Origin: a bacterium BMS3Abin11
Lineage (GTDB): Bacteria; Pseudomonadota; Gammaproteobacteria; BMS3Bbin11
Length of the DNA stretch: 64,000 nt
Direction of reading: 5' to 3'
Assembly (NCBI GenBank): GCA_002897635.1
Contig: BDTD01000006.1
Coordinates: forward strand, 6,152 to 70,151
Notes under the pieces: model-generated
What the model saw: only the letters and a program-made list of their open reading frames with translations
The model's database searches: none
What the model was told of the DNA's origin: nothing
Shown: positions 1 to 64,000 of the stretch, piece after piece
Layout of the letters: each line of letters starts with the position of its first letter
How positions within the stretch are numbered: position 1 is the first letter of the stretch
Made by a program: the position numbers and the translations under genes

Positions 1-1599
1 CTGTTAGCGGTTGAAAGCGTCGATGAACCAACCGAAGTGGTGATTCACGTGAATATGCTTAAGGAAGGCTGGGATGTCACCAATCTCTATACTATTGTGC
101 CATTAAGAGCAGCCAATGCACGAACATTGATTGAACAATCCATTGGCCGTGGATTACGCTTACCTTATGGCAAGCGTACCGGTGTTGAGCCAGTAGACCG
201 TTTAAGTATTATTGCCCATGATCGTTTTCAGGAAATTATCGATGAAGCCAATAACCCGGATAATCCACTGCGTTTAAAAGAATTAATACTAGATGCACCG
301 GAAGATGATACACCGATGACCAGCGTTGATGTGGGTTCAAACCTGGATGCCATCATTAAAGGTGTTACGCCGACAAGCAGTGATGGCACAAGCTATGTCA
401 AGCCTGATGAAGTAAAGGGAATATTTACTGGTGCAACAGAATGTAAGATTGCTGAATTAACGCTTGATGTCATTAATAGCTTCAAGAACAAACCAGACAT
501 TTTAGCTACAACTGATGTTCTCGATGAGAAAGCTGTACAGCAAGTTATTGTTGAAGCGGTAAAAGAAAGACTCACAGAGAAACAACAGTCACTACTGGTT
601 GAGGAAGAGCATGCTGATCTGGCTGAAGTGGTCGCAAAAGCATCTAGTCTGATAAAACAACAAACGATCGATATACCGAGGATTTCAGTCAACCCAAAAG
701 GTGAAGTCAATTATGGTTATAAGTCATTCACTCTGGATGTGTCACAATTAAATCTACAACCCACAGAACGGGATATTGTGATTCAGAATCTGCATACTAA
801 TGAGCAAACCACACTCAATGCACAAGTGGGTATTACCGAATCGCGACCTGAAAATTATATAATTCATCAGTTGGTTGATTTTGATGACATATCCTACGAT
901 GAGCATGCGGATCTTCTTTACGATCTAGCAGGCCAGGCCGTTGAACATTTCAAAAGTTATTTAAACTCAGACGATGAAGTCATCAATGTACTCGATTCAA
1001 ACCGTAGCCTGATTGCGAATGCCATTCATGCGCAAATGATAGAACACTTCTGGGAAGAGGTTTCAGATTACGAGGTTGAAGTTCACGGTGGATTTACCCC
1101 ACTGAAGCCCTGCACTTATACAGCCGCATCGGGGCAGTCCGTATTGAATTACAGGGATACAGTAACGGATAAAAGTAAAATAAAACAAATGCTGTTTGGT
1201 AATTTCTCTAAGTGCCTCTACCCGCTACAGAAATTCGACTCAGATACAGAGAGGCGATTTGCGGTGATTGCTGAACGTGATGGAATTAAATGGTTTAAAC
1301 CGGCCAAAGGCCAGTTCCAACTTTATTATAAAGATGGTATTGATCATCCAGAATATGTGCCTGATTTTATTGTTGAAACTGACGATGGCGTCTTAATGGT
1401 AGAAACAAAAGCAAAAAATGAAATGCAAGACACAAAAGTCCTCGCAAAAGCAGATGCCGCGGTACAGTGGTGCAAAAATGCAAGCGAATACCTGCTTGAA
1501 CATAAAGGAAAAAAATGGAGGTATTTATTAGTGCCGCATGATGATGTAAGTGAACATAATACTTTATCGTCACTTACTAAAAAATATGTAATAAAATAA
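1..1599 (+). CDS. res: Type III restriction enzyme Res subunit, C-terminal part (5' end outside window)
   Basis: Frame 1 is open from nt 1. It carries the helicase motif VI-like QSIGRGLRLPYG and the EGWDV motif. The C-terminal PD-(D/E)xK-like nuclease signature is YVPDFIVET...MVETKAK. Confidence 0.75.
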   Translation: MLAVESVDEPTEVVIHVNMLKEGWDVTNLYTIVPLRAANARTLIEQSIGRGLRLPYGKRTGVEPVDRLSIIAHDRFQEIIDEANNPDNPLRLKELILDAPEDDTPMTSVDVGSNLDAIIKGVTPTSSDGTSYVKPDEVKGIFTGATECKIAELTLDVINSFKNKPDILATTDVLDEKAVQQVIVEAVKERLTEKQQSLLVEEEHADLAEVVAKASSLIKQQTIDIPRISVNPKGEVNYGYKSFTLDVSQLNLQPTERDIVIQNLHTNEQTTLNAQVGITESRPENYIIHQLVDFDDISYDEHADLLYDLAGQAVEHFKSYLNSDDEVINVLDSNRSLIANAIHAQMIEHFWEEVSDYEVEVHGGFTPLKPCTYTAASGQSVLNYRDTVTDKSKIKQMLFGNFSKCLYPLQKFDSDTERRFAVIAERDGIKWFKPAKGQFQLYYKDGIDHPEYVPDFIVETDDGVLMVETKAKNEMQDTKVLAKADAAVQWCKNASEYLLEHKGKKWRYLLVPHDDVSEHNTLSSLTKKYVIK

Positions 1600-1810
1600 C
1601 AAGAGGAATCTTCTTCCGTAATTTATATTTTGAGACATAACCGACTAAAACTAATAATCAGTATATGCTTAGGACTCTACATAGCAGCCATTTCTTGGTC
1701 CGGGAAACTGTCTTAGTTCGGCACCTTATTATACGGAAAAATTTTGATACTCCTAAGTCCACTAGCGGCCAGAATTTGATATTAATAACCTTGGTTGTTA
1801 ATCAAGACTT

Positions 1811-1842
1811 AGGATTACTGTGTGTCAATAGTAATCCTTTTT
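1811..1842 (+). terminator. Hairpin plus T-run in the res / NTPase convergent spacer
   Basis: AGGATTACT (1811-1819) pairs with AGTAATCCT (1830-1838) and is followed by TTTT. It sits about 210 nt after the res stop, so the assignment is uncertain. Confidence 0.45.
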
Positions 1843-1896
1843 ATGAAATGAAAACACAAGACCTAACACAACCGCGCCAGCAATATGTATTGAAAT

Positions 1897-4167
1897 TTAA
1901 TAGTTGAGCAAGTTTGAAAATAGGCTCTTAATCTCATTATCCTTAAATTCATCTTCATCCTTATCGGTGTTCAGAGGAAAACTTGGATTTTGTATAGTAT
2001 GTTCTTCCTCATCCAGCTCACTTATTCTATCTTCCACCATCATCCTAGCATTATCAAAATTGCGAGCTGTAATTTTTGCGAGTGATTCTAGAATATCTAG
2101 ATGTTCAGATAACTCTTCTTCTGTGGTCAAATTGCTTATCACTTCTCCGATATTTTCAAACTCAAAATTCACTATTTGATCAAGCGCTGTTGAAATACTT
2201 TCTGAAACCTGATCCGACATGAATTCATTTACGCTTTCTACGACCGATTCAATTTCATCCGATGGAATTCCTCTATTGATATATCTTAATAATCTGGATT
2301 CAATTGCCGCCAAAATAAGGTTTTTATATTCGTTATCATCACCAATAAAGTTGCTAACTGTCCAGTATAGCTCTGGTAATTCCCTCCCATCGCCCCAAAA
2401 TTCGGAACTAAGAGAACGTGATTCCAAAACTGAGAGCGATTTTTCTATAAAAAGATCATTCTCTGAGTACTCCCACCATTCGAGCAGTAATTCAACTCTT
2501 TCGGAAACTGAGAGATCATCTTTGGAGTAATATATCCTACTTTTTCTAGATTCGTGTTTAACTGCGGGATAAACATCAATTACCTCCGCGAATTCCAAAA
2601 ACTTAGAAGAAAATCCCTTCAGCACATCTTCATGTGATTTAAATAAATCTTTAATATGTCGCCATAATTCATTAGCAAAATCAGCTCGCTTTAGCCCATT
2701 AGGAAGCAAGCTTAGTAATTCTTTATCTATCAAATATGATTTCAAGAAATCTCTTAAAGATGGATTAACGAAATCCACATTATTTTCTGCAATGCAAATA
2801 AATCCTGACTCTAAAGATCGAAGAGAATTCTCAAATTCGTCTGGATTCGTGGGTTGAGAATAATAAGTACAGATGGAACGATGCAGTTCTTGATAATTGG
2901 CTCTAAGTTCCTCTATGTTTTGTCGGTACTTGGAGCCAAAGTATAGCGCTATCAATAAGTTTTTTGATGCTATGTTCAGCGTGCTAAAAGGCTTATTCCA
3001 AATTAGATCAGGGTTCTCTAGCGCCTGATATATGTACTTTGGATAGTCTTTAGGCACAATGGTATCTAAGCAGTCACTAGATACTGATGCAATAACCCTC
3101 GGATTATAGTTTTTGTGGTCTATAATTTTAACAAGCCAATCTCCTTCCAAGAGGTAGGAAAAATGCTCTTGGCTTAAATTAGACGCTGATAGGTGATTGA
3201 AAAGAATGTGTGATTTAATTTTTCTTGTATATGCACCAACATCCAATAGATATTTGGAAAGCTGAAACCTCTGGTCGTCAACGTGATCAGAAATCCGTCT
3301 AGCCTCTTCAAAAATATGCGCGCGGGTGGTTAGAATAAATCTAGCATTTTTAGATTTTCTAACTCTTTTTACAAACACTGATAGAGCGTTTTCATGCTGC
3401 AGGAGTGATTGGCGGTCTAGTTCAATTCGCCCCAAGAAGTCATCAAAGAAAATGACCATAGGTTTTTCATCATCAATCTTCGAAAATCCATCTTCTAGTG
3501 AATTTATTGCATAAAAATGCCAATCGTTATTTAGGTAATGGTATGCCACCATTTTAGCCAGAGTGGTTTTTCCTACTCCAGGCGGACCAGAAACTATAAG
3601 CACTTTTTCTTTTTCTAATTTTTCAATAGCCTCATCAAAGCTCGGATTTTTTACGTAAACCTTTATTTCTTCAAGGATTTCTTCTTTTGTGGCTTTGGTG
3701 AATGCCTCAAGTCCAGATTGCAAAATATGTTCTAAGGCTGCCACGCTTGAAAGCCAAAGCTTCGTATGTGACTTAACAATATCTGGATATTTTCTCAGGG
3801 CTCCTTCAATGTCGTCTCTACCCCATATATCTCCAGAATTGATTATGTAGGGTTTAAATATTTCAATAAGCTGATCGCTTCTAGTAGGCGTGAGTGACTG
3901 CGAAGTAAAAAACAAATATCTCTTTGGGCTAAGCTTTCGTATCTTCTTATACTCTTTTTTTGCCGAGGTTTTAAGATTGGAAAATGTTGACCTCAAATAA
4001 TGTTTACATTGAAGTACGGTAACTCCATCCCCCATTGAATGCCGCCCATCAACACCCCCATCAGGACCTGGGCCAAAAGCAGAAAACCTTGCTCCAATTT
4101 CCTTCTGAGCAATATCCCTACAAAGGTCTTCGAAATCTAAGGGGGATAAGTTCTCTAAATCACTCAT
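1897..4167 (-). CDS. Mrr-like restriction endonuclease domain fused to a P-loop (STAND-like) NTPase with a helical C-terminal region
   Basis: 756-aa ORF. The N-terminus (LSPLDFEDLCRDI...PDGGVDGR...VLQCKHY) resembles the Mrr catalytic core. Walker A GPPGVGKTT and Walker B-like MVIFFDDFLG follow. The remaining ~450 aa are helical with an acidic tail. There is no signal peptide. Confidence 0.7.
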   Translation of the reverse strand: MSDLENLSPLDFEDLCRDIAQKEIGARFSAFGPGPDGGVDGRHSMGDGVTVLQCKHYLRSTFSNLKTSAKKEYKKIRKLSPKRYLFFTSQSLTPTRSDQLIEIFKPYIINSGDIWGRDDIEGALRKYPDIVKSHTKLWLSSVAALEHILQSGLEAFTKATKEEILEEIKVYVKNPSFDEAIEKLEKEKVLIVSGPPGVGKTTLAKMVAYHYLNNDWHFYAINSLEDGFSKIDDEKPMVIFFDDFLGRIELDRQSLLQHENALSVFVKRVRKSKNARFILTTRAHIFEEARRISDHVDDQRFQLSKYLLDVGAYTRKIKSHILFNHLSASNLSQEHFSYLLEGDWLVKIIDHKNYNPRVIASVSSDCLDTIVPKDYPKYIYQALENPDLIWNKPFSTLNIASKNLLIALYFGSKYRQNIEELRANYQELHRSICTYYSQPTNPDEFENSLRSLESGFICIAENNVDFVNPSLRDFLKSYLIDKELLSLLPNGLKRADFANELWRHIKDLFKSHEDVLKGFSSKFLEFAEVIDVYPAVKHESRKSRIYYSKDDLSVSERVELLLEWWEYSENDLFIEKSLSVLESRSLSSEFWGDGRELPELYWTVSNFIGDDNEYKNLILAAIESRLLRYINRGIPSDEIESVVESVNEFMSDQVSESISTALDQIVNFEFENIGEVISNLTTEEELSEHLDILESLAKITARNFDNARMMVEDRISELDEEEHTIQNPSFPLNTDKDEDEFKDNEIKSLFSNLLNY

Positions 4168-5128
4168 AGTCTTGCCAGCATAAATATTTATTCTTATACA
4201 GCATCATATATTTTAGTGAACTTCCGAGTCATAAATCATACATTTTGTGAAACCGAGGGCGACAGGATCAGCTATTTCCCATTGACTTACATCCTCTTTG
4301 GGTCGACAACATACGTTCCGCATTAGATACCAATTGTCCGATTTGATAATATTGTAATTAGATTACCAATATCTTATCAATTTCAGCCTCATAAAGGTCA
4401 AATTTTAGTCTGTTCAAATATTACAAGAGCATCATCTACCTCCATACTCAGATATCTGACGTACTCTCTAGTTTAGTGTACCCATGCAAAAATTGAATTG
4501 AGCGAAGATTATTTATTCGTCGAAGAATCAACAATGCCTTTGTTCATCTCATCGAGTACATGCCATAAGCAACAGCATCAATATGGGACATACTACGATT
4601 TTGATTCTATCGAGAATGGCCAAACTTTAATGACTACTTTGGGTTGCGGGTTTAACTGAAACGATTCACCTCTATTTGAGCATGTCTGCTATTGAGGAAT
4701 CTATTGTATTTTCTGGGTTTTTAATTTTGACTGCTATGTCGATTGCAGCCATCTTTTGTTCTGTCGGATAGTTACAAAAACAGTTATCAAAGTTGTCAGA
4801 TTACATTCTGACTTTTACATTTTAAATGGGTAGGGTCGCAGTGGTTTCGGCAATCTATGGTCGCCGCCCACCACTTTCTTTTCTTGTGATCGTGTCATAA
4901 CACGATCCCGCTTTACCCCCTGCTTAGGGCTACGCGCCCATCAGCGCACTAAAAAGCCTGAACCTTCCAGGCAAAACAAAAAACCGTGTTGTCGTTGCAC
5001 TCCTGCCCGCGCCATTTTTTTGTTTTGGGCTTTCCGTTTGCACACCCGGACTTCGCCAGTCGGACAAGCCGTATTCGTGTTTAAGAAAACGATACGGCTT
5101 TTAACCGATTAATAACGAGGTTCGAAAA

Positions 5129-5614
5129 ATGATTAAAAAAACTGGAAAAGGTACTTTTTGTATAAATGGTTCTTTTACTGTTTCAGAGCTTGCAAACGTA
5201 CTGCTTGAGAATTCAGGTGACTACTTTAATACAGAAGGGCAGCCACTAACTAGCCCAGATTCGACAAGAGAATATTTAAAGGCGGTTTTATCACACCATG
5301 AAAGTGAGGTTTTCGGGGTGATATTTATGGATAATCGGCACAGGGTTCAGGCTTTTGAAATTCTTTTTTATGGAACTATAGACGGAGCATCAGTCCACCC
5401 AAGAGAAGTTGTAAAGCGTGCAATTGCAAATAATTCGGCGGCGGTAATATTAACCCACAATCACCCGTCTGGTATTCCTGAGCCGAGCCAGGCAGATATT
5501 GCCCTGACCAGCAGGCTTAAAGATGCGCTTGCATTGATCGATATACGGGTTTTGGATCATTTTATAGTTGGTGAGGCTGAGCCGTTGAGCTTTTCAGAGC
5601 GTGGGCTGATGTGA
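5129..5614 (+). CDS. radC: RadC-like JAB/MPN domain protein
   Basis: Carries the JAMM motif [24 protein letters not shown] and the C-terminal LDHFIVG typical of the RadC family. AGG lies 8 nt upstream of the ATG. Confidence 0.85.
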
Positions 5615-5682
5615 CGCTAGAGCGAACCCGGCATTACCGGGTTCGCGAATAACCAACCTGATCTTTCCACATGGAAAGATGC

Positions 5683-6876
5683 TCAACGTATTGGCTTTGT
5701 ATTCTTTAGCTCATCCAGGTAATTAGACCATTTCTGCATCATTTCGCGACGGGCGGCCAGGTGCTGTGTCCTATTGTATGCGCGTCCTAGAGGGTCACGA
5801 ACTGCATGTGCTAATTGATGCTCGATGATGTCAGGTGGGAATCCGAGCTGCTCGTCGAGCAGGGTTCTAGCCATGGCCCGGAAACCATGGCCGGTCATCT
5901 TATCTTTTGTAAATCCAAGCCGACGCAAGGCAGCGTTGATCGTGTTTTCGCTAATTGGTTTTTGTTTGGTGCGTAGAGATGGAAATACGTATCCACTCAT
6001 GCCAGACACCGCTTGTATATCCTCTAACAAGGTTACGGCTTGTGAAGACAAAGGGACGATATGTGGCAGCCTTCTTTTCATCTTGTTTGCAGGGATCTCC
6101 CAGGTGGCGGATGCAAGATCGATTTCCTCCCATTCGGCGTGCCGAAGTTCGCCAGGGCGAACAAAGACGAGTGGAGCCAGTCGTAGCGCTGTGCGTGTGA
6201 CGATATCACCTTGGTAGCCATCGATTGCGCGAAGCAATTCCCCCACCTTCTTCGGCTCAGTGATGGCGGCATGGTGTGTAACCCGGGCGGGTGGCAGGGC
6301 GCCGGTTAAATCGCGGGCCGGGTTGGATTCTAGGCGACCCGTCTGAACGGTATAGCGCATGATCTGGTTGATAATCGATAATACTCGGTGAGCGGTTTCG
6401 ATGGCGCCTCGTTCTTCGACACGCCTAAGTACACTGAGGACATCGACGGGGTTAATATCGGTGACGCTACGTTTACCGAGCCAGGGGAGGGCGTCCTTTT
6501 CCAGCGTTCGCCAAAGACGCTTTGCATGTCCCGGTGTCCATTTGTCCTTGAAACGTGTATGCCATTCCTTCGCTATCACCGCGAAGGTTTCACTGGCATT
6601 GGAGCTTTCCGTTCGCAGCACTTTTCGGGTGATCGATGGGTCGATACCTTTGCCCAGCATCAAGCGAGCCTCGTCACGGTTGAATCTGGCCTGTCGGAGG
6701 CTGGTATCCGGAAATGTGCCCATGCTCAGTTCTTTGGTTTTTCCGCCGAGCTTGTAACGGAACCGCCACCATTTCTTATCGTTAGGCCGAATGATGAGAA
6801 ACAGCCCGTTTCCATCGTGCATCTTATACGGTTTTTCTTTCGGCCTAGCCGCCTTGATGCTTGCTGCTGTTAGCAA
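5683..6876 (-). CDS. int: P4-type tyrosine integrase (TTG start)
   Basis: The N-terminal DUF4102-like segment is KPYKMHDGNGLFLIIRPNDKKWWRFRYKLGGK. Catalytic signatures are RPGELRHAEW, HGFRAMARTLL and LGRAYNR. The gene sits directly 3' of ssrA. Confidence 0.9.
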   Translation of the reverse strand: MLTAASIKAARPKEKPYKMHDGNGLFLIIRPNDKKWWRFRYKLGGKTKELSMGTFPDTSLRQARFNRDEARLMLGKGIDPSITRKVLRTESSNASETFAVIAKEWHTRFKDKWTPGHAKRLWRTLEKDALPWLGKRSVTDINPVDVLSVLRRVEERGAIETAHRVLSIINQIMRYTVQTGRLESNPARDLTGALPPARVTHHAAITEPKKVGELLRAIDGYQGDIVTRTALRLAPLVFVRPGELRHAEWEEIDLASATWEIPANKMKRRLPHIVPLSSQAVTLLEDIQAVSGMSGYVFPSLRTKQKPISENTINAALRRLGFTKDKMTGHGFRAMARTLLDEQLGFPPDIIEHQLAHAVRDPLGRAYNRTQHLAARREMMQKWSNYLDELKNTKPIR

Positions 6877-7020
6877 ATCCGGTCTCCTTGTCTCAAAGTG
6901 GGGTAAGCCATTTACCCTGTGGGGTAACAGGCCTATTATTACCCCATGGTAAACGATTATGCAAGGTTATCTAGCGGGACAAGTTGGGACGCTTGATGAT
7001 TGTAACTATATGATACACAT

Positions 7021-7049
7021 AAAAAAACAGGACATCCTGGGATGTCCTG
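7021..7049 (-). terminator. Rho-independent terminator of ssrA
   Basis: The minus strand reads CAGGACATC-CCAG-GATGTCCTG followed by TTTTTTT, 12 nt after the tmRNA CCA end. Confidence 0.75.
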
Positions 7050-7060
7050 TTATGGGGTGT

Positions 7061-7418
7061 TGGTGGAGGCGGGGAGAATCGAACTCCCGTCCACAAGTCC
7101 TCTACACTCCAGATCTACATGCTTAGTTTGCGCATTTAATTTAACTGTACGCTATCCGGCAAACGGGAAAAACGCAAAGCGATTCTGCTTAAAGTTTAAC
7201 GACTCCGCCACAGACATGCTTCGTCGCGATACTGTGTAAGATGACCTTTCGAATCCCCGCCCACAATCAAGCAAAGGTGAAAGGACTAGCCGGTATTAGG
7301 CGGCTAGTGCGTAGTTGTCGTTGTTGGCAACTATTGTTGTGCAGTTGGATTTACGAGGGGATCTGCTCCTCGGCATGCACTGAAGGCTTCGCTACCCGTG
7401 TCGAAACCGGTCGCCCCC
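7061..7418 (-). ncRNA. ssrA: tmRNA
   Basis: The minus strand begins GGGGGCGACCGGTTTCGACACGGG and ends GGACGGGAGTTCGATTCTCCCCGCCTCCACCA (tRNA-like T-arm and acceptor with CCA). The tag frame at 7296-7328 is GCC AAC AAC GAC AAC TAC GCA CTA GCC GCC TAA, giving ANNDNYALAA. smpB is adjacent. Confidence 0.93.
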
Positions 7419-7490
7419 ATGTGAATCATTGTATCAAGTTATTTGCCGGCAATGTAGAGGATTTCAAGTCGTGCGGGGAGCACTGATTAT

Positions 7491-7982
7491 TTAGTGATGG
7501 TGTTTCATCAATCTTTCTTTGTCTCGTTTCCATTCTCGCTCCTTGATAGAGGCGCGCTTATCATGTTGCTTTTTACCTTTTGCCAGTGCAATTTCAAGCT
7601 TGGCACGTCCGCGCTTCCAGTACAGGGCGATCGGCACCAGGGTGTAGCCCTCTCTCTCTACTGAGCCAATCAGGTGGCTGATTTCGCGCCGGTTCAGCAG
7701 TAGCTTGCGCATACGTGTTGGGTCGGGATGGATATGGGTAGAGGCAGAGATCAGTGGAGAAATATGGGCACCGAACAGAAACAGTTCACCATTGCGGATA
7801 ATCACATAGCTTTCCTTCAGTTGTGCGCGACCCTCACGCATACTCTTCACTTCCCAGCCTTCCAGTACCATGCCTGCCTCATACCTTTCTTCCAGGTGGT
7901 AATCAAATTTTGCCTTCTTATTGAGGGCAATGGTGTTGCCTGGGGAGCCTTTCTTTTTCCCCTTGTTTGATTTATTGGACAT
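7491..7982 (-). CDS. smpB: SsrA-binding protein SmpB
   Basis: Carries [30 protein letters not shown] and [20 protein letters not shown]. The start was chosen at MSNKSNK (7982) rather than the longer 8042 ORF. Confidence 0.9.
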
Positions 7983-8127
7983 GTCTGCTCTGGTCGTTTG
8001 GGTGTGCCGGTGCGTTATGCTATAAAAAGCGCATTCAATCACAAATCAGGCTAACAACGAAGCCGGTTTGAGATAAAATTAGTGTTTGCAGATAGTCGGG
8101 TACCTCTATAAATACGAGTAAGCATAG

Positions 8128-9504
8128 ATGAGTGAAGTAAAGAACGTATCAATTCATGGCCAATGGTCCAGCCGTTGGGCCTTTATTCTGGCTGCTACCG
8201 GGTCGGCGGTAGGGCTGGGAAATATCTGGAAGTTTCCCTATATAACAGGTGAATACGGGGGTGGGGCTTTCGTTCTGGTGTATCTGGTTAGTGTCGCCCT
8301 GATTGGTATCCCAATAATGATGGCCGAAGTCATGCTTGGTCGTCGTGGCAGGCAGAGTCCAATAAATACTATGCGCTCATTGGCGAAGGAAGAAGGACGA
8401 CATGGCATATGGTCCTGGATAGGCTGGATGGGTGTGCTGGCAGGATTTCTTATCCTGTCCTATTACAGTGTGATTGCCGGCTGGGCGCTGGCTTATGTAT
8501 TCAGGACAGGTTCTGGTGCTATTCAGGCTGTAGGCAGCGCCGGCATAAAAAAAATCTTCACTGAACTGGTTTCGGATCCTGAAAAACTACTGGCCTGGCA
8601 TACCATCTTTATGGTCATGACGATGGTGGTGGTAGCCCGTGGTGTAAAAAATGGACTTGAAATGGCCGTGCGCTACCTGATGCCCGCCCTGCTGATATTG
8701 TTACTGATCCTGGTGGGCTATGCGATGAATACCGGGCATTTCTACGAAGCGGTCGATTTTCTGTTCAAACCTGATTTCAGTAAATTAACGGGTGGGGCCA
8801 TTTTAACTGCGATGGGACATGCCTTTTTTACTCTCAGTCTGGGTATGGGAGCCATCATGATATATGGTTCATATCTACCTGATAATGCATCCATAGCCAG
8901 GACATCGATAATTATTTCTATTGCCGATACTGCTGTAGCATTGTTAGCCGGGCTGGCCATCTTTCCCATAGTTTTTAGCTTTCCTGAGTTGACACCTGGA
9001 GCAGGTCCGGGACTTATTTTCCAGACACTGCCAATGGCTTTTTCACAGATGCCGGGTGGCCAGATATTTGGTGCCCTGTTTTTTGTCCTTATCGTTATTG
9101 CCGCCTGGACATCATCAATATCTCTGATTGAGCCTGCAGTAGCCTGGTTGATTGAGAATCGTGGCATGTCTCGAGTTATGGCTGCAGTCTGGTGTGGTGT
9201 GGCTACCTGGCTGGTGGGCATAGCAACGGTCCTTTCATTCAGTAAATGGGCATTCGATTTTAATTTCCTGGGTACAGTTAAACATAATGGTGTGTTTGAT
9301 ATTCTGGATATCCTTACAGCAAATATCATGCTCCCAGCAGGCGGATTTTTTATTGCCATCTTTGCTGGATGGATGATGAGCGAAAAACATAGCAGAGAAG
9401 AACTGGCACTGGGACGTAGTTACATTTTGTGGCAGTTCCTGATTAAATATATTGCACCTGCGCTGGTTCTGGTTGTCATCCTGAATCTGTTCGGGGTTAT
9501 CTAA
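8128..9504 (+). CDS. Sodium-dependent transporter, SNF (neurotransmitter:sodium symporter) family
   Basis: Has the hallmark GLGNIWKFPY and about 12 hydrophobic segments. Confidence 0.85.
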   Translation: MSEVKNVSIHGQWSSRWAFILAATGSAVGLGNIWKFPYITGEYGGGAFVLVYLVSVALIGIPIMMAEVMLGRRGRQSPINTMRSLAKEEGRHGIWSWIGWMGVLAGFLILSYYSVIAGWALAYVFRTGSGAIQAVGSAGIKKIFTELVSDPEKLLAWHTIFMVMTMVVVARGVKNGLEMAVRYLMPALLILLLILVGYAMNTGHFYEAVDFLFKPDFSKLTGGAILTAMGHAFFTLSLGMGAIMIYGSYLPDNASIARTSIIISIADTAVALLAGLAIFPIVFSFPELTPGAGPGLIFQTLPMAFSQMPGGQIFGALFFVLIVIAAWTSSISLIEPAVAWLIENRGMSRVMAAVWCGVATWLVGIATVLSFSKWAFDFNFLGTVKHNGVFDILDILTANIMLPAGGFFIAIFAGWMMSEKHSREELALGRSYILWQFLIKYIAPALVLVVILNLFGVI

Positions 9505-9623
9505 AAACCATTGATTAATTCTGGACGAAGCAGGTTGCGATCTAAAATATTCAGGGTTGCAACGAAAAAACTGGATATCTTAGTCGCAAGGTACAAGTTC
9601 ATAAATTGATTAGATGTTCCTAA
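9501..9623. mobile_element. MITE copy, short and degenerate (internal core deleted)
   Basis: Both ends align to the 53188-53354 copy: ...TGATTAATTCTGGACGAAG... and ...GTTCATAAATTGAT.AGA.GTTCC. The left flank CTAA contains the transporter stop codon. Confidence 0.6.
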
Positions 9624-9643
9624 ACAAAAAGAGGATAGCTCAA

Positions 9644-10087
9644 GTGCCAAGAATCCATCGTTCCGCTCTGGTTCACTACACGGCAGAAGAAATGTATCGC
9701 CTGGTAGCAGATGTACCAAAATATGCTGAATTCCTTCCCTGGTGCAGTGGTGCCAGGGTGTTGCAGGTGGAGGGCGATGAAGTAACAGCGCAGGTTGATA
9801 TTGCCTTCAAAAGCGTAAAACAGTCTTTTACAACTGTAAATAAACATATAGAGGGCAGGCAGATCAGCATGAGCCTGAAAGACGGTCCCTTCAGCTCTCT
9901 TAACGGTGTCTGGCAGTTTATTGATCTGGATGAGCAGGCAAGTAAGATTCTGTTTGAACTTGAATTTCATTTTTCCAACAAACTTGCCGGTGCTGTGATA
10001 GGCCCGGTTTTCAGTATGATCGCCAATGGTATGGTTGATGCTTTTCACCGGCGAGCGGTTGAAATATACGGCCCGAGAAGTTTATGA
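9644..10087 (+). CDS. ratA: RatA/PasT family SRPBCC (ubiquinone-binding) protein
   Basis: PRIHRSALVHYTAEEMYRLVADVPKYAEFLPWC is typical of this family. The GTG at 9644 is preceded by AGAGGA. The upstream ATG at 9614 lies inside the MITE terminal repeat. Confidence 0.8.
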   Translation: MPRIHRSALVHYTAEEMYRLVADVPKYAEFLPWCSGARVLQVEGDEVTAQVDIAFKSVKQSFTTVNKHIEGRQISMSLKDGPFSSLNGVWQFIDLDEQASKILFELEFHFSNKLAGAVIGPVFSMIANGMVDAFHRRAVEIYGPRSL

Positions 10088-10416
10088 GCGATTTACCAGA
10101 TTATGTATCAAAAGATACAGAAACTATGCATGTCGAGGTCATTTTTGCTTTGCCTGATGAGCAGGCAGTTTTAGACGTTGAGTTGCCCGGGCAGGCAACG
10201 GTGGATGATGCTATTAGACAGTCGAAGATCATGGAAAAATACCCCGAAATCGATCTTGAGGTAAATAAAACGGGGATTTTCGGCAAACCCGCAAAGAGAG
10301 ATACAGTCTTGCATCCCGGTGACAGGGTGGAGATCTACCGGCCTTTAATTGCAGACCCGAAAGAGATGCGTAAACAGAGAGCTAAAGGCAGACGAAAGAT
10401 AAAGGACGAAAGATGA
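10084..10416 (+). CDS. rnfH: RnfH family ubiquitin-like protein (YfjF/RatB-like)
   Basis: Carries GIFGKPAKRDTVLHPGDRVEIYRPLIADPKEMRKQRA. There is an ATGA start/stop overlap with ratA. Confidence 0.8.
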   Translation: MSDLPDYVSKDTETMHVEVIFALPDEQAVLDVELPGQATVDDAIRQSKIMEKYPEIDLEVNKTGIFGKPAKRDTVLHPGDRVEIYRPLIADPKEMRKQRAKGRRKIKDER

Positions 10417-10474
10417 AAGAAAAGCAGACAACGATTTTGAAAATCCTTAATCCTTAATCCTTAATCTCGAATCC
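10391..10474. repeat. Tandem heptamer repeats (GAYRAAA series, then TCCTTAA x3)
   Basis: Reads gacgaaa gataaag gacgaaa gatgaaa across the rnfH 3' end, then tccttaa x3 at 10444-10464. It lies between convergent rnfH and bamE. Confidence 0.7.
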
Positions 10475-10478
10475 ACGT

Positions 10479-10898
10479 CTATTTCCAGACCTTATCCCAG
10501 CTACGCTGGATTATTCCCCCTGTAGCAGGTTTTCCTTCAATCACTACTGTTTTCGTCTCGTTGGCTGGGGTTTTATCCTTCGATACGACATCGCTGATTA
10601 TTTGTGAAAGTTTGTCGTCTTTAAAATAGAGGGTGATCAATTGCTGTTCTGTCTTCTTTGCCCTTGCCTTGCGTAGCGAGTAGTAGTAGTCCCAGCGGTC
10701 CGGGTGGAAGCTATCCTGCAGCAGCGATGTGCCTATCAGGGCCTGAACATCATTTTTGCTCATACCCAGCTCTAGTCTGGCCAGACGATCAGGATCAACA
10801 ATATTACCCTGCTGTATATCATGCTTATAGGTTTTGATGCACGATGCAAGCAATAGCAAGGCCAGTAGTATTCCTGTAATGCGTAATAATTTCGACAT
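10479..10898 (-). CDS. bamE: Outer membrane protein assembly factor BamE
   Basis: Lipoprotein signal MSKLLRITGILLALLLLASC, then IQQGNIVDPDRLARLELGMSKNDVQALIGTSLL. The start was trimmed to 10898. Confidence 0.85.
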   Translation of the reverse strand: MSKLLRITGILLALLLLASCIKTYKHDIQQGNIVDPDRLARLELGMSKNDVQALIGTSLLQDSFHPDRWDYYYSLRKARAKKTEQQLITLYFKDDKLSQIISDVVSKDKTPANETKTVVIEGKPATGGIIQRSWDKVWK

Positions 10899-11266
10899 AC
10901 GAAAATTAACTCTTACTCTTTTAGACAGCATGGGATGATAGCTGATACTATCGGAACAGACTACTATTTTAAGGAGCCTCTGATTGATTGTGCCATATCT
11001 CTGGCTTACAGGCTGACCCACAATCAAGGCGAAGCTTTGAAAGCATGCCTGGGTCTGGTAAAAAGTTGCAACGCAGGGTGTGAATCAGCCTGTAAGCCCC
11101 GTAGGGCGAGTCCTGAAGCGCACATCTACGGCACTGTGCTTCTTGCAAAGGATCGGGCCATTCGCTGCGAAGCACGCTTTGTAGCTGCACGCTTCAGGTC
11201 TCGCAGAGACATGGCACAATTAATCAGGGGTTCCTTAACCCTTCAAATGATTCTCTGGAGCAGTAA

Positions 11267-11719
11267 ATGCCGGATAAAACAGACCTGAAGAAGGTCGGAC
11301 TGAAAAGGACTGTACCCAGGCTGAAGATTCTTAGCCTGCTTGAGTTAAGCGACCAGCGCCATTTAACGGCAGAAGATGTCTACCGCCAATTGCTGGATGC
11401 TGATGAAGATATCGGTCTCGCTACTGTTTATCGCGTTCTGACCCAGTTTGAAGGCGCAGGTTTGGTGATACGTCATCACTTCGAAGGTGGCAGCTCAGTC
11501 TTTGAGCTGAATGAAGGCAAACACCATGATCACATGGTTTGCCTGGAATGCGGCAAGGTATTCGAGTTTTTTGATTCGCGGATTGAAGACCGTCAAAAAC
11601 AGATCGCCGAAGAATCAGACTTCTGTATCGATGACCATAGCCTGTATCTGTATGGGGTTTGCGCGGGTATGAGAAAGAACGGGAAGTGTTCAAAAAGAAG
11701 ATTAAAGATGAAGGATTAA
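11267..11719 (+). CDS. fur: Ferric uptake regulator Fur
   Basis: Carries RLKILSLLE...HLTAEDVYRQL...GLATVYRVLTQFEGAGLV and HHDHMVCLECGKVFEF. Confidence 0.9.
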   Translation: MPDKTDLKKVGLKRTVPRLKILSLLELSDQRHLTAEDVYRQLLDADEDIGLATVYRVLTQFEGAGLVIRHHFEGGSSVFELNEGKHHDHMVCLECGKVFEFFDSRIEDRQKQIAEESDFCIDDHSLYLYGVCAGMRKNGKCSKRRLKMKD

Positions 11720-11775
11720 AGATGCAAAGATGGATTACCGGTTTTTCTTTCCTCTTTAATCTTTTATCCTTTATC
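11690..11775. repeat. Heptamer-repeat palindrome at the fur / recN convergent junction
   Basis: agattaaagatgaaggattaaagatgcaaagatgg faces cctctttaatcttttatcctttatc. The left arm encodes the last residues of Fur. Confidence 0.6.
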
Positions 11776-11780
11776 TGATT

Positions 11781-13448
11781 TTAGCCGTTAGCCTGTTTCA
11801 GCATCTCAACCGCATGCGCACGCGTCTGCTCAGTGATATCAATACCTCCCATCATACGGGCAATTTCTTCCACTCTTTGTTTTTCTTCCAGGGAGTCTAT
11901 GCAGGCTTCTACCGGATCACCGGATTTGCTGATCAATATTTGTTGATGGGCATTGGCCGCCACCTGTGCCAGGTGGGTGATACACAGTACCTGTCGAACG
12001 GTCCCCAGTTTTGCCAGCTGCTGACCGACGATTTCTGCTACCCGACCACCGATGCCTACATCAATTTCGTCGAAAATCAGTGTCGAAATGGTGGATGATT
12101 CCATCACACAGACTTGAAGTGCCAGGGCGATACGCGACAATTCACCACCTGAGGCGACTTTGTTCAGGGGCTGTGGGGATTGTCCGGGGTTTGCAGCGAC
12201 CAGATATTCGATTTTATCCAGCCCATGACGTCTGGGATTGGCCAGCTCAGTACCGCTTAGTTTAATGACAAAACTCCCACCTTCCATGCCCAGTTTCTGC
12301 ATGCGAGCGGTGACTTCTTCAGAAAGCCTGATGGCTGTCTGCCTGCGTCGCTGAGAAACCTTTTTTGCCTGATCCTGGTATTTTGTAAAATGTTCTGCGA
12401 GTTCTTTTTCCAGTTCAGTTATCCGTTTTTCACCGGATTCCAGATCGTGTAATTGTTGCTTCAGGTTGCCTAGTTGGGCCGATAGATCGCCAGGGTTTAT
12501 GCGGTGTTTGCGCGCAAGGTCATGAATACTTCCCATCCGTTGGTTGATCCAGTCCATACGTTGTGGGTTGCTGTCCATCTGATCGAGATATTGTCTCAGC
12601 AGAATACTGGCCTCATCGATATGGATGCTGGCATTCAGCAGCAGCTGATTGATATCAGACAGTGCCGGGTCGAATCGTTCGAGCTGCTGCAGACCGTTAA
12701 TCACCTTATTCAGCTGTTGCTCTATTGCTGCATTGTCATCATTACTCAGGCGAAGAAGATTTTCATTAATACCGGTTATCAGATCACTGGCATTGGCCAG
12801 GCGGCGGTGTTCTTCTTCAAGCGCTTCGATTTCATGTTCTTCCAGTGCCAGTTGTTCTAGTTCATTGGTTTGATAGCGCAATAATTCGATCTGGTCTTCA
12901 CCCTTGTCGTCAACACTGCGTAGCTGATCAAGGTTCTGCTGGCAATTCTGAATAGCTTCATAATGCCTGGCAAGTAAATCAAGTGCCGATTGGTGATCGG
13001 TGATGGAGTCCAGTATCTCACGCTGGTCATCAAGCCGCAGCAGCGATTGATGTTCATGCTGGCCATGAACATCAACCAGCAGGTCGCCTAGTTGTCTTAG
13101 CTGTTGCATGGTGACGGGTCGGCCATTGATGAATCCGCGGCTAGGCCCGCTGTGGGGTAAAATTCGGCGTAAGATACATTCCTGCTCAGCATACAGTAAC
13201 TGTTCTTTAAGCCAGACAGTGGCTTCAGTGCAGGTACTGAGATCAAAAGCGGCGATGATCTCGGCATGATCTTCCCCGTGCCGGATGACGTTACTGGACG
13301 TGCGTCCACCGAGCACCAGATTCAGTGCATCGATGAGAATCGATTTACCGGCTCCGGTTTCACCGGTGATTGCCGTCATGCCTTCGCACAGACCAAGTTC
13401 TGCTTCACGTACAATCACAAAATTTCTAAGATACAGAGATGAAAGCAT
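11781..13448 (-). CDS. recN: DNA repair protein RecN
   Basis: Walker A GETGAGKSILIDAL, a long coiled-coil middle, and the SMC signature ASGGELSRIALAL. Confidence 0.93.
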   Translation of the reverse strand: MLSSLYLRNFVIVREAELGLCEGMTAITGETGAGKSILIDALNLVLGGRTSSNVIRHGEDHAEIIAAFDLSTCTEATVWLKEQLLYAEQECILRRILPHSGPSRGFINGRPVTMQQLRQLGDLLVDVHGQHEHQSLLRLDDQREILDSITDHQSALDLLARHYEAIQNCQQNLDQLRSVDDKGEDQIELLRYQTNELEQLALEEHEIEALEEEHRRLANASDLITGINENLLRLSNDDNAAIEQQLNKVINGLQQLERFDPALSDINQLLLNASIHIDEASILLRQYLDQMDSNPQRMDWINQRMGSIHDLARKHRINPGDLSAQLGNLKQQLHDLESGEKRITELEKELAEHFTKYQDQAKKVSQRRRQTAIRLSEEVTARMQKLGMEGGSFVIKLSGTELANPRRHGLDKIEYLVAANPGQSPQPLNKVASGGELSRIALALQVCVMESSTISTLIFDEIDVGIGGRVAEIVGQQLAKLGTVRQVLCITHLAQVAANAHQQILISKSGDPVEACIDSLEEKQRVEEIARMMGGIDITEQTRAHAVEMLKQANG

Positions 13449-13487
13449 TTAGTGATTATTCAGATGATAATGTTGCAATAACAGATT

Positions 13488-14315
13488 TTAGCCCCAGCCC
13501 AGTTTGGCACGTAAGACATCATAATGGCTATGATTGACCGGGCGTAGTAACTTAACACGATGCTCGGCCATTTTTACATTAACTGTGTCACCGTCCTGCA
13601 GGCGCACAGCGGATTGACCGTCAAAACTGAGATAGCAATTGTCCTGTCCGCTGTCCAGCATACGGATGCATACGCAACTCTGGCTACTGATGACCAGTGG
13701 CCTGAAACTGAGGGTGTGCGGACAGATAGGTACCACTGCAAGTGCTTCCAGCTCCGGTGCCAGAATAGGGCCATTTGCTGACAGGGCATAGGCCGTAGAA
13801 CCCGTTGGTGAAGCAATAATAATACCGTCTGCTCGTGCTGTGTTGACGTGTGTGTCATCGATCAGGGTCTCAAACTCAATTAAACGTGCCAGTTCACCCT
13901 TGCTGACCACAACATCATTTAGTGCTTCAGCATGGTGGATGACTTCTCCGGTACGGGACAGACTGGCTTGCAGCAGAATTCGTTCTTCCTGCTGATAGTT
14001 ACCGTGCAGGATTTCCTGCAGAATCTTTGCCATGTCCTCGCGGGGAATATCGACCAGGAAGCCCAGACGGCCAAGATTAATGCCTGCCAGCGGAATATCC
14101 TGTGCGGCAATCTCGCGTGCGACATGTAATAGAGTGCCATCACCGCCAACCACAATGGCCAGGTCGGCTACCGTATTATTGGCATCTTCATTTTCCTGTC
14201 GCTTAACTTCACAACCCAGTTTGAGTAGACACGCCTGTAACTGATCGGCGACCGTCCGTGCGGATGGATCATTGCGTCGAGAAAATATCGATATGGTTTT
14301 AAAAACTAGTGACAT
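13488..14315 (-). CDS. nadK: NAD kinase
   Basis: Carries the VVGGDGTLL motif and ASPTGSTAYALSANGPI. Confidence 0.9.
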   Translation of the reverse strand: MSLVFKTISIFSRRNDPSARTVADQLQACLLKLGCEVKRQENEDANNTVADLAIVVGGDGTLLHVAREIAAQDIPLAGINLGRLGFLVDIPREDMAKILQEILHGNYQQEERILLQASLSRTGEVIHHAEALNDVVVSKGELARLIEFETLIDDTHVNTARADGIIIASPTGSTAYALSANGPILAPELEALAVVPICPHTLSFRPLVISSQSCVCIRMLDSGQDNCYLSFDGQSAVRLQDGDTVNVKMAEHRVKLLRPVNHSHYDVLRAKLGWG

Positions 14316-14347
14316 TTAATGTCAGGCTCCTGTTTATCCAGTTGGAT

Positions 14348-14504
14348 GGGCATCTCTATTAATCCTGGATAGTCAGATTGTGATTCAAAATCAGTCATAT
14401 CAAGGCAATGATCGCACGTAATAGTTTGCTATTGCGAAGATTCTTAACGCAGAGATGGCAGGTTTTGGACATAATATGATTATTCATGATTAATAAAGAT
14501 ACCC
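14348..14504. mobile_element. MITE copy (degenerate ends)
   Basis: Starts GGGCATCTCTATTAATC and ends GATTAATAAAGATACCC. It contains the core ATCGCACGTAATAGTTTGCTATTGCGAAG shared with the 39656 and 53188 copies. Confidence 0.7.
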
Positions 14505-14644
14505 ATATAGATTAATCGACTTGCCGATAGAACGGAAGAGTTTAAGGATGAACTTTATTGTTACCAGCCGATGGGTATAATGTCTATTATTCAGGAATAT
14601 ACTCTTTATGTTACAGAAAAATTGTTCACAATAAATATTACCAG

Positions 14645-15679
14645 ATGACTGAACCACTCAATACACGAGCTGAAATTCTGCTAAAAACCCTGATCGAGCA
14701 ATATATCGAGGGTGGGCAGCCAGTTGGCTCTAAACAGCTACTGAAACGTTCTGGCCTGAGTGTGAGTGCCGCAACGATCAGAAATGTGATGGTGGATCTG
14801 GAACAAATGGGACTGGTACATGCTCCCCATACCTCAGCCGGGCGAGTGCCTACCCAAAGCGGTTACCGGTTGTTTGTAGATTCCCTGATTCAGATTAAAC
14901 CGGTGACACCCGTTATGAGCCAGGAGTTTGCTGCCAGTTTTTCCGGTGAGGTCGATGTCGATACGCTGGTATTTTCCGCCTCCAGCCTGCTGTCGGATGT
15001 TACACGCTTTGCCGGTGTTGTTATGGTGTCGAATACCGATCAGGAAATATTTAAACAGATTGAATTTCTGAATCTGGGGCATAGTCGGTTGCTGGTTATT
15101 CTGGTCAGTGAAGATGGGCGTGTGCAAAACAGGGTGATAACAATCGACAGAGAATATTCTCCATCAGAACTGGTAGAGGCGGCGAACTTCTTTAACGAAA
15201 CCTTTAGCGGTCAGGCACTGGACAGTGTCAAAATGATGCTGCTCCAACGCATGGAAAAGGACACAGCAGGCATGAACCGGGTTATTAAGGAGGCGATTTC
15301 CCTGGCAAGACAGGCCTTTGATGATAGAGCAGCGTCAGAAAATAATTTGATGATCAGTGGTGAAGAGCAACTCATTGATATCCCCGATCTGAGTAATAAT
15401 GAGACCCTGAGGCGATTATTAGGCTCCTTCAAGACCAAACAGGACTTGCTGGATCTGCTGGAACGCAGCCTGGGCGTTGAGGGCATCAAGATATTTATCG
15501 GCGAGGAATCCGGCTATAAGGCCTTTGCCGACTGCTCAGTTGTTACAGCACCTTTCTGCCGGGAAGGTGAGCGGGTCGGTACCCTGGGAGTCGTCGGGCC
15601 AACCCGCATGGATTACGAAGGCATCATCCCGATCGTCGATATTACAGCCCGTTTATTGTCGAACGCACTGAGTAGTTAA
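14645..15679 (+). CDS. hrcA: Heat-inducible transcription repressor HrcA
   Basis: Carries LNTRAEILLKTLIEQYIEGGQPVGSKQLL...ATIRNVMVDLEQMGL and GTLGVVGPTRMDY. The start was trimmed to the ATG at 14645. Confidence 0.9.
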   Translation: MTEPLNTRAEILLKTLIEQYIEGGQPVGSKQLLKRSGLSVSAATIRNVMVDLEQMGLVHAPHTSAGRVPTQSGYRLFVDSLIQIKPVTPVMSQEFAASFSGEVDVDTLVFSASSLLSDVTRFAGVVMVSNTDQEIFKQIEFLNLGHSRLLVILVSEDGRVQNRVITIDREYSPSELVEAANFFNETFSGQALDSVKMMLLQRMEKDTAGMNRVIKEAISLARQAFDDRAASENNLMISGEEQLIDIPDLSNNETLRRLLGSFKTKQDLLDLLERSLGVEGIKIFIGEESGYKAFADCSVVTAPFCREGERVGTLGVVGPTRMDYEGIIPIVDITARLLSNALSS

Positions 15680-15706
15680 ATGGCCTCAATTTCCTATTTC
15701 CAGGAC

Positions 15707-15734
15707 CTTGAAACCTTGAGCTATATCCCCACTT
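15707..15734 (+). promoter_or_regulatory. Sigma-32-type heat-shock promoter upstream of grpE
   Basis: CTTGAAA, a 13-nt spacer, then CCCCACTT. This is close to the consensus CTTGAAA-N13/14-CCCCATNT. Confidence 0.6.
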
Positions 15735-15771
15735 AATGGCAATATAATTTCTTTTATACAGAGATAATCTA

Positions 15772-16344
15772 ATGACCAGTAAAGCAAAGGAAGAAATGAG
15801 AGAAAAAGATGAACACGACCTCGAAGAAGTTGAGGTTGAAGAAGTCCTTGAAGAATTCAACGAACATAATCGGGAAGTCTCTCATCAACAGTTTGAGGAA
15901 ATGCGCGAGGCGCTGGCAAAAGCGGAAGACGAAGTGCTGCGTAGTCGTGCCGAAGTTGAAAATATCCGTCGCCGTGCAGAGAATGACGTTGCCAGTGCGC
16001 GCAAGTTTGCGGTCGAGAAATTTGCTGCAGAAGTATTACTGGTTAGAGACAGCCTTGATCATGCCAGAAAAATTGATCTGAACCAGGGAAATCGTGAAAT
16101 TCTGGAGAAAATGAAAGAAGGTCTGGATCTGACTATGAAGCAGCTTGAGACAGCGATGGAAAAATTTAATATAAAAGAAATTGTACCGCAGGTGGGTGAA
16201 CGACTGGATCCGGAAAAACATCAGGCGGTAGGTCTGATAGAAGCCGAGGGTATTGATGCCAATTGTATTGCTCAGGTGATACAGAAAGGTTTTACCATCA
16301 ATGACCGCCTGCTGCGTCCAGCGATGGTAATGGTGGCTAAATAG
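15772..16344 (+). CDS. grpE: Nucleotide exchange factor GrpE
   Basis: Acidic N-terminus, then LRSRAEVENIRRRAENDV and the C-terminal GFTINDRLLRPAMVMV. Confidence 0.93.
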   Translation: MTSKAKEEMREKDEHDLEEVEVEEVLEEFNEHNREVSHQQFEEMREALAKAEDEVLRSRAEVENIRRRAENDVASARKFAVEKFAAEVLLVRDSLDHARKIDLNQGNREILEKMKEGLDLTMKQLETAMEKFNIKEIVPQVGERLDPEKHQAVGLIEAEGIDANCIAQVIQKGFTINDRLLRPAMVMVAK

Positions 16345-16350
16345 AACAGA

Positions 16351-16415
16351 GTTTCAGGTTTTACGTGTCAGGTTTCAGGTTTTAATCCGTAAATTGTAAT
16401 CCGCAACCCGTAAAC
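16351..16415. repeat. Heptamer-type repeats after grpE
   Basis: Reads tttcaggttttacgtgtcaggtttcaggtttta, followed by the partly complementary atccgtaaattgtaatccgcaacccgtaaacc. Confidence 0.5.
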
Positions 16416-16443
16416 CTTGTTTTTCTGCCGCTAGCCCCTATCT
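16416..16443 (+). promoter_or_regulatory. Possible sigma-32-like promoter upstream of dnaK
   Basis: CTTGTTT, 12 nt, then CCCCTATCT. This is a weaker match than the grpE site. Confidence 0.4.
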
Positions 16444-16481
16444 ATCAAGCAGTTAAAGAATTGTCAACGAGGACATAAAAA

Positions 16482-18407
16482 ATGGGAAAAATAATCGGTA
16501 TTGATCTGGGTACCACCAACTCATGTGTGGCGGTAATGGAAGGTGGGGAAGCTCGTGTGCTGGAAAATAGTGAAGGTGAACGCACGACCCCTTCTATCAT
16601 TGCTTATATGGATGATGAAGTAGTCGTTGGTGCACCGGCCAAGCGTCAGGCCGTTACCAATCCTGCCAATACCCTGTATGCCATCAAGCGACTGATCGGT
16701 CGAAAGTTTGATGAAGATGTTGTGCAGCGTGATATCGAACTGATGCCCTACAAGATACTGAAGGCAAAAAATGGCGATGCATGGGTTGAAGTCCATGGAA
16801 AGAAGATGGCACCGCCGGAAGTTTCTGCTCGCGTACTGATGAAGCTGAAAGCGGATGCAGAAGCCTTTTTAGGCGAGGAAGTGACAGAAGCGGTTGTCAC
16901 CGTGCCGGCCTACTTTAATGATTCCCAGCGCCAGGCGACCAAGGATGCCGGCAAGATTGCCGGTCTGGATGTTAAGCGCATCATCAATGAGCCGACAGCG
17001 GCAGCGCTCGCCTTCGGTATGGATAATAAAGAAGGCGACCGCACCGTGGCGATTTATGATCTTGGCGGTGGTACGTTTGATATCTCCATCATTGAGATAG
17101 CGGAGGTTGATGGCGAGCACCAGTTTGAAGTACTGTCTACCAATGGTGATACTTTCCTTGGTGGTGAAGATTTTGATCATCGTATCATCGATTATCTTGC
17201 AGATAATTTTAATAAGGAGCAGGGTGTAGATCTTCGTGGTGATGCAATAGCTCTACAGCGTCTGAAAGAAGCAGCTGAAAAAGCAAAAATCGAGCTGTCA
17301 TCAACCACGCAGACTGAAATTAATTTGCCTTACATTACAGCAGATGCCAGCGGGCCAAAGCATCTTACTGCCAAGATAACCCGTTCAAAACTGGAGTCAC
17401 TGGTGGAAGATCTGGTTAAACGCTCCATTGATCCATGTAAGATCGCACTTAAAGACGCCGATATTAGTACCTCTGAAATCAGTGACATCATTCTTGTCGG
17501 TGGTCAGACACGTATGCCGATGGTGCAGGAAGCCGTTAAAGATTTCTTTGGCAAGGAGCCACGTAAGGACGTTAACCCCGATGAAGCGGTTGCCCTTGGT
17601 GCGGCCATACAGGGTGGTGTACTCGGTGGTGATGTCAAAGATGTACTGTTGTTGGATGTTACACCGCTGTCTCTCGGTATCGAGACCATGGGTGGCGTGA
17701 TGACCAAGCTGATCGAAAAGAATACAACGATTCCTACCAAGGCATCGCAGATCTTCTCTACCGCGGAGGATAATCAGAATGCCGTAACTGTACATGTGTT
17801 GCAGGGCGAGCGTGAAATTGCTTCCGGCAATAAATCACTGGGTCGTTTTGATCTGACTGATATCCCGCCTGCTCCACGTGGTATGCCGCAGATTGAAGTG
17901 ACTTTCGATATTGATGCCAACGGTATCATGCATGTAACAGCAAAAGACAAGGCAACAGGTAAGGAAAACAAGATTATTATCAAGTCCAGTTCCGGTCTCA
18001 GTGATGATGAGATCGAAAAGATGGTTCGTGATGCCGAAGAGCATGCCGATGAAGATCGCCTGGCTAAAGAACTGGTTGATGCGCGTAACCAGGGCGATGC
18101 CATGTTACATTCGGTGCGTAAATCACTGACCGATCTGGCTGATAAAGTCGATGCTTCTGATAAGGAAAATATCGAGACGGCAGCCGCTGAGCTTGAAGAA
18201 GCGCTGAAAGGCGATGACAAGGCCGATATTGAAGCGAAAACTGAAGCGCTTACTACTGCTAGTCATAAGCTTGCAGAGCAGGCCTATGCCGATGCGGGCG
18301 GTACTGATGCAGGTGCAGAAGCGGCTGGTAGCGATCAGCCTGAAGCAACAGCCGGTGATGATGTAGTCGATGCTGAGTTCGAGGAAGTGAAGGACGATAA
18401 GAAATAA
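16482..18407 (+). CDS. dnaK: Chaperone DnaK (Hsp70)
   Basis: Carries [24 protein letters not shown] and [11 protein letters not shown]. Confidence 0.98.
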
Positions 18408-18502
18408 ATCTGGTCGTCGAAACAGGTTATCAATATGATGAAAAAGGCACGGCTGGAAACAGCTGTGCCTTTTCGTCATTCAGGATGGGTAGAAAAAGAA
18501 AG

Positions 18503-19630
18503 ATGTCCAAGCGTGATTATTATGAGGTTCTCGGTGTACAGAAAAATGCCTCCGAGGCTGAAATAAAGAAGGCATATCGCCGTCTGGCAATGAAACATCA
18601 TCCGGATCGTAATCCGGATAATAAAGGTGCTGAAGCCAACTTCAAGGAAGCCAAGGAAGCCTATGAAGTGCTGGCAGATGCACAGAAGCGCTCTGCTTAT
18701 GATCAGTTTGGTCATGCCGGTGTCGATCCATCTATGGGTGGTGGTCCGGGGGCAGCTGGGGGGGCAGGCTTTGGTGATGCTTTCGGTGATATCTTCGGTG
18801 ATATCTTTGGCGGTGGACGTCGCGCTCAGAGACAGAATCGTGGCAGTGACCTTAGATATAACATGGAGCTGAGTCTTGAAGATGCAGTAAACGGCACCGA
18901 GGTACAGATTCGTGTGCCGGTATTGTCGATCTGTGAAACCTGTAATGGCAGCGGCACCCGTAAGGGCAGTACTCCCCGGACATGCACTACCTGCGGTGGC
19001 CACGGTGAAGTGCGTATGCAGCAGGGTTTTTTCTCTGTGCAGCAGACCTGTCCGCAGTGTCGCGGTAAGGGGGAGATCATTACCGATCCCTGTCCAGATT
19101 GCCATGGTCAGGGCAGGGTCAACAAACGCAAAAAATTATCCGTTAAAATTCCAGCCGGTGTCGATGAGGGCGATCAGGTCAGGCTCGCCGGTGAAGGTGA
19201 AGCAGCACCACACGGCGGTGTGGCAGGTGATCTCTATGTTGCAGTACATCTGAAAAAACACCCTATCTTCCAGCGTGAAGATACCCACCTATTTTGTGAA
19301 ACACCGGTAAGTTTCACACTATTATCATTGGGCGGTACTCTGGAAATCCCCACTCTAGATGGCCGTGCAAATTTGAAAATCCCTGCCGGCACGCAGACAG
19401 ATAAAGTGTTTCGATTACATGGTAAAGGCGTGCGTAATGTCAGAGGCAGTCAGCGCGGCGATCTGTTCTGCAAGGTGATTGTTGAAACACCGGTAAATCT
19501 GAGTAGGGAACAGAAGGAATTGCTGGAGCAACTTGACGCCAGTATGCGCGTAGGTGGGAAGCGACATAGTCCAAAAGAGGGTTCGTGGACAGACAAAATC
19601 AAGTCATTTCTGGATGATATTGTTTCCTGA
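18503..19630 (+). CDS. dnaJ: Co-chaperone DnaJ
   Basis: The J-domain is DYYEVLGV...HPDRNP, followed by a G/F-rich region and four CxxCxGxG zinc motifs. The start is set at MSKRDYY. Confidence 0.96.
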
Positions 19631-19650
19631 GAAACCTCTTAAACTTTCAA

Positions 19651-19686
19651 CCAGTAAATACTACTGTTAACAGTAGTATTTACTGG
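19651..19686 (+). terminator. Perfect 36-nt palindrome after dnaJ (hairpin, no T-run)
   Basis: CCAGTAAATACTACTGTT / AACAGTAGTATTTACTGG, 20 nt after the dnaJ stop. Confidence 0.45.
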
Positions 19687-19753
19687 CTCCGATAAAGCGC
19701 TATCAATATTGAAAGTTCTTCTTGATTCCCATAATTAATAAGCAGGATTATTA

Positions 19754-21112
19754 ATGCTTGAAACACTAACAGCTTTTACCGGCAAAATATCAGGATTCTT
19801 ATGGGGAAGCCCTATTACATTGCTTGTACTGTTGGGTACAGGGGTTTATCTGACCATCAGATTGCGCTTCGTTCAATTGACTGGGTTCAAACATTCTTTC
19901 CAGCTTATATCCGGCAAGTATGACAATCCTGATGACGAGGGTGAAGTTTCACATTTTCAGGCACTTGCTACTGCTCTTTCTGCAACCATTGGTACGGGTA
20001 ATATTGCCGGTGTTGCAACGGCCATTTCACTGGGTGGTCCCGGCGCCCTGTTCTGGATGTGGATCACGGCATTTATCGGCATGGCAACCAAATTTACAGA
20101 ATGCACATTGTCACTAAAATTCCGTGAAATAGATGAAAATGGGCATGTGGCTGGTGGCCCGATGTATACACTACTGAATGGATTAAAGATGAAAAAGACA
20201 GCAATGGCTTTTGCTTTTTTTGCGCTGATTGCTTCTTTTGGGATAGGTAACATGGTACAGGCCAACTCAGTTGTTGATGGGCTGGTTTACATTCTTCCGC
20301 AGGCTAAAGAATATGCCTGGGTGATTGGTCTGGTGATGGCCGTCCTGGTGGGGCTAGTAATCCTGGGTGGCGTCCGTCGTATCGCCAGAGTAGCAAGTGC
20401 AATCGTTCCATTTATGGCACTGATGTATATCATCGCCGCTTTGATAGTTCTGCTTAGCAATATCACCGAGATTCCTGCTGCATTCTCAACTATTATCAAG
20501 TATGCCCTGAATCCCTGGGCAGTTGGTGGCGCAGCAGTCGGGGAGGCGATACGTTGGGGCGTTGCGCGAGGCCTGTTTTCCAACGAAGCGGGTCTTGGTT
20601 CTGCCCCAATCGCACATGCCGCAGCAAAAACGAAGGAACCGGTAAGAGAGGGTCTGGTGGCGATGATGGGGCCGTTCATCGATACGCTTATAGTGTGTAG
20701 TATGACGGGGCTGGTTATTGTTGTTACCGGCAGTTACATAGATCGGCCTGCGGAACTGGTTGGTGCGGCCTTAACAGCTGCAGCTTTTGGCAGTGAGCTG
20801 GGTGGGGGCGGGGCGGTAGTAGTCGGCATTAGCTTAACCCTGTTTGCCTTTTCAACCATTATAGCCTGGTCATACTATGGCGACCGGTCTGCAAAATTTT
20901 TATTTGGTGAAAAAGCGGTGGTGCCGTACAGGATAATATATACCCTGGCAGTCATTATCGGTGCGGCAGTTCCGCTACAGCTGGTCTGGAATATTGCCGA
21001 TATCACCAATCTGCTAATGGCGCTGCCTAATCTACTCAGCCTCGTCCTTCTTGCCTGGCTTGTGCGTAAATTACAGAAGAAGTATTTCGTAGCGTATCGT
21101 TCCGAAAGCTGA
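19754..21112 (+). CDS. Alanine/glycine:cation symporter (AGCS) family transporter
   Basis: 452-aa polytopic protein. SHFQALATALSATIGTGNIAGVATAI and GLFSNEAGLGSAPIAHAAAKT are typical of the sodium:alanine symporter family. Confidence 0.85.
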   Translation: MLETLTAFTGKISGFLWGSPITLLVLLGTGVYLTIRLRFVQLTGFKHSFQLISGKYDNPDDEGEVSHFQALATALSATIGTGNIAGVATAISLGGPGALFWMWITAFIGMATKFTECTLSLKFREIDENGHVAGGPMYTLLNGLKMKKTAMAFAFFALIASFGIGNMVQANSVVDGLVYILPQAKEYAWVIGLVMAVLVGLVILGGVRRIARVASAIVPFMALMYIIAALIVLLSNITEIPAAFSTIIKYALNPWAVGGAAVGEAIRWGVARGLFSNEAGLGSAPIAHAAAKTKEPVREGLVAMMGPFIDTLIVCSMTGLVIVVTGSYIDRPAELVGAALTAAAFGSELGGGGAVVVGISLTLFAFSTIIAWSYYGDRSAKFLFGEKAVVPYRIIYTLAVIIGAAVPLQLVWNIADITNLLMALPNLLSLVLLAWLVRKLQKKYFVAYRSES

Positions 21113-21148
21113 TCTTAAGGGTGCCCTTATGTTTATAAATCTATATCG

Positions 21149-21994
21149 ATGATTAATTTTGAACTGCTTAATACTGCTGAGATAGAGGCAAGTGTACGTG
21201 TAGCACTTGATGAAGATATTGGCAGTGGTGATCTGACAGCTAATCTTGTTAATGATGAGCAGGTAAGCGCAAAACTGATTTGCCGAGATCAGGCCATATT
21301 GAGCGGGCGTCCCTGGTTTGAAGCATGTTTTAACAGGCTTGACGAGTCTATCTCTATTGACTGGTTGTTTGGTGAAGGGGCACAGATGCACAGCAATGAT
21401 GTCGTTTGCCGGATACGAGGATCAGCAAGGTCTATTCTGACGGCTGAGCGCACTGCGTTAAATTTTCTGCAGACACTATCCGGGGTGGCAACAACGACGA
21501 AAAAGTATGTTGATTCTGTCGCAGGAACTGGATGCAAAATTCTCGATACGCGGAAAACTGTGCCAGGTTTGCGCAAGGCGGAAAAATATGCGGTTAGTTG
21601 CGGTGGTGGCCACAATCACCGCATCGGTCTATATGATGCCGTAATAATAAAAGAGAATCATATTCATGCGGCTGGTTCTATTTACGAAGCATTAAAACTG
21701 GCAACTGAAGGCATCGATTCCAATGTAATGGTTGAAATTGAAGTAGAAAGCATGGAACAGCTGCATCTGGCAATAAAATATGGCGCCAGGAGAGTTTTAC
21801 TCGACAATTTCTCTCTTTCTGCACTCCCGGAGGCAGTAAAAATAGCCGGAGACAAGATAGAAACGGAGGTTTCCGGTAACATCACGTTGGAAAATGTAAA
21901 TAATATTGCCTGTTGTGGGGTTAATTTTGTATCGATCGGGGCGTTAACAAAAAATATTCAGGCCATCGATTTCTCGCTGCTGTTCATCAGTTAA
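21149..21994 (+). CDS. nadC: Nicotinate-nucleotide pyrophosphorylase (quinolinate phosphoribosyltransferase)
   Basis: Carries ILTAERTALNFLQTLSGVAT, ILDTRKTVPGLR, HRIGLYDAVIIKENH and LLDNF. Confidence 0.9.
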   Translation: MINFELLNTAEIEASVRVALDEDIGSGDLTANLVNDEQVSAKLICRDQAILSGRPWFEACFNRLDESISIDWLFGEGAQMHSNDVVCRIRGSARSILTAERTALNFLQTLSGVATTTKKYVDSVAGTGCKILDTRKTVPGLRKAEKYAVSCGGGHNHRIGLYDAVIIKENHIHAAGSIYEALKLATEGIDSNVMVEIEVESMEQLHLAIKYGARRVLLDNFSLSALPEAVKIAGDKIETEVSGNITLENVNNIACCGVNFVSIGALTKNIQAIDFSLLFIS

Positions 21995-22097
21995 AACAGA
22001 AGTTTATTTCTACTATCTAAACAAAAACCATAAATTTTAACAGGATTATTTCCAACAGGAATCACCCTGATCCAGGAAGAATTGCTTTCAAAGTTTC

Positions 22098-22126
22098 TTG
22101 ACTATATTAGTAAATGATAATATTAT
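22098..22126 (+). promoter_or_regulatory. Sigma-70-like promoter overlapped by a Fur-box-like sequence
   Basis: TTGACT, a 17-nt spacer, then TATTAT. The spacer and -10 region contain AAATGATAATATTAT, which resembles the Fur box core AATGATAATCATTAT. Confidence 0.45.
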
Positions 22127-22236
22127 GTTTCCACGATATAGCTTCGCTGTGAGGTTGCGGGTTAAGTCGGCATAATTCTTGTGCAGTCTTCACCCTTTAT
22201 ATCATATCAAATTAAACTATTTTAGGAGATTTACTG

Positions 22237-22872
22237 ATGAAACTTGTACAGATTGTATCAATAGCTGCTCTGATGGGCATGTCTGCCGCTTCTTCTGCTT
22301 TCTGGGGTAACGGATATGACAATGGTTATGGCAATGGCAACGGAAATGGCAGTGGTTATGGCAACGGTTATGGCAACGGCAGTGGTTATGGTAGTGGTTA
22401 TGGCGACACTCGTGGTTCTGGTCGTGGTTATGGTAACGGCAACATGGACAGTGACATGGACGGCAGCTTCAACATGAGCATCAGCGGCAAAGGCCGTGGA
22501 CAGGGGCGTGGACAGGGCCGTGGATATGGTTCTGGCTATGGTTCTGGTTATGGCGACGGTTATGGTCGTGGTTACAATAACTACCGTGGCAACTACACTG
22601 GTAACAACGCTTATGGTTCAAGCCCTTATGGTTATGGTCCTCAGATGATGCAGGCTCCTGCTGCAACTGGCGCGGCTGTACCTGCTGCTCCTGCAAGGCC
22701 TGATTTTGCTGCTATGGACAAAGCCCGTATGAACGAAATGAAGGCTCGTCATGATGCTTTCGTTAAGCGTCAGGATGTAATGCGCGCTCAAGAGCAGAAG
22801 GCTTATGATGCGTTCATGAAGAATGCTGCTGCTGCAAATGCTGCATCTGCAAAAGCACCAGCTGCCAAGTAA
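22237..22872 (+). CDS. Secreted Gly/Tyr-rich low-complexity protein with Ala/Lys-rich helical tail
   Basis: Signal peptide MKLVQIVSIAALMGMSAASSAFW, then GYGNG / GYGSG / GRGQ repeats, then MNEMKARHDAFVKRQDVMRAQEQKAYDAFMK. AGGAG lies 8 nt upstream and a strong terminator follows. Confidence 0.7.
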   Translation: MKLVQIVSIAALMGMSAASSAFWGNGYDNGYGNGNGNGSGYGNGYGNGSGYGSGYGDTRGSGRGYGNGNMDSDMDGSFNMSISGKGRGQGRGQGRGYGSGYGSGYGDGYGRGYNNYRGNYTGNNAYGSSPYGYGPQMMQAPAATGAAVPAAPARPDFAAMDKARMNEMKARHDAFVKRQDVMRAQEQKAYDAFMKNAAAANAASAKAPAAK

Positions 22873-22898
22873 GAACACTCAAGGTTCTTAACGCAGTA

Positions 22899-22933
22899 GG
22901 CCTGTGTGAGTACGCTCACACAGGCCTTTTTTT
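22899..22933 (+). terminator. Rho-independent terminator
   Basis: GGCCTGTGTGAG-TACG-CTCACACAGGCC followed by TTTTTTT. Confidence 0.85.
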
Positions 22934-22957
22934 ATAGACATTCACTGAGGGAATATC

Positions 22958-23841
22958 ATGAAAGGCATCGTAGCGCGAAGCACATTGACCCGTTATTTAT
23001 CCTTCAGCGAGAAGGATAGCAAACCGGATCGACTAACTATGACCGCAACCTTCATGATGTACGTGAACAGCTGAATATCGACCTGGCATCACGGAAACAG
23101 GAACTAAATGAAGCTTATCTTGGTCAAAAAGAAATACTAATCCGTTCGAAGGAATCCGCGCTTGAATCTCTACGTCAGGAATCAGGGGCAAATTCGGAGG
23201 CTTATCGTCATTTACATACCGAGCAGGACAAAAAAACTTTGCCAACGGCGTTGATGTGCTGTTCAGGCAATTACAGACAGGCGAACGCCTGATAATCCAT
23301 ACATTAACCGAAGATTTCTCTGGTTCGAAAAAGATTTTCGATGCCTGTAGGCCTGGTTGTATGGAGCAAGGGCTGGTAGCAGGACTGTTTAGCCAGTGCA
23401 GAGCATCGAGAGCGAAAGTCGATGAACGCAAATATATACGAGATGTGCTTAATAGTGTAAAGCCAATGATCTTAACGCAGGAAAAATACCCCAATTCTGA
23501 GATCATCGAAACCATCGCTTTTATGATGCAGGATTATGAACAGCACAAACCAGCCCGGTTAATTATTTTTTCCGATATGATTGAGCACTCCAGACTGGCA
23601 AAATTTGATCACCTGAAAGAAAAAAAATATACAACCACTACTGGATGAGCTAGACCGACTTGGCCTGATTAGACCAATGCAGGGCATTGAGGTAGAGGTG
23701 TTAGGTTTTGGTCGCAATCATTCAGCACAGCGACACGGTCTAAAAGCAAAACTGAAACGGAATATAGAGAAATTCTGGCAGGCGTATTTCAAGCGTGCTA
23801 AGGCGGAGAGATTTCATCTCGGCAGAAACCTGTATCTTTAA
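22958..23841 (+). pseudogene. Frameshifted VWA-like (DxSGS MIDAS) gene
   Basis: Coding signal continues across three frames. The switches fall at an A7 run (about 23230-23236) and an A8 run (23620-27). The joined reading gives ...EQDKKNFANGVDVLFRQLQTGERLIIHTLTEDFSGS...RLIIFSDMIEHS...KEKKNIQPLLDELDRLGLIRPMQGIEVEVLGFG.... The final TAA lies in the MITE flank. Confidence 0.5.
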
Positions 23842-23890
23842 GGGCACCTCTATTAATTCTGGATATATCAGATCGCGACTCAAAAACCTG
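23838..23890. mobile_element. Truncated MITE copy (left end only)
   Basis: TTAAGGGCACCTCTATTAATTCTGGATATATCAGATCGCGA matches the left end of the 39656 and 14348 copies, then similarity is lost. Confidence 0.5.
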
Positions 23891-23952
23891 TCGCAGCAAA
23901 ACAAGGGCCACACGGTTGCTCGGTGATGTATTTTAAGGGTGTTTAACAATCA

Positions 23953-24001
<49 letters not shown>

Positions 24002-24130
24002 GAGTGCCATCACAGCTTCTTCCTACTTCACTCCATATCATAGGGCACACTCAAGTAGTTATATTGTAAGGGGGAAGGATGATTTCCTCCGCTTTGTGCT
24101 ATCATTTCATTTCAGGCAATTTCAAACAAT

Positions 24131-24158
24131 ATTCCACCTATAATTCCACCAGGTGGAA
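24131..24158. promoter_or_regulatory. Candidate integrase arm-type sites (ATTCCACC x2 plus inverted copy)
   Basis: Reads attccacctataattccaccaggtggaa just upstream of the int ATG. The same motif occurs twice at the other island end (31628-31650). Confidence 0.45.
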
Positions 24159-24168
24159 GGGAGCGCCC

Positions 24169-25416
24169 ATGGCAGCACGCACACCTATTAAGACTGAACT
24201 ACAACTATCAAAGCTCAGGGCTGGCAACAAGCCCTATGACGTGCCAGTAAGTATTGCACCCGGCATGGTGGTGCGCGTTTCACCCGCTGGCCGAAAAACC
24301 TACCGCTGGGATCGAGGTTACGGCCACAAGCCTCGTATAGTGGGCTATGGCAATTTTCCAAGTACAAGCCTGAGCGATGCCGCTAAGGAGCATGAAAAGA
24401 CGCGACAGCGGCACACAGATGGGGTAGACCTACACATGGGGCTGGATTCACCTAAGACCGTTAAGGACTTGGCTGAGCTATTTTACCGTGACCGAATAGT
24501 CCCCCATCGCAAAAGACCGGATGATGTACGTGCGACACTGGATAACGACATTCTTCCAGCATTGGGCAGGATGCACCTTCGTTCAGTGACCACACTGGCT
24601 GTGAGAAGTATGGTGCATAAGGTCGTGGCGCGAGGGGCAACAGTACTCGCGGGAAAAGTTTTAGCCCATACCAAGCAGCTGTTCCGCTTCGGCATATCGG
24701 TGGGCGCGATGGACTATAATCCCGCGGAGAGTTTGGAGGCAATAAGCCTTGGCATTGAGGACAATCGTCGCGACCGAGTGCTGAACAGTAAGGAAATACA
24801 GCAATTTATTGTGGCGTTAGATAAGTATAAGCGGTTATCTATCCCTGTTAAAACTGCACTCAAGTTGCTGTTACTTACAGGTTTGAGAAGTGGCGAGTTA
24901 CGTCAAACTAAGTGGAGCGATGTAGATTTGAATAATGGCACTTTGCTAGTGCCTGTAGTTAATCAAAAATTAAGCCCGAGAAGTGCCAAGGCGGCCAAAC
25001 CATTTATTTGCACTCTCTCTGATCAAGCAATTGTTCTCATAAAAGAGCTGGTTCACCTTGATACTGTGTGGGTCTTCCCCGGCAATAATGAGAATGCACC
25101 GCTGACTGATAAAGTATTTGGCCGTGCAGTTAGACGACTCCTAACCTTGCAAGGAGAGGGCGGGGGTAAAGTGCTGCCTGTTGATGCTTTCAGCCCCCAT
25201 GACCTAAGGAGAACAATGCGGTCAGGGCTAAGTAAGCTACGAATACCGCCCCATGTTGCCGAGCGGTGCCTGAATCACAGCTTGGGGCGAATTGTGGAGA
25301 CATATGACCAGCATGATTATTTAGATGAACGGCGAGAGGCTGTACAGAAGTGGGCTGATCGAGTGGACGTGTATCTTTATCAGGGTGAAAAAGTTGCCGT
25401 GCTAAAAACTGCTTAA
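24169..25416 (+). CDS. int: P4-type tyrosine integrase
   Basis: Carries KPYDVPVSIAPGMVVRVSPAGRKTYRWDRGYG (DUF4102-like), GLRSGELRQTKWSDVDL, HDLRRTMRSGL and ETYDQHDY. The start is at MAARTP because the longer ORF would run into the att repeat. Confidence 0.9.
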   Translation: MAARTPIKTELQLSKLRAGNKPYDVPVSIAPGMVVRVSPAGRKTYRWDRGYGHKPRIVGYGNFPSTSLSDAAKEHEKTRQRHTDGVDLHMGLDSPKTVKDLAELFYRDRIVPHRKRPDDVRATLDNDILPALGRMHLRSVTTLAVRSMVHKVVARGATVLAGKVLAHTKQLFRFGISVGAMDYNPAESLEAISLGIEDNRRDRVLNSKEIQQFIVALDKYKRLSIPVKTALKLLLLTGLRSGELRQTKWSDVDLNNGTLLVPVVNQKLSPRSAKAAKPFICTLSDQAIVLIKELVHLDTVWVFPGNNENAPLTDKVFGRAVRRLLTLQGEGGGKVLPVDAFSPHDLRRTMRSGLSKLRIPPHVAERCLNHSLGRIVETYDQHDYLDERREAVQKWADRVDVYLYQGEKVAVLKTA

Positions 25417-25477
25417 ATCTGATAAGTCTTACTATTATGTACGCACAAGTAAGTTCATGATAAATATAATAAAAGTA

Positions 25478-25505
25478 TTGACATTTTGAAGTAATTTGAT
25501 ATGCT
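25478..25505 (+). promoter_or_regulatory. Possible sigma-70 promoter for the alpA-primase module
   Basis: TTGACA, a 16-nt spacer, then TATGCT. Confidence 0.3.
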
Positions 25506-25642
25506 TAGAACCTAGATGAAGTGGTCAACATATAAAGATCATTTCAAGCGGAAATTTATAATATACCCCATTCACTTTTCGGCCTAAACAGCCCAGAAGC
25601 AATTCACACCGCATCCAGTAAATCCAGTTTTGGAGAAATGCT

Positions 25643-25873
25643 ATGTGTATGAAAAGTGAAGCCCCCCATATAGAAGAACGATTCTATACCAAACGAGACA
25701 TGGCCCGTCGTTATGGCGTGTCTCCCCTAACGATTTGGCGCTGGGTGAAAGCGAAGAAGATTCCCCCGGGTGCCTACATCAACCAAAAGAGCGGCCGGGC
25801 ACCAGAGAAGGTACGTCAGGCAGACGAGATGCTGCTCTCAGCTCAGCACGAGACCACCGACGCAACAAAATAA
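25643..25873 (+). CDS. AlpA/excisionase-type helix-turn-helix protein
   Basis: FYTKRDMARRYGVSPLTIWRWVKAKKIPPG is typical of AlpA / HTH_17 regulators that lie next to P4-type integrases. Confidence 0.7.
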   Translation: MCMKSEAPHIEERFYTKRDMARRYGVSPLTIWRWVKAKKIPPGAYINQKSGRAPEKVRQADEMLLSAQHETTDATK

Positions 25874-25875
25874 AA

Positions 25876-25900
25876 CGCCCCAGTGATGGGGCGGGGTTTT
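25876..25900 (+). terminator. Hairpin with short T-run between alpA-like gene and primase (possible attenuator)
   Basis: CGCCCC-AGTGAT-GGGGCG, then GGGTTTT. Confidence 0.4.
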
Positions 25901-25978
25901 GTGTATTCATCGTAGGCTAAGCGATGGCTGTTATTATACCATGTCTCAGTTACTGTGGCTTCTGAATAAGGAAGCAAC

Positions 25979-28444
25979 ATGACAAACACAACAATCGAAC
26001 AGACTTCCAGTTTCATAGGCTGCTGCTGGGGGGTAGACTTCAATACCAAACTTGATGGCACTTATTGTATTACCTACCTCGAGCCATCAGTCGATGGCAA
26101 GGGTCGCCCCATGATGAAACATATCATGGTTAATACGGCGGCTGAGGCGGCTGAGAAAGCCCTCCTACTGAGCGCCGAGGGGAAGGATACTTACTTCGCC
26201 ATGGCCAAGTATGAACAAGGCTGGCACCCGGACGCGCGTACAGGTAAGAACTGTTTTCGCACGCAAGAGAATGTCGACTCTGCACACGGCCTTTGGGCTG
26301 ACATGGACTGCGGTGTCGAAAAAGCTGCAAAAGCGGAGGGCTACCCCACTAAGATCGATGCGCTGAAGGCGCTAGGCACGTTTCTTGAGGAGTACAGCAT
26401 TTTCCCGCCTACGTATATCGTTGACTCCGGCAACGGGCTGCACGTGCACTGGGTGCTTGACGAGGCAGTAGATAAAGACCGCTGGGATAAGTTGACTAAG
26501 CACCTCAAGGCTAAGGCGCGTGCATCTGGACTGCTTATAGACAACAGTCGTACCACAGACATAGCTTCAGTACTAAGGGTGCCCGGCACGAACAACTACA
26601 AGGACAAATTAAACCCTCTACCCGTACATATTATGCGCACCGGGGAGGTATCCATTCTAGAGGCGCTGGAGACTGCATTGAGTGCTGGAGAGGCACCTCA
26701 GCTCATTCCCAGACAGCGTAAAAAGAGAACCACACTTGATGCGATACTGAGAGCTAGTGGGCTGGAAGAAACTCCCGAGAATATAGCACTCGTAAGGGAA
26801 ATGCTGGCCGTGTTGTTAGCAGACTGTGATCACGACACATGGCTAAAAATCGTATTTGCCATTGCTTCTTTAGGCTGGGAGTGCAGCGAAGAGCTGGCCC
26901 GAGAATGGTCAAAGACTGCCCCCGATGCATACGAAAAGGAGGCGTTCGACAAACTTTGGGAATCCTACGAACCGGGTCGACCAGGCGGAATCACGGTAAG
27001 TACTCTGTTTCACTTAGCTACAGAAGGCGGATGGGTGAATCAACAAACTGAACTACGAATAGCCGACCCAACACAGTATATGACTGGATTCGGTGGTGAC
27101 ATTTCCAACGGTAAGTTGTTCGCGCATTACTACAGGGGCCGACTGGTATTCATACCAGAGTTGAATGAGTGGATTCAATTTGACGAATCTACTGGCTGGG
27201 TTTACCCGGCCCACGGTGAAGTTGAACGCGCTGCCAAAGAAACTGTACAGACGATGCGTAAACAAGCAGCAAAACTATACAAAGAAAACCATGAAAGCCC
27301 AGAGACAAAACGGCTGATGAAGCATGTCGAGGTTTCAAGCAAGATGCCTAAAATCCACGACATGATTAATGCTGCTAAGTCCGAACCGGGGATGGCATTA
27401 AGTCTCAATGAATTTGATGCTGACCTGTGGCTACTAGGTGTTGCAAATGGTGTTATAGATTTACGAACCAACAAGCTGTTACCTGTCACGCCTGATAGCC
27501 GTGTTACTAAACGTTGCAATGTCGAATATGACCGAAAAGCAGTATGTCAAAGGTTCCTCAAGTTTTTGTCTGAGATTATGCCAGACTCAGCGATGCGCGA
27601 TTTTATCCAGCGTTGGGCGGGGTACTGCCTTACCGGGGAGGTGGGCGAGAAAAAATTTCTATTCATGTTCGGCTCTGGTGACAATGGCAAGACCGTGCTG
27701 ATCGAACTGCTGGCATGGATAATGGGGGACTACAGCAAAAAGATCGCCACAGAGGTGCTCATGCATCACCAGCGTAGCCCTCAGGGACCCAGCCCCGATA
27801 TCGTCGCACTGAAAGGGATACGCTTGGCTTACGCTAATGAAACGGAAGAAGGGCGAAGGTTAGCAGAAGCTCGTGTTAAGGACATGACGGGGGGTGATAC
27901 TCTGACAGGGAGAGTGCCATACGCGAAAAAGGATATCACTTTTCAACCCACACATAAGCTGCATATTGTTGGTAACCACAAACCTGAAATTACCGACACA
28001 TCGGGTGGTATGTGGGGGCGAGTTGGCTTGACACCATTTGACGTTGTTATCCCGCAAGAGAAGCGTGATCGAGAACTACTGAAGAAACTCAGGGCTGAGG
28101 GTCCGGGCATACTGAACTGGATGCTGCAAGGCTTACGCCTGTGGCGGATGAACAGTTTAAAGATTCCTAAACAGATGCAGGCAGCCGCCGCTGTATACCG
28201 CGATGAGCAGGACATTATCGGTGAATGGATCGCTGAAGACTGTAATATAGGGTCAGGGCTTACTGCCATGAAAAAACGCCTCTACGCAACCTACACACAT
28301 TGGGCGCATAGAAATGGGCACCGTCCCCTAGCTCAAGTGAGGCTGACTAGGCGACTAAAGGAGCGGGGGTACTCGCTGCTGCCAGATAAACGGACAGTAA
28401 GTGGACTTGAACTAAAACCACATACATGGCCGAGCACATTATGA
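25979..28444 (+). CDS. Primase-polymerase / SF3 helicase replication protein (P4 alpha-like)
   Basis: AEP motifs ADMDCG, DSGNGLHVHWV and LRVPGTNNYK. A PriCT-like segment DHDTWLKIVFAIASLG. D5/P4-type helicase with Walker A FGSGDNGKTV and Walker B-like LAYANETEEG. Confidence 0.88.
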   Translation: MTNTTIEQTSSFIGCCWGVDFNTKLDGTYCITYLEPSVDGKGRPMMKHIMVNTAAEAAEKALLLSAEGKDTYFAMAKYEQGWHPDARTGKNCFRTQENVDSAHGLWADMDCGVEKAAKAEGYPTKIDALKALGTFLEEYSIFPPTYIVDSGNGLHVHWVLDEAVDKDRWDKLTKHLKAKARASGLLIDNSRTTDIASVLRVPGTNNYKDKLNPLPVHIMRTGEVSILEALETALSAGEAPQLIPRQRKKRTTLDAILRASGLEETPENIALVREMLAVLLADCDHDTWLKIVFAIASLGWECSEELAREWSKTAPDAYEKEAFDKLWESYEPGRPGGITVSTLFHLATEGGWVNQQTELRIADPTQYMTGFGGDISNGKLFAHYYRGRLVFIPELNEWIQFDESTGWVYPAHGEVERAAKETVQTMRKQAAKLYKENHESPETKRLMKHVEVSSKMPKIHDMINAAKSEPGMALSLNEFDADLWLLGVANGVIDLRTNKLLPVTPDSRVTKRCNVEYDRKAVCQRFLKFLSEIMPDSAMRDFIQRWAGYCLTGEVGEKKFLFMFGSGDNGKTVLIELLAWIMGDYSKKIATEVLMHHQRSPQGPSPDIVALKGIRLAYANETEEGRRLAEARVKDMTGGDTLTGRVPYAKKDITFQPTHKLHIVGNHKPEITDTSGGMWGRVGLTPFDVVIPQEKRDRELLKKLRAEGPGILNWMLQGLRLWRMNSLKIPKQMQAAAAVYRDEQDIIGEWIAEDCNIGSGLTAMKKRLYATYTHWAHRNGHRPLAQVRLTRRLKERGYSLLPDKRTVSGLELKPHTWPSTL

Positions 28445-28459
28445 CCGAGCACTGGGGTG

Positions 28460-28568
28460 AGGGTGCGCACTTTGCGCACTTTTCGACTAATTACAGAAAC
28501 TCTCCTATCTGAGGCTGTTAGTAGAAAGTTTTTGTATATGGCTTCAAAGTGCGCAAAGTGCGCACCCT
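28460..28568. other. Candidate replication origin: iteron-bearing 23-bp perfect inverted repeats flanking an AT-rich spacer
   Basis: AGGGTGCGCACTTTGCGCACTTT (28460-28482) and AAAGTGCGCAAAGTGCGCACCCT (28546-28568). Each arm holds two TGCGCACTT units. The spacer is about 63 nt and AT-rich. The region starts 16 nt after the primase-helicase stop. Confidence 0.5.
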
Positions 28569-28644
28569 GGATCGTTCATGCCACCAGCCACCACAATACT
28601 TACTGAAAAAGTGCATAACAATATTCGGATCGGAGGTTATAAAC

Positions 28645-28944
28645 ATGACTTATCTCACCCAGCTGCAAAAAGCAGCACAGCAGCCTTCAGAATCTGGTGC
28701 AGGCTACACGCCTCTTACTGATCAGATACAAGCCTTAATAGCTCCGCTAAGTCCCATACAGCTGCACAGGCCATGGAGCATCGATGAACTGCTGCCCAGA
28801 CTCCAGGGCCGCTATCAGACGCGCCCTGCGACACGAGAGGTGGCAAAGGCACTAATTCAACTCGGCTGGCAACAAAAAAGATGCTGGAAGAAATCGGGAC
28901 TAAATAAAAGATTTTGGTATTCACCGGTCGGAGAAGACTCGTGA
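28645..28944 (+). CDS. Hypothetical small protein
   Basis: 99-aa ORF with GGAGG 8 nt upstream of the ATG at 28645. No recognisable motif. Confidence 0.5.
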   Translation: MTYLTQLQKAAQQPSESGAGYTPLTDQIQALIAPLSPIQLHRPWSIDELLPRLQGRYQTRPATREVAKALIQLGWQQKRCWKKSGLNKRFWYSPVGEDS

Positions 28945-29549
28945 AGCTAAAGTACGATGCCACAGACTATACGCTCTGTGATACAAGCGAGGTGCTTACA
29001 CAACGGTACCCTCATCTCTCCTATGAAGAACACTGCGATAGGCGACTGGTTGCCTTGCATGAAGCCTCACATCTCATCACGGCAATGGTTCTACGTACTG
29101 GCTGGGCGGGCTGCCGTGTATTCGTTCGTGCCCCCCGTGTACCTACAGGCATGCACAATATCCGTCGTGGCGTTACCGGTTTAGTACACTGTGGTGCTGA
29201 CGGCTGGGAGGATGCCATAGTTTATTTTGCAGGGATCGCCTCGGCATTTATTACAGATGACCCGCTCAAGGTCGTTGCTGGGAGGAACGACGCCGCTAAC
29301 GGAATGGAAGAAAGTACACGCCAGAGTGAATATGACAGGGCTCAACGTAACGCTAGGAATAATCAAAGTAGTCCTCCCCCTAGTACATATACGCCTAGTA
29401 CTAAGGATTCTAAAAAACGCCAAAAGGCTGCTTCAAGAAGGGCTACTTTGTCAAAAAGCGGAGAGGATTTTAATAAAAGGTTTTCTTGCGAGGTAAAGTG
29501 TAAAGCAGACCCAAGCTGTGATGTATTAAAAGCTTGCTATGGTGGATAG
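28914..29549 (+). CDS. Hypothetical protein with HExxH motif (possible zinc metallopeptidase-like)
   Basis: LVALHEASHLITAMVL resembles the M41/ImmA-type HExxH helix. The tail is Ser/Pro/Lys-rich. An alternative GTG start at 28941 overlaps the previous stop as GTGA. Confidence 0.45.
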   Translation: MVFTGRRRLVKLKYDATDYTLCDTSEVLTQRYPHLSYEEHCDRRLVALHEASHLITAMVLRTGWAGCRVFVRAPRVPTGMHNIRRGVTGLVHCGADGWEDAIVYFAGIASAFITDDPLKVVAGRNDAANGMEESTRQSEYDRAQRNARNNQSSPPPSTYTPSTKDSKKRQKAASRRATLSKSGEDFNKRFSCEVKCKADPSCDVLKACYGG

Positions 29550-29596
29550 ACCAAGGCCACTAAAATAAAGGGTATCTTAAGCTTGTTGGAAGATTT

Positions 29597-30091
29597 TCAT
29601 TTCTGTCCCCTTTTGCTGATTTGCCGGTTAAAAGCCTCGGCAGATAACTTACGTAATGTAATGAATGCGCCTGTAATAAAACCACAAGCAGTATTGTTGT
29701 CCTGTTTCTCTATTTTAGTATAGTACTGATAAAAACTGTCAAAAACATTTTGTCCTTGGCGGGTTATGTCTTGCTTCATTCCTAATAAGGCTTTTGCGAC
29801 TTCATTGCGTTGCTGTTGTGGAAATGCTGGTTGAATTTCGAGCTCAACCACTTTTTCGTAACTTGGAATCTCCCTTTTTAGTGCATAGCCACAACGTGTG
29901 GACTTTAATACATGTAGCTGCTCAATGGCTCCAATATATCTTCCAGCAGCCTCAGCTAGATTAGATGGTTCAGTGGGGGTTGCAGGAAGAGGGTTTAATG
30001 CTCCGCCAGCTTGTGCAAAGGTACTCCCAGCAAATAGAAACATAGTGAGCACCAGGGTGAGCTTTAGATGGTGCATATGATGCGACCTCAA
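29597..30091 (-). CDS. Secreted hypothetical protein
   Basis: Signal peptide LKLTLVLTMFLFAGSTFAQAGG. No recognisable domain. Confidence 0.55.
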   Translation of the reverse strand: MRSHHMHHLKLTLVLTMFLFAGSTFAQAGGALNPLPATPTEPSNLAEAAGRYIGAIEQLHVLKSTRCGYALKREIPSYEKVVELEIQPAFPQQQRNEVAKALLGMKQDITRQGQNVFDSFYQYYTKIEKQDNNTACGFITGAFITLRKLSAEAFNRQISKRGQK

Positions 30092-30199
30092 CTTAGTAAT
30101 ACTGCAGGCGAAAAAGAAAAAAGCATATCAAATATTGGAAGCATTAAAAATTAGCCATCACAAATAGTACGCCCTGTACATCAGTGACACGAGCCAATT

Positions 30200-30628
30200 T
30201 TATGGGCACTCCCTCATTGCCCGAGTCTTACCAACATCAGCTGCTGTAGAGCAAGCATTCACACTGAACTTTCTTTCACATTCGGCCCGTTTTCTTTCAT
30301 CGTCTATTTCAAGTTCTCCACAGTATTTAGTTGCAAGTGTATTCCTGTAGAATTGTTGATTTTTACGTGCGGTAAGCAGGCAGTCTAAAAACTTTCTCTT
30401 CTCCTCCTCTGCGCATGCCGAGTAGTTCGTATACTCCGGATATGGACTAGTGTGAAGCGCTTTATTAATACAGCAACTTACTTCAAACCGTGTGTTTTCG
30501 AATTCATCTAGAGAATCATTCCACGGCCACGCCGCCGCCTGTGAGGTGCTGAGTAACAAAGCAACAACTACAAAAAATAATTTTCTCAATGTGAATCTCC
30601 GTAAAGAGAACAAAGACGATTCACACAT
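30200..30628 (-). CDS. Secreted Cys-rich hypothetical protein
   Basis: Signal-like LRKLFFVVVALLLSTSQAAAWPW. The mature part has 8 Cys. Start uncertain. Confidence 0.5.
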   Translation of the reverse strand: MCESSLFSLRRFTLRKLFFVVVALLLSTSQAAAWPWNDSLDEFENTRFEVSCCINKALHTSPYPEYTNYSACAEEEKRKFLDCLLTARKNQQFYRNTLATKYCGELEIDDERKRAECERKFSVNACSTAADVGKTRAMRECP

Positions 30629-30981
30629 GCTACAGGAAACACGATAGTGCTACCAAATTCGGATCCATTAGCAAAATGGGAATTTCTCTACACGGCATAC
30701 GTTACTACTATCACGCATGCATGGCGTTGGTCCCATACCCCCCTGTATTCTTTACCCTAGACAAACACATCAGGCTGACTCATAGAGCTGACTACTATCA
30801 CCGGTAGATGGTGACCAGGTACTCACTGCCCTATGCTCAGCACATGCTCTTTTACAATTCGGATTTTCAAACTCGGCACAGGGACGCGCCGGTTATTTTT
30901 TCTAAGGAGAGAATAGCGCCCTGCAAGATGGCGGTAACCATCAAGCAGGACTTCCACTTACTATCTGAAAGGAGATAGCAA

Positions 30982-31488
30982 ATGACAACTATCACACTAT
31001 ATGAACTCGGCGCGTACAACAACAGCCAGCTGATACCCCAGACCTTTAACCTTGACCTGATCGACAGCCAGCAGGACTGGCTGGAGGCGGTAGGTGAATG
31101 GTTACACGCACTGACCGAACAGACAGGCCAGCTCTGCGAAGAAAGTATTGTCTGTGATTATGATGGCCTCCCGGCAGGGTATGTCGGAGAGTTCGACATT
31201 AATCCTGAGTACTGGGCGTATAAGCAGGCCGTAGAGGCCAGCTATCTTGATGTAGAAGTTTTCGAGGCCGCTGCAGAGCTAGACATTGAACCGGATATGA
31301 CAGAAGAGCTATATCAAGGTGAGCATGGCAGTGACGAAGATTTTGCCTATCAGCTAGCTGACGACTTTGGCCTGGTGCCAATGAATAATGATTGGCCTAG
31401 TAGTTATATTGACTGGAGCGCTGCAGCTCGTGACCTGATGATGGACTATGGCGAAAGCGGCGGGCACTATTTCAGGACAAGTTACTAA
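30982..31488 (+). CDS. ardA: ArdA-type antirestriction protein
   Basis: Acidic 168-aa protein. It begins ITLYELGAYNNSQLIPQTF, has EESIVCDYDGLP in the middle, and ends YIDWSAAARDLMMDY...GHYFR. This parallels the conserved ArdA blocks (as in Tn916 Orf18). GGAG lies 7 nt upstream. Confidence 0.75.
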   Translation: MTTITLYELGAYNNSQLIPQTFNLDLIDSQQDWLEAVGEWLHALTEQTGQLCEESIVCDYDGLPAGYVGEFDINPEYWAYKQAVEASYLDVEVFEAAAELDIEPDMTEELYQGEHGSDEDFAYQLADDFGLVPMNNDWPSSYIDWSAAARDLMMDYGESGGHYFRTSY

Positions 31489-31627
31489 GCGGGGGTATTT
31501 TGCAGAGCGGTACCCCCGGCTTTGTGTCGGGAGGTGTTCGTTCTGGCGTTATGAGGCCCAGATCGTCTGCAGGTAAAAAATATTATGTTGCCTTATCTAA
31601 AGGCTGTGAAATGAAGTTTCTAAACAG

Positions 31628-31650
31628 AATTCCACCTGAAATTCCACCTA
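31628..31650. promoter_or_regulatory. Candidate integrase arm-type sites (AATTCCACC x2)
   Basis: Reads aattccacctgaaattccaccta, about 45 nt inside the tRNA-proximal att repeat. Confidence 0.45.
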
Positions 31651-31694
31651 TAGCGAAATAGTGTATACAGGTTTGGTAGATAACCTGTTGTTAT

Positions 31695-31774
<80 letters not shown>

Positions 31775-31794
31775 ACATATTCGATTTATAGAAG

Positions 31795-32817
31795 TTAATA
31801 AACTCGTTGAACTGAGAAATCTGCGAGTATCATCATGGCATCTTTATAAGCAGATTGAGGCAATGGCGAAAGGGCCTGTTTCGCCTTTTCTGCTTCAGCA
31901 GATGCGCGCTGCGAAGTGTACGCCAGAGAACCTGTTGATTCAATAATTGCGATGACCTCATCGATTTTTTCCAGCCCGCCGGAACGAATGGCTGCACTCA
32001 GTAAATCACGGTCTGATGAAGCGGCATACTGCATGGCATGAATTAACGGCAGGGTAGGTTTGCCTTCAGCAAGATCGTCGCCAACATTCTTACCCAGTGC
32101 CTCGGAGCTAGAACTGTAGTCCAACAGATCATCAACCAGTTGAAAGGCGACGCCGAGGTGCTGACCATAATTGGCCAGTGCCTGTTCAACTTCATCATTC
32201 TGATTAGCAATCACGCTTCCAACGCGGGCAGCGGCTTCAAACAGGATGGCTGTTTTGGCACGTATAACAGCATCGTAGCGTTGTTCGCTGATATCGGGGT
32301 CATTGATGTTCAGCAGCTGCATTACTTCGCCTTCAGCAATGTTATTGGTGGTATGCGAAAGGATATCCATGATGTGCATGTTGCTGACTTCTACCATCAT
32401 TTCAAATGCGCGGGAATAGAGAAAGTCACCGACCAGCACACTGGCATCATTGCCCCAGATATCATTCGCTGTAGCCTTTCCTCTGCGCATGTCTGAGCTA
32501 TCTACTACATCATCGTGGAGCAGAGTAGCGGTATGGATAAATTCAATCACGGCGGCCAGCAGGATGTGCTTGTCTTCCTGATAACCGCTTGCTAATGCGC
32601 TTAACAGTACAATCATCGGCCGTAGCCGTTTTCCACCACTATTAATGATGTAAGTACCCAGTTGATTAATCAAAACAACATCGGAGCTCAGGCGATGCAG
32701 AATCAGTTGATCAACAGCAGTGGACTCTGATTTTAGCAGGCTCTGAACTGCTTTAAAATCGTTGACTGACGCAGAATCTTGCGGGGTGCCGGGTTTTTTG
32801 TTGGCTATAGCGACCAT
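31795..32817 (-). CDS. ispB: Octaprenyl-diphosphate synthase
   Basis: Carries LLHDDVVDSSDMRRG and QLVDDLLDY (the two DDxxD motifs). It is divergent from rplU, as in many Proteobacteria. Confidence 0.9.
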   Translation of the reverse strand: MVAIANKKPGTPQDSASVNDFKAVQSLLKSESTAVDQLILHRLSSDVVLINQLGTYIINSGGKRLRPMIVLLSALASGYQEDKHILLAAVIEFIHTATLLHDDVVDSSDMRRGKATANDIWGNDASVLVGDFLYSRAFEMMVEVSNMHIMDILSHTTNNIAEGEVMQLLNINDPDISEQRYDAVIRAKTAILFEAAARVGSVIANQNDEVEQALANYGQHLGVAFQLVDDLLDYSSSSEALGKNVGDDLAEGKPTLPLIHAMQYAASSDRDLLSAAIRSGGLEKIDEVIAIIESTGSLAYTSQRASAEAEKAKQALSPLPQSAYKDAMMILADFSVQRVY

Positions 32818-33119
32818 GCTTTACAATTTTTTCTAAATTCCGATTATGTATTTATTTTTAAGGGCATGAATTTTTCGCCTAGGTGCTGATTATAAAGGTA
32901 GATGCAGCCAAGATAAATAAAACATCTGCTGAATTTGCCGTCAGAAAGTGAGAGATTCGCATAATTAGTGCTCTTGAAGCAGTTTTTCCATTGACTGGTG
33001 TTGCCCCAGGCGATAAAATCGCCGCCCTTTACCAGGGGGGGTAGTTTCACTTCTGGCATACGACAAACAGTGATACAGAATTCCATAAGTTTTTTTTGGG
33101 ATTATTGGGGATATAGACA

Positions 33120-33440
33120 ATGTACGCAGTAATTAAAACGGGTGGCAAGCAATACCGGGTAGCAGTAGGTGACGTACTACGCGTTGAGAGTCTTACAGCA
33201 GAGACTGGTTCCACCGTTGAACTCGATGATGTACTGATGGTTGCCGATGGTGCTAATATTCTAACAGGATCTGATGTGGCTGATGGTACTACCGTTTCTG
33301 CTTCAGTGCGTGGCCATGGTCGTGGTGATAAAATCCGCGTCTACAAATTTCACCGCAGGAAAAATTATCGTCGGACCCAGGGTCACAGACAGAATTTCAC
33401 CGAGCTGGAAATTATAGCCATCGGTGGCAAAGGCGCATAA
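33120..33440 (+). CDS. rplU: 50S ribosomal protein L21
   Basis: Begins [14 protein letters not shown] and carries [16 protein letters not shown]. Confidence 0.96.
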
Positions 33441-33476
33441 CACAACGCGTAAGCAGTAAAAAACAGGAATAACACA

Positions 33477-33734
33477 ATGGCACATAAAAAAGCAGGCGGT
33501 AGTTCACGTAACGGTCGCGATTCGGAGTCAAAACGACTGGGCGTTAAGCGTTATGCTGGTCAACAGATATTGTCTGGAAATATCCTCGTTCGGCAGCGCG
33601 GTACGAAATTCCACCCTGGCAAGAACGTTGGCAGAGGCAAGGATGACACACTTTTTGCAACATCAGATGGCGTCGTTCAGTTCTCTATAAAAGGTCCGCG
33701 TAGACGTAGAACGGTCAGTGTACTGGCTGGCTGA
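33477..33734 (+). CDS. rpmA: 50S ribosomal protein L27
   Basis: Begins [24 protein letters not shown] and carries [10 protein letters not shown]. Confidence 0.96.
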
Positions 33735-33760
33735 AGCATCGCCACAAGATTGATTCAGGG

Positions 33761-33794
33761 AAACCCTGCTTTGGCGACAAGGCGGGGTTTTTTC
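33761..33794 (+). terminator. Terminator or attenuator after rpmA
   Basis: AAACCCTGC pairs with GCGGGGTTT (one G-T pair) and runs into TTTTTT. Confidence 0.5.
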
Positions 33795-33826
33795 ATTTTC
33801 AGGGTGGTTATTAATTCTGGAGATAA

Positions 33827-34888
<1,062 letters not shown>

Positions 34889-34941
34889 TTAATGAGGTAC
34901 TCTTTACAGTAAGGCAGGGAAATTCATAACACAAACGCAAT

Positions 34942-36066
34942 ATGACAAAGCAAAATAAAAATAACGGCAACAAGCCTTGCTGGGTAATCAAGATTGGCAG
35001 CGCCCTGCTGACATCAGACGGTAGAGGTCTTGATGAGCAGGCAATAGCCGACTGGGTGAAGCAAATGGCCCAGTTGCAGAACCAGGGCATCCGTATCGTA
35101 CTGGTGTCTTCCGGTGCGGTTGCCGCAGGCATGCAGCGTCTTGGCTGGACGAAACGTCCACATGCCCTGTACCAGCAACAGGTTGCAGCAGCCATAGGCC
35201 AGATGGGTTTGATCCAGCTCTATGAATCGGCATTTCAACAGTATGGTCTGCATACCGCACAAATTTTGCTGACCCATGAAGACCTGTCAAATAGAAAGCG
35301 CTATCTCAATGCGCGGGGGACCCTGCGCGAAGTTCTTAAACTGAATGTTATTCCCGTTATCAACGAAAACGATACGGTAGCGACCGATGAGATTCGTTTC
35401 GGCGACAATGACAGCCTGGCAGCGATGGTCGCCAACCTCGTCGAGGCTGATCGTCTGGTCATACTGACTGACCAGGACGGTCTGTTTGATCGTGATCCGA
35501 GGAAGTTCTCTGACGCCACATTAATTCAGCAAGCAAAAGCGGATTCTAATGAGCTTGAAGGCTATGCCGGTGATAGCGGCAGCCTGGGGCGTGGTGGCAT
35601 GCTTACCAAGGTTCGCGCCGCCGGGCGGGCAGCCAGATCCGGTGCCAGTACCTATATTGTCAATGGGCACACAGAGAATATCCTGCTGCGACTGCATAAA
35701 GGTGAAACACATGGCACACTTTTAGTGCCGGCCGCAAGACGGATTGCAGCGCGAAAACAGTGGCTGGCGATACATATGCAGCCCTGCGGTGATCTGCTGT
35801 TGGACAGCGGTGCAGTAAAAGTATTGCGTGAATCAGGACGCAGTTTATTACCCGTTGGAGTTACCGCCGTAAATGGCAACTTTGCCCGCGGCGATATGGT
35901 GCGCTGCCTCGATCAGGATGGCAGGGAAGTCGCCCGTGGCCTGGTGAATTATTCTTCGCTGGAAGCGGAGAAAATTATTGGATATGCCAGTGACCGGATT
36001 GAATCGATTCTAGGTTATGTCGATGAAGCGGAGTTGATACACCGGGACAATATGGTGGTGTTCTGA
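34942..36066 (+). CDS. proB: Glutamate 5-kinase
   Basis: Carries [21 protein letters not shown] and [17 protein letters not shown], plus a C-terminal PUA domain. Confidence 0.94.
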
Positions 36067-36148
36067 TGTTGAGCCGGCACTCGGCTTTGGGACTCGCCTC
36101 TTAATCTGAGTATTTCGACTTTGTGTCTATTGGGGGGCAGGCTCATAG

Positions 36149-36163
36149 TCCAATCGAGTCTGA
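36149..36163. repeat. 15-nt direct repeat TCCAATCGAGTCTGA (copy 1)
   Basis: Identical 15-mer at 37639-37653. A related TCAATGAAGTCTGAC occurs at 41750-41764. Confidence 0.7.
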
Positions 36164-36349
36164 GCCCGAAGATCCTTCATCAGCCCGACTTTTTTCTTAC
36201 ATCTATAATTTTATGTGACAATGTCACTTAAAAGTCTGCCAGCTTCCGGTAAATTCCAGCGAGCAATAAAAATGGCCGTACCTTTTGTGGAGGATGTATC
36301 GATTCCACATACATAAAAACATATACAAAATATTGGCAGGAGAAGCCTG

Positions 36350-37504
36350 ATGAAATCGTTTTTTTCGAGAATCTTATTTACCCTGATAACTATGATGTTC
36401 CTTTCGCAGCCCACATTGGCGGATGACGATGATCTGGCAGTCAATGAAGTTGAGGGAAGCCTTTCTGTAATGGTGCTTGGTTCTGGTGGACCAATAGCAA
36501 CCGCAGAAGGACGTGCAAGTGCGGGTTATCTAATCTTTACCGATGGCAAACCACGAATTCTGATGGATGTCGGTGGGGGGACTTTTCAGCGTTTAGCTAA
36601 GAGTGGTACGAACATTAAGGACTTAGACATTATCCTGCTAAGCCATTTACATGCTGATCATACAGGTGATTTAACATCTGTGGTGAAGACCATGTACTTC
36701 CATAACAACCTGGCGCGAGCTCAGGCTGCAAAGCAGGGCATAATACTTCCTGGCCGCACTGCACCAATCAATATCTATGGCCCTGCATCATCAGCGATAC
36801 CAAGAGGTGCAGGTTCAAAAGGTGTCTATTATCCTAAACCTGATGGAAGTGATGGCCCATTAGTATATCCTGCAACCACAGACTATGTTCATGATCACTA
36901 TTCAATTCCAAAAGGTGGTGTAGAACGTTACCTAAAGGCTTTTGTCGCAGCGATCAGTGATGATGATGGCCCTCTGGGGCCTGGTGGGAGTGTAAGTAAC
37001 TTCGCCTATACGGCAAATGATTTGTCGTCGCGAGTACCAGGTGCTGAGATAGAAACTGTTCTTGACGAAGACGGTTTAGTTATCAAGGCGATAGCTGTTG
37101 ATCATGGCCCTGTACCAGCTGTTGCCTTCAGGGTGGAATACAAGGGGCACAGTATTGTTTATTCCGGTGATACTGGTACAAAAGGTATGGGACCAAATCA
37201 TTTAGGCCGGGGTAATATGGCTAAAATCTCGCAGAATGCAGATATCCTGATCTATGACACAGCAGTGATGGAGAGGGGAGATGCACCAGCAAACCCTCTC
37301 TTTCACATCTTACACACACAACCATCGCTGATTGCAGGTGTTGCGATAGAGGCGAATGTAAAGAAACTGGTCTTATCTCATTTGACACCAGTTACCAGTC
37401 CACGGCTGGATGCTGTGAAAGCTATCATCGAGGGGGCTGGTTTCAAAGGTAAAATAATAAGCGCAAAAGACCTTAAAGTTTATAATCTGGATGATGACGA
37501 CTAA
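36350..37504 (+). CDS. Secreted MBL-fold metallo-hydrolase
   Basis: Signal peptide MKSFFSRILFTLITMMFLSQPTLA. It has the HxHxDH motif LSHLHADHTGDL. Both the mature N-terminus and the C-terminus carry poly-Asp. Confidence 0.75.
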   Translation: MKSFFSRILFTLITMMFLSQPTLADDDDLAVNEVEGSLSVMVLGSGGPIATAEGRASAGYLIFTDGKPRILMDVGGGTFQRLAKSGTNIKDLDIILLSHLHADHTGDLTSVVKTMYFHNNLARAQAAKQGIILPGRTAPINIYGPASSAIPRGAGSKGVYYPKPDGSDGPLVYPATTDYVHDHYSIPKGGVERYLKAFVAAISDDDGPLGPGGSVSNFAYTANDLSSRVPGAEIETVLDEDGLVIKAIAVDHGPVPAVAFRVEYKGHSIVYSGDTGTKGMGPNHLGRGNMAKISQNADILIYDTAVMERGDAPANPLFHILHTQPSLIAGVAIEANVKKLVLSHLTPVTSPRLDAVKAIIEGAGFKGKIISAKDLKVYNLDDDD

Positions 37505-37566
37505 ACTCGCCGGATTATATGATGGAGATGCCCAGGTAGGACATACAGAGGAAGACGTGCCAATAG

Positions 37567-37640
37567 CACGTCTATGTGTATAATGTGCAGTAATTCAATT
37601 AATTGGTTTGACTATACCGTCATAGTTTTCAGGTACAATC
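37567..37640 (+). repeat. 74-nt repeat, copy 1 (upstream of the hemerythrin-like gene)
   Basis: 65 of 74 positions are identical to 39958-40031, in the same orientation. Confidence 0.8.
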
Positions 37641-37653
37641 CAATCGAGTCTGA
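37639..37653. repeat. 15-nt direct repeat TCCAATCGAGTCTGA (copy 2)
   Basis: Identical to 36149-36163. The pair brackets the MBL hydrolase gene. Confidence 0.7.
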
Positions 37654-37681
37654 CTCCACAGGTATACAGGTTTAAGGACAA

Positions 37682-38128
37682 ATGAAAATAGAGAAGGAGT
37701 TGTTAGTACTTGCTCGAGAGCACCATGTATCACTAGTTTTAGCGAATCGAGTAATAAATACAGTAAAGTCAAAAAATCAATCCGAGATTAACTCTTTATG
37801 TCTAAATATCAACAAATATTTTGCGAAATATTTTAAAGATCATTTTGAGACTGAAGAAACATTGATTCTTTATCCGCTGATGAATACTGATAAAAATAGT
37901 AAAGATATTTGTAAGCGTTTAATTAAAGAACATGATGATTTAATTTATCTATCATCTTCTTTGGCAGATAAACCTGAATTATTATTAGAGTTCGGCCAAT
38001 TGTTGAAGCTGCATACCAGAGCTGAGGATAGAGAAATATTCCCAAACATAAATGCATTATCAAAAAAACAATTGCAAGCTATAGCCGAATCAAGTGAAAA
38101 ACATGAGCGTATTGAAGAGTTCTTTTGA
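37682..38128 (+). CDS. Hemerythrin-like (HHE cation-binding) domain protein
   Basis: Spaced His/Glu helices: LAREHHVSL, FKDHFETEETLILYPL, LIKEHDDL and HTRAEDREIFP. Confidence 0.6.
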   Translation: MKIEKELLVLAREHHVSLVLANRVINTVKSKNQSEINSLCLNINKYFAKYFKDHFETEETLILYPLMNTDKNSKDICKRLIKEHDDLIYLSSSLADKPELLLEFGQLLKLHTRAEDREIFPNINALSKKQLQAIAESSEKHERIEEFF

Positions 38129-38491
38129 TGAATAAATCCATTTGTGAAACCAGAAGAGCTCAGATGGCCATATCTAGAACAGGGGGTCAGGTGTATTTTG
38201 CAACGTAAAATACACTTGCTGCCTTTTTCATTCCTGGTTTACCTCATACCACACAGAAACCATCGTAGTATTTCCGATTCCTGTCAAATTAAATAGTGAT
38301 GTTGAACAAGCTGAACTATCAGGGATTTTAGTTGTCGATTATCAAGTAAGGAGATGTCAAGGGACTTCTGATTACAAAAATGAAAGGGAGCAGTATATGA
38401 GAAATCGAAGGTGATATATGAGTAATGAATTTGATAAGAATTATATTTTCGATTTTTCTACAACATTTATTCTACAACCAAGAGGAATAGT

Positions 38492-39046
38492 ATGATGAAA
38501 ATAATATTGCCATTAACAATATTGCTAATATCTTTTTCTGCCCACGCCGCTGATAAAAGTATGATGAAAGCACCATTTGGAAATCCTGAGGATGTAACTT
38601 ATGCCAGTACACTTTGGAATAAAATGAATGAAAGTGGTTTAAACAGGATGCCAGCAACACTTTATGTTGGTGGACCACCGCATGGGAAAGTAAGAGAAGT
38701 ATTAGAGGGAAAAATAAATGGTAAACGAGTAATAGTGAAACGAAATTATGGCGGTAAGGGCGTTAGCGTTAAAACTGTTACGGACAATCGTTCTAAATAT
38801 TTAAAAGCCATAACTATTATGGCAAAACGAGAAGCAGGTTATGATTCAGATAACAATGACTGGTTCTGGGCTAAATATAAACCTAATGGTGAACTGTTTA
38901 CCAATCCCAAAGGTATGTTGTTAGCTGGGCGAGTAGCAAAGGGTATGAAGGTGGGTTGTATAGCATGTCATAAGTCGGCGTCTGGAAATGACCTGGTATT
39001 CATTCATAATAAAGAAGCCAATGCTGAGGTGACAATAGTAAAATAG
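38492..39046 (+). CDS. Cytochrome P460-like periplasmic haem protein
   Basis: Signal peptide MMKIILPLTILLISFSAHA. NNDWFWAKYKPNGEL...LAGRVAKG..VGCIACHKSA carries a single C-terminal CxxCH, as in the P460 family. Confidence 0.65.
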   Translation: MMKIILPLTILLISFSAHAADKSMMKAPFGNPEDVTYASTLWNKMNESGLNRMPATLYVGGPPHGKVREVLEGKINGKRVIVKRNYGGKGVSVKTVTDNRSKYLKAITIMAKREAGYDSDNNDWFWAKYKPNGELFTNPKGMLLAGRVAKGMKVGCIACHKSASGNDLVFIHNKEANAEVTIVK

Positions 39047-39222
39047 ATGAGAAGAACTATCTATTGACAGTAATAAAATGACCAACACTCACATCTAGCG
39101 GGTATCAAAAAAAGATGATCCTCGTTTCTCAACTTTTTGTTACCGCTGATGTGGTGTGTCAGGCCTGATATAGATAGATACATTTTTTTACATTATAAAA
39201 ATGCTTGACCCCGTTGCCATTA

Positions 39223-39633
39223 CTACTCGAGATGATATTTGCGCTTCTTACCATCAACTGAGTGGACAATGGCCTGTGTTGTAATCAGCTTGTCGCCTGC
39301 TGGAACCACCAAAAAATCAAGATCGTACTTGCGTCCCTTCGAATCCACGAAGTCGGCGCAACTCACAAAAAAGTCACCTTTTTTCACAATTCCGGGATGC
39401 AGTTTTTTGAGTGTGACCTTGAGAAGTACGTCTTCCACCGGATCATACAGGCGGAGTGTGCCGTCTATTGTTTGGCTCTTGATGAACGTATCCATGGTGG
39501 CCTGAATATCCGTGCGCAGATCCCCTTTGATGGAAGGATCATCCGCCGCGTATGCCACAGGGCCCGTTAGCAGGAGCAGTGCCAGCAGTCCCAGTGTAAT
39601 AATCTTTATCTTTTGCTCGATTTTCTTTTTCAT
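39223..39633 (-). CDS. Small secreted protein of unknown function
   Basis: The start was trimmed to MKKKIEQKIKIITLGLLALLLLTGPVAYA, with GGAG upstream. The longer ORF would read into the MITE. Confidence 0.6.
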   Translation of the reverse strand: MKKKIEQKIKIITLGLLALLLLTGPVAYAADDPSIKGDLRTDIQATMDTFIKSQTIDGTLRLYDPVEDVLLKVTLKKLHPGIVKKGDFFVSCADFVDSKGRKYDLDFLVVPAGDKLITTQAIVHSVDGKKRKYHLE

Positions 39634-39655
39634 AATCTTTTCTCCACTTAATGAC

Positions 39656-39820
39656 TTAAGGGCACCTCTATTAATTATAGATAGATCAGATTGCATGCAA
39701 AATCGTTCATATCAAGGCAAGGATCGCACGTAATAGCTAGCTATTGCGAAGATTCTTAACGCAGATATGGGCGATTTTGGATGTGAGATGAATATTCATA
39801 ATTAATAGAGGTGCCCTTAA
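39656..39820. mobile_element. MITE, intact copy with TTAA target duplication
   Basis: TTAA-GGGCACCTCTATTAAT...ATTAATAGAGGTGCCC-TTAA, that is 16-bp perfect terminal inverted repeats. The central near-palindrome is CGTAATAGCTAGCTATTGCG. Confidence 0.85.
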
Positions 39821-39957
39821 ATATAGGTTGGAGCAGAACCTGGTCGCAGTCTGCCCTATAGTTAAAGACGAATAAGGGAGCGGTTTGATTGCAGAACGAT
39901 AAGAAAATCAAGAGATCGGTAGCCGGTACCGGCAAGATGAATGCAATCAGCGGATAA

Positions 39958-40031
39958 CACGTCCATGTGTACAATGCGCAATAGTTCAAATAACTGGTTT
40001 GACTATACCATCATAGTTTTCAGGTTCAATC
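39958..40031 (+). repeat. 74-nt repeat, copy 2 (upstream of the GGDEF gene)
   Basis: See 37567-37640. Confidence 0.8.
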
Positions 40032-40116
40032 GACCCCGTAGGTTCCCACCGTAGGTTCCCCAAAAATAATATGATACTCTGATCTCTGGCCATTTTTTTG
40101 ACAGATCTGGTAACCA

Positions 40117-41622
40117 ATGAAGAAAGAAAATAAAGTTACTGTCTACGCAGATCTAAACTGCCCTTATTGCTACGCACTAAATGAGCGTCTAGTACATCTG
40201 AATGCTGTTCAAGCGGTTATTTGGAGGCCGATCGAGCATGCGCCAGATCTTCACGCACATACCTTTACGAAAAAAGACCGGCAAGAATTAGTTTCGGAGG
40301 TCGATGATGTTAAAGCAAAAGCGGTAGATGTTGCACTTGGTCTACCTAACTCGCGGCTAAATAGTAGGAAAGCCAACGAGTTGCTTGCCACTATCATTCG
40401 TGCTCACCCAGACAAAGCAGTAAATTTTCGTACGGCGGCTTACCGTGCACTTTGGCAACGAGGCGAGGACTTCTCAAATCCTGAAATTCTGGAACAGTTG
40501 CTTGCTTCATGTGGGCTTCCTAATCTGCAGGTCATTTCATCGGCGAAAGATGATCTTTCCGAGTGGCAATGTGCTTGGGAGCTTGGTCAATTTGCTAGAA
40601 AAATCCCAAGCCTTGAATCAAATATTGGTTTTAAAATTCTTGGACTCCCTCCCATCGAGCAGCTTAAAACATTTTTACTTGATGGGAAAACACACATCAC
40701 TAGATTTAAAGATGCAGCTTGCGCCGCATCAGCCCGGTATTTAATTGCGGTAATTTCAGATAAACAGAGTGATTGGCAGAAACCTAAATTATTGGAAGCC
40801 ATATCTTGTTGCAATTTTTACACATCTGTAAATGAGTTTTTAAATAGCTTGTCGGAAAGTAGTAATGTGGACTTGATTGTACTGAATAGTCTAAAGCAGG
40901 ATCCATTAGCTACTATTAGGCAATTAAAAAACTTAACTATGACGCAATATATACCTGTTGTATTGTTGCTTAATGAGGTGAGTGAGAAAATACAAATAGA
41001 TGCATATCGTGCGGGGGTTGCCGAGGTCGCTTCTTCCTCCGATAATGAGGAGATATTGGGTCACCGCATTGTCAGGCAGCTCCATTTCAAAAGATATACC
41101 GATAAACTTTATGAGCTAGCACACATTGACGTCCTGACCGGGTTGCCCAACCGGAGGGAGTTTGATGGGAGTATCAATAGAGAGTGGAAGCGGAGAATGC
41201 GAGAGAAGGGTACCCTGAGTATTCTGATGATTGATGTGGATGGATTCAAGGCCTACAACGATACTTATGGTCACAGCAAGGGCGATGAGGTGTTGCGTCG
41301 TTTAGCTGAAGTAATAAATTCTTGCGTTAATCGCCCGACGGATTTATCTGCGCGTTATGGTGGAGATGAATTTGTATTGATATTACCAGGAACTGATACT
41401 GAGGGTGCAAAATTGGTTGCTGAGTTCATACGTACACAGATTGCGGTCCACAATATCAAAAATATTTCATCACCCGTCCGCCCATATGTTACTGTAAGCA
41501 TTGGGTTGGCAGAAGCAAATAAAACAACGAAAATGTCAATGGAAGAGTTTATTGCAGTTGCCGATATGGCTCTTTATAAAGCTAAAGAGAACGGTCGTGA
41601 TCAAATCATTGTTGCTGATTAA
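40117..41622 (+). CDS. DsbA-like thioredoxin-fold / degenerate receiver / GGDEF diguanylate cyclase fusion
   Basis: The N-terminus VTVYADLNCPYCYALNERL has a CPYC motif and no signal peptide. The middle REC-like block DLIVLNSL has Asn where the phospho-acceptor Asp would be. The C-terminus has the RPTD I-site five residues before RYGGDEFVLIL. Confidence 0.85.
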   Translation: MKKENKVTVYADLNCPYCYALNERLVHLNAVQAVIWRPIEHAPDLHAHTFTKKDRQELVSEVDDVKAKAVDVALGLPNSRLNSRKANELLATIIRAHPDKAVNFRTAAYRALWQRGEDFSNPEILEQLLASCGLPNLQVISSAKDDLSEWQCAWELGQFARKIPSLESNIGFKILGLPPIEQLKTFLLDGKTHITRFKDAACAASARYLIAVISDKQSDWQKPKLLEAISCCNFYTSVNEFLNSLSESSNVDLIVLNSLKQDPLATIRQLKNLTMTQYIPVVLLLNEVSEKIQIDAYRAGVAEVASSSDNEEILGHRIVRQLHFKRYTDKLYELAHIDVLTGLPNRREFDGSINREWKRRMREKGTLSILMIDVDGFKAYNDTYGHSKGDEVLRRLAEVINSCVNRPTDLSARYGGDEFVLILPGTDTEGAKLVAEFIRTQIAVHNIKNISSPVRPYVTVSIGLAEANKTTKMSMEEFIAVADMALYKAKENGRDQIIVAD

Positions 41623-41826
41623 ACACCCATAGGGTCAGTCTATTGAAAGAGTATCATAGTCCATTTTTATATCCATCACTTCACTTCTTACACTCTTCGG
41701 GCCAATACAGTTAACCTGAATAATCTCGTACAGCCTTTTTATTGTCAGATCAATGAAGTCTGACCCACTGTTTTACCGTTTTACCCCACTGTTTTTGAAA
41801 TTAGAAAAATTCAGGAGGCACTTACA

Positions 41827-42510
41827 ATGAAAGTATTAATTCTATCGGATATTCATGCAAACTATCCGGCTTTAAAATCCGTGCTGGATAAAGATGGAGA
41901 TTATGATCTATTGTTGTTCCTCGGTGATGTGGTTGATTATGGTCCAAATCCTGAGGAATGCCTGGATTTTATAAAAAATAATGCTGATTATTGTGTGCGG
42001 GGTAATCACGATCATGCAATGGGCTACAATACGGATTGCCATAGTATGGGTTCTTTTAGGGAATTCTCTATCGAAACAAGAAGATGGCATCGTACCTTGT
42101 TATCGGATGACGACATCAGCTTTCTTAGAAATATGCCTTTAACTAATACGTTATACATCGAAGGAGAATCCTGTTTTATGGCACACGCATCTCCACAGGG
42201 CGATATGGCTAAATATTTAACGGTTGAAGAAATGACAAAAGAACTGAAAAATATACTCACCAAATATGTCCTGGTTGGGCATACTCATATTCAGTATCAA
42301 AAAAAGCTTGCCGATTCTTTAATTATCAACCCCGGTAGCGTTGGATTGGCCCGCGACAGTAGTAAAGCCTGTTATGCAGTTTATGAGAACAACATCTTCA
42401 CTTTGAAAAAAGTCGATTATGATACAGATAAAACAATCTCGGATTTGATGGAAAGTCCTGTATCTCAAAGTTGTAAAGATGGTTTAAGAAAAATATTATT
42501 GCACACATAA
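41827..42510 (+). CDS. Metallophosphoesterase (YfcE-like calcineurin-fold)
   Basis: Carries LSDIHAN, GDVVDYGP, GNHDH and GHTH. AGGAGG lies upstream. Confidence 0.8.
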   Translation: MKVLILSDIHANYPALKSVLDKDGDYDLLLFLGDVVDYGPNPEECLDFIKNNADYCVRGNHDHAMGYNTDCHSMGSFREFSIETRRWHRTLLSDDDISFLRNMPLTNTLYIEGESCFMAHASPQGDMAKYLTVEEMTKELKNILTKYVLVGHTHIQYQKKLADSLIINPGSVGLARDSSKACYAVYENNIFTLKKVDYDTDKTISDLMESPVSQSCKDGLRKILLHT

Positions 42511-42721
42511 AATCTCGATTAACGAGACTTCGTAAAAAGGATGATAGGAGCCATGTATTGAAATATCATATTTAGGAATCCTCAAGTGATAAACCGACAC
42601 CTGTCCCCCGTTCCTTGTGAACTCGCCCATATAAAGGGCGAAACCCTTAGCTGTGAGCCAGCACAATAATAAAAAAAGCAAAACCCACCCAGAAAGGGTA
42701 ACCTCAGCTGTGCGTGAGCAC

Positions 42722-42745
42722 AAAAAAGCCGACCAACAGGTCGAC
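42722..42745 (-). terminator. Rho-independent terminator of rpsT
   Basis: The minus strand reads GTCGACC-TGTT-GGTCGGC followed by TTTTTT. Confidence 0.7.
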
Positions 42746-42778
42746 TCTCAAAAAATCCTTGATATTTCGATCAAACCC

Positions 42779-43042
42779 TCAAACCATTGCCTTAATCCGA
42801 GCATTCATATGACTCTTCAAACGCGCCGCCTTGTTCTTATGCTGTAATCCACGCCTGGCATTGCGATCAATAATTGAAACTGCAGAATAGTAAGCGGATA
42901 CGGCCTTATCCTTATCATTGTTTTCTATTGCTATGTATACTGTCTTGATATAGGTACGCATCATGCTGCGCATACTGTGGTTTTGAGTACGGCGTACCGT
43001 ATTTTGACGGGCACGTTTACGTGCCTGAGGTGAATTTGCCAA
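42779..43042 (-). CDS. rpsT: 30S ribosomal protein S20
   Basis: Begins MANSPQARKRARQN and ends HKNKAARLKSHMNARIKA. Confidence 0.94.
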   Translation of the reverse strand: MANSPQARKRARQNTVRRTQNHSMRSMMRTYIKTVYIAIENNDKDKAVSAYYSAVSIIDRNARRGLQHKNKAARLKSHMNARIKAMV

Positions 43043-43291
43043 TGTCTAATCCTCTTGGAACAGGGCTGAGTCTGAGAAAACCGCACAATATCCTTGTTTC
43101 TGGGTGATTTGTCAAGTTTAAAGCTGATTCTAGCCGCTGACAAATGCTTCTCGATGACACTATTATTTCCTTCTTTTGCTGCACCCAGGTTACTGAACAA
43201 TAGTAATTGATGTTCTCGCCCGATTCTTTCCTTTCTTTGCATACTGACATCAGGTAGCGTTACGCCATCATGCAAACAGACACGAACTAAA

Positions 43292-44830
43292 ATGACCGGC
43301 GGACTAGTAAAATCCACGTTGAATACGGGTTCGATGACCCTGATATCACGCATATCAGGGTTGATACGTGATGTTGTACTGGCAACCTCATTCGGTGCAG
43401 GCCTGGCAGCTGATGCCTTTTATGTGGCCTTCCGCATACCCAATTTCTTTCGCAGAATTTTTGCTGAGGGGGCCTTTTCTCAGGCTTTTGTGCCGGTATT
43501 AAGTGAATACCGGAATCGAAGTGATGAGGCGGCGATTCGCGTCTTCATCAGTCATATGTCTGCATCGCTGGGCCTGATTCTTTTGTTAGTTGTTGTGGGA
43601 GGGGTGTTGGCATCCTCGGCGATTGTGACCGTGCTTGCGCCGGGTTTTCTGGATGAACCCGAGAAGTTTGCAACCACGGTGAGCATGTTGCGGATAACCT
43701 TCCCCTATCTACTTTTTATCTCGCTGGTCGCCATGTCAGGCGGCATCATGAATGCCTGTCACCATTTTACAACACCTGCATTTACACCTGTGTTATTGAA
43801 CCTGAGCATGATTGCAGCTGCGCTGCTGTTAGCACCTCTAATGGATGGTTCAGCGATTGCTCTGGCGTGGGGCGTGTTGCTTGCAGGTTTTGTGCAGTTA
43901 TTCTTTCAGTTCCCGAAATTGCGTCAGATGAACTTACTGGTATTCCCTCGTTTCAACTGGCAGGATGAAGGGGTACGCAAGGTCGGTAAATTGATGCTTC
44001 CAGCCATCATTGGCAGTTCTGCGGCACAGATTAATTTGCTTATAAATACCATTCTGGCATCCTTTCTGGTCACTGGCAGCGTTACCTGGTTGTACTATTC
44101 AGACCGCTTGATGGAATTTCCGTTAGGGATTTTTGGTATTGCCCTGGCCACGGTTATCCTGCCAGCTTTGTCTGATACACATCACGCCAGAAGCAAAGAA
44201 GAATTTTCGGCATTACTGGACTGGGCATTGCGCTGGGCTTTGCTAATCGGCCTGCCGGCCTCCGTTGCACTGGTGTTGTTATCTGAGGCACTGCTTGCGA
44301 CTTTATTTCAGTACCGGGCATTCACCGCCTGGGATGTCGGCATGGCGAGCAAAAGCCTGATTGCTTTTTCTCTGGGACTGCCTGGCCTGATTCTGATTAA
44401 GGTGCTTGCCCCAGGTTTTTTTGCCCGCCAGGATACCCGCACACCGGCCAGGATCGCGGTGATTTCGGTCATCGTGAACATTATTTTTAGTCTGCTACTG
44501 ATAAAGCCGTTGGCCCACATGGGCCTGGCACTGGCATTGACAGTTTCAGCCTACGTCAATTCCGGGTTACTGTACTTTACATTGCGCAGGCATGGTGTCT
44601 TACATCTGCAGCCTGGATGGACGTTTTTCCTGATTAAGGTATTTATCGCAAGCATAGGCATGGGGGTGGTCCTGTATTATGGGGCAGGAGATCTTCAGAT
44701 ATGGATAAATGCTGGTCTACTTGAACGTATCAGTAGATTGACTATTCTTATTGTGACGGGAGCAGTTGTTTATTTTTCACTGGTGTTTGCTTTTAAGATA
44801 CCGATAAAAGAGATGTTAAAGTCAGGCTAA
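43292..44830 (+). CDS. murJ: Lipid II flippase MurJ
   Basis: Carries SRISGLIRDVVLATSFGAG, DAFYVAFRIPNFFRR.FAEGAFSQAFVPV and about 14 TM segments. Confidence 0.92.
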   Translation: MTGGLVKSTLNTGSMTLISRISGLIRDVVLATSFGAGLAADAFYVAFRIPNFFRRIFAEGAFSQAFVPVLSEYRNRSDEAAIRVFISHMSASLGLILLLVVVGGVLASSAIVTVLAPGFLDEPEKFATTVSMLRITFPYLLFISLVAMSGGIMNACHHFTTPAFTPVLLNLSMIAAALLLAPLMDGSAIALAWGVLLAGFVQLFFQFPKLRQMNLLVFPRFNWQDEGVRKVGKLMLPAIIGSSAAQINLLINTILASFLVTGSVTWLYYSDRLMEFPLGIFGIALATVILPALSDTHHARSKEEFSALLDWALRWALLIGLPASVALVLLSEALLATLFQYRAFTAWDVGMASKSLIAFSLGLPGLILIKVLAPGFFARQDTRTPARIAVISVIVNIIFSLLLIKPLAHMGLALALTVSAYVNSGLLYFTLRRHGVLHLQPGWTFFLIKVFIASIGMGVVLYYGAGDLQIWINAGLLERISRLTILIVTGAVVYFSLVFAFKIPIKEMLKSG

Positions 44831-45249
44831 TGTACGAACTGGACAGACGCTTTGTGGCACAAATTTTTCCACTGGATGAGCAGAGGGTGTTTACTCTTTC
44901 TGAAGCGAGGGCACTGATGCCCCTGATAGTAAAAATAACTACAGCGGCGCATAAAAAGCTGGAGCCATTAAGATCACAATTGCAAACAAGTATCACTGTA
45001 AATAATGGTTCAGCCGATACTGTTGAATTAGCCTATCGTAAAGTTGTACAGGACTGGATAGATAAACTGCAACGTCTGGGTGTCACAGCCAGCAATCTCT
45101 GGGTGGTACATTTTGATACCGGTGATGGACATTTGTGCTGGCGCTTCCCGGAATTACGTCTGGCAAATTTTCATCTGTATGAGGATTGCGAGAAGGGACG
45201 ACGTTCGGTGAAAGAGTATGTGGAATTGTTTCAGCCGGATTGGGGTTGA
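44830..45249 (+). CDS. DUF2203-like protein
   Basis: FTLSEARALMPLI and HLCWRFPE resemble the DUF2203 family. The ATG overlaps the murJ TAA by 1 nt. Confidence 0.55.
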   Translation: MYELDRRFVAQIFPLDEQRVFTLSEARALMPLIVKITTAAHKKLEPLRSQLQTSITVNNGSADTVELAYRKVVQDWIDKLQRLGVTASNLWVVHFDTGDGHLCWRFPELRLANFHLYEDCEKGRRSVKEYVELFQPDWG

Positions 45250-45251
45250 AA

Positions 45252-45450
45252 GAAGTTCCAAGTTCCAAGTTCCAAGTTCCAAGTCAAACACTAAAAGCTT
45301 TTCACCACAGAGGACACAGAGAGCACAGAGGAAAGAAAAAAGATTTTAGGTTACAACAAAAAACCTCTGTGTCCTCCGTGTCCTCTGTGGTTAACTGGTT
45401 TTGACTTTAGCTTGGAACTTGGAACTTGGAACTTTAGACTTGGAACTTCA
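45252..45450. repeat. Nested heptamer-repeat palindrome (AGTTCCA x4 outer arms, CACAGAG-type inner arms)
   Basis: The left arm agttcca x4 faces the right arm ttggaac repeats. The inner arms ccacagaggacacagagagcacagagg and cctctgtgtcctccgtgtcctctgtgg face each other. The element fills the whole spacer between two convergent genes. Confidence 0.85.
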
Positions 45451-47079
45451 GTCCCGATACAAATCCCGGCTGTAATGATGATCAAGTGGATTCGCCCTGT
45501 ATCCCTTGATATCAGGTTTCACCAGATGTCGTGAGACATAGTGATAAATGGGAATGATGACCTGCTCGTCGAGCAGTTGTTGCTCTGCCTGCCGAATCAA
45601 TTCCTCTCTCTGAGTGATAACCATCGTTGATTCGATCTGTTTTATTAAATCGTCATACACTGGATTGGCGTAGCCGGAATCATTCTTGGCATTGTTGCTG
45701 GTGAACAGGGTCAGGAAGCTGCTGGCGTCGTTGTAGTCGGCTATCCATGAAGCACGGTAGAGCTGTGTTTCTGTTTTGCTCTTTCTTCTATTGAGAAATG
45801 TTTTCCATTCTTCATTGATCAGTTCTACTTTTATGCCGAGGTTTTTCTTCCACATGGTAGCGATGGCGATGGCAATGCGTTTGTTCTGATCGCTGGAGTT
45901 GTAGTGTAGAGTGGTGTGAAGGGGGGTGTTGCGGCTGTAGCCGGCCCTGTTGTAGAGCTGTTTGGCCAGTTTCAGGTTTTGACCCAAGCTGCTAGCAGAT
46001 TGTTCGGATCCGGACATAATTCCGGGTGGTAGCCATCGGTCTGCTGGATGCTCACCATTTCCCAGGATCTTATCTGTAATCATTGTCCTGTCTATGGCCA
46101 GTGACAGAGCCCGACGTAAGTCGGTATTTCCTTTGAATGGCTTGCGAGTCAGGTTGAAGCCGTAATAGTAGGTACCGAGGTAAGGGCTGATGAAGGCTTC
46201 ACCAGGCAGGTTTTTTTTGATCCAGCCGAGCTTGTTTGGTGGAATGGTATCGGTCCAGTCTAATTCACCGGCGCGGTAGCGGCTGAATTCGCTGTTGCTG
46301 GTTTCAATTGGATAATAGACCACCTTTTTAAAAAAGAGTTTTTTCTGATTGTAGTAATGAGTGTTCCGGTTAAGCACCAGCTTTTCGTATGGAACCCATT
46401 GCTGTAGGATCCAGGCACCATTTGAAATTATGTTTCCGGCACTGAAGGCCTTGTCTTTGTACTTTATCAGGGAAGTTGCGTAGACAGGGAAGGCAATCGG
46501 GTGGCTTAATATTTGAAGAATCCAGGGGGCAGGGTGCTCAAGTTTTATGATCAGATTGTGGGCATCCGGCATTTCAACGCCCAGCCTGTCTGCTGGTAGT
46601 TTGCCGTCCATGATTGCTCGTGCATTCTTTATGGGCAGAAGCAGGCTTGCCATCGGAGCCGCCGTATCCGGGTCGAGGGCGCGTCGTAGTGAAAAGACGA
46701 AATCAGCAGCGCTTAAAGCATCACCATTTGACCAGGTAACACATGTACGTAAATTGAATGTGTAGGTTAAACCATCCTCACTGACCGACCATTTTTCTGC
46801 CATACCGGGGATAATATTTCCCTCAGCATCTTCGGTCACCAGTCCCTCAAACAGATCACGTAGAATATTGCCGCTGGAGACATCTTCTGATTGATGCGGG
46901 TCGAGTGTAACGGGTTCGGTGCTGTTGCCTCGATGGAGTATCTCAGCCGGGTTTGTATTGCCGGCTATTAAGGGTGTGCTGACAAAAACTAGTAACAATA
47001 CTGTAAAGCATAGAAATGAATGTAGGTGCGAATTCATTCGCACAAAAAGGTCTGATGGATGTCTGATGTGCATTGTCAA
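45448..47079 (-). CDS. ABC transporter substrate-binding protein, peptide/nickel (family 5, OppA-like)
   Basis: 543-aa protein with a signal peptide. It carries NPAEILHRGNSTEPVTLDPH and WSNGDALSAADFVFS. The start (47079 or 47037) is uncertain because both lie by or in a palindromic repeat. Confidence 0.85.
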   Translation of the reverse strand: MTMHIRHPSDLFVRMNSHLHSFLCFTVLLLVFVSTPLIAGNTNPAEILHRGNSTEPVTLDPHQSEDVSSGNILRDLFEGLVTEDAEGNIIPGMAEKWSVSEDGLTYTFNLRTCVTWSNGDALSAADFVFSLRRALDPDTAAPMASLLLPIKNARAIMDGKLPADRLGVEMPDAHNLIIKLEHPAPWILQILSHPIAFPVYATSLIKYKDKAFSAGNIISNGAWILQQWVPYEKLVLNRNTHYYNQKKLFFKKVVYYPIETSNSEFSRYRAGELDWTDTIPPNKLGWIKKNLPGEAFISPYLGTYYYGFNLTRKPFKGNTDLRRALSLAIDRTMITDKILGNGEHPADRWLPPGIMSGSEQSASSLGQNLKLAKQLYNRAGYSRNTPLHTTLHYNSSDQNKRIAIAIATMWKKNLGIKVELINEEWKTFLNRRKSKTETQLYRASWIADYNDASSFLTLFTSNNAKNDSGYANPVYDDLIKQIESTMVITQREELIRQAEQQLLDEQVIIPIYHYVSRHLVKPDIKGYRANPLDHHYSRDLYRD

Positions 47080-47108
47080 GATTTATGTGCGAATGAATTC
47101 GCACCTAC
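47022..47108. repeat. REP-like element: perfect 22-bp inverted repeat pair
   Basis: GTAGGTGCGAATTCATTCGCAC (47022-47043) and its exact reverse complement (47087-47108). Each arm is itself a near-palindrome. Confidence 0.8.
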
Positions 47109-47147
47109 AGGGTGAGATGTTTAAGTTTGCTGAATCTAGTTGACAGT

Positions 47148-47582
47148 TCATTTTCTTGTCTGTTCGGTAACACAGGCGAGATAATCTTTTTCCAGATCAG
47201 CGGATTCATGCCGCTGAGCTTTCCATATCGCTTCAGCCAGACATTCCAGCAGGACATGCAGTGCATCATGTTTCTCATGTTTTTGCTGCAGGGTCTGGAA
47301 GTGCTGGCGGATACCTGGTGGATTATCGATCGATAGTTGTTCATTAATTGTTACGTGCAGACTCATATGCAGGAACGGGTTTCCCTGGCCCTGCTCGGGC
47401 GGGAAATCAAAATCCAGGTATTTATTCCGGTTTTCAAGTATGGAGTGATATTCGGGATGCAGCAGGATAACGTCAATCAATAATGACTCAACACCCTGTA
47501 GAGCCTGGGATTGTTTGTACTTCTGCCAGGTATTAAAAAATACCTGCCGCATTCCGCCGCGGTCTTTTCCGTAGAGACTCAA
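47148..47582 (-). CDS. DUF1841-like protein
   Basis: Carries HPEYHSILEN, NPFLHMSLHVTINEQL and HDALHVLLECLAE. Confidence 0.55.
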   Translation of the reverse strand: MSLYGKDRGGMRQVFFNTWQKYKQSQALQGVESLLIDVILLHPEYHSILENRNKYLDFDFPPEQGQGNPFLHMSLHVTINEQLSIDNPPGIRQHFQTLQQKHEKHDALHVLLECLAEAIWKAQRHESADLEKDYLACVTEQTRK

Positions 47583-47589
47583 TGTATAT

Positions 47590-48687
47590 CTACTTTTTTC
47601 GGTTGATTTTGAACAGCCCCAGGCTTGTCGAATACTGATAGATATAGTTTCCGTTTTTTAGCGGCCCGATTTCACCGTTGCCATAGAAGCCGATAAACGG
47701 CATGCCGGGGTTCGTTTCCCTGAGTATTTCTATATCTCTGTCGCAGCCGCCGTAGAATGAGGGGCCACGTCCCAGACAGGGGAACATAAAGCCAAAATCT
47801 GCTTTGCCATGAAGTTTCTTTGTTGCGGTATCGATAGCCTGTTTCATACCAAGTTCGGCAGCATAGGTATCGCGGATGGCCAGGAACAGGTGTTCACCAG
47901 GCTGAAGCTCAGAGGTCAGGGTAATTGAAAGGCTTTCGGGGTTGGTGGAGATGATGTGGTCGAGGTGAAAGCGGCCTTCGTTTATGGCATTGTCAGTTTG
48001 GCCAAATGTGACGCCGCACAACAGCAGGTGTAGTGGGAGCTCACTTTTTTTCATCGATGCTGGCAAGGCGTTTAGCAATACATCCAGCGCCGGTGAGTCT
48101 TCAATGCTGACTACATCCAGACCCTCGGCAGCAGCAATGATGTGCGGTTTAGTCAGTGTTTTAAAACTTTGAGCGATAGCAAAACCTGCGTCGACATTGT
48201 TGATGGCCAGCTCTACACAGTTATCTGTTTTTATCCGGGCACCCTGCCAGTGTTTGTAATCTCCCTGTCCCAGTGGGTCAGATGCAATGGCACCAATATG
48301 CGGTGTCTCATCATGCAGCCAGTTCGGGTCGAAGCCCTGCGGTGTGCCAAAGGACAGAAAGGCTTTTGCTGTATCAGAGCTGCGTGGAGAGATCACTGTG
48401 TCTTTGCCAAAAACCATGGCGGCGATGCCCGGGCTGTCCAGTATCCAGTCATGATCCGTCAATATGCCATAACCGATGCAACCGGAAACCTGTAGACAGT
48501 GGGCTGTACGTGCGGCCAGGCGAACGGCAGCTTCAGCCTCATCTGAATATTCCGGTGTCATAAACAACAGTATGCTCTCAGCCTGTGTGATATCGGCCTT
48601 TTCTAAAGCGATTCTAACGGCTCTGGCAGCATGCTCAATGATGGGATGCGTACCATAACTAAGGCCGGTTGCTATGGCTGTGCTCAT
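47590..48687 (-). CDS. FIST-domain signal-transduction protein
   Basis: Has the two-part FIST_N/FIST_C layout and ends with FIGFYGNGEIGP. Confidence 0.65.
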   Translation of the reverse strand: MSTAIATGLSYGTHPIIEHAARAVRIALEKADITQAESILLFMTPEYSDEAEAAVRLAARTAHCLQVSGCIGYGILTDHDWILDSPGIAAMVFGKDTVISPRSSDTAKAFLSFGTPQGFDPNWLHDETPHIGAIASDPLGQGDYKHWQGARIKTDNCVELAINNVDAGFAIAQSFKTLTKPHIIAAAEGLDVVSIEDSPALDVLLNALPASMKKSELPLHLLLCGVTFGQTDNAINEGRFHLDHIISTNPESLSITLTSELQPGEHLFLAIRDTYAAELGMKQAIDTATKKLHGKADFGFMFPCLGRGPSFYGGCDRDIEILRETNPGMPFIGFYGNGEIGPLKNGNYIYQYSTSLGLFKINRKK

Positions 48688-49319
48688 GTTTCTGTTTTTG
48701 CTCTGTATTCACATAGATCATGAATTATACAACTGCCGCAGCGAGGTTTACGTGCGATGCAGGTATATCGTCCGTGCAGGATCAACCAGTGATGGGCATC
48801 CTGTTTATATTGGTCAGGCACCAGTCGCAGCAGTCTGTCCTCGACTTCACGTACAGTTTTTCCTTTTGCAATCCCGGTGCGGTTGGCGATGCGAAATATG
48901 TGCGTATCAACTGCAATGGTAGGTTCGCCAAAGGCTGTATTTAGTACTACATTGGCCGTTTTTCGACCTACACCGGGCAATGCCTCGAGTTCTGCTCTTG
49001 TTGCTGGTACCTTTCCCTCGTGCTCATTGATAAGAATAGCACAGGTTTTGATGATATTTTCTGCCTTGGTGTTGAATAAGCCTATTGTCCGTATATATTT
49101 TTTCAGACCATCAATGCCCATATCAAGTATGGCCTGTGCTGTATTTGCGACAGGATAGAGCTTTGTAGTGACCTTGTTGACACTGATATCGGTGGCCTGG
49201 GCAGAGAGGATGACGGAGATCAACAGCTCAAAAGGGGAGCGGTGCCTGAGTTCGGTTTGCGGCCTGGGATTGTCATTTTTCAACAGCTCAAAGATCTGTA
49301 TGCGTTTGTCTCGGTTCAT
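48684..49319 (-). CDS. nth: Endonuclease III
   Basis: Carries [28 protein letters not shown], the catalytic-region motif VDTH, and the C-terminal Fe-S motif [17 protein letters not shown]. Confidence 0.94.
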
Positions 49320-49870
49320 GGTGTTTCAGGATTTTCAGTAATTGCATTTTGCGAAATACTGTCAGTTTTAGCTGTACGCATTTTTAGCCTTTTTGTTTTT
49401 ACTCGGGCTACGGCAGCCTGGATTTCTTTTTTTCTGTCAGAGCTTGTGGCTGTCATCTTTGCCCTGGCGGCATGTTGCGCCTTTTTCTCTGTTTTTATCC
49501 GTTCAAGTCTTTCTATTCTTGCTTCGGTGCGTAGGCGTACACGATCAGCCTTACTGCTTGTCTGCTCTTTTTCCCATATTTCTGGTTTGCCGATGTCAGG
49601 TTTTACAGGACGCATATCAATACAATCCACCGGGCAGGGTGGCAGGCAAAGTTCACAGCCTGTGCATTCTTCTTCGATGACGGTGTGCATCTGTTTCGCT
49701 GCACCGACAATGGCGTCAACAGGGCAGGCCTGAATACATTTTGTGCACCCAATACAATATTCTTCAATTATCACCGCTAAAGCTGCTACATGCATGGCTG
49801 GCATGCTCAACGGGATAATGGCAGCGACATATCCGCGGCATCCAGGCGATCGCGCTTCGCAGCGAACCAA
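49316..49870 (-). CDS. RnfB-related 4Fe-4S dicluster ferredoxin with Lys/Ala-rich tail (start uncertain, TTG)
   Basis: Carries [16 protein letters not shown] and [16 protein letters not shown]. The N-terminal segment looks shortened compared with canonical RnfB. Confidence 0.65.
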
Positions 49871-49916
49871 AATAGCGCGTATTCTTTCATATCATTATAT
49901 CTTTCAGCTGGTTTGT

Positions 49917-51983
49917 TTATTTCACCCGCATTCCCGGTTTTGCTCCTTCATCAGGACCCAGAATAAACAGGTCACTGCCACCGGGTCCAGCAGCCAGTAC
50001 CATGCCTTCCGAGAGTCCAAAACGCATCTTACGTGGAGCAAGATTAGCCACCATCACCGTTAGCCGGCCTTCAAGATCCTCCGGCCTGTAGGCGGACTTG
50101 ATACCGGCAAAAACGCTGCGGGTTTCACCACCGATATCCAGCGTAAGCTGCAGCAGTTTGTCAGCACCTTCTACATGTTGGGCTTTAACTATTTTCGCAA
50201 TGCGAAGATCCAGTTTAACGAAGTCATCAAAACTAACTTCATCACGAATAGGATCAGCTGACAGAGGATTCTTCGTATCTATATCCGTTTCGGCTTCAGT
50301 CATGGTTTTCCCTTCTGATTTATTGTCTGTTTCAAGTGCGGCGGTTGATTCTTCAACAATGGCCTCAATGGCTGCGGTCTCGATGCGCGTCATCAAGGGT
50401 TTGAAACGGTTGATACTGTGTGATGTCAGGACTTGTTGGCTGTCCTGCCATGTTAAGGCGGAGACATTCAGGAAGGTCTCAGCTGATGTGGCCATGGCGG
50501 GTAGCACGGGTTTTAGATAAATGATCAGTATGCGGAATAAATTCAGCCCCATACTACAGACATCCTGCACATCCCGTTCGCGGCCTTTTTCTTTAGCGAG
50601 CACCCAGGGTTTGTTTTCATCGATGTACTGATTGGCCATGTCTGCCAATGCCATAATCTCGCGAATGGCGCGGCCAAATTCACGTGCTTCGTATAATAAG
50701 GCAATGTTGTTACTGGCTTCAGCAAACTGCTGCAGTAATTCGGGCTTATGGATTTCAGCAGACAGTTCGCCGGCAAATTTCTTACTGATAAAGCCGGCAC
50801 AGCGGCTGGCTATATTGACCACCTTGCCGACCAGATCAGAGTTGACCCGTGCCTGAAAGTCTTCCAGGTTCAAATCGACATCCTCTACACCGGCACCCAA
50901 TTTTGCCGCATAGTAGTAGCGCAGATATTCAGGACGGAGATGATTCAGAAAGGTGCGAGCCATAATAAATGTGCCGCGCGATTTCGACATCTTGTTGCCA
51001 TTGACGGTCAGGAAGCCGTGGACAAATACGTTGGTCGGCTTACGGTAGCCCGCTCCCTCCAGTATGGCAGGCCAGAACAGGCAGTGGAAATTGGTGATGT
51101 CCTTGCCGATAAAATGGTATAGCTCAGTAGTCGAATCGACTTGCCAGAAATGATCGAAATCCAGTTCCGTTTTGTCACACAGGTTTTTGAAGCTGGCCAT
51201 ATAGCCGACCGGGGCATCCAGCCAGACATAAAAATATTTACCGGGCGCATCCGGGATCTCAAAGCCGAAATAGGGCGCATCACGCGAAATATCCCAATCC
51301 TGCAGCCCCTGTTCCAGCCATTCATCAAGCTTGTTGGCAACGGAATCCTGCAGGTGGCCGGCATGGATCCAGTCTTTCAACAGGTTGCTAAAATCACTCA
51401 GCTTGAAGAATAGATGTTCGGATTCTTTCTCAATGGGAGTGGCACCGGAAATAGCTGAGACAGCATTGACCAGTTCAGTTGGCGAATAGGTTGCACCACA
51501 GACCTCACAATTGTCGCCATACTGATCTTTTGCCCCGCAGCGCGGGCATTCACCCCTGATAAAGCGATCCGGCAGAAACATCTCTTTTTCCGGATCATAG
51601 GCCTGGGTAATCGTACGTCGGTCGATGTATCCGCCTTCTTTCAGCTTGCTGTAAATGGCGGTGGATAATTCACGATTTTCATCGGAATGCGTGGTGTAGA
51701 AATTATCAAACTCGATCAGGAAATCAGCAAAGTCCTGGTCATGCTCTTTATGCACCTGAGAAATGAGCTCTTCCGGTGATAGTCCATCGGCCTGGGCGCG
51801 TAGCATGATCGGCGTGCCATGGGCGTCACTGGCGCAAATATAGATACATTGATGCCCACGCATTTTTTGAAAACGTACCCATATATCAGTTTGTAAATAC
51901 TCAACCAGATGGCCAAGGTGGATCGGTCCATTGGCATAGGGCAGGGCGCTGGTGACGAGGATTTGACGCTGTGATGAAGGCAT
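49917..51983 (-). CDS. metG: Methionyl-tRNA synthetase
   Basis: Carries the HIGH region [14 protein letters not shown], the zinc knuckle CPRCGA...CEVCG, KMSKS, and a C-terminal tRNA-binding domain. Confidence 0.97.
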
Positions 51984-52065
51984 AATCTATTCAGTTGGTT
52001 TTGCGATATCTATAAGGAGCGGAAAGGTAACAATTTTGGGCGTTTTATACCAGTTTTGTAATTCT

Positions 52066-52158
52066 AAAGTTCCAAGATCCAAGCACCAGGTTCCAAGTTC
52101 GAGGCTTCAAATTTGGAATTTCAGGCTTGGAACCTGGATATTTAGACTTGGAACTTTT
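52066..52158. repeat. Heptamer-repeat palindrome of the GTTCCAA type
   Basis: aagttccaagatccaagcaccaggttccaag faces cttggaacctggatatttagacttggaactt. It uses the same heptamer as 45252-45450. Confidence 0.75.
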
Positions 52159-52163
52159 CCCCT

Positions 52164-52328
52164 CTACCCCAACAATATAATAATAACCCCATACCGCTTA
52201 ATCCAATCGTACAAACTCTTTGTCGCCGTTCCTAATTTCTCGGCTACATCTGACACCGAATAGCCTCGATCGGTAACCTGTTTGACAGCTTCAACCTTGA
52301 ACTCCTCTGTAAAACGCTTCCCACTCAT
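52164..52328 (-). pseudogene. Relic of an IS3-family transposase OrfA (HTH part only)
   Basis: The minus strand encodes MSGKRFTEEFKVEAVKQVTDRGYSVSDVAEKLGTATKSLYDWIKRYG, then ends at the heptamer palindrome. No OrfB follows. Confidence 0.6.
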
Positions 52329-52474
52329 AACAACCTCCTGTAAGCTTTATATTAACGCTTCGAGGTGTCTACAGATACGGGGGCGATTCAGTTCAGATGG
52401 GTAGGTACCTATCAAAAACTCTAGAAAATAGCTTTAATTATTAATAAAGCTACCTTTTACACAATACTTTGGTA

Positions 52475-53116
52475 TCAGTTAACCAAACCAGATTTTTTCA
52501 AATCTTTCAGGATGATACTTGATAACTCATTTATTACTTTCTGAAAAGAACCAGGGTTAAAAGATTCTGTGTCTGCTGCCCAGACTAATTTCTCGGTACT
52601 TACTGCAAATAACCTGGTTTCAATTTTTATTATTGTATCTGTTGTCGTATATGCAGACTGATACACTGGCGTATACATATTCCGGTATGATCTTCCATAA
52701 TAATCATAAAAACCATTGTAGGCGCCATATCCCATGGTTGGTACCCAATCAACAGAAGCAGGCACACGGCGTTCTTTCTTATCAATAGCTGTTAAGCTGG
52801 CTATAAGCACTGAATCTGCATTTGCTTTTTTGACAAATGGTAATAATTTCGCTTTATCATCAATATTTTCGATATTAGGCATAAGTGTATAACTGGAGAT
52901 TCCTACTACATTTCCCCTGGTGATATTTTGAGAGAATTTATCTTCGAAAGCACGTCTTTTTATATCATCCTTTAACATTCCAATCACAAGGATTCTCTGG
53001 AACTTCGGTCCCTTATATGCAGGATCACTCCAATGATTAACAAATTCTGTCGTTGTACATCCGGAGAATAATATTGTGGTGAATAGAAGCACAAACAGTC
53101 TAGCTACAATGCGCAT
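52475..53116 (-). CDS. Lipoprotein of unknown function
   Basis: Lipobox LFTTILFSGC. No catalytic motif recognised. Confidence 0.6.
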   Translation of the reverse strand: MRIVARLFVLLFTTILFSGCTTTEFVNHWSDPAYKGPKFQRILVIGMLKDDIKRRAFEDKFSQNITRGNVVGISSYTLMPNIENIDDKAKLLPFVKKANADSVLIASLTAIDKKERRVPASVDWVPTMGYGAYNGFYDYYGRSYRNMYTPVYQSAYTTTDTIIKIETRLFAVSTEKLVWAADTESFNPGSFQKVINELSSIILKDLKKSGLVN

Positions 53117-53187
53117 AAATAATCTCTCATGAAATTTATTATCGGGTGAGTTTGGAAACTATATTTAATAATCATACAGAGTATAAA

Positions 53188-53354
53188 CTAGGGAACCTCT
53201 GATCAATTTATGAACTCGTATCTTACGCCTAAAATATCCAGTTTTTTCGTTGCAAACCTTCGCAATAGCTAGCTATTACGTGCGATTTACGCCTCAAACC
53301 TGAATATTTTAGATCGCAATCTACTTCGTCCAGAATTAATCAGAGGTTCCCTAG
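53188..53354. mobile_element. MITE, intact copy with CTAG target duplication
   Basis: CTAG-GGAACCTCTGAT...ATCAGAGGTTCC-CTAG. The core is CGCAATAGCTAGCTATTACG. Confidence 0.85.
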
Positions 53355-53485
53355 TATGTTGAAGGTCGATTGAACATGATAATAATGCTTAATTAACTTC
53401 AAATAGTTAGAAATTCCCATATATATTAACACATACTTTTTGCAAGTATATTTAAATATTTTGTGATATTTTTTGAGTATTTTGA

Positions 53486-54436
53486 TCAACATTTTTTCCA
53501 GTACTGGATTATTGTTGCGCCCTTATTTGTTTTGGAAGTCAATAAGTACTCGAAAAGAGCAAGAGGAAATACAAGCCCTGCAATCGGTAGCCATAGAAAA
53601 AGTTTCCACTTTTGCTGTTGAGCACTACTATGCATTAATTTATAGAGCCTGTTCGGCTTCCCAGGAAAGAACCGATTAAGAGCGCTCTGTAGGAACCCAA
53701 ATATATTTTGCTCAAAAGATCGGTCGCTTTGCTCCAAAAGTTCCAGCTCAAACTCGCTGCAAATTGTTATAAGATTTTCTGGAGTGAAATGCCAGAAGTG
53801 TCTAGGTATATCAAGGTGAAACCAGTTTGCCCCAAACCAGCGCGCCTGTCGACTGGCAAAATTTGGTGTTGCCAGGGCAAGAACTGCGCCTGTTTTCATC
53901 AGACCTACGGCCTGTTGTAGCGTCTTCTTTGGCTCAGGTAAATGTTCAAGAACATGCCATATCACTACTAAATTAAAGCTGTTCGTTGGAAGTAGCTGGT
54001 TAGATAAATTACCAAGGTGGTAGCTATTGCCATGATGGTGTACAGGAACAGGAAAATCATGCCGCTCAAGGCCATGACAATCGCAGTTTCTTTTGGCAAG
54101 CTCATCCAGCAGAACGCCTCGTCCACAACCTATATCTAACACACGGAAGTTATTTTCAGCACTGTCATTTAGAAAGTGCAATAAATATTTTGCTCGATTG
54201 CGGGCACCTGTACGAGTCAGGTATTCAAGCCAGGGATGAAACTTGTTTTTCCTGTTACCGTAGTACGAATTTGTATAATACCTTGACAGCAGATTATCAG
54301 GTACATGCGGGTTGGTTCGAACTAAGCCACATCTACAGCATCGTAAAAGCCTGAACGTGGCAATGCCATTATCAAAGTCTTTTGCGTTGTAGAGAAAATC
54401 TGCAGAAGATGTCTCACAAATTGGACAGTTTTTCAC
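53486..54436 (-). CDS. Class I SAM-dependent methyltransferase with N-terminal Cys4 zinc-ribbon
   Basis: Carries CPICE...CCRCG, motif I VLDIGCGRGVLL, and WHVLEHLPEP. Confidence 0.8.
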   Translation of the reverse strand: MKNCPICETSSADFLYNAKDFDNGIATFRLLRCCRCGLVRTNPHVPDNLLSRYYTNSYYGNRKNKFHPWLEYLTRTGARNRAKYLLHFLNDSAENNFRVLDIGCGRGVLLDELAKRNCDCHGLERHDFPVPVHHHGNSYHLGNLSNQLLPTNSFNLVVIWHVLEHLPEPKKTLQQAVGLMKTGAVLALATPNFASRQARWFGANWFHLDIPRHFWHFTPENLITICSEFELELLEQSDRSFEQNIFGFLQSALNRFFPGKPNRLYKLMHSSAQQQKWKLFLWLPIAGLVFPLALFEYLLTSKTNKGATIIQYWKKC

Positions 54437-54522
54437 ATAAAAACCGTATCGTTCATTCTTAGTAGATTGTCAGTATATCTGGTAAAGGGTCTGTGTCTGG
54501 GTGAAATAAGTTGCACAAGGTA

Positions 54523-55422
54523 TTATATAATATGGCAGGTGAAGCATAACTTACTACCTGTATTTCTTACTCGCAAGAAAGAAGGATTAAACTTACCCGG
54601 GACATTAAATGGGGTAACCCCATGCGGGTCATGACAGCTTGCACATTCAACTTCTGGGCCTTCCCCAGTGTCATACATCCTGATTTCATAGCTATCCGCA
54701 CGTCGATTTCCGTCAGTATCAAAAAAACTCATTGATTCTGTGAAGCCGGTTGGAATTTTGAATTCAGTTCCCAGCCTGGTGGTAGGATAGCGAACGCCAA
54801 TAGGATGGTCATCACGCAGGTCTGTACCGATAGCAAATACGGTGAAATCTGTTGCACCATTGCCTGAGGGGCCACTGCCACGGTCATGGCAGGACAGGCA
54901 ACTCGATGAATCATTTAAAGCATTAAGGCGGTAATGGCGAGTAGTAGGTATCGCTTTCCCACTAGGCCAGGCATTGAGGAAGCTGTTGTCTTCGGTAATG
55001 ACTTGATTGACTGAGTAGTTACCATCTCCTGGCATATTTATTATCGAGTCCATTGCAAGTGTCCCATCATGACAGGAAAGACAGGTTAGAGAATTTACGC
55101 CAGGTTGCGTTACAGTGCCTTGCAGTGTTGCAGTATTGAGCTGGCCGTAAGTAGTGTATACGACCCCGTTTGCAGTTCGATTCCACAAGGGAGCTTCAAG
55201 TACTTTGCTTGTGCCATGAGGTGTGTGGCAGTAAACACAAATCTCACCATAATCATTGCGAACCTGGTCCATGATAACGTTGCCAGCTATACGACTCATG
55301 CTTAAATTGTGGCGAGTATTCGCGATACCGTCACGTTTTGTGTATTTAGTAGGTACATCGGTATCCGCACTAGCTATGTGCCAGATCATTGAGAAAACAA
55401 CAGCTAGCGCTACTTTATGCAC
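54523..55422 (-). CDS. Secreted pentahaem c-type cytochrome
   Basis: Signal peptide, then five CxxCH motifs: CVYCH, CLSCH, CLSCH, CASCH and CFTCH. CxxCHxPHG contexts are typical of multihaem families. Confidence 0.85.
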   Translation of the reverse strand: MHKVALAVVFSMIWHIASADTDVPTKYTKRDGIANTRHNLSMSRIAGNVIMDQVRNDYGEICVYCHTPHGTSKVLEAPLWNRTANGVVYTTYGQLNTATLQGTVTQPGVNSLTCLSCHDGTLAMDSIINMPGDGNYSVNQVITEDNSFLNAWPSGKAIPTTRHYRLNALNDSSSCLSCHDRGSGPSGNGATDFTVFAIGTDLRDDHPIGVRYPTTRLGTEFKIPTGFTESMSFFDTDGNRRADSYEIRMYDTGEGPEVECASCHDPHGVTPFNVPGKFNPSFLRVRNTGSKLCFTCHII

Positions 55423-55519
55423 TGAGTAACCTTTGTAAGAAGATGTACAAAATTTATAAATATATAATTTAAGTGTTCGACTAATATGTGACAGTAATCA
55501 TAATTAATGTACAGCAATA

Positions 55520-57634
55520 TCATTTGCTGCTATCTCGAAATATACTGTTAAAAATCAGTTGGTACCGCTCTGATACGTCGTCTGGAGCATTATCTATTCC
55601 TCGCTGTATTAATCTTTCAGCCTCATCCAGCATACCCAGACGGTAGTAGAGACGCACCAGGTTTATTCTTGCATTAAAGTTATCTCTTCCAGTACTAAGG
55701 GTTTTCTGATAGGTGGTTATTGCTTTCGCGTAATTCTCCTGCTGTGAATAAATTAGAGCAATATGATTTAATACATTTCCATCATCAGGTCTTATGGCAT
55801 TCGCCTGAAGGAATGCCTGTAATGCTGATGCAATATCCCCATTTTTCAAGTTTGCAAGACCTAGATTATACAGAATTCCAAAGCTGTCTGGTTGAAGTTG
55901 ATCAGCTTTTGTTAGTAATTTTATTGCTAACTGATATTCGCCAGTACGTAGCAAATACAGGCCAAACTCGCCCTGAGCTACTACGTTATCAGGGAATTTA
56001 GCTGAATTATCATATAAATGCTTTCTTTTGGAAGAAAGTACTTCTCGCAGCATGGACACTCTATTTTTAATTTTATCTTCATAGAACAGGCTACTCCATT
56101 TTAATCGGTAATCATCAATTTTTAGATAGTATGAGATCGCTGCCATATATTGATCTAATTGTTCATAAGTGCTGGCAATATTAAAAAATACGTGCCCTTG
56201 AACAAGATCAGCTTTGATGCTTACCAGTTTTTCAGCACGCAGAAAGTGCTTAAGTGCCTGGGTATGGTTTTTCTTTTGTGCCGCAATCTCACCTGCCAGC
56301 AGCTCACGAAGATAGGTTGGCATTTTTTCAAAGTGAGGTAATTGTGACACGTCATCATAATTCCTGTCTGACATCAGGCTGGTAAAGTATTGATATTCAG
56401 TGAGTGCCGGATTTACTTTATATGCCGATTCCCAGAGGCTTTGGTCAGATCTCCAGTCGTTACCGCGCACAATAACTGTGATTAGCCAGGTGCATAAAAG
56501 TAATGCTATAAAATATCGGAGGATTACTGATTTAGATGTAAAGGTAAAAAAGGATGATGCTGTTAATGCAAGTCCAAATAGAGCAGGGAATATATAACGT
56601 TCTGCAATCATAGGTGATGTTGGGAATATATTAGACACCGGACCAAGTGCAATAAAAAACCAGCTAAAACCAATAAATGGAAGTATCGATTTTTGACGAA
56701 ATTTCCATAACAATAAAAAGCTGGAAAGGTAAGCAACCAATAGTAGGGTAACTGCCAGTAAACCAGAATAATTTTTTACCAGGGAAGCCTCATCAAGCAC
56801 AATGCTAAGTGGCCATGGAACAACAAAACGGCTTAAATAATAGGCAGGGATGAGAATAACTCGTGCCAGTGAAATTTCTGGATTGAGAATACCCAATCGC
56901 GTCATATCAGGTTGAAGCATACCTTTGTCGGATGCAATTTGCAGATGTAGTAAGATGACAACTGCATTTATAACAAACATGAATGCCAGCAATTTCCACT
57001 GGGTCTTCTTCAGTGCCTTATCACCAGGTAAAGTAAGAAGTATTACCAATAAGGCCAGTGGGAAAAAAACGGCACTGGCTTTAGAGAACAGGGCTAGAGA
57101 AAATGTAAGTAGAGATAATAAATTGCGACCAGAAAGAAACCCTGCTAGTGACAACAACAAAAATAGCATCGCAAGAATATTATTTCTTGCACTTATAAAA
57201 TAAACGGCTTCACTATTCAGTGGATGTAGAGCAAATATTGCAGCCGTCATGAGAGCAAGCTGTTCTGCTCGGCCTGATCCTGCACATTGTGCAAGTTGCC
57301 TGCTTGTCACAAATACTAGCCAAACTGTAATCAGGTAATACAACAGGCTCGAAAGATGAAAACCGAAAGGATTTTTTCCCCAAAGCCAGGCGTCAATGAC
57401 AAGAGAGAAATCTCGTACTGGGAGATATTCAAACTTATTGACAGGAATAGAAACAATTTTGAGCAGGTCTGCACCCCAGTATGCATTTACTGGAAGTAAT
57501 AAAATGTTGTCATCAAAAACAAACCCATTAAGCAGGCCGGGTAAATATGCAAATCCTGTAACAAGCAGGAGAATACCAATTTTCGATGAACTTGATAGAG
57601 TTAGAAGGTGCGTGTTTAATGCTTTTAGAGTCAT
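55520..57634 (-). CDS. GT-C fold glycosyltransferase (PMT/ArnT/TMTC-like membrane domain) fused to C-terminal TPR repeats
   Basis: About 11 TM segments with the first-loop acidic motif NGFVFDDN. The C-terminal ~270 aa are TPR-like (ALKHFLRAEKL, YNLGLANLKNGDIASALQAFLQANAIRPDD and others). Confidence 0.75.
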   Translation of the reverse strand: MTLKALNTHLLTLSSSSKIGILLLVTGFAYLPGLLNGFVFDDNILLLPVNAYWGADLLKIVSIPVNKFEYLPVRDFSLVIDAWLWGKNPFGFHLSSLLYYLITVWLVFVTSRQLAQCAGSGRAEQLALMTAAIFALHPLNSEAVYFISARNNILAMLFLLLSLAGFLSGRNLLSLLTFSLALFSKASAVFFPLALLVILLTLPGDKALKKTQWKLLAFMFVINAVVILLHLQIASDKGMLQPDMTRLGILNPEISLARVILIPAYYLSRFVVPWPLSIVLDEASLVKNYSGLLAVTLLLVAYLSSFLLLWKFRQKSILPFIGFSWFFIALGPVSNIFPTSPMIAERYIFPALFGLALTASSFFTFTSKSVILRYFIALLLCTWLITVIVRGNDWRSDQSLWESAYKVNPALTEYQYFTSLMSDRNYDDVSQLPHFEKMPTYLRELLAGEIAAQKKNHTQALKHFLRAEKLVSIKADLVQGHVFFNIASTYEQLDQYMAAISYYLKIDDYRLKWSSLFYEDKIKNRVSMLREVLSSKRKHLYDNSAKFPDNVVAQGEFGLYLLRTGEYQLAIKLLTKADQLQPDSFGILYNLGLANLKNGDIASALQAFLQANAIRPDDGNVLNHIALIYSQQENYAKAITTYQKTLSTGRDNFNARINLVRLYYRLGMLDEAERLIQRGIDNAPDDVSERYQLIFNSIFRDSSK

Positions 57635-57871
57635 AACTCAAAACAAACAAATAGATTCTTAATTTATAAAACAACTCGCACATATCAATGATAGTTACAG
57701 AGCTTATTGAATAGCTGTAAATTTATGCTTGCATATATGTTTTGAGTTATTATTAAAGATCATGAATTTTCAGCTGTTTATTTCAATGAATAAATACAAA
57801 AATTGAGATACTGACATTGACTGGGTAAAAATATATAAAAATTGCTACACAAATAGATAATACAGGAATCT

Positions 57872-58636
57872 ATGCTTAACGGAAAACACCTGGTTGTAGT
57901 TATGCCGGCCTACAATGCTGCGCAAACCTTGAAGCAGACATGGGATGAGATACCCCACGATTACGTCGATGACGTTATTCTTGTTGATGACTGTTCGGTA
58001 GATACAACGGTGGAAGTTGCTGAAAATCTTGGCATAACAACCATTATACAAGCGGCAAATAGAGGTTATGGGGCAAATCAAAAGCGTTGTTATAAAGAGG
58101 CGCTACGGTTAGGTGCAGATGTCATCATTATGCTCCACCCGGATTATCAATATTCACCTCGTTTGATTCTAACGATGGCAACACTGGTCTTATCCGGGCA
58201 TTACGATGTTGCACTTGGATCCAGAATACTCGGTGGTCATAGTCTGAGCAATGGCATGCCGTTTTATAAATATTTTTCTAACCGTGTACTGACGCTGATC
58301 CAGAATTTATCTCTGGGGGCAAAGTTGTCGGAATATCACACGGGCTACCGCGCCTTTAGTCGTGAAGTTCTGGAGACTTTACCCTTGGAAGAGAATTCTG
58401 ATGATTTTGTGTTTGATAATGAGATGTTATTGCAGTGTCTGTTTTTTAACTTTCAAATTGGTGAAATAAGCTGCCCAACGCGATATTTTCCAACGTCCTC
58501 AAATATTAGTTTTAGACGCTCTGTTAAGTATGGTTTTGGTGTGCTTATCACCACCAGCCGTTATCTAGTTAGTAAATATTTAAATGTTAATGTGGCAATA
58601 TTTAATCAAAATGGTCGTCGGTTAAATAAAGATTAA
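57872..58636 (+). CDS. GT2 family glycosyltransferase (polyprenol-phosphate sugar synthase, DPM1/ArnC-like)
   Basis: Carries VVMPAYNAAQTL, ILVDDCSVDTT and MLHPDYQY. It is divergent from the GT-C/TPR gene. Confidence 0.85.
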   Translation: MLNGKHLVVVMPAYNAAQTLKQTWDEIPHDYVDDVILVDDCSVDTTVEVAENLGITTIIQAANRGYGANQKRCYKEALRLGADVIIMLHPDYQYSPRLILTMATLVLSGHYDVALGSRILGGHSLSNGMPFYKYFSNRVLTLIQNLSLGAKLSEYHTGYRAFSREVLETLPLEENSDDFVFDNEMLLQCLFFNFQIGEISCPTRYFPTSSNISFRRSVKYGFGVLITTSRYLVSKYLNVNVAIFNQNGRRLNKD

Positions 58637-58674
58637 AAACTGCCTAACCTTAAAAGTTGAATTCATGTTATATT

Positions 58675-59745
58675 TTATTTAAAGAAACCATGTTTTACTG
58701 GTCGGAAAACCTCAATTTTCCTGAACAGTTGGTCAATAACATAAATGCGACCCGTTTCATCTACCCATAAACCAGCAATCAGACTGAATTTACCTGGGCC
58801 ATCTACATTTCCCTGCTGCCCAACTGCAAGCATTATATTACCTGTTGAGTTGAATATTTGAACATTATTAAAAAACCCATCGCTAATATATAGATACCCC
58901 TGCTTGTCTATTGCCATTCGACGGGGGCGAGCAAAGTTACCGGCCCGTTTACCTATACTTCCCCAACTACGTATAAAATTACCATCAGAATCGAAAACCT
59001 GAACACGAAAATTGCCCGCATCCAGAACATAAATTGTACCGTCTTCGGCTGTGGTGATGTCAGCAGGTAAATTGAATTCACCCAAATCTTTACCACGATT
59101 CCCAAAAGAAAATAGATATTTCCCCTTCATATTAAACACGACAACACGGTGTTTATTAGAACTAACTCCACCATTGTCTACCACATAAATATGGTCCGAG
59201 TCTGAATCAACAGTGACGGCTACCGGGTGCGAGAGATACGATTTGCCACCGATGTTGCGCTGGAATAAGCCCAGGCTATCGTAAACCTGTACTCTATGAT
59301 TGCCGGTATCTGTAACATACACCATACCCTGATCATCAACAGTGATGCCGGTCGGTTTATTCAGTTTTCCCTTCTTCCGGTAACCGAAATAAAAATAATG
59401 CCGATTGGGGACATCGAGTACATGTACCAGGCTAGACATTGTATCCGTAATATAGAGTCGACCAAAATAGCTTGTGATATCGTAGGGCTTTGTAAATGTA
59501 CCACTGCTTAAATTCTTACCAAAAACAATATCTTGCAACTTTTGTTCGTCAGATATATTTTGTATTTGCATACCCGAATAAAGTGAGACCTCGTGCATAA
59601 ACTTTGCCTTTGCAGGAGGGGGAGGATAGAGTCGATTCCCTCTGCTAGAGGTATCCGGAGTGGCTGTTGTGCAACCGCTTATCTGAAACAGCAGTCCTAG
59701 AGAGATGAAGATTATTTTTATCTTTTTCAATGATAGTATAATCAA
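58675..59745 (-). CDS. NHL-repeat beta-propeller lipoprotein
   Basis: Lipobox LLFQISGC. Six repeats of the type P.GI.VD..G.IYV.D..N.RVQVFD..G. Confidence 0.85.
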   Translation of the reverse strand: MIILSLKKIKIIFISLGLLFQISGCTTATPDTSSRGNRLYPPPPAKAKFMHEVSLYSGMQIQNISDEQKLQDIVFGKNLSSGTFTKPYDITSYFGRLYITDTMSSLVHVLDVPNRHYFYFGYRKKGKLNKPTGITVDDQGMVYVTDTGNHRVQVYDSLGLFQRNIGGKSYLSHPVAVTVDSDSDHIYVVDNGGVSSNKHRVVVFNMKGKYLFSFGNRGKDLGEFNLPADITTAEDGTIYVLDAGNFRVQVFDSDGNFIRSWGSIGKRAGNFARPRRMAIDKQGYLYISDGFFNNVQIFNSTGNIMLAVGQQGNVDGPGKFSLIAGLWVDETGRIYVIDQLFRKIEVFRPVKHGFFK

Positions 59746-59798
59746 GTTGTTTTTAAGGAACGAGCGTTTTGCAGCAACTCATCAATGACGTGGATTAA

Positions 59799-60437
59799 TC
59801 ACGGTTTACTTAATATTTTAACAGTACCCGGTGTTAATTTTTTCCATTCCACAGTACTTCCGGTGTGAGATTGAGGCTGATCATGGCAGCTGATACAGGC
59901 ATCTAAATAGAGATTCTTACCAATGACTTGAGTGGGAGATAAAAAATTATTATCTACACCAGCTGAGAGTTCACCCGTTATGTATGGATAGGCATAACGG
60001 TATCTATCATGATCATTCCAGCCATTTTTACGTGAGTGGTAGCGGAGATTGTTCTTTCTTCCACTCATAAATGTTACTCGAATATAGTCTACCACGCTGC
60101 TAATTTGCTGTGGTGTTAGCACCGAGCTGAAAGAGGCCATGGCAGATCCCTGCCGCCCATTGCTAACGCTATTTATCATCCTGTCACGGCTGAGTGAATC
60201 GGGTGGTGTGCGGGTAAAATTACGAGGTTTTGGCAGGACGTAAGCCCCGGTTAATGTTTTTGCATCTCCCGCATAGCCATGGCATTGATAACAATAATAT
60301 TCATAAACCACTTTACCAATTTTTGAATCAACAGTGTTTTGCCCGGTATTGGCAAATGCTGAAATAGTGAATATTAGAGAAGAAGCGATGAAGGCAACAA
60401 TTCCCTGAAATGAGTTGGTATTAACGCGGCAGGTCAT
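59799..60437 (-). CDS. Secreted dihaem c-type cytochrome
   Basis: Signal peptide, then CYQCHGYAGD and CISCHDQ. It overlaps the upstream gene by 17 nt. Confidence 0.8.
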   Translation of the reverse strand: MTCRVNTNSFQGIVAFIASSLIFTISAFANTGQNTVDSKIGKVVYEYYCYQCHGYAGDAKTLTGAYVLPKPRNFTRTPPDSLSRDRMINSVSNGRQGSAMASFSSVLTPQQISSVVDYIRVTFMSGRKNNLRYHSRKNGWNDHDRYRYAYPYITGELSAGVDNNFLSPTQVIGKNLYLDACISCHDQPQSHTGSTVEWKKLTPGTVKILSKP

Positions 60438-61665
60438 AAAACCGTGTTACGCCCCCATAGCTGCCTACCCAGGTACTTCCATCATCACCAAATGCCATTG
60501 AAAAGACACTGTTGGAGAAGAGCCCGTCAGCCACTGTGTATACTTTAAATTTTTCTCCATCAAACCTGGATAACCCGTGGCTGGTACCCACCCAGATAAT
60601 TCCATTTGTATCTTCAACAAGTGTTGAAACATAGTTAGCAGGAAGGCCATCCACCATGGTGTAATTACGCCATTTACCATTCTTGTAGCGAGCTAATCCG
60701 CCACCCCATGTTCCTGCCCAAACAGTGCCTTCATGATCAACCATAATGGAGATAATGTAGTTTGGATTGTAGGCAATATCTACGTTCTGCAGACCCATTT
60801 CTTCTTTCTGTTTAGCATGATGTTTGGATACGCGCGATGGGTCGTTTTTGAATTGATTCTGGTCTTTAACCAGTTCATATTTTTCTCCCAGGCCATCCTT
60901 ATGATTCCAGTTATTCCATTTACCGTCTTTATAACGTGCCACTCCACCTTCTGTAGCCATCCAGAGTTCACCGTTTTTACCTTTTCGAAGTCCATAGACC
61001 CAGTCATTGGGTAGACCACCATTGGTATTTTTAACTGTAAAAGTTTCCCATTTTGAGGAATCATCCAGATCGCCGCCTCGTATAAGGTTAGCGCCTGACC
61101 AGGTTGCAATCCAGACATCACCATTGTCCATTTCGAGCATGTCATAGACAAATGCATCAGCTAGTCCCTGTGGGACATTGTAAGTCTTCCAGCTATTATC
61201 TTCTTCATTCAGTATAGATAGGCCACCACCATATGTTCCTGCGACCAGTTTCCCTTTTAACTTACTAAGGTGAAAAATACCATTTGCCAGCAAGCCAGTA
61301 TTAGTATCGAAGATTTTATGGCTGTTATCGCGTGTATCGTAGCGTATGACACCACCAGATGTACCTATCCACATAACTGGACCATCAGCTAGAATAGCTT
61401 TAACGTTTTTATTGCCTACACGAAAATGATCGAATTTCAGTTTCGTTGTAGCAACTGCTGGAACATTAATAGCAGGCATGGTCGTCGGGTGGGCCCCAGG
61501 TAGTGTATTAGCCATGCTGGTGGGGGCTTTATTAGTCGATGTAACAGCCGTGTGCTGAATTACGGGAGCCGAAGCAGGTTTACTCTTCTGCATACCTGCA
61601 TAATAGCCTGCGCTACCAACAATAACCGTGGCGATCATACCTATAGCAAATGATTTTGTATCCAT
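60421..61665 (-). CDS. Membrane-anchored beta-propeller protein (two-component-regulator-propeller-type repeats)
   Basis: An N-terminal TM helix, a Pro/Thr/Ala-rich linker, then about 7 repeats such as VWIGTSGGVIRYD, LWMATEGGVARYKDGKW and IWVGTSHGLSRFDG. Confidence 0.75.
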   Translation of the reverse strand: MDTKSFAIGMIATVIVGSAGYYAGMQKSKPASAPVIQHTAVTSTNKAPTSMANTLPGAHPTTMPAINVPAVATTKLKFDHFRVGNKNVKAILADGPVMWIGTSGGVIRYDTRDNSHKIFDTNTGLLANGIFHLSKLKGKLVAGTYGGGLSILNEEDNSWKTYNVPQGLADAFVYDMLEMDNGDVWIATWSGANLIRGGDLDDSSKWETFTVKNTNGGLPNDWVYGLRKGKNGELWMATEGGVARYKDGKWNNWNHKDGLGEKYELVKDQNQFKNDPSRVSKHHAKQKEEMGLQNVDIAYNPNYIISIMVDHEGTVWAGTWGGGLARYKNGKWRNYTMVDGLPANYVSTLVEDTNGIIWVGTSHGLSRFDGEKFKVYTVADGLFSNSVFSMAFGDDGSTWVGSYGGVTRFYDLPR

Positions 61666-61756
61666 GCTTCTTTCCCTTTAAAAAGATGAGCAATATTGCT
61701 CAGTAACTGGTTTTGCTTTATGACTATAAGATCTGCTGCAAGAAAATGTTTACGCG

Positions 61757-62083
61757 TTAATACAAACTACGAATATAAGTTATTACATCCAGCATCTCTC
61801 TTTCCGAAAGAATATTTTCGAATGCTGGTGCAGGGCCACTGCCAATTTGCAGGTGTCGAATAAGTTGGCTGTCGGGTTTCATTATGCCTTCACCACGAGT
61901 AAAGTTTGGCGCATCAGGTACTTCACCCATTCCAGTACTGCCATGGCAGTTTACACAATGTCTATTATAGATTTTACTGCCATTGTAGTAATCGGCTGAA
62001 TATGCAGAAGTCTGAATTAGCACAAGCAGGGATGGCAATATATAGTGTAAAAAAATACATTTTTTCTGAAATCCCTGCTGCAT
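61757..62083 (-). CDS. Monohaem class I cytochrome c
   Basis: Signal peptide, the haem-binding motif CVNCHG, and a distal Met region. Confidence 0.8.
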   Translation of the reverse strand: MQQGFQKKCIFLHYILPSLLVLIQTSAYSADYYNGSKIYNRHCVNCHGSTGMGEVPDAPNFTRGEGIMKPDSQLIRHLQIGSGPAPAFENILSEREMLDVITYIRSLY

Positions 62084-62085
62084 AG

Positions 62086-62733
62086 CTATTGAACCACTCC
62101 TGAACCCGTGGACTTAGTTGCATCTGTAATAGTTTTTAATTTACTTTCGAGTTCTTCTGCCTGTGCTTTATTGATTTCAAGCCCAAGTTCACCATTATCC
62201 AAAGCGGCTGCTTTTCGCTGTATTGCCCAAAGCATATTAGTTGCCACTCCGGCATCAATAATTTCATTTGCTTTGTCAAAATCAGGCTCTATATCAAATA
62301 AGCCCAATTCGTAAACCTGGGCCATTAATTCCATTCCTTTGGCGTATTGTTGTTCTGCTGATTTAGCAATCCATTGAAAGGCCTGTTTGTTATCCTGCTT
62401 GACCCCTTCGCCTTTCGAGTACATCGTGCCCAGCCCATATTGTCCCTCCGCATTACCTTTTTTTGCTGCTTTCTGGTACCAGGTGACTGCTTCATCATTC
62501 AGTTCTGCGCCATCTAGTACCCAGCCTAGCTTTGCCATGGCTGCTACAGAACCATTGTTTGCGGCAGATTTAAACTGTCTTATTGCAGCAGTTATATCAC
62601 CTCGCTCCATGCTAAGCATGCCCTGATTGTACAGTTCGTCAGCTGATGAATCTGCCAGGGCAGGGTTCGCCGTTAGCAAGGCAAGCAACAATATCATAAA
62701 AGAAGGGAAAGTGGTGAGAGTTCGGCGTGACAT
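62086..62733 (-). CDS. Secreted Sel1-repeat (TPR-like) protein
   Basis: The start was trimmed to MSRRTLTTFPSFMILLLALLTANPALA. Sel1 units include AVTWYQKAAKKGNAEGQYGLGTMYSKGEGV and AFQWIAKSAEQQYAKG. Confidence 0.8.
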   Translation of the reverse strand: MSRRTLTTFPSFMILLLALLTANPALADSSADELYNQGMLSMERGDITAAIRQFKSAANNGSVAAMAKLGWVLDGAELNDEAVTWYQKAAKKGNAEGQYGLGTMYSKGEGVKQDNKQAFQWIAKSAEQQYAKGMELMAQVYELGLFDIEPDFDKANEIIDAGVATNMLWAIQRKAAALDNGELGLEINKAQAEELESKLKTITDATKSTGSGVVQ

Positions 62734-62836
62734 GCTGGAATATAGTGTAAATGAAATATTTGTTGATAAGAAAATCATAATTTTATCTACTATTGTTGCC
62801 ATTATTGTCAGAGTGGCTCAGCTTGTATTAAATATT

Positions 62837-62972
62837 TAGGGAACCTCTGATTTATTCGTCATTGCGAGGAACGTAGTGACGAAGCAATCTATAAGTGGCT
62901 GATTTTAAACAATGAGATTGCCGCGCTACGCACGCAATGACGACCTTATTGAATTAATCAGAGTTTCCTTAG
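62837..62972. mobile_element. MITE variant: same terminal repeats, different hairpin cargo, TTAG duplication
   Basis: TTAG-GGAACCTCTGAT...ATCAGAGTTTCC-TTAG. The interior CGTCATTGCGAGGAACGTAGTGACGAAGCAATCT pairs with AGATTGCCGCGCTACGCACGCAATGACG. Confidence 0.75.
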
Positions 62973-63051
62973 TAATTAAGTTCGGTTCAGCCAGTGTGTC
63001 TGTATAAGAATCTACTTAGAAAAAGATGAAGTTTACCTGCTAATATACTCT

Positions 63052-63209
63052 GAGACCTCAGCATAACTCAAGCACAAATTAAAATGGCTAATTATTTCCA
63101 ATATTCTCGTCAAAATTTCGCGCAATAGCACACTATTACACTCGATTTTGCCAAAAATCTTGAAAAAATTAACTCATTTTTCTTTGCACCTGAGTTATGC
63201 TGAGGTCTC
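63052..63209. mobile_element. Second MITE type with CTCT duplication
   Basis: CTCT-GAGACCTCAGCATAACTCA...TGAGTTATGCTGAGGTCTC-CTCT. Its interior CGCAATAGCACACTATTACACTCGAT resembles the core of the first family. Confidence 0.75.
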
Positions 63210-63262
63210 CTCTATCAAAAAAGTAATTAAAAGAATTGACCTACATCATATACTATTGTTAT

Positions 63263-63982
63263 TCAGTTGGGTTTTTTCTCGGCGTTGTGGCAACGGTCAC
63301 AATTGTACACGCTAAATGCCACTTTATCGTGACAAACACCACAATATTTTCCTCGGAAGTTTAATTCCATAGTAATCGGGTTCGCTCCCGTTTTTTTAAT
63401 AAAAGGTGAGGGATGACAGTTACTGCATGCTAGCCATTCCGTATGTGCTCTGTGCGGGAATTTTACCCATGCCATTTGCCGCGTATCTTTCATAATTATA
63501 TTAAGATCAAGAACTTCCATGCGTCCTGCCCCGTGGATACTGGCGCGAGGCGTAATCAAGCCACGACGAAGTGTTTTTACCCAGTCCGGGTTGCCGAGAT
63601 CATCGTGTGGGAAATCTGCCATCGCTGTTGTGGGGTCCTGTATGATCTGATAACTCACATTGCTTTTATCTTTGAGCTTACGCTTGTTCCCCGCGAGAAC
63701 CGCACCTTCAAGTGTTGCATGTGGTTTATGAACAGGAATCTTACCCGTTTGCCAACTGCCGGTTGGATCTAACCGCTCAGGTATGGCGGCTTTTTGAGTG
63801 GAAGTAATAGCTGCTTGTTCTTCAGCTAAGGTTTTAGTTGCAGCAACAGGTGTGGTGCTGTTTTCAATTTTAGAACTTTGGTTTTCATCTATATTTGTCT
63901 GGCAGCTACTTAACAGAAAAAATACTGTCACTAGCTTAAACTGAAAACAAAAACTCATGTCTTCAAGATTTATATTTATCAC
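63263..63982 (-). CDS. Trihaem c7-type cytochrome lipoprotein
   Basis: Lipobox FFLLSSC, a Ser/Thr-rich linker, and C-terminal VKFPHRAHTEWLACSNCH...YCGVCH...NCDRCH. Confidence 0.8.
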   Translation of the reverse strand: MININLEDMSFCFQFKLVTVFFLLSSCQTNIDENQSSKIENSTTPVAATKTLAEEQAAITSTQKAAIPERLDPTGSWQTGKIPVHKPHATLEGAVLAGNKRKLKDKSNVSYQIIQDPTTAMADFPHDDLGNPDWVKTLRRGLITPRASIHGAGRMEVLDLNIIMKDTRQMAWVKFPHRAHTEWLACSNCHPSPFIKKTGANPITMELNFRGKYCGVCHDKVAFSVYNCDRCHNAEKKPN

Positions 63983-64000
63983 AACATCCCTAACCTACGA

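Follow-up and report, generated by a model that had tools for sequence, protein, structure and literature searches.

The window analysed here, a stretch of DNA of 64,000 nucleotides, contains in its first part a restriction gene, the gene under study, and an integrase next to a tmRNA gene, with a RadC-like gene between (Table 1). The gene under study is an intact minus-strand open reading frame with an ATG start, and its 756-aa product corresponds exactly to that of the original prediction. The protein was also expected to be cytoplasmic, and it is so because a hydrophobic segment is absent, the maximum Kyte-Doolittle 19-residue mean being 0.96. The gene was said to be convergent to a Type III Res gene inside an ssrA-linked island, and both statements agree with the annotation, as the REase_III-matching gene lies on the plus strand (open reading frame 37..1599), the integrase adjoins the 3' end of the tmRNA, and the GC content is low (36-41% in positions 1-5000 vs about 47% in the flanking core). 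The window contains no further copy of the 3' end of ssrA that could serve as an att-type repeat, the far boundary of the island lying beyond it, and two exact-match scans with tmRNA segments found no related genome. By RecN homology, the host is an uncultured gammaproteobacterium. As for an upstream partner of the window copy, no open reading frame of at least 60 aa was found upstream in the window, and the Rfam scan of the 960-bp gap upstream of the gene returned nothing.

Table 1. Coordinates of the genes, predicted domains and motifs in the window
Feature	Coordinates	Strand	Basis
Helicase-type (Type III-like) restriction subunit, C-terminal part	1..1599	+	PADLOC REase_III E 2.4e-111; runs off window start
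Mrr_cat-nSTAND3-sensor gene (PADLOC PDC-S73 family)	1897..4167	-	complete ORF, ATG start, 756 aa
Disordered acidic tail with terminal short helix, residues 720-756	1900..2010	-	AF2 pLDDT; conservation
Variable acidic helical domain, predicted sensor, residues 481-719	2011..2727	-	model; conservation; net charge -26
Helical and winged-helix domains of the STAND module, residues 328-480	2728..3186	-	AF2 secondary structure
nSTAND3 nucleotide-binding domain, residues 171-327	3187..3657	-	Pfam PF20720 E 1.8e-48
Walker B VIFFDD, residues 238-243	3439..3456	-	F241, D242, D243 invariant
Walker A GPPGVGKTT, residues 194-202	3562..3588	-	conserved in 38 homologues
Conserved helical linker between nuclease and NTPase, residues 111-170	3658..3837	-	AF2 model; column identity
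Mrr-type PD-(D/E)xK nuclease head, predicted effector, residues 1-110	3838..4167	-	Pfam Mrr_cat and AF2
Predicted catalytic D...D...QxK motif, codons D36...K55 (GPDGGVDGR...QCK)	4003..4062	-	invariant in 38 homologues
RadC-like JAB protein, typical integrative-element cargo	5129..5614	+	Pfam RadC E 8e-44
P4-type tyrosine integrase adjoining ssrA	5683..6876	-	Pfam Arm-DNA-bind_3, Phage_int_M, Phage_integrase
tmRNA (ssrA), integration site of the island	7061..7418	-	ARAGORN; Rfam RF00023 238.8 bits

Domain organisation of the protein

The conservation figures were obtained from an alignment of 38 homologues with 52-79% identity, the nearest database relative of the window protein being 79% identical. 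The N-terminal Mrr nuclease core, proposed from its motif, was found as GPDGGVDGR...VLQCKHY at residues 33-57, and the Pfam model Mrr_cat matched residues 4-59 with 25.5 bits against a cut-off of 21, the relatives covering up to positions 3-109 of the 115 positions of the profile. The residues D36, G38, D40, G41, R42, Q53, K55 and H56 are invariant in 38/38 homologues. The nuclease core in the AF2 model has the order alpha-beta-beta-beta-alpha-beta, with low confidence in the catalytic loop 31-40, and the head is basic (pI 9.2). The linker that follows has a mean column identity of 0.80, and its residues 140-162 are of low model confidence. The same N-terminal region was matched by the two PADLOC models Aga_REase-TIR-PNTD1-PNTD2 (residues 3-145, E 2e-36) and Aga_TIR-PNTD1-PNTD2 (residues 3-193, E 2e-52), where Aga_ presumably stands for 'Argonaute-associated'. 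The search for other architectures with the Mrr head, with the N-terminal 163 residues as query, returned only truncated fragments from the protein's own family.

The NTPase module is assigned by Pfam PF20720 (nSTAND3) over profile positions 1-154 of 155, and the Walker A and Walker B motifs named in the original prediction are present and invariant in the homologues, in detail G194, P196, G197, V198, G199, K200 and T202 of the former, with P195 and T201 at least 90% conserved. The conserved RFILTTR strand (residues 276-282) contains the invariant R276, F277, L279, T280 and R282. A helical domain and a winged-helix domain, as in STAND proteins, follow the nucleotide-binding domain in the AF2 model, and the fold matches of the whole model are STAND proteins as well; the model has helices between 315 and 452 (333-452 within the helical part itself), then a beta hairpin (457-466) and one more helix (469-478). 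A conserved F-V-N-P-S-L-R-D-F-L segment lies at residues 466-475, with N468, P469, S470 and D473 invariant. Many STAND winged-helix domains carry a conserved His, and we take Asn468 to occupy the equivalent position, a point that weighs against the sensor-effector reading given below.

The rest of the protein had been described as about 450 aa of helical sequence with an acidic tail. The helical character holds, while the region is better divided into the helical and winged-helix part at 328-480 and a C-terminal domain of 276 aa at 481-756; the acidic tail is confirmed, residues 720-756 having a net charge of -7. The C-terminal domain is the least conserved part of the protein, with a mean column identity of 0.53-0.55 vs 0.72-0.82 elsewhere. 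Relatives such as P0157 are 41% identical over residues 3-517, after which an unrelated sequence replaces the C-terminal domain, and many relatives from plasmids and metagenomes align only up to about residue 505-530. Such a swap of the C-terminus between close relatives is the pattern of a ligand sensor. Residues 481-719 contain a beta-hairpin insert at 536-549; in the tail, pLDDT is below 50 at residues 720-738, and the terminal short helix F..D....SLFSNL is conserved, with F741, F750 and L753 invariant in the 38 homologues. The C-terminal domain modelled alone reached pLDDT 83.5 and pTM 0.74, and the PDB fold search with it gave nothing at E <= 0.001 (best E 0.028), the structures 9jap, 9nc9 and 9zjs being absent from its top 50 matches. 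Because the isolated domain resembles no known sensor, residues 481-719 are called the predicted sensor by position and variability only. The acidic C-terminus (net charge -26) and the basic nuclease head fit the sensing of a protein by the tail and the binding of DNA by the head.

Family assignment, neighbourhoods and rival readings

The original prediction left room for a minimal or undescribed branch of the Avs proteins. The branch is, however, already catalogued, since the PADLOC phage-defence candidate PDC-S73 matches the window protein over practically its whole length, with residues 3-751 aligned to profile positions 5-750 of 752 (435.5 bits, E 1.3e-130). The family of this type comprised 2,446 clusters at 50% identity in the homology search at E <= 1e-30, with lengths mostly of about 745-780 aa among the best 150 matches; PDC-S73 has the same length and the same single-gene organisation, and no feature setting the window protein apart from it was found. 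Nor is the size of 756 aa exceptional, as had been argued from Avs proteins being usually about twice as long, because Avs5, with the same nSTAND3 module, has PDB chains of 769 and 833 residues. The PDCs are unpublished candidates, most of them without experimental validation (PMC12988326), and no mention of PDC-S73 or of the accession numbers of the homologues was found in the literature search. Accordingly, the window protein is a credible defence candidate but not a new one, and it belongs to a widespread family; the gene was correctly spotted as a plausible defence gene, which the standard tool PADLOC already flags.

The proposed layout, in which a nuclease effector is followed by a STAND NTPase and a helical C-terminal domain, is supported by the structure comparison with Avs proteins, where the best PDB fold matches of the full-length AF2 model (pLDDT 76.4) were the antiviral STANDs EcAvs4 (8dgf; top of the search, E 7.7e-10, 862 aligned columns), EfAvs5 (9jap; E 7.8e-8) and the AVAST5 filament (9nc9; E 3.3e-5), with SAMD9 (9zjs; E 1.8e-6) as the fourth-best match and NOD2 and the Dark apoptosome among the further ones. 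The best match in the viral structure library was an NLR-like protein. With Avs4 and Avs5, the global TM-scores reach only 0.22-0.26, so that these fold matches reflect similarity at the level of domains. By sequence, the protein belongs to no named Avs type: PADLOC listed 15 families at E <= 1, with no Avs model among them, the family profile found no Avs chain among the PDB chains (for Avs5 at a cut-off of E <= 0.01), sequence and profile searches against these chains gave only generic P-loop matches, and no NCBIfam model passed its own cut-off.

The first locus scan, with the alignment as query, gave true relatives at 5 of 35 loci, the rest being swamped by the generic Walker A pattern; the second one, with a single protein as query, gave 13 loci. 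A search for contigs that encode the window protein itself yielded no record. The context of mobile elements and defence genes that had been proposed for the window copy holds for it and for the homologues as well, which were found on ICEs with TraG/TraC/TraU and relaxase, on 57 plasmids (31 of them conjugative), in islands, in a small number of phage records and as solo chromosomal insertions (e.g., in Aeromonas). In 11-12 of the 21 lineages, the homologue has a defence gene, or a candidate for one, at most three genes away, which is a raw count with no matched genomic background, and about 9 of the 21 have no neighbour recognisable by PADLOC. The defence neighbours are AriA/OLD-like, LmuB-like and Ppl-like genes, PDC-S02, two cases of PDC-S06, REase_III and a Type II MTase; among the other neighbours are ArdA and the toxin-antitoxin pairs RES-Xre and RelB-ParE. 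No neighbour is conserved across the lineages among 26 loci. These loci and the upstream region of the window copy thus show a single-gene system without an obligatory partner, as PDC-S73 is defined. The neighbouring open reading frames of 755-768 aa in the loci L047, L048 and L049 were considered as paralogues, and none is homologous; the similarly sized one in L048 is PDC-S06.

Taken together, we hold it to be probable that the gene encodes an antiphage protein of the PDC-S73 family, an NLR-like (STAND) sensor and effector in one that needs no partner and would act by trigger-induced oligomerisation and DNA cleavage in abortive infection. This reading builds on the domains, the conservation of the catalytic residues, the fold likeness to Avs4, Avs5 and SAMD9, the diversifying C-terminus, the lack of a conserved partner and the genomic context, all of which are observed.

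Several sources label the homologues 'restriction endonuclease', and the Mrr_cat catalytic core together with the adjoining restriction subunit brings to mind an NTP-dependent, modification-dependent (Type IV-like) restriction enzyme, whose Mrr domain would cut modified foreign DNA directly and whose P-loop would serve as a McrBC-like motor or switch, with no sensing of a phage protein and no suicide. McrB (6hz4) is matched weakly by the family profile in its P-loop (41 residues, E 0.0064), which would suit such an enzyme, but this match is restricted to the Walker A region, and the NTPase is not a GTPase of the McrB type, as nSTAND3 matches it across the full Pfam profile (E 1.8e-48). Avs4, Avs5, SAMD9 and NOD2 are the fold matches of the whole protein; no DNA-binding domain outside the nuclease is among the Pfam matches listed (25 of 40), and the 26 loci show no conserved partner, McrC-like or other. 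The C-terminal 276 residues, strongly acidic and thus unsuited to DNA binding, are moreover swapped between close relatives in the manner of a ligand sensor, and such an enzyme is considered unlikely.

It is still less likely that the gene is primarily an addiction or inter-element competition module, that is, a toxic nuclease restrained by its own NTPase that stabilises its element or excludes rivals, with phage defence not the primary role. Mobile elements, such as the ssrA island, the ICEs and the plasmids, carry the gene in nearly all cases, with the toxin-antitoxin pairs and ArdA mentioned above among its neighbours, but genuine defence genes are also typically mobile, and the two roles are not mutually exclusive. 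Against such a module, there is no conserved antitoxin-like partner, solo chromosomal insertions exist (e.g., in Aeromonas), and both the architecture and the fold matches point to immune STANDs that are activated by a trigger.

OLD/AriA-like genes also occur as independent defence genes (P2 Old, PARIS/Gabija families), so that their adjacency to homologues may be only that of two defence genes travelling together. That the gene forms a two-gene system together with an ABC-ATPase-Toprim protein of the OLD/AriA type, the window copy being an orphan that lost its partner, is very improbable, as the partner is absent from the window and from most lineages and the PADLOC 'S' series models the family as a single-gene candidate (PMC12988326), even if an AriA/OLD-like gene of 597 aa precedes the 64% identical orthologue by 9 bp in Vibrio crassostreae and V. 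cyclitrophicus, this pair recurs at four or more different sites, the same arrangement exists in a Seongchinamella ICE, and an OLD-like homologue is nearby in L047.

Proposed mechanism and comparison with known systems

For the antiphage sensor-effector, the following course of events may be proposed, where Avs1-5 serve as the model, by analogy, for the nature of the trigger, for oligomerisation, for DNA as the substrate and for abortive infection as the outcome. In the resting cell, the protein would be an autoinhibited, nucleotide-bound monomer. Upon infection, the acidic C-terminal helical domain (481-719) would bind its cue, most likely a phage protein, and the nSTAND3 module of nucleotide-binding, helical and winged-helix domains would be freed for NTP exchange or binding and for oligomerisation. 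In the oligomer, the basic Mrr-type PD-(D/E)xK domains of the N-termini would be gathered, and their cutting of DNA without sequence specificity could halt the phage replication with the loss of the cell.

The C-terminal domain of the Mrr-nSTAND3 proteins comprises 240-280 aa, is acidic and cassette-like, and has no structural relative among the solved proteins. It is conceivable, though doubtful, that the family represents a distinct 'small-sensor' class of antiviral STANDs, whose C-terminal domain may respond to cues different from the large, conserved structural proteins of phages that Avs1-21 recognise; such cues may be small basic proteins that bind DNA or counter defence, or the perturbation of a host factor. 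Lee et al. 2026, with 589 STAND clades, clustered sensors only if they had at least 400 aa, and sensors as short as those of the Mrr-nSTAND3 proteins fell outside that clustering for this reason. If validated, the compact 756-aa receptor with its small exchangeable sensor would be attractive for mapping the recognition of phage cues by short sensors. The family is abundant, and in marine Gammaproteobacteria and Alphaproteobacteria it is carried by ICEs, plasmids and ssrA islands; therefore it probably contributes to the turnover of phage resistance in populations of Vibrio and Rhodobacterales.

Among the known systems, the effectors of the SPARTA-type short Argonautes share only the N-terminal Mrr module with the window protein. 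Mrr-TIR-APAZ effectors exist in SPARTA systems (PMC9097488), whereas the window protein has no TIR, APAZ or Argonaute partner. The Avs6, Avs9 and SAMD9-like STANDs are, like the window protein, modular proteins of the order effector, STAND and helical part; however, Legrand et al. 2025 (PMC12680541) give PNP as the effector of Avs6 and AlbA_2 as that of Avs9, the size of Avs9 and SAMD9 is much greater, with more than 1,300 aligned residues, and the Mrr head is absent from all three, so that membership in Avs6 and Avs9 was rejected. TPR families were not among the Pfam matches listed for the window protein (25 of 40).

Gao et al. 2022 reportedly found the N-terminal nuclease of EcAvs4 to be of the Mrr type. 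Avs4 (Avs2) shares with the window protein a Mrr-like nuclease head, and its trigger binding, oligomerisation and nuclease activation follow the same logic as that proposed here. EcAvs4, however, has 1,534-1,541 residues, about twice the length of the window protein, and its long sensor binds the portal protein of the phage (Avs4 and Avs2 have large TPR-like sensors for portal or terminase); its NTPase is of a clade different from nSTAND3, with no PADLOC or sequence-profile match to the window protein. Assignment to Avs4/Avs2 was rejected on the length of 756 aa vs about 1,500 and on the 276-aa sensor without a significant fold match.

The validated Sir2-STAND Avs5 has in common with the window protein the nSTAND3 clade, the order of effector, NTPase and helical C-terminus, and the single gene. 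In PaAvs5, which carries the Pfam nSTAND3 NTPase, the immunity requires the ATPase and the C-terminal domain, and the trigger is a phage protein (10.1101/2025.07.08.663546). Membership in Avs5 was rejected, as no SIR2 is among the matches listed (25 of 40 in Pfam, and PADLOC) and no Avs5 profile matches; a C-terminal sensor of the Avs5 or SAMD9 type was rejected as well, on the fold search with the isolated domain described above. The effector of Avs5 is a Sir2 NADase, while that of the window protein is a Mrr nuclease, and the predicted outcome is therefore DNA cleavage rather than NAD+ depletion. If validated, the family would provide a nuclease-armed counterpart of Avs5 on the same nSTAND3 chassis, and with it a clean natural case in which the effectors of NLR-like immunity in bacteria (Sir2, PNP, AlbA_2, Mrr) are swapped.

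Architecture and conservation of the Mrr-nSTAND3 protein

The original prediction read the gene as encoding a 756-aa cytoplasmic protein with an N-terminal Mrr-type nuclease core and a Walker A/B NTPase of the STAND type, and the open reading frame proved to be real and intact, its product having no hydrophobic segment and being, therefore, cytoplasmic. Both modules were recovered with Pfam. Across 38 aligned homologues (identity 52-79%) no variation occurs at D36, G38, D40, G41, R42, Q53, K55 and H56 of the nuclease, at G194, P196, G197, V198, G199, K200 and T202 of Walker A, or at F241, D242 and D243 of Walker B. The Mrr_cat match is nearly profile-wide in distant relatives, e.g., positions 3-109 of 115, confirming that the head is a complete Mrr-type PD-(D/E)xK domain. 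The AF2 model, for which the 38-sequence alignment served as input (mean pLDDT 76.4), consists of five parts, with a mean column identity of 0.72-0.82 in the first four against 0.51-0.55 in the C-terminal parts; the nuclease head has a basic pI (9.2), and the C-terminal domain, at pI 4.45 and a net charge of -26, is strongly acidic.

The head matches the PADLOC Argonaute-associated REase-TIR models (E 2e-36 and 2e-52), the Aga_ of the model names presumably standing for Argonaute-associated, and SPARTA systems include Mrr-TIR-APAZ fusions (PMC9097488), which together support regarding Mrr as a portable effector module. The match to Aga_TIR-PNTD1-PNTD2 passes the Mrr core and ends at the start of the NTPase domain, suggesting that head and linker are one unit common with Argonaute-associated effectors.

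The C-terminal domain (residues 481-756, 276 aa), the predicted sensor, was modelled in isolation with confidence (pLDDT 83.5, pTM 0.74) as a solenoid of antiparallel helices into which a beta hairpin is inserted, for which the PDB fold search gave no significant solved-structure match (best E 0.028; the other top-ranked, non-significant matches were mostly designed helical repeats and 14-3-3 proteins). The family member P0157 is 41% identical to the window protein in the first 517 residues, and its last ~240 residues have no similarity whatever to it. In many metagenome and plasmid relatives the alignment stops at about residue 505-530, with no Pfam domain in their C-termini and Mrr_cat and nSTAND3 always kept. 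A conserved chassis carrying a swappable terminal cassette, as in these alignments, is the pattern expected of an immune-receptor sensor.

Features of the window protein, the window and the homologue-bearing loci (L) of other genomes
Feature	Position	Basis or remark
Mrr-nSTAND3 gene	1897..4167 (-)	ATG start, 756 aa
Alpha/beta nuclease core	residues 1-110	AF2 model
Mrr_cat	residues 4-59	Pfam, 25.5 bits, cut-off 21
Helical linker	residues 111-170	AF2 model
P-loop domain, conserved RFILTTR strand	residues 171-327	AF2 model
nSTAND3 (PF20720)	residues 171-327	Pfam, E 1.8e-48, whole profile
Helical and winged-helix domains, conserved FVNPSLRDFL segment	residues 328-480	AF2 model
C-terminal helical domain, then disordered acidic tail	residues 481-719, tail 720-756	AF2 model
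PDC-S73 match	residues 3-751	PADLOC, profile 5-750/752, E 1.3e-130
Aga_TIR-PNTD1-PNTD2 match	residues 1-193 (4167-3589)	PADLOC, profile 4-193 of 639, E 2e-52
Interval between gene start and RadC	4168-5128	960 bp
Promoter-like site	4380-4351 (-)	in the interval
Terminator-like hairpin	4972-4956 (-)	in the interval
tmRNA	7061-7418	tag peptide VANNDNYALAA
RecN	11781-13448	
tRNA-Pro(cgg)	31698-31774	
Additional low-GC stretches	37001-39000, 52001-54000, 56001-59000	GC 0.37-0.39, otherwise about 0.47
AriA/OLD-like ABC-ATPase(-Toprim)	L001:8198-9991 (+), L044:8083-9915	597-610 aa; also L002, L003, L006
PDC-S06 pairing	L048:12288-14555 (-), L052:12290-14710 (+)	E 1e-270, 2e-85
VspR-like regulator and ResIII-type helicase	L003:5400-7303, L042:12427-14333	weak PbeA-like PADLOC matches
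DUF4011/AAA_11/AAA_12/MTES_1575/DUF3320 helicase-nuclease	L045:3642-8321 (-)	1,559 aa

A catalogued candidate family

The PADLOC search proposed in the original prediction returned an end-to-end match to PDC-S73, so the supposed undescribed branch is already catalogued, and the gene is a new member of an abundant candidate family. PDC denotes a 'phage defence candidate' of PADLOC, a class that is unpublished, derived by guilt-by-embedding and mostly unvalidated (PMC12988326; PMC11514479). A literature search found no mention of 'PDC-S73' or of the homologues' accession numbers, no NCBIfam model exceeded its cut-off for the window protein, and the source annotations of homologues are generic (restriction endonuclease, ATP-binding protein, nSTAND3 domain-containing NTPase). 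An exhaustive profile search gave 4,669 clusters (50% identity) at E <= 1e-3, with 2,446 at E <= 1e-30 for the PDC-S73 family. The best 150 family matches are mostly of 745-780 aa, the shorter ones covering part of the profile and looking truncated; the length is unchanged in relatives at merely 28-45% identity, the nearest relative being at 79%.

Genomic setting and mobility

The predicted ssrA-linked island and convergence with a Type III Res gene were both borne out. The convergent neighbour encodes the C-terminal portion of a restriction subunit of the helicase type (PADLOC REase_III, E 2.4e-111). Around the gene the GC content is 36-41%, the flanking core having about 47%, and the same low-GC stretch holds RadC and, immediately next to the ssrA 3' end, a tyrosine integrase; the distal island end lies off-window. 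The additional low-GC stretches suggest more horizontally acquired segments, judging by composition. RecN is 76-97% identical only to MAG/metagenome proteins and about 50% to Acidiferrobacterales, indicating an uncultured gammaproteobacterium not closely represented in the species-representative genomes searched.

In Vibrio, the orthologue lies 9 bp downstream of an AriA/OLD-like ATPase gene (86 bp in Seongchinamella; L003 has the ATPase gene broken into two ORFs), and in V. crassostreae and V. cyclitrophicus the pair occupies at least four different chromosomal/ICE sites, including a conjugative element, and thus travels as a cassette of two genes. In Seongchinamella the family member is part of an ICE, where an OLD-Toprim gene and a RES-Xre pair precede it, and the Aeromonas copy is a solo insertion. 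Upstream of the window copy no partner ORF was found, the interval up to RadC containing neither an ORF of at least 60 aa nor an Rfam match; this interval may represent a decayed gene, or a regulatory/leader region. That the gene is the orphaned half of an OLD-partnered pair is a less well supported reading than that of a single-protein sensor.

Other neighbours include Ppl-like and AAA_15/21 genes in V. campbellii, an LmuB-like gene in Roseibium and Mesorhizobium, PDC-S06 at two loci, PDC-S02 at one and a Type II methyltransferase at one. PDC-S06 directly follows the family member in two unrelated lineages, a Rhodobacter MAG (L048) and a Rhizobium plasmid (L052), and the two candidate systems may be recurrently paired. 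In two Vibrio species, the regulator and helicase that adjoin the gene may form a further mobile pair related to defence; the helicase-nuclease flanking the Pseudohongiella homologue, which also has an integrase fragment and a PIN gene as neighbours, seems to mark a further small defence islet. Among 138 neighbours scanned in bulk, the leading classes were OLD/GajA/AriA-type ATPases, SMC-like proteins, transposases and ResIII helicases. No neighbour is conserved between lineages, and a defence or candidate defence gene lies within three genes in 11-12 of 21 lineages, a raw count without matched background. The family is also carried by 57 plasmids (31 conjugative) and appears in three phage records; a mobile-element addiction module is likewise less well supported.

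Proposed mechanism and relation to antiviral STAND proteins

The best-supported reading is that of an Avs-like single-protein abortive-infection sensor, in which an infection cue would be bound by the acidic C-terminal cassette, the nSTAND3 module would then bind NTP and oligomerise, and the clustered Mrr heads would cut DNA, resulting in abortive infection. The parts, motif conservation, fold relations and context of the protein are direct observations, to which we add the trigger, oligomerisation, substrate and suicide outcome as inferred from Avs1-5. A Type IV-like NTP-dependent restriction enzyme is a less well supported account of the same protein.

In the proposed comparison with Avs structures, the best fold match of the full-length model was EcAvs4 (8dgf, E 7.7e-10), followed by the Sir2-STAND EfAvs5 (9jap, E 7.8e-8), SAMD9 (9zjs, E 1.8e-6) and the AVAST5 filament (9nc9, E 3.3e-5), with NOD2 and the Dark apoptosome as the next best in the PDB; the TM-scores are low (0.22-0.26), as expected because multidomain proteins are flexible. 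The Avs-type layout is thus upheld by architecture and fold, and the undescribed branch and exceptional smallness are not: Avs proteins had been taken as about twice this length, which fails for Avs5, whose PDB chains have 769 and 833 residues, and the window protein is not exceptionally small. No Avs model was among its PADLOC matches, and the family profile found no Avs chain among PDB chains; by sequence the family is separate from Avs.

Recently, 589 STAND clades, 198 of them defence-associated, were described and Avs7-24 named by Lee et al. 2026 (PMC12803255), whose sensor clustering took only sensors of at least 400 aa, so that the 276-aa sensor falls outside it. Avs6, with a PNP head, and Avs9, with an AlbA_2 head, also belong to the SAMD9-like STANDs (PMC12680541). 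PaAvs5 is reported to carry the same nSTAND3 domain of Pfam, to depend on its ATPase and C-terminal domains, and to respond to a phage protein as trigger (10.1101/2025.07.08.663546); unlike the window protein, none of Avs5, Avs6 and Avs9 has an Mrr head. Mechanistically, the window protein is closest to Avs5, with which it shares the NTPase clade and the size, and to Avs4, which has a nuclease head of the same kind.

Follow-up and report, generated by a model that had tools for sequence, protein, structure and literature searches.

Cytochrome nanowires carry electrons over micrometres, and the glycans on their surface are believed to act as insulation and to govern bundling. Geobacter OmcE polymerises into such nanowire filaments. 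Extra densities seen by cryo-EM on G. sulfurreducens OmcE filaments have been read as "extensive glycosylations" (PMC9473688; bioRxiv 10.1101/2025.10.22.684050), and glycosylation clusters near omcE have been described in Geobacter and Geomonas (bioRxiv 10.1101/2025.10.22.684050; PDB 7TFS). For the five-haem OmcE-like proteins, retention of the haem chain has only been predicted (bioRxiv 10.1101/2025.10.22.684050). In the literature that we searched, no enzyme is assigned to the glycans of OmcE nanowires.

Several described systems pair a GT2 that makes a lipid-linked sugar with a GT-C transferase. In the eukaryotic TMTC1-4 enzymes, which act with DPM1 in the Dol-P-Man route, the TPR domain lies on the side of the catalytic loops and a DUF1736 loop sits between helices 7 and 8 (PMC7801869). 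The PMT/GT39 enzymes (yeast Pmt1/2; actinobacterial Pmt with Ppm1) apply a two-step polyprenol-phosphate sugar logic to exported proteins, whereas ArnC/ArnT, for lipid A aminoarabinose, and GtrB/Gtr, for O-antigen glucosylation, deliver the sugar to a lipid or polysaccharide. Here, we describe a locus of an uncultured marine gammaproteobacterium that combines a GT2/GT-C pair with a cytochrome gene. It lies in a 64-kb stretch of DNA, hereafter the window, and comprises the following features:

53486..54436, minus strand: SAM-dependent methyltransferase, 316 aa, with an N-terminal CxxC...CxxC zinc ribbon and a Methyltransf_23 core
54523..55422, minus strand: exported five-haem OmcE-like cytochrome c, 299 aa, from five CXXCH motifs and OmcE homology
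55520..57634, minus strand: GT-C-fold glycosyltransferase with TPR, 704 aa, from AlphaFold, Foldseek and motifs
57635..57871, no strand: AT-rich divergent intergenic region, 237 nt, GT-C to GT2, from the sequence
57872..58636, plus strand: soluble GT2, 254 aa, without membrane helix (Glycos_transf_2 E 5.5e-21)
58675..59745, minus strand: NHL-repeat six-bladed beta-propeller lipoprotein, lipobox ISGC (NHL E 4e-30)
59799..60437, minus strand: dihaem class-I-type cytochrome c, 212 aa, recurring in 21 of 80 five-haem loci
60421..61665, minus strand: membrane-anchored Reg_prop beta-propeller with a Ser/Thr/Pro/Ala-rich linker, syntenic in L101, L124, L153, L155 and L162
61757..62083, minus strand: monohaem cytochrome c, 108 aa, from a profile match and haem motif
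62086..62802, minus strand: Sel1/TPR-repeat protein, 238 aa, first gene of the Sel1-to-OmcE-like order
63263..63982, minus strand: lipoprotein with a Ser/Thr-rich linker and a c7-type trihaem domain (TIGR04257 E 1.7e-17)

An initial annotation had pointed to a 704-aa GT-C/TPR protein with an FVFDDN motif, a pentahaem cytochrome, a zinc-ribbon methyltransferase and a divergent GT2. All four genes are real at these positions, and exactly 237 nt separate the GT2 gene from the GT-C start codon. The Ser/Thr/Pro-rich linkers that it described in the propeller (60421–61665) and the c7 protein (63263–63982) are likewise visible in the translations.

By sequence homology, the 299-aa cytochrome is a five-haem homologue of Geobacter OmcE. 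Its N-terminus resembles a signal peptide ending in ASA|DT (read from the translation), and a Paired_CXXCH_1 match accompanies the haem motifs. The PDB chains 7tfs_A and 9yuq_N were matched both by the single sequence (E 2e-14 and 1e-16) and by the family profile (E 1.9e-22 and 1.3e-22); the depositors name these chains only 'Cytochrome c' and 'Putative multiheme cytochrome c'. We take 7tfs_A to be G. sulfurreducens OmcE. The chain 9yuq_N is presumably the D. soudanensis OmcE bundle from bioRxiv 10.1101/2025.10.22.684050. Haems 1, 2, 4 and 5 align to OmcE, with CVYCH, CLSCH, CASCH and CFTCH corresponding to its four motifs, and the homology extends to the distal histidines. The additional motif, CLSCH at residues 175–179, lies within an insertion of ~46 aa. 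Five non-motif histidines are invariant in the five-haem family alignment (A2). The OmcE identity of this protein had been missed in the initial annotation.

The cytochrome gene is part of a conserved operon of cytochrome and propeller genes. The NHL beta-propeller lipoprotein, a near-universal partner found directly beside the cytochrome at 62 of 80 five-haem loci and 38 of 40 OmcE loci, is present. The order Sel1, cytochrome c, propeller, dihaem, NHL, OmcE-like is common to the window operon and locus L101 (Sel1, cytochrome c, propeller, propeller, dihaem, NHL, cytochrome), and c7 genes flank the operon in L101, L114, L120 and L156. In the window, the GT2 and GT-C genes sit between the NHL and cytochrome genes, where related operons have nothing: the glycosyltransferase module splits an otherwise conserved NHL/cytochrome operon. 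A transposase remnant lies at the edge of the cluster, whose GC content is ~0.38–0.43 as against ~0.47–0.50 in most of the housekeeping part, a hint of rearrangement. The Tenderiales uet electron uptake cluster (bioRxiv 10.1101/2022.05.06.490989), also gammaproteobacterial, shares c7-type trihaem proteins, NHL propellers, TPR proteins and multihaem cytochromes with this locus. However, the two are unlike in gene content and order; neither an undecahaem UetJ nor a UetC barrel was seen here, and glycosyltransferases are absent from Uet.

According to two models, the 704-aa protein consists of 11 predicted membrane helices (residues ~15–393) and a TPR domain of ~300 aa from ~397, with TPR profile matches at ~540–690. 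AlphaFold gave a pLDDT of 83 for the full protein and 91, with a pTM of 0.92, for the N-domain. As modelled, the membrane domain has a GT-C fold without a close solved relative: its multi-helix core superposes on solved enzymes, and the top Foldseek matches are all GT-C (PglB 5ogl/6gxc, ArnT 5ezm, STT3, the GT-C-like PIG-U, PimE, EmbB and ALG9; probability 1.0, TM ~0.4). Because protein-acting PglB (E 2e-3) and lipid-acting ArnT (E 4e-3) score alike, each at TM ~0.4, the fold comparison cannot separate a protein from a lipid acceptor. The HMM and structure comparison with ArnT, PMT and TMTC that had been suggested gave a GT-C fold and, in the strict sense, membership in none of these three families.

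The catalytic residues of the fold are conserved. The first external loop carries a DD motif within the segment GFVFDDN (residues 37–43), and an arginine precedes the penultimate helix; the roles of both are described in PMC7801869. FVxDD, EYLPVRD, HP, R150, K185 and A[DE]RY are invariant in the close-family alignment (A1), K185 being replaced by N in two Geobacter GT-Cs. D41, D42 and R346 are invariant in A1 and in the Geobacter OmcE-adjacent copies; in alignment A3, D41 and R346 are invariant and D42 reaches 90 % or more. From the modelled fold and the DD, HP, R150 and R346 residues, kept in every copy compared, the Geobacter omcE-adjacent ones included, the enzyme looks active.

To which family does it belong? 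The initial annotation had likened it to TMTC. This holds for the architecture, since 11 helices are followed by a C-terminal TPR domain, which probably faces the periplasm, on the catalytic side, judging from helix parity in the models. With TMTC1-4 the protein also has in common the DD motif of that external loop, a loop-3 lysine and an arginine of the ER type that precedes helix 10; a GT2 predicted to make the lipid-linked donor is a further parallel. In contrast to these eukaryotic enzymes, the bacterial protein lacks the SHKSYRP, KET(Q)xxT and DW motifs; its family has EYLPVRD and SKAS in place of TMTC motifs and no DW. DUF1736 (PF08409) was matched neither in the window protein nor in 18 N-domains, and is present in a few distant homologues. 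We therefore rejected strict TMTC (GT105) membership. PMT/GT39 membership was also rejected, because the PMT_2 match falls below the gathering score (full protein E 1e-3; N-domain E 4.6e-4, 20.9 bits against a cutoff of 26.1) and a profile search matched no MIR domain. Only 4 of 18 family members match PMT_2, and no PMT structure is among the top 50 fold matches. Pfam and NCBIfam searches returned no ArnT model; ArnT likeness exists at the fold level only, and sequence membership in ArnT/GT83 was rejected.

Judging from its sequence, the GT2 may synthesise a polyprenol-phosphate hexose, as enzymes of the DPM1/AglJ/PpgS type do. Among NCBIfam models it comes nearest to AglJ, dolichyl-phosphate hexose transferase and PpgS but stays far under the cutoff of each, and it scores 23 bits against a cutoff of 529 for ArnC. 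Its sole PDB match is the Pyrococcus Dol-P-Man synthase (5mlz, E 6e-10), and GT2s of other phyla whose genes adjoin those for GT-C or OmcE are 57–69 % identical to it. These resemblances to polyprenol-phosphate sugar synthases, together with the GT-C fold and its kept DD and ER motifs, are consistent with the two-step GT2 and GT-C logic of the initial annotation. The 237-nt gap presumably contains the promoters of both genes; a consensus promoter scan found sites there no more numerous than in shuffled sequence.

The methyltransferase gene is last in the run of GT-C, cytochrome and methyltransferase genes, which may be co-transcribed. Its product is a class I SAM-dependent methyltransferase, as its Rossmann-type domain scores above the cutoff (Methyltransf_23, E 5e-23, 82 bits against 27 in a profile search), and NCBIfam gave no equivalog-level assignment. 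The N-terminal zinc ribbon has the pattern CPIC...CCRCG, and a single hydrophobic or membrane helix, absent from the initial annotation, occupies residues 281–299 at the C-terminus. Homologues with 27–44 % identity share the module with GT-C in L088, L082, L002, L003 and L169.

The arrangement of the four genes is kept in L085, where the GT-C is 88 % identical, and the proteins belong to conserved families, so it is more than chance. OmcE-like genes directly flank close GT-C relatives in at least four lineages (window/L085, L169, L003 and L005). The GT2 orthologue and homologous GT-Cs occur beside omcE in Desulfuromonadia, Nitrospirota and Acidobacteriota. At 40 true OmcE loci, the GT2 orthologue was found 13 times (E ~1e-100, 57–62 % identity) and a homologous GT-C 14 times; 19 loci, mostly of Desulfuromonadia, have one or both within 10 kb of the gene. 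For example, L262 has the order OmcE, GT-C, NHL, and G. hydrogenophilus the order resB, ccsB, two multihaem cytochromes, NHL, OmcE, a 752-aa protein, GT2, GT-C/TPR, GT2, GT4, Wzx. The expected gene association was recovered in part: methyltransferase, GT-C and GT2 are kept together across phyla, whereas most close relatives (P0003, P0006, P0008, P0009, P0011, P0012 and P0017) have no cytochrome within 8–10 kb of the module, and no GT-C was found at 80 proteobacterial five-haem family loci, so that glycosylation is at best optional. The overall Ser/Thr content of OmcE proteins is no different at loci that have GT genes from that at loci lacking them (0.203 vs 0.209, p = 0.79).

Like the Geobacter and Geomonas clusters, the locus combines a cytochrome of the OmcE family and its NHL beta-propeller partner with an orthologous GT2 (57–62 % identical) and a TPR-bearing GT-C that is homologous to theirs and keeps its catalytic residues. 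It differs in its host, a gammaproteobacterium that falls close to MAGs of Arenicellales, and in the five haems and 299 aa of its cytochrome. Three glycosylation genes are interleaved with the cytochrome gene here, whereas 15–70 lie downstream of the cluster there, and the module here includes a conserved zinc-ribbon methyltransferase. No GT4, Wzx or beta-barrel gene was seen in the window, which ends inside the cluster. The initial annotation had held that a dedicated glycosylation system for extracytoplasmic redox proteins would be new. This was too strong, since OmcE glycosylation and neighbouring glycosylation clusters were already described (PMC9473688; bioRxiv 10.1101/2025.10.22.684050), and with glycosylation genes beside omcE noted in the 2025 preprint (bioRxiv 10.1101/2025.10.22.684050) our finding is only partly novel.

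What does the module modify? On balance, we favour a compact two-step protein glycosylation system within an extracellular-electron-transfer operon, whose main substrate would be the OmcE-like cytochrome. The initial annotation had already named the embedded cytochrome as a candidate, a proposal that gains support from its OmcE homology, the glycosylation of OmcE and the GT2 and GT-C genes beside omcE elsewhere. Alternatively, and in our estimate unlikely, the module could decorate a non-protein envelope glycoconjugate (lipid A/LPS core, periplasmic glucan or an anchoring exopolysaccharide) following the ArnC/ArnT or GtrB/Gtr pattern, and its adjacency to OmcE genes would reflect a matrix or anchor needed by the cytochromes, or mere insertion. 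ArnT is among the best structural matches, the transposase remnant and lower GC hint at rearrangement, and four of the cytochrome-less relatives carry LPG_synthase_TM and envelope-type GT genes instead, placing the module beside LPG_synthase_TM, GT4, GT2, sulfatase-family (Pfam Sulfatase/Phosphodiest) and PMT_2 genes. The Geobacter GT-C also sits with a GT2, a GT4 and a Wzx-type flippase, typical polysaccharide genes. However, ArnT and Gtr enzymes are not known to carry a TPR domain. The fusion of TPR to the catalytic side is a hallmark of the protein-acting TMTCs (PMC7801869), and OmcE itself has been seen glycosylated (PMC9473688; bioRxiv 10.1101/2025.10.22.684050). Moreover, in four independent lineages that differ in gene order, the cytochrome gene lies immediately next to genes of the module or is enclosed by them.

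A general periplasmic O-glycosylation of many exported proteins with Ser/Thr/Pro linkers (propellers, the c7 lipoprotein, pilins), with the OmcE-like cytochrome as neither the main nor a necessary target, appears quite improbable to us. Several neighbours do have Ser/Thr/Pro/Ala-rich linkers, two GT-C relatives lie beside type IV pilin-like (N_methyl) genes and not cytochromes, and the superfamily of TPR-bearing GT-Cs, with 7,306 clusters at E <= 1e-10, implies many substrates. Yet the closest relatives form a small subfamily of ~20 clusters (E < 1e-57), and the tight recurrent adjacency is specific to OmcE-type genes, as seen from the frequency of the GT2 orthologue at OmcE loci. It is very hard to believe that the GT-C/TPR protein lacks catalytic activity and serves as a scaffold or chaperone while cytochromes mature or are exported, with unrelated GT2 and methyltransferase neighbours. 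Multihaem cytochromes mature with the help of TPR proteins (NrfG, CcmH-type proteins), as discussed in bioRxiv 10.1101/2022.05.06.490989, and the protein has a weak TPR_CcmH_CycH match, but its catalytic residues are kept in every copy and the GT2 is co-conserved.

How could a glycosylation system directed at the cytochrome operate? At the cytoplasmic face, the soluble GT2, as predicted from its sequence, would use a nucleotide sugar to charge undecaprenyl phosphate with a hexose. The membrane-tethered methyltransferase may then methylate the lipid-linked sugar while it still faces the cytoplasm, because SAM exists only there; Haloferax AglP is a precedent for such a step. A flippase would carry the lipid-linked sugar across the membrane. 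No flippase candidate was found in the 64-kb window, and the LPG_synthase_TM protein of relatives could serve. An inspection of the ORFs between 52 and 64 kb turned up no beta-barrel candidate; the window ends at 64000, inside the cluster. In the periplasm, the 11-helix GT-C would transfer the sugar as its TPR domain holds the protein substrate. The prime substrate would be the OmcE-like cytochrome with five haems, whose gene lies between those for the GT-C and the methyltransferase; it would be modified after Sec export and haem attachment and before secretion or polymerisation. The NHL partner and the neighbours with Ser/Thr-rich linkers may also be modified.

As a tentative proposal, which we consider less likely than not, the GT-C/TPR protein, the GT2 and the membrane-anchored methyltransferase might be the machinery that O-glycosylates OmcE-type nanowire subunits in the periplasm, possibly with a methylated hexose. 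The GT-C would then be a bacterial functional counterpart of TMTC, and marine gammaproteobacteria close to Arenicellales MAGs would make glycosylated five-haem OmcE-like nanowires. The locus narrows nanowire glycosylation to three genes around one substrate gene, and comparison across phyla suggests a conserved core of one GT2 orthologue and one GT-C family, which provides specific targets for knock-out in Geobacter. The related enzymes beside OmcE genes in other phyla are testable candidates for glycosylating conductive cytochromes. OmcE-type systems are extended to uncultured marine gammaproteobacteria and, if the proposal is true, the TPR-bearing GT-C enzymes, a very large and so far uncharacterised family in bacteria, would receive a first function.

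The initial annotation had placed four genes here: a membrane glycosyltransferase with TPR repeats (GT-C/TPR), a cytochrome, a methyltransferase and a divergent GT2. All four are present as described:

53486-54436, minus strand: methyltransferase, 316 aa (Methyltransf_23, E 5e-23)
54523-55422, minus strand: cytochrome, 299 aa, with five CXXCH motifs and a signal-peptide-like N-terminus
55520-57634, minus strand: GT-C/TPR protein, 704 aa, with GFVFDDN and TPR matches at residues ~540-690
57872-58636, plus strand: GT2, 254 aa, divergent and exactly 237 nt from the GT-C/TPR gene

The methyltransferase carries a zinc-ribbon pattern (CPIC...CCRCG) at its N-terminus and a single hydrophobic helix (residues 281-299) at its C-terminus; the PMT_2 match of the GT-C/TPR protein is weak, under the cutoff. 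At L085, a related locus whose GT-C is 88% identical, the arrangement is identical and the neighbours are the same. A promoter and terminator scan gave sites no more numerous than in shuffled sequence, so that the operon structure, and with it co-transcription, is putative. An Rfam scan of the region gave no match.

What is the cytochrome? Its family is very large and well conserved (at least 7,588 homologues scored, mean column identity 65% in the alignment), and the family profile matched PDB chains 7tfs_A and 9yuq_N at about E 1e-22, both deposited under generic names. We take 7tfs to be the G. sulfurreducens OmcE filament. The 9yuq entry is probably the D. soudanensis OmcE bundle of a recent preprint (bioRxiv 10.1101/2025.10.22.684050), in which five-haem OmcE-like proteins of this sort are described as a possible new nanowire family. 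The single cytochrome sequence aligns across haem motifs 1, 2, 4 and 5, and the third motif (CLSCH, residues 175-179) lies inside a ~46-aa insertion. By sequence homology we regard the protein as an OmcE homologue, an identity that the initial annotation could not see.

Across 80 loci of the five-haem family, the NHL-repeat beta-propeller lipoprotein (NHL) is a constant partner (62/80), and a GT-C was found in none (0/80). The gene order of the window is that of the Chromatiales locus L101 (Sel1, cytochrome c, propeller, propeller, dihaem, NHL, cytochrome) minus one propeller gene. Judged against these loci, GT2 and GT-C/TPR occupy a spot between NHL and the cytochrome that is empty in related operons, with the methyltransferase as the next gene after the cytochrome. 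In many loci from Burkholderiales and Gammaproteobacteria (L089-L168; e.g. L090, L092, L097, L101, L112-L114) there are two NHL/OmcE-like pairs, placed head to head on either side of two dihaem cytochromes. One pair contains the ~300-aa five-haem cytochrome and the second a remoter paralogue (E about 1e-35); the pattern suggests that a duplicated unit has been conserved.

The link between the cytochrome and the glycosylation module (methyltransferase, GT-C/TPR and GT2) recurs beyond this window. The locus of the close GT-C relative P0019 (L169) reads OmcE-like, GT-C, methyltransferase, second GT-C, GT2. A Nitrospirae locus (L003) runs OmcE-like, three GT-Cs, methyltransferase, GT-C, GT2, and has convergent NHL, 11-haem and 4-haem genes. 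In an Acidobacteria locus (L005), the GT-C has both an OmcE-like gene and a 42-haem gene upstream of it; OmcE-like and/or NHL genes also adjoin the remoter GT-Cs of L009, L031 and L036. The 42-haem gene of the Acidobacteria MAG (L005 6658-9864, plus strand) is a 1,068-aa ORF with 42 CXXCH, between the OmcE-like five-haem and GT-C/TPR genes. In the reverse approach, 40 true OmcE loci were retrieved using part of the 7TFS sequence. NHL is present in 38/40, the GT2 orthologue (E about 1e-100) in 13/40 and a homologous GT-C in 14/40; GT2 and/or GT-C lie within 10 kb of OmcE in 19 of the 40.

Among Geobacter genomes, strain OR-1 has its GT-C locus (L007) and OmcE locus (L273) on one contig, about 12 kb apart, and G. 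hydrogenophilus shows the order resB, ccsB, two multihaem cytochromes, NHL, OmcE, a 752-aa protein, GT2, GT-C/TPR, GT2, GT4, Wzx. The latter layout agrees with a published account in which genes for GT2, GT4 and GT39 enzymes, methyltransferases and TPR proteins come after the omcE clusters (bioRxiv 10.1101/2025.10.22.684050). Extensive surface glycosylation has been reported on G. sulfurreducens OmcE filaments, whereas D. soudanensis OmcE shows no densities of this kind (bioRxiv 10.1101/2025.10.22.684050; PMC9473688). OmcE Ser/Thr content did not differ between loci with and without GT genes, in a crude test with flanks limited to 10 kb.

The module also exists apart from cytochromes. Methyltransferase, GT-C/TPR and GT2 recur, often with an LPG_synthase_TM protein, around GT-C relatives at ~40% identity (P0003, P0006, P0008 and P0009), and a cytochrome is nearby in none of these four; P0011, P0012 and P0017 have the GT-C alone. 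The gene association that the initial annotation proposed to examine is conserved in part: the module recurs across phyla, but the cytochrome does not always accompany it. On the P0006 contig (L080 1-5525), the module adjoins a batA/B/D, DUF58, MoxR operon, a type that also flanks the uet electron-uptake cluster in Tenderiales (bioRxiv 10.1101/2022.05.06.490989). GT2 identity across phyla is 57-69%. The named models closest to it are AglJ, dolichyl-phosphate hexose transferase and PpgS, and in the PDB it matches only the Pyrococcus Dol-P-Man synthase, which makes GT2 a candidate polyprenol-phosphate sugar synthase.

The AlphaFold model of the full GT-C/TPR protein (pLDDT 83) has 11 long helices within residues 15-393 and TPR from ~397. 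As Foldseek with the full-length model retrieved TPR proteins only, the N-domain was re-modelled separately (pLDDT 91, pTM 0.92); its best matches were PglB, ArnT, STT3, PIG-U, PimE, EmbB and ALG9 (probability 1.0, TM ~0.4), with no close solved relative. When the N-domain was searched against the PDB by sequence and by profile, TPR noise alone came back and no GT-C structure. Foldseek assigns the N-domain a GT-C fold, as the initial annotation had expected, but leaves protein and lipid acceptors unseparated, since lipid-acting and protein-acting enzymes such as ArnT and PglB score alike. Within the close family (alignment A1), FVxDD, EYLPVRD, HP, R150, K185 and A[DE]RY are invariant; K185 is replaced by N in two Geobacter GT-Cs, and the catalytic residues are retained in the OmcE-adjacent Geobacter copies. 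This close subfamily is small (about 20 clusters at E < 1e-57), and the wider TPR-bearing GT-C superfamily counts 35,682 clusters (50% identity) at E <= 1e-3 and 7,306 at E <= 1e-10. Set against the published motifs of the eukaryotic TMTC O-mannosyltransferases (PMC7801869), GT-C/TPR agrees in its architecture, in the DD motif, in the loop-3 lysine and in the ER-type arginine, but has no DUF1736 match and lacks the SHKSYRP, KET and DW motifs. On this comparison its working is TMTC-like "on paper", yet it lies outside the TMTC family, so that the resemblance drawn in the initial annotation does not extend to membership.

How would such a module act? GT2 would make undecaprenyl-phosphate hexose in the cytoplasm. 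The methyltransferase, tethered to the membrane, may add a methyl group to the lipid-linked sugar on that same side, a placement made because SAM is cytoplasmic. AglP of Haloferax is a precedent for methylation of a lipid-linked sugar. A flippase would carry the product across the membrane; the candidate in relatives is the LPG_synthase_TM protein, and neither this nor another flippase homologue was found in the window. In the periplasm, the TPR domain would hold a protein while GT-C moves the sugar onto a Ser or Thr residue of that protein; the first candidate acceptor is the OmcE-like cytochrome. We consider two-step glycosylation with this first candidate substrate slightly better than an even bet. 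Gene content, fold, motifs, homology and synteny are observed, while donor, acceptor, methylation and co-transcription are inferences.

Given the TPR fusion and the synteny with OmcE, an ArnT-like lipid A modification was set aside as the primary reading; it survives only within a broader alternative in which the acceptor is an envelope lipid or polysaccharide. We judge that alternative unlikely; it draws on the envelope-type GT genes of relatives without a cytochrome and on the Wzx and GT4 that accompany GT-C in Geobacter. Ser/Thr-rich neighbours and GT-C relatives beside pilin genes would fit a general system of O-glycosylation that acts on many substrates, which seems to us rather improbable. 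A non-catalytic scaffold role for GT-C/TPR is contradicted by its conserved catalytic residues, and we give it very little credence.

The remaining window is ordinary chromosome (dnaK, dnaJ, hrcA, recN, obg, proB, murJ, metG) with two integrase-bearing islands. GC is about 0.38-0.43 in the cluster and about 0.47-0.50 across most of the housekeeping part. The MetRS beside the cluster shares 95% identity with its counterpart in "Gammaproteobacteria bacterium BMS9Abin25" and 85-91% with those of Arenicellales MAGs; the BMS9Abin25 contig stops 2,063 nt past metG, on the cluster-bearing side of the window arrangement. Between metG and the cluster sits a 54-aa ORF (52164-52328, minus strand), the truncated N-terminus of an IS3-type transposase (HTH_Tnp_1, E 2.5e-14). 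Past the methyltransferase, L085 has two large multihaem cytochromes and the window a DUF4136-like lipoprotein and metG; this edge of the cluster looks like a rearrangement boundary. Elsewhere, a tyrosine integrase (5683-6876, minus strand) directly adjoins the tmRNA gene (7061-7418, minus strand), and 1897-4167 encodes a 756-aa nSTAND3 NTPase. Given the low GC (0.37-0.43) and the integrase/tmRNA layout, 1897-7418 looks like an ssrA-integrated island with a STAND-type defence or signalling protein. A second integrase (24079-25416, plus strand), followed by an 821-aa D5_N/PriCT_2 primase-helicase (25979-28444, plus strand), looks like a small satellite or prophage-like element that has integrated. 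A 501-aa protein (40117-41622, plus strand) joins an N-terminal DsbA-like thioredoxin domain to a C-terminal GGDEF diguanylate cyclase domain.

That nanowire cytochromes are glycosylated and have glycosylation genes as neighbours has already been published, though only as cryo-EM densities and synteny (bioRxiv 10.1101/2025.10.22.684050; PMC9473688). The claim of newness in the initial annotation is therefore too strong; its observation holds and its interpretation is partly supported. New are the gammaproteobacterial case with a five-haem cytochrome, the minimal three-gene module interleaved with its putative substrate gene, the cross-phylum conserved core, made up of a single GT2 orthologue and a single family of TPR-bearing GT-Cs, and the methyltransferase co-conserved with the module. 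Type IV pilin-like (N_methyl) genes, not cytochromes, lie near the GT-C/TPR relatives P0017 (L084 4623-5820) and P0023 of Geobacter sp. AOG2 (L170 14963-15590, a locus that also encodes a 1,203-aa OGT-like Glyco_transf_41/TPR protein), which hints that the GT-C/TPR family may serve further extracellular filament subunits.
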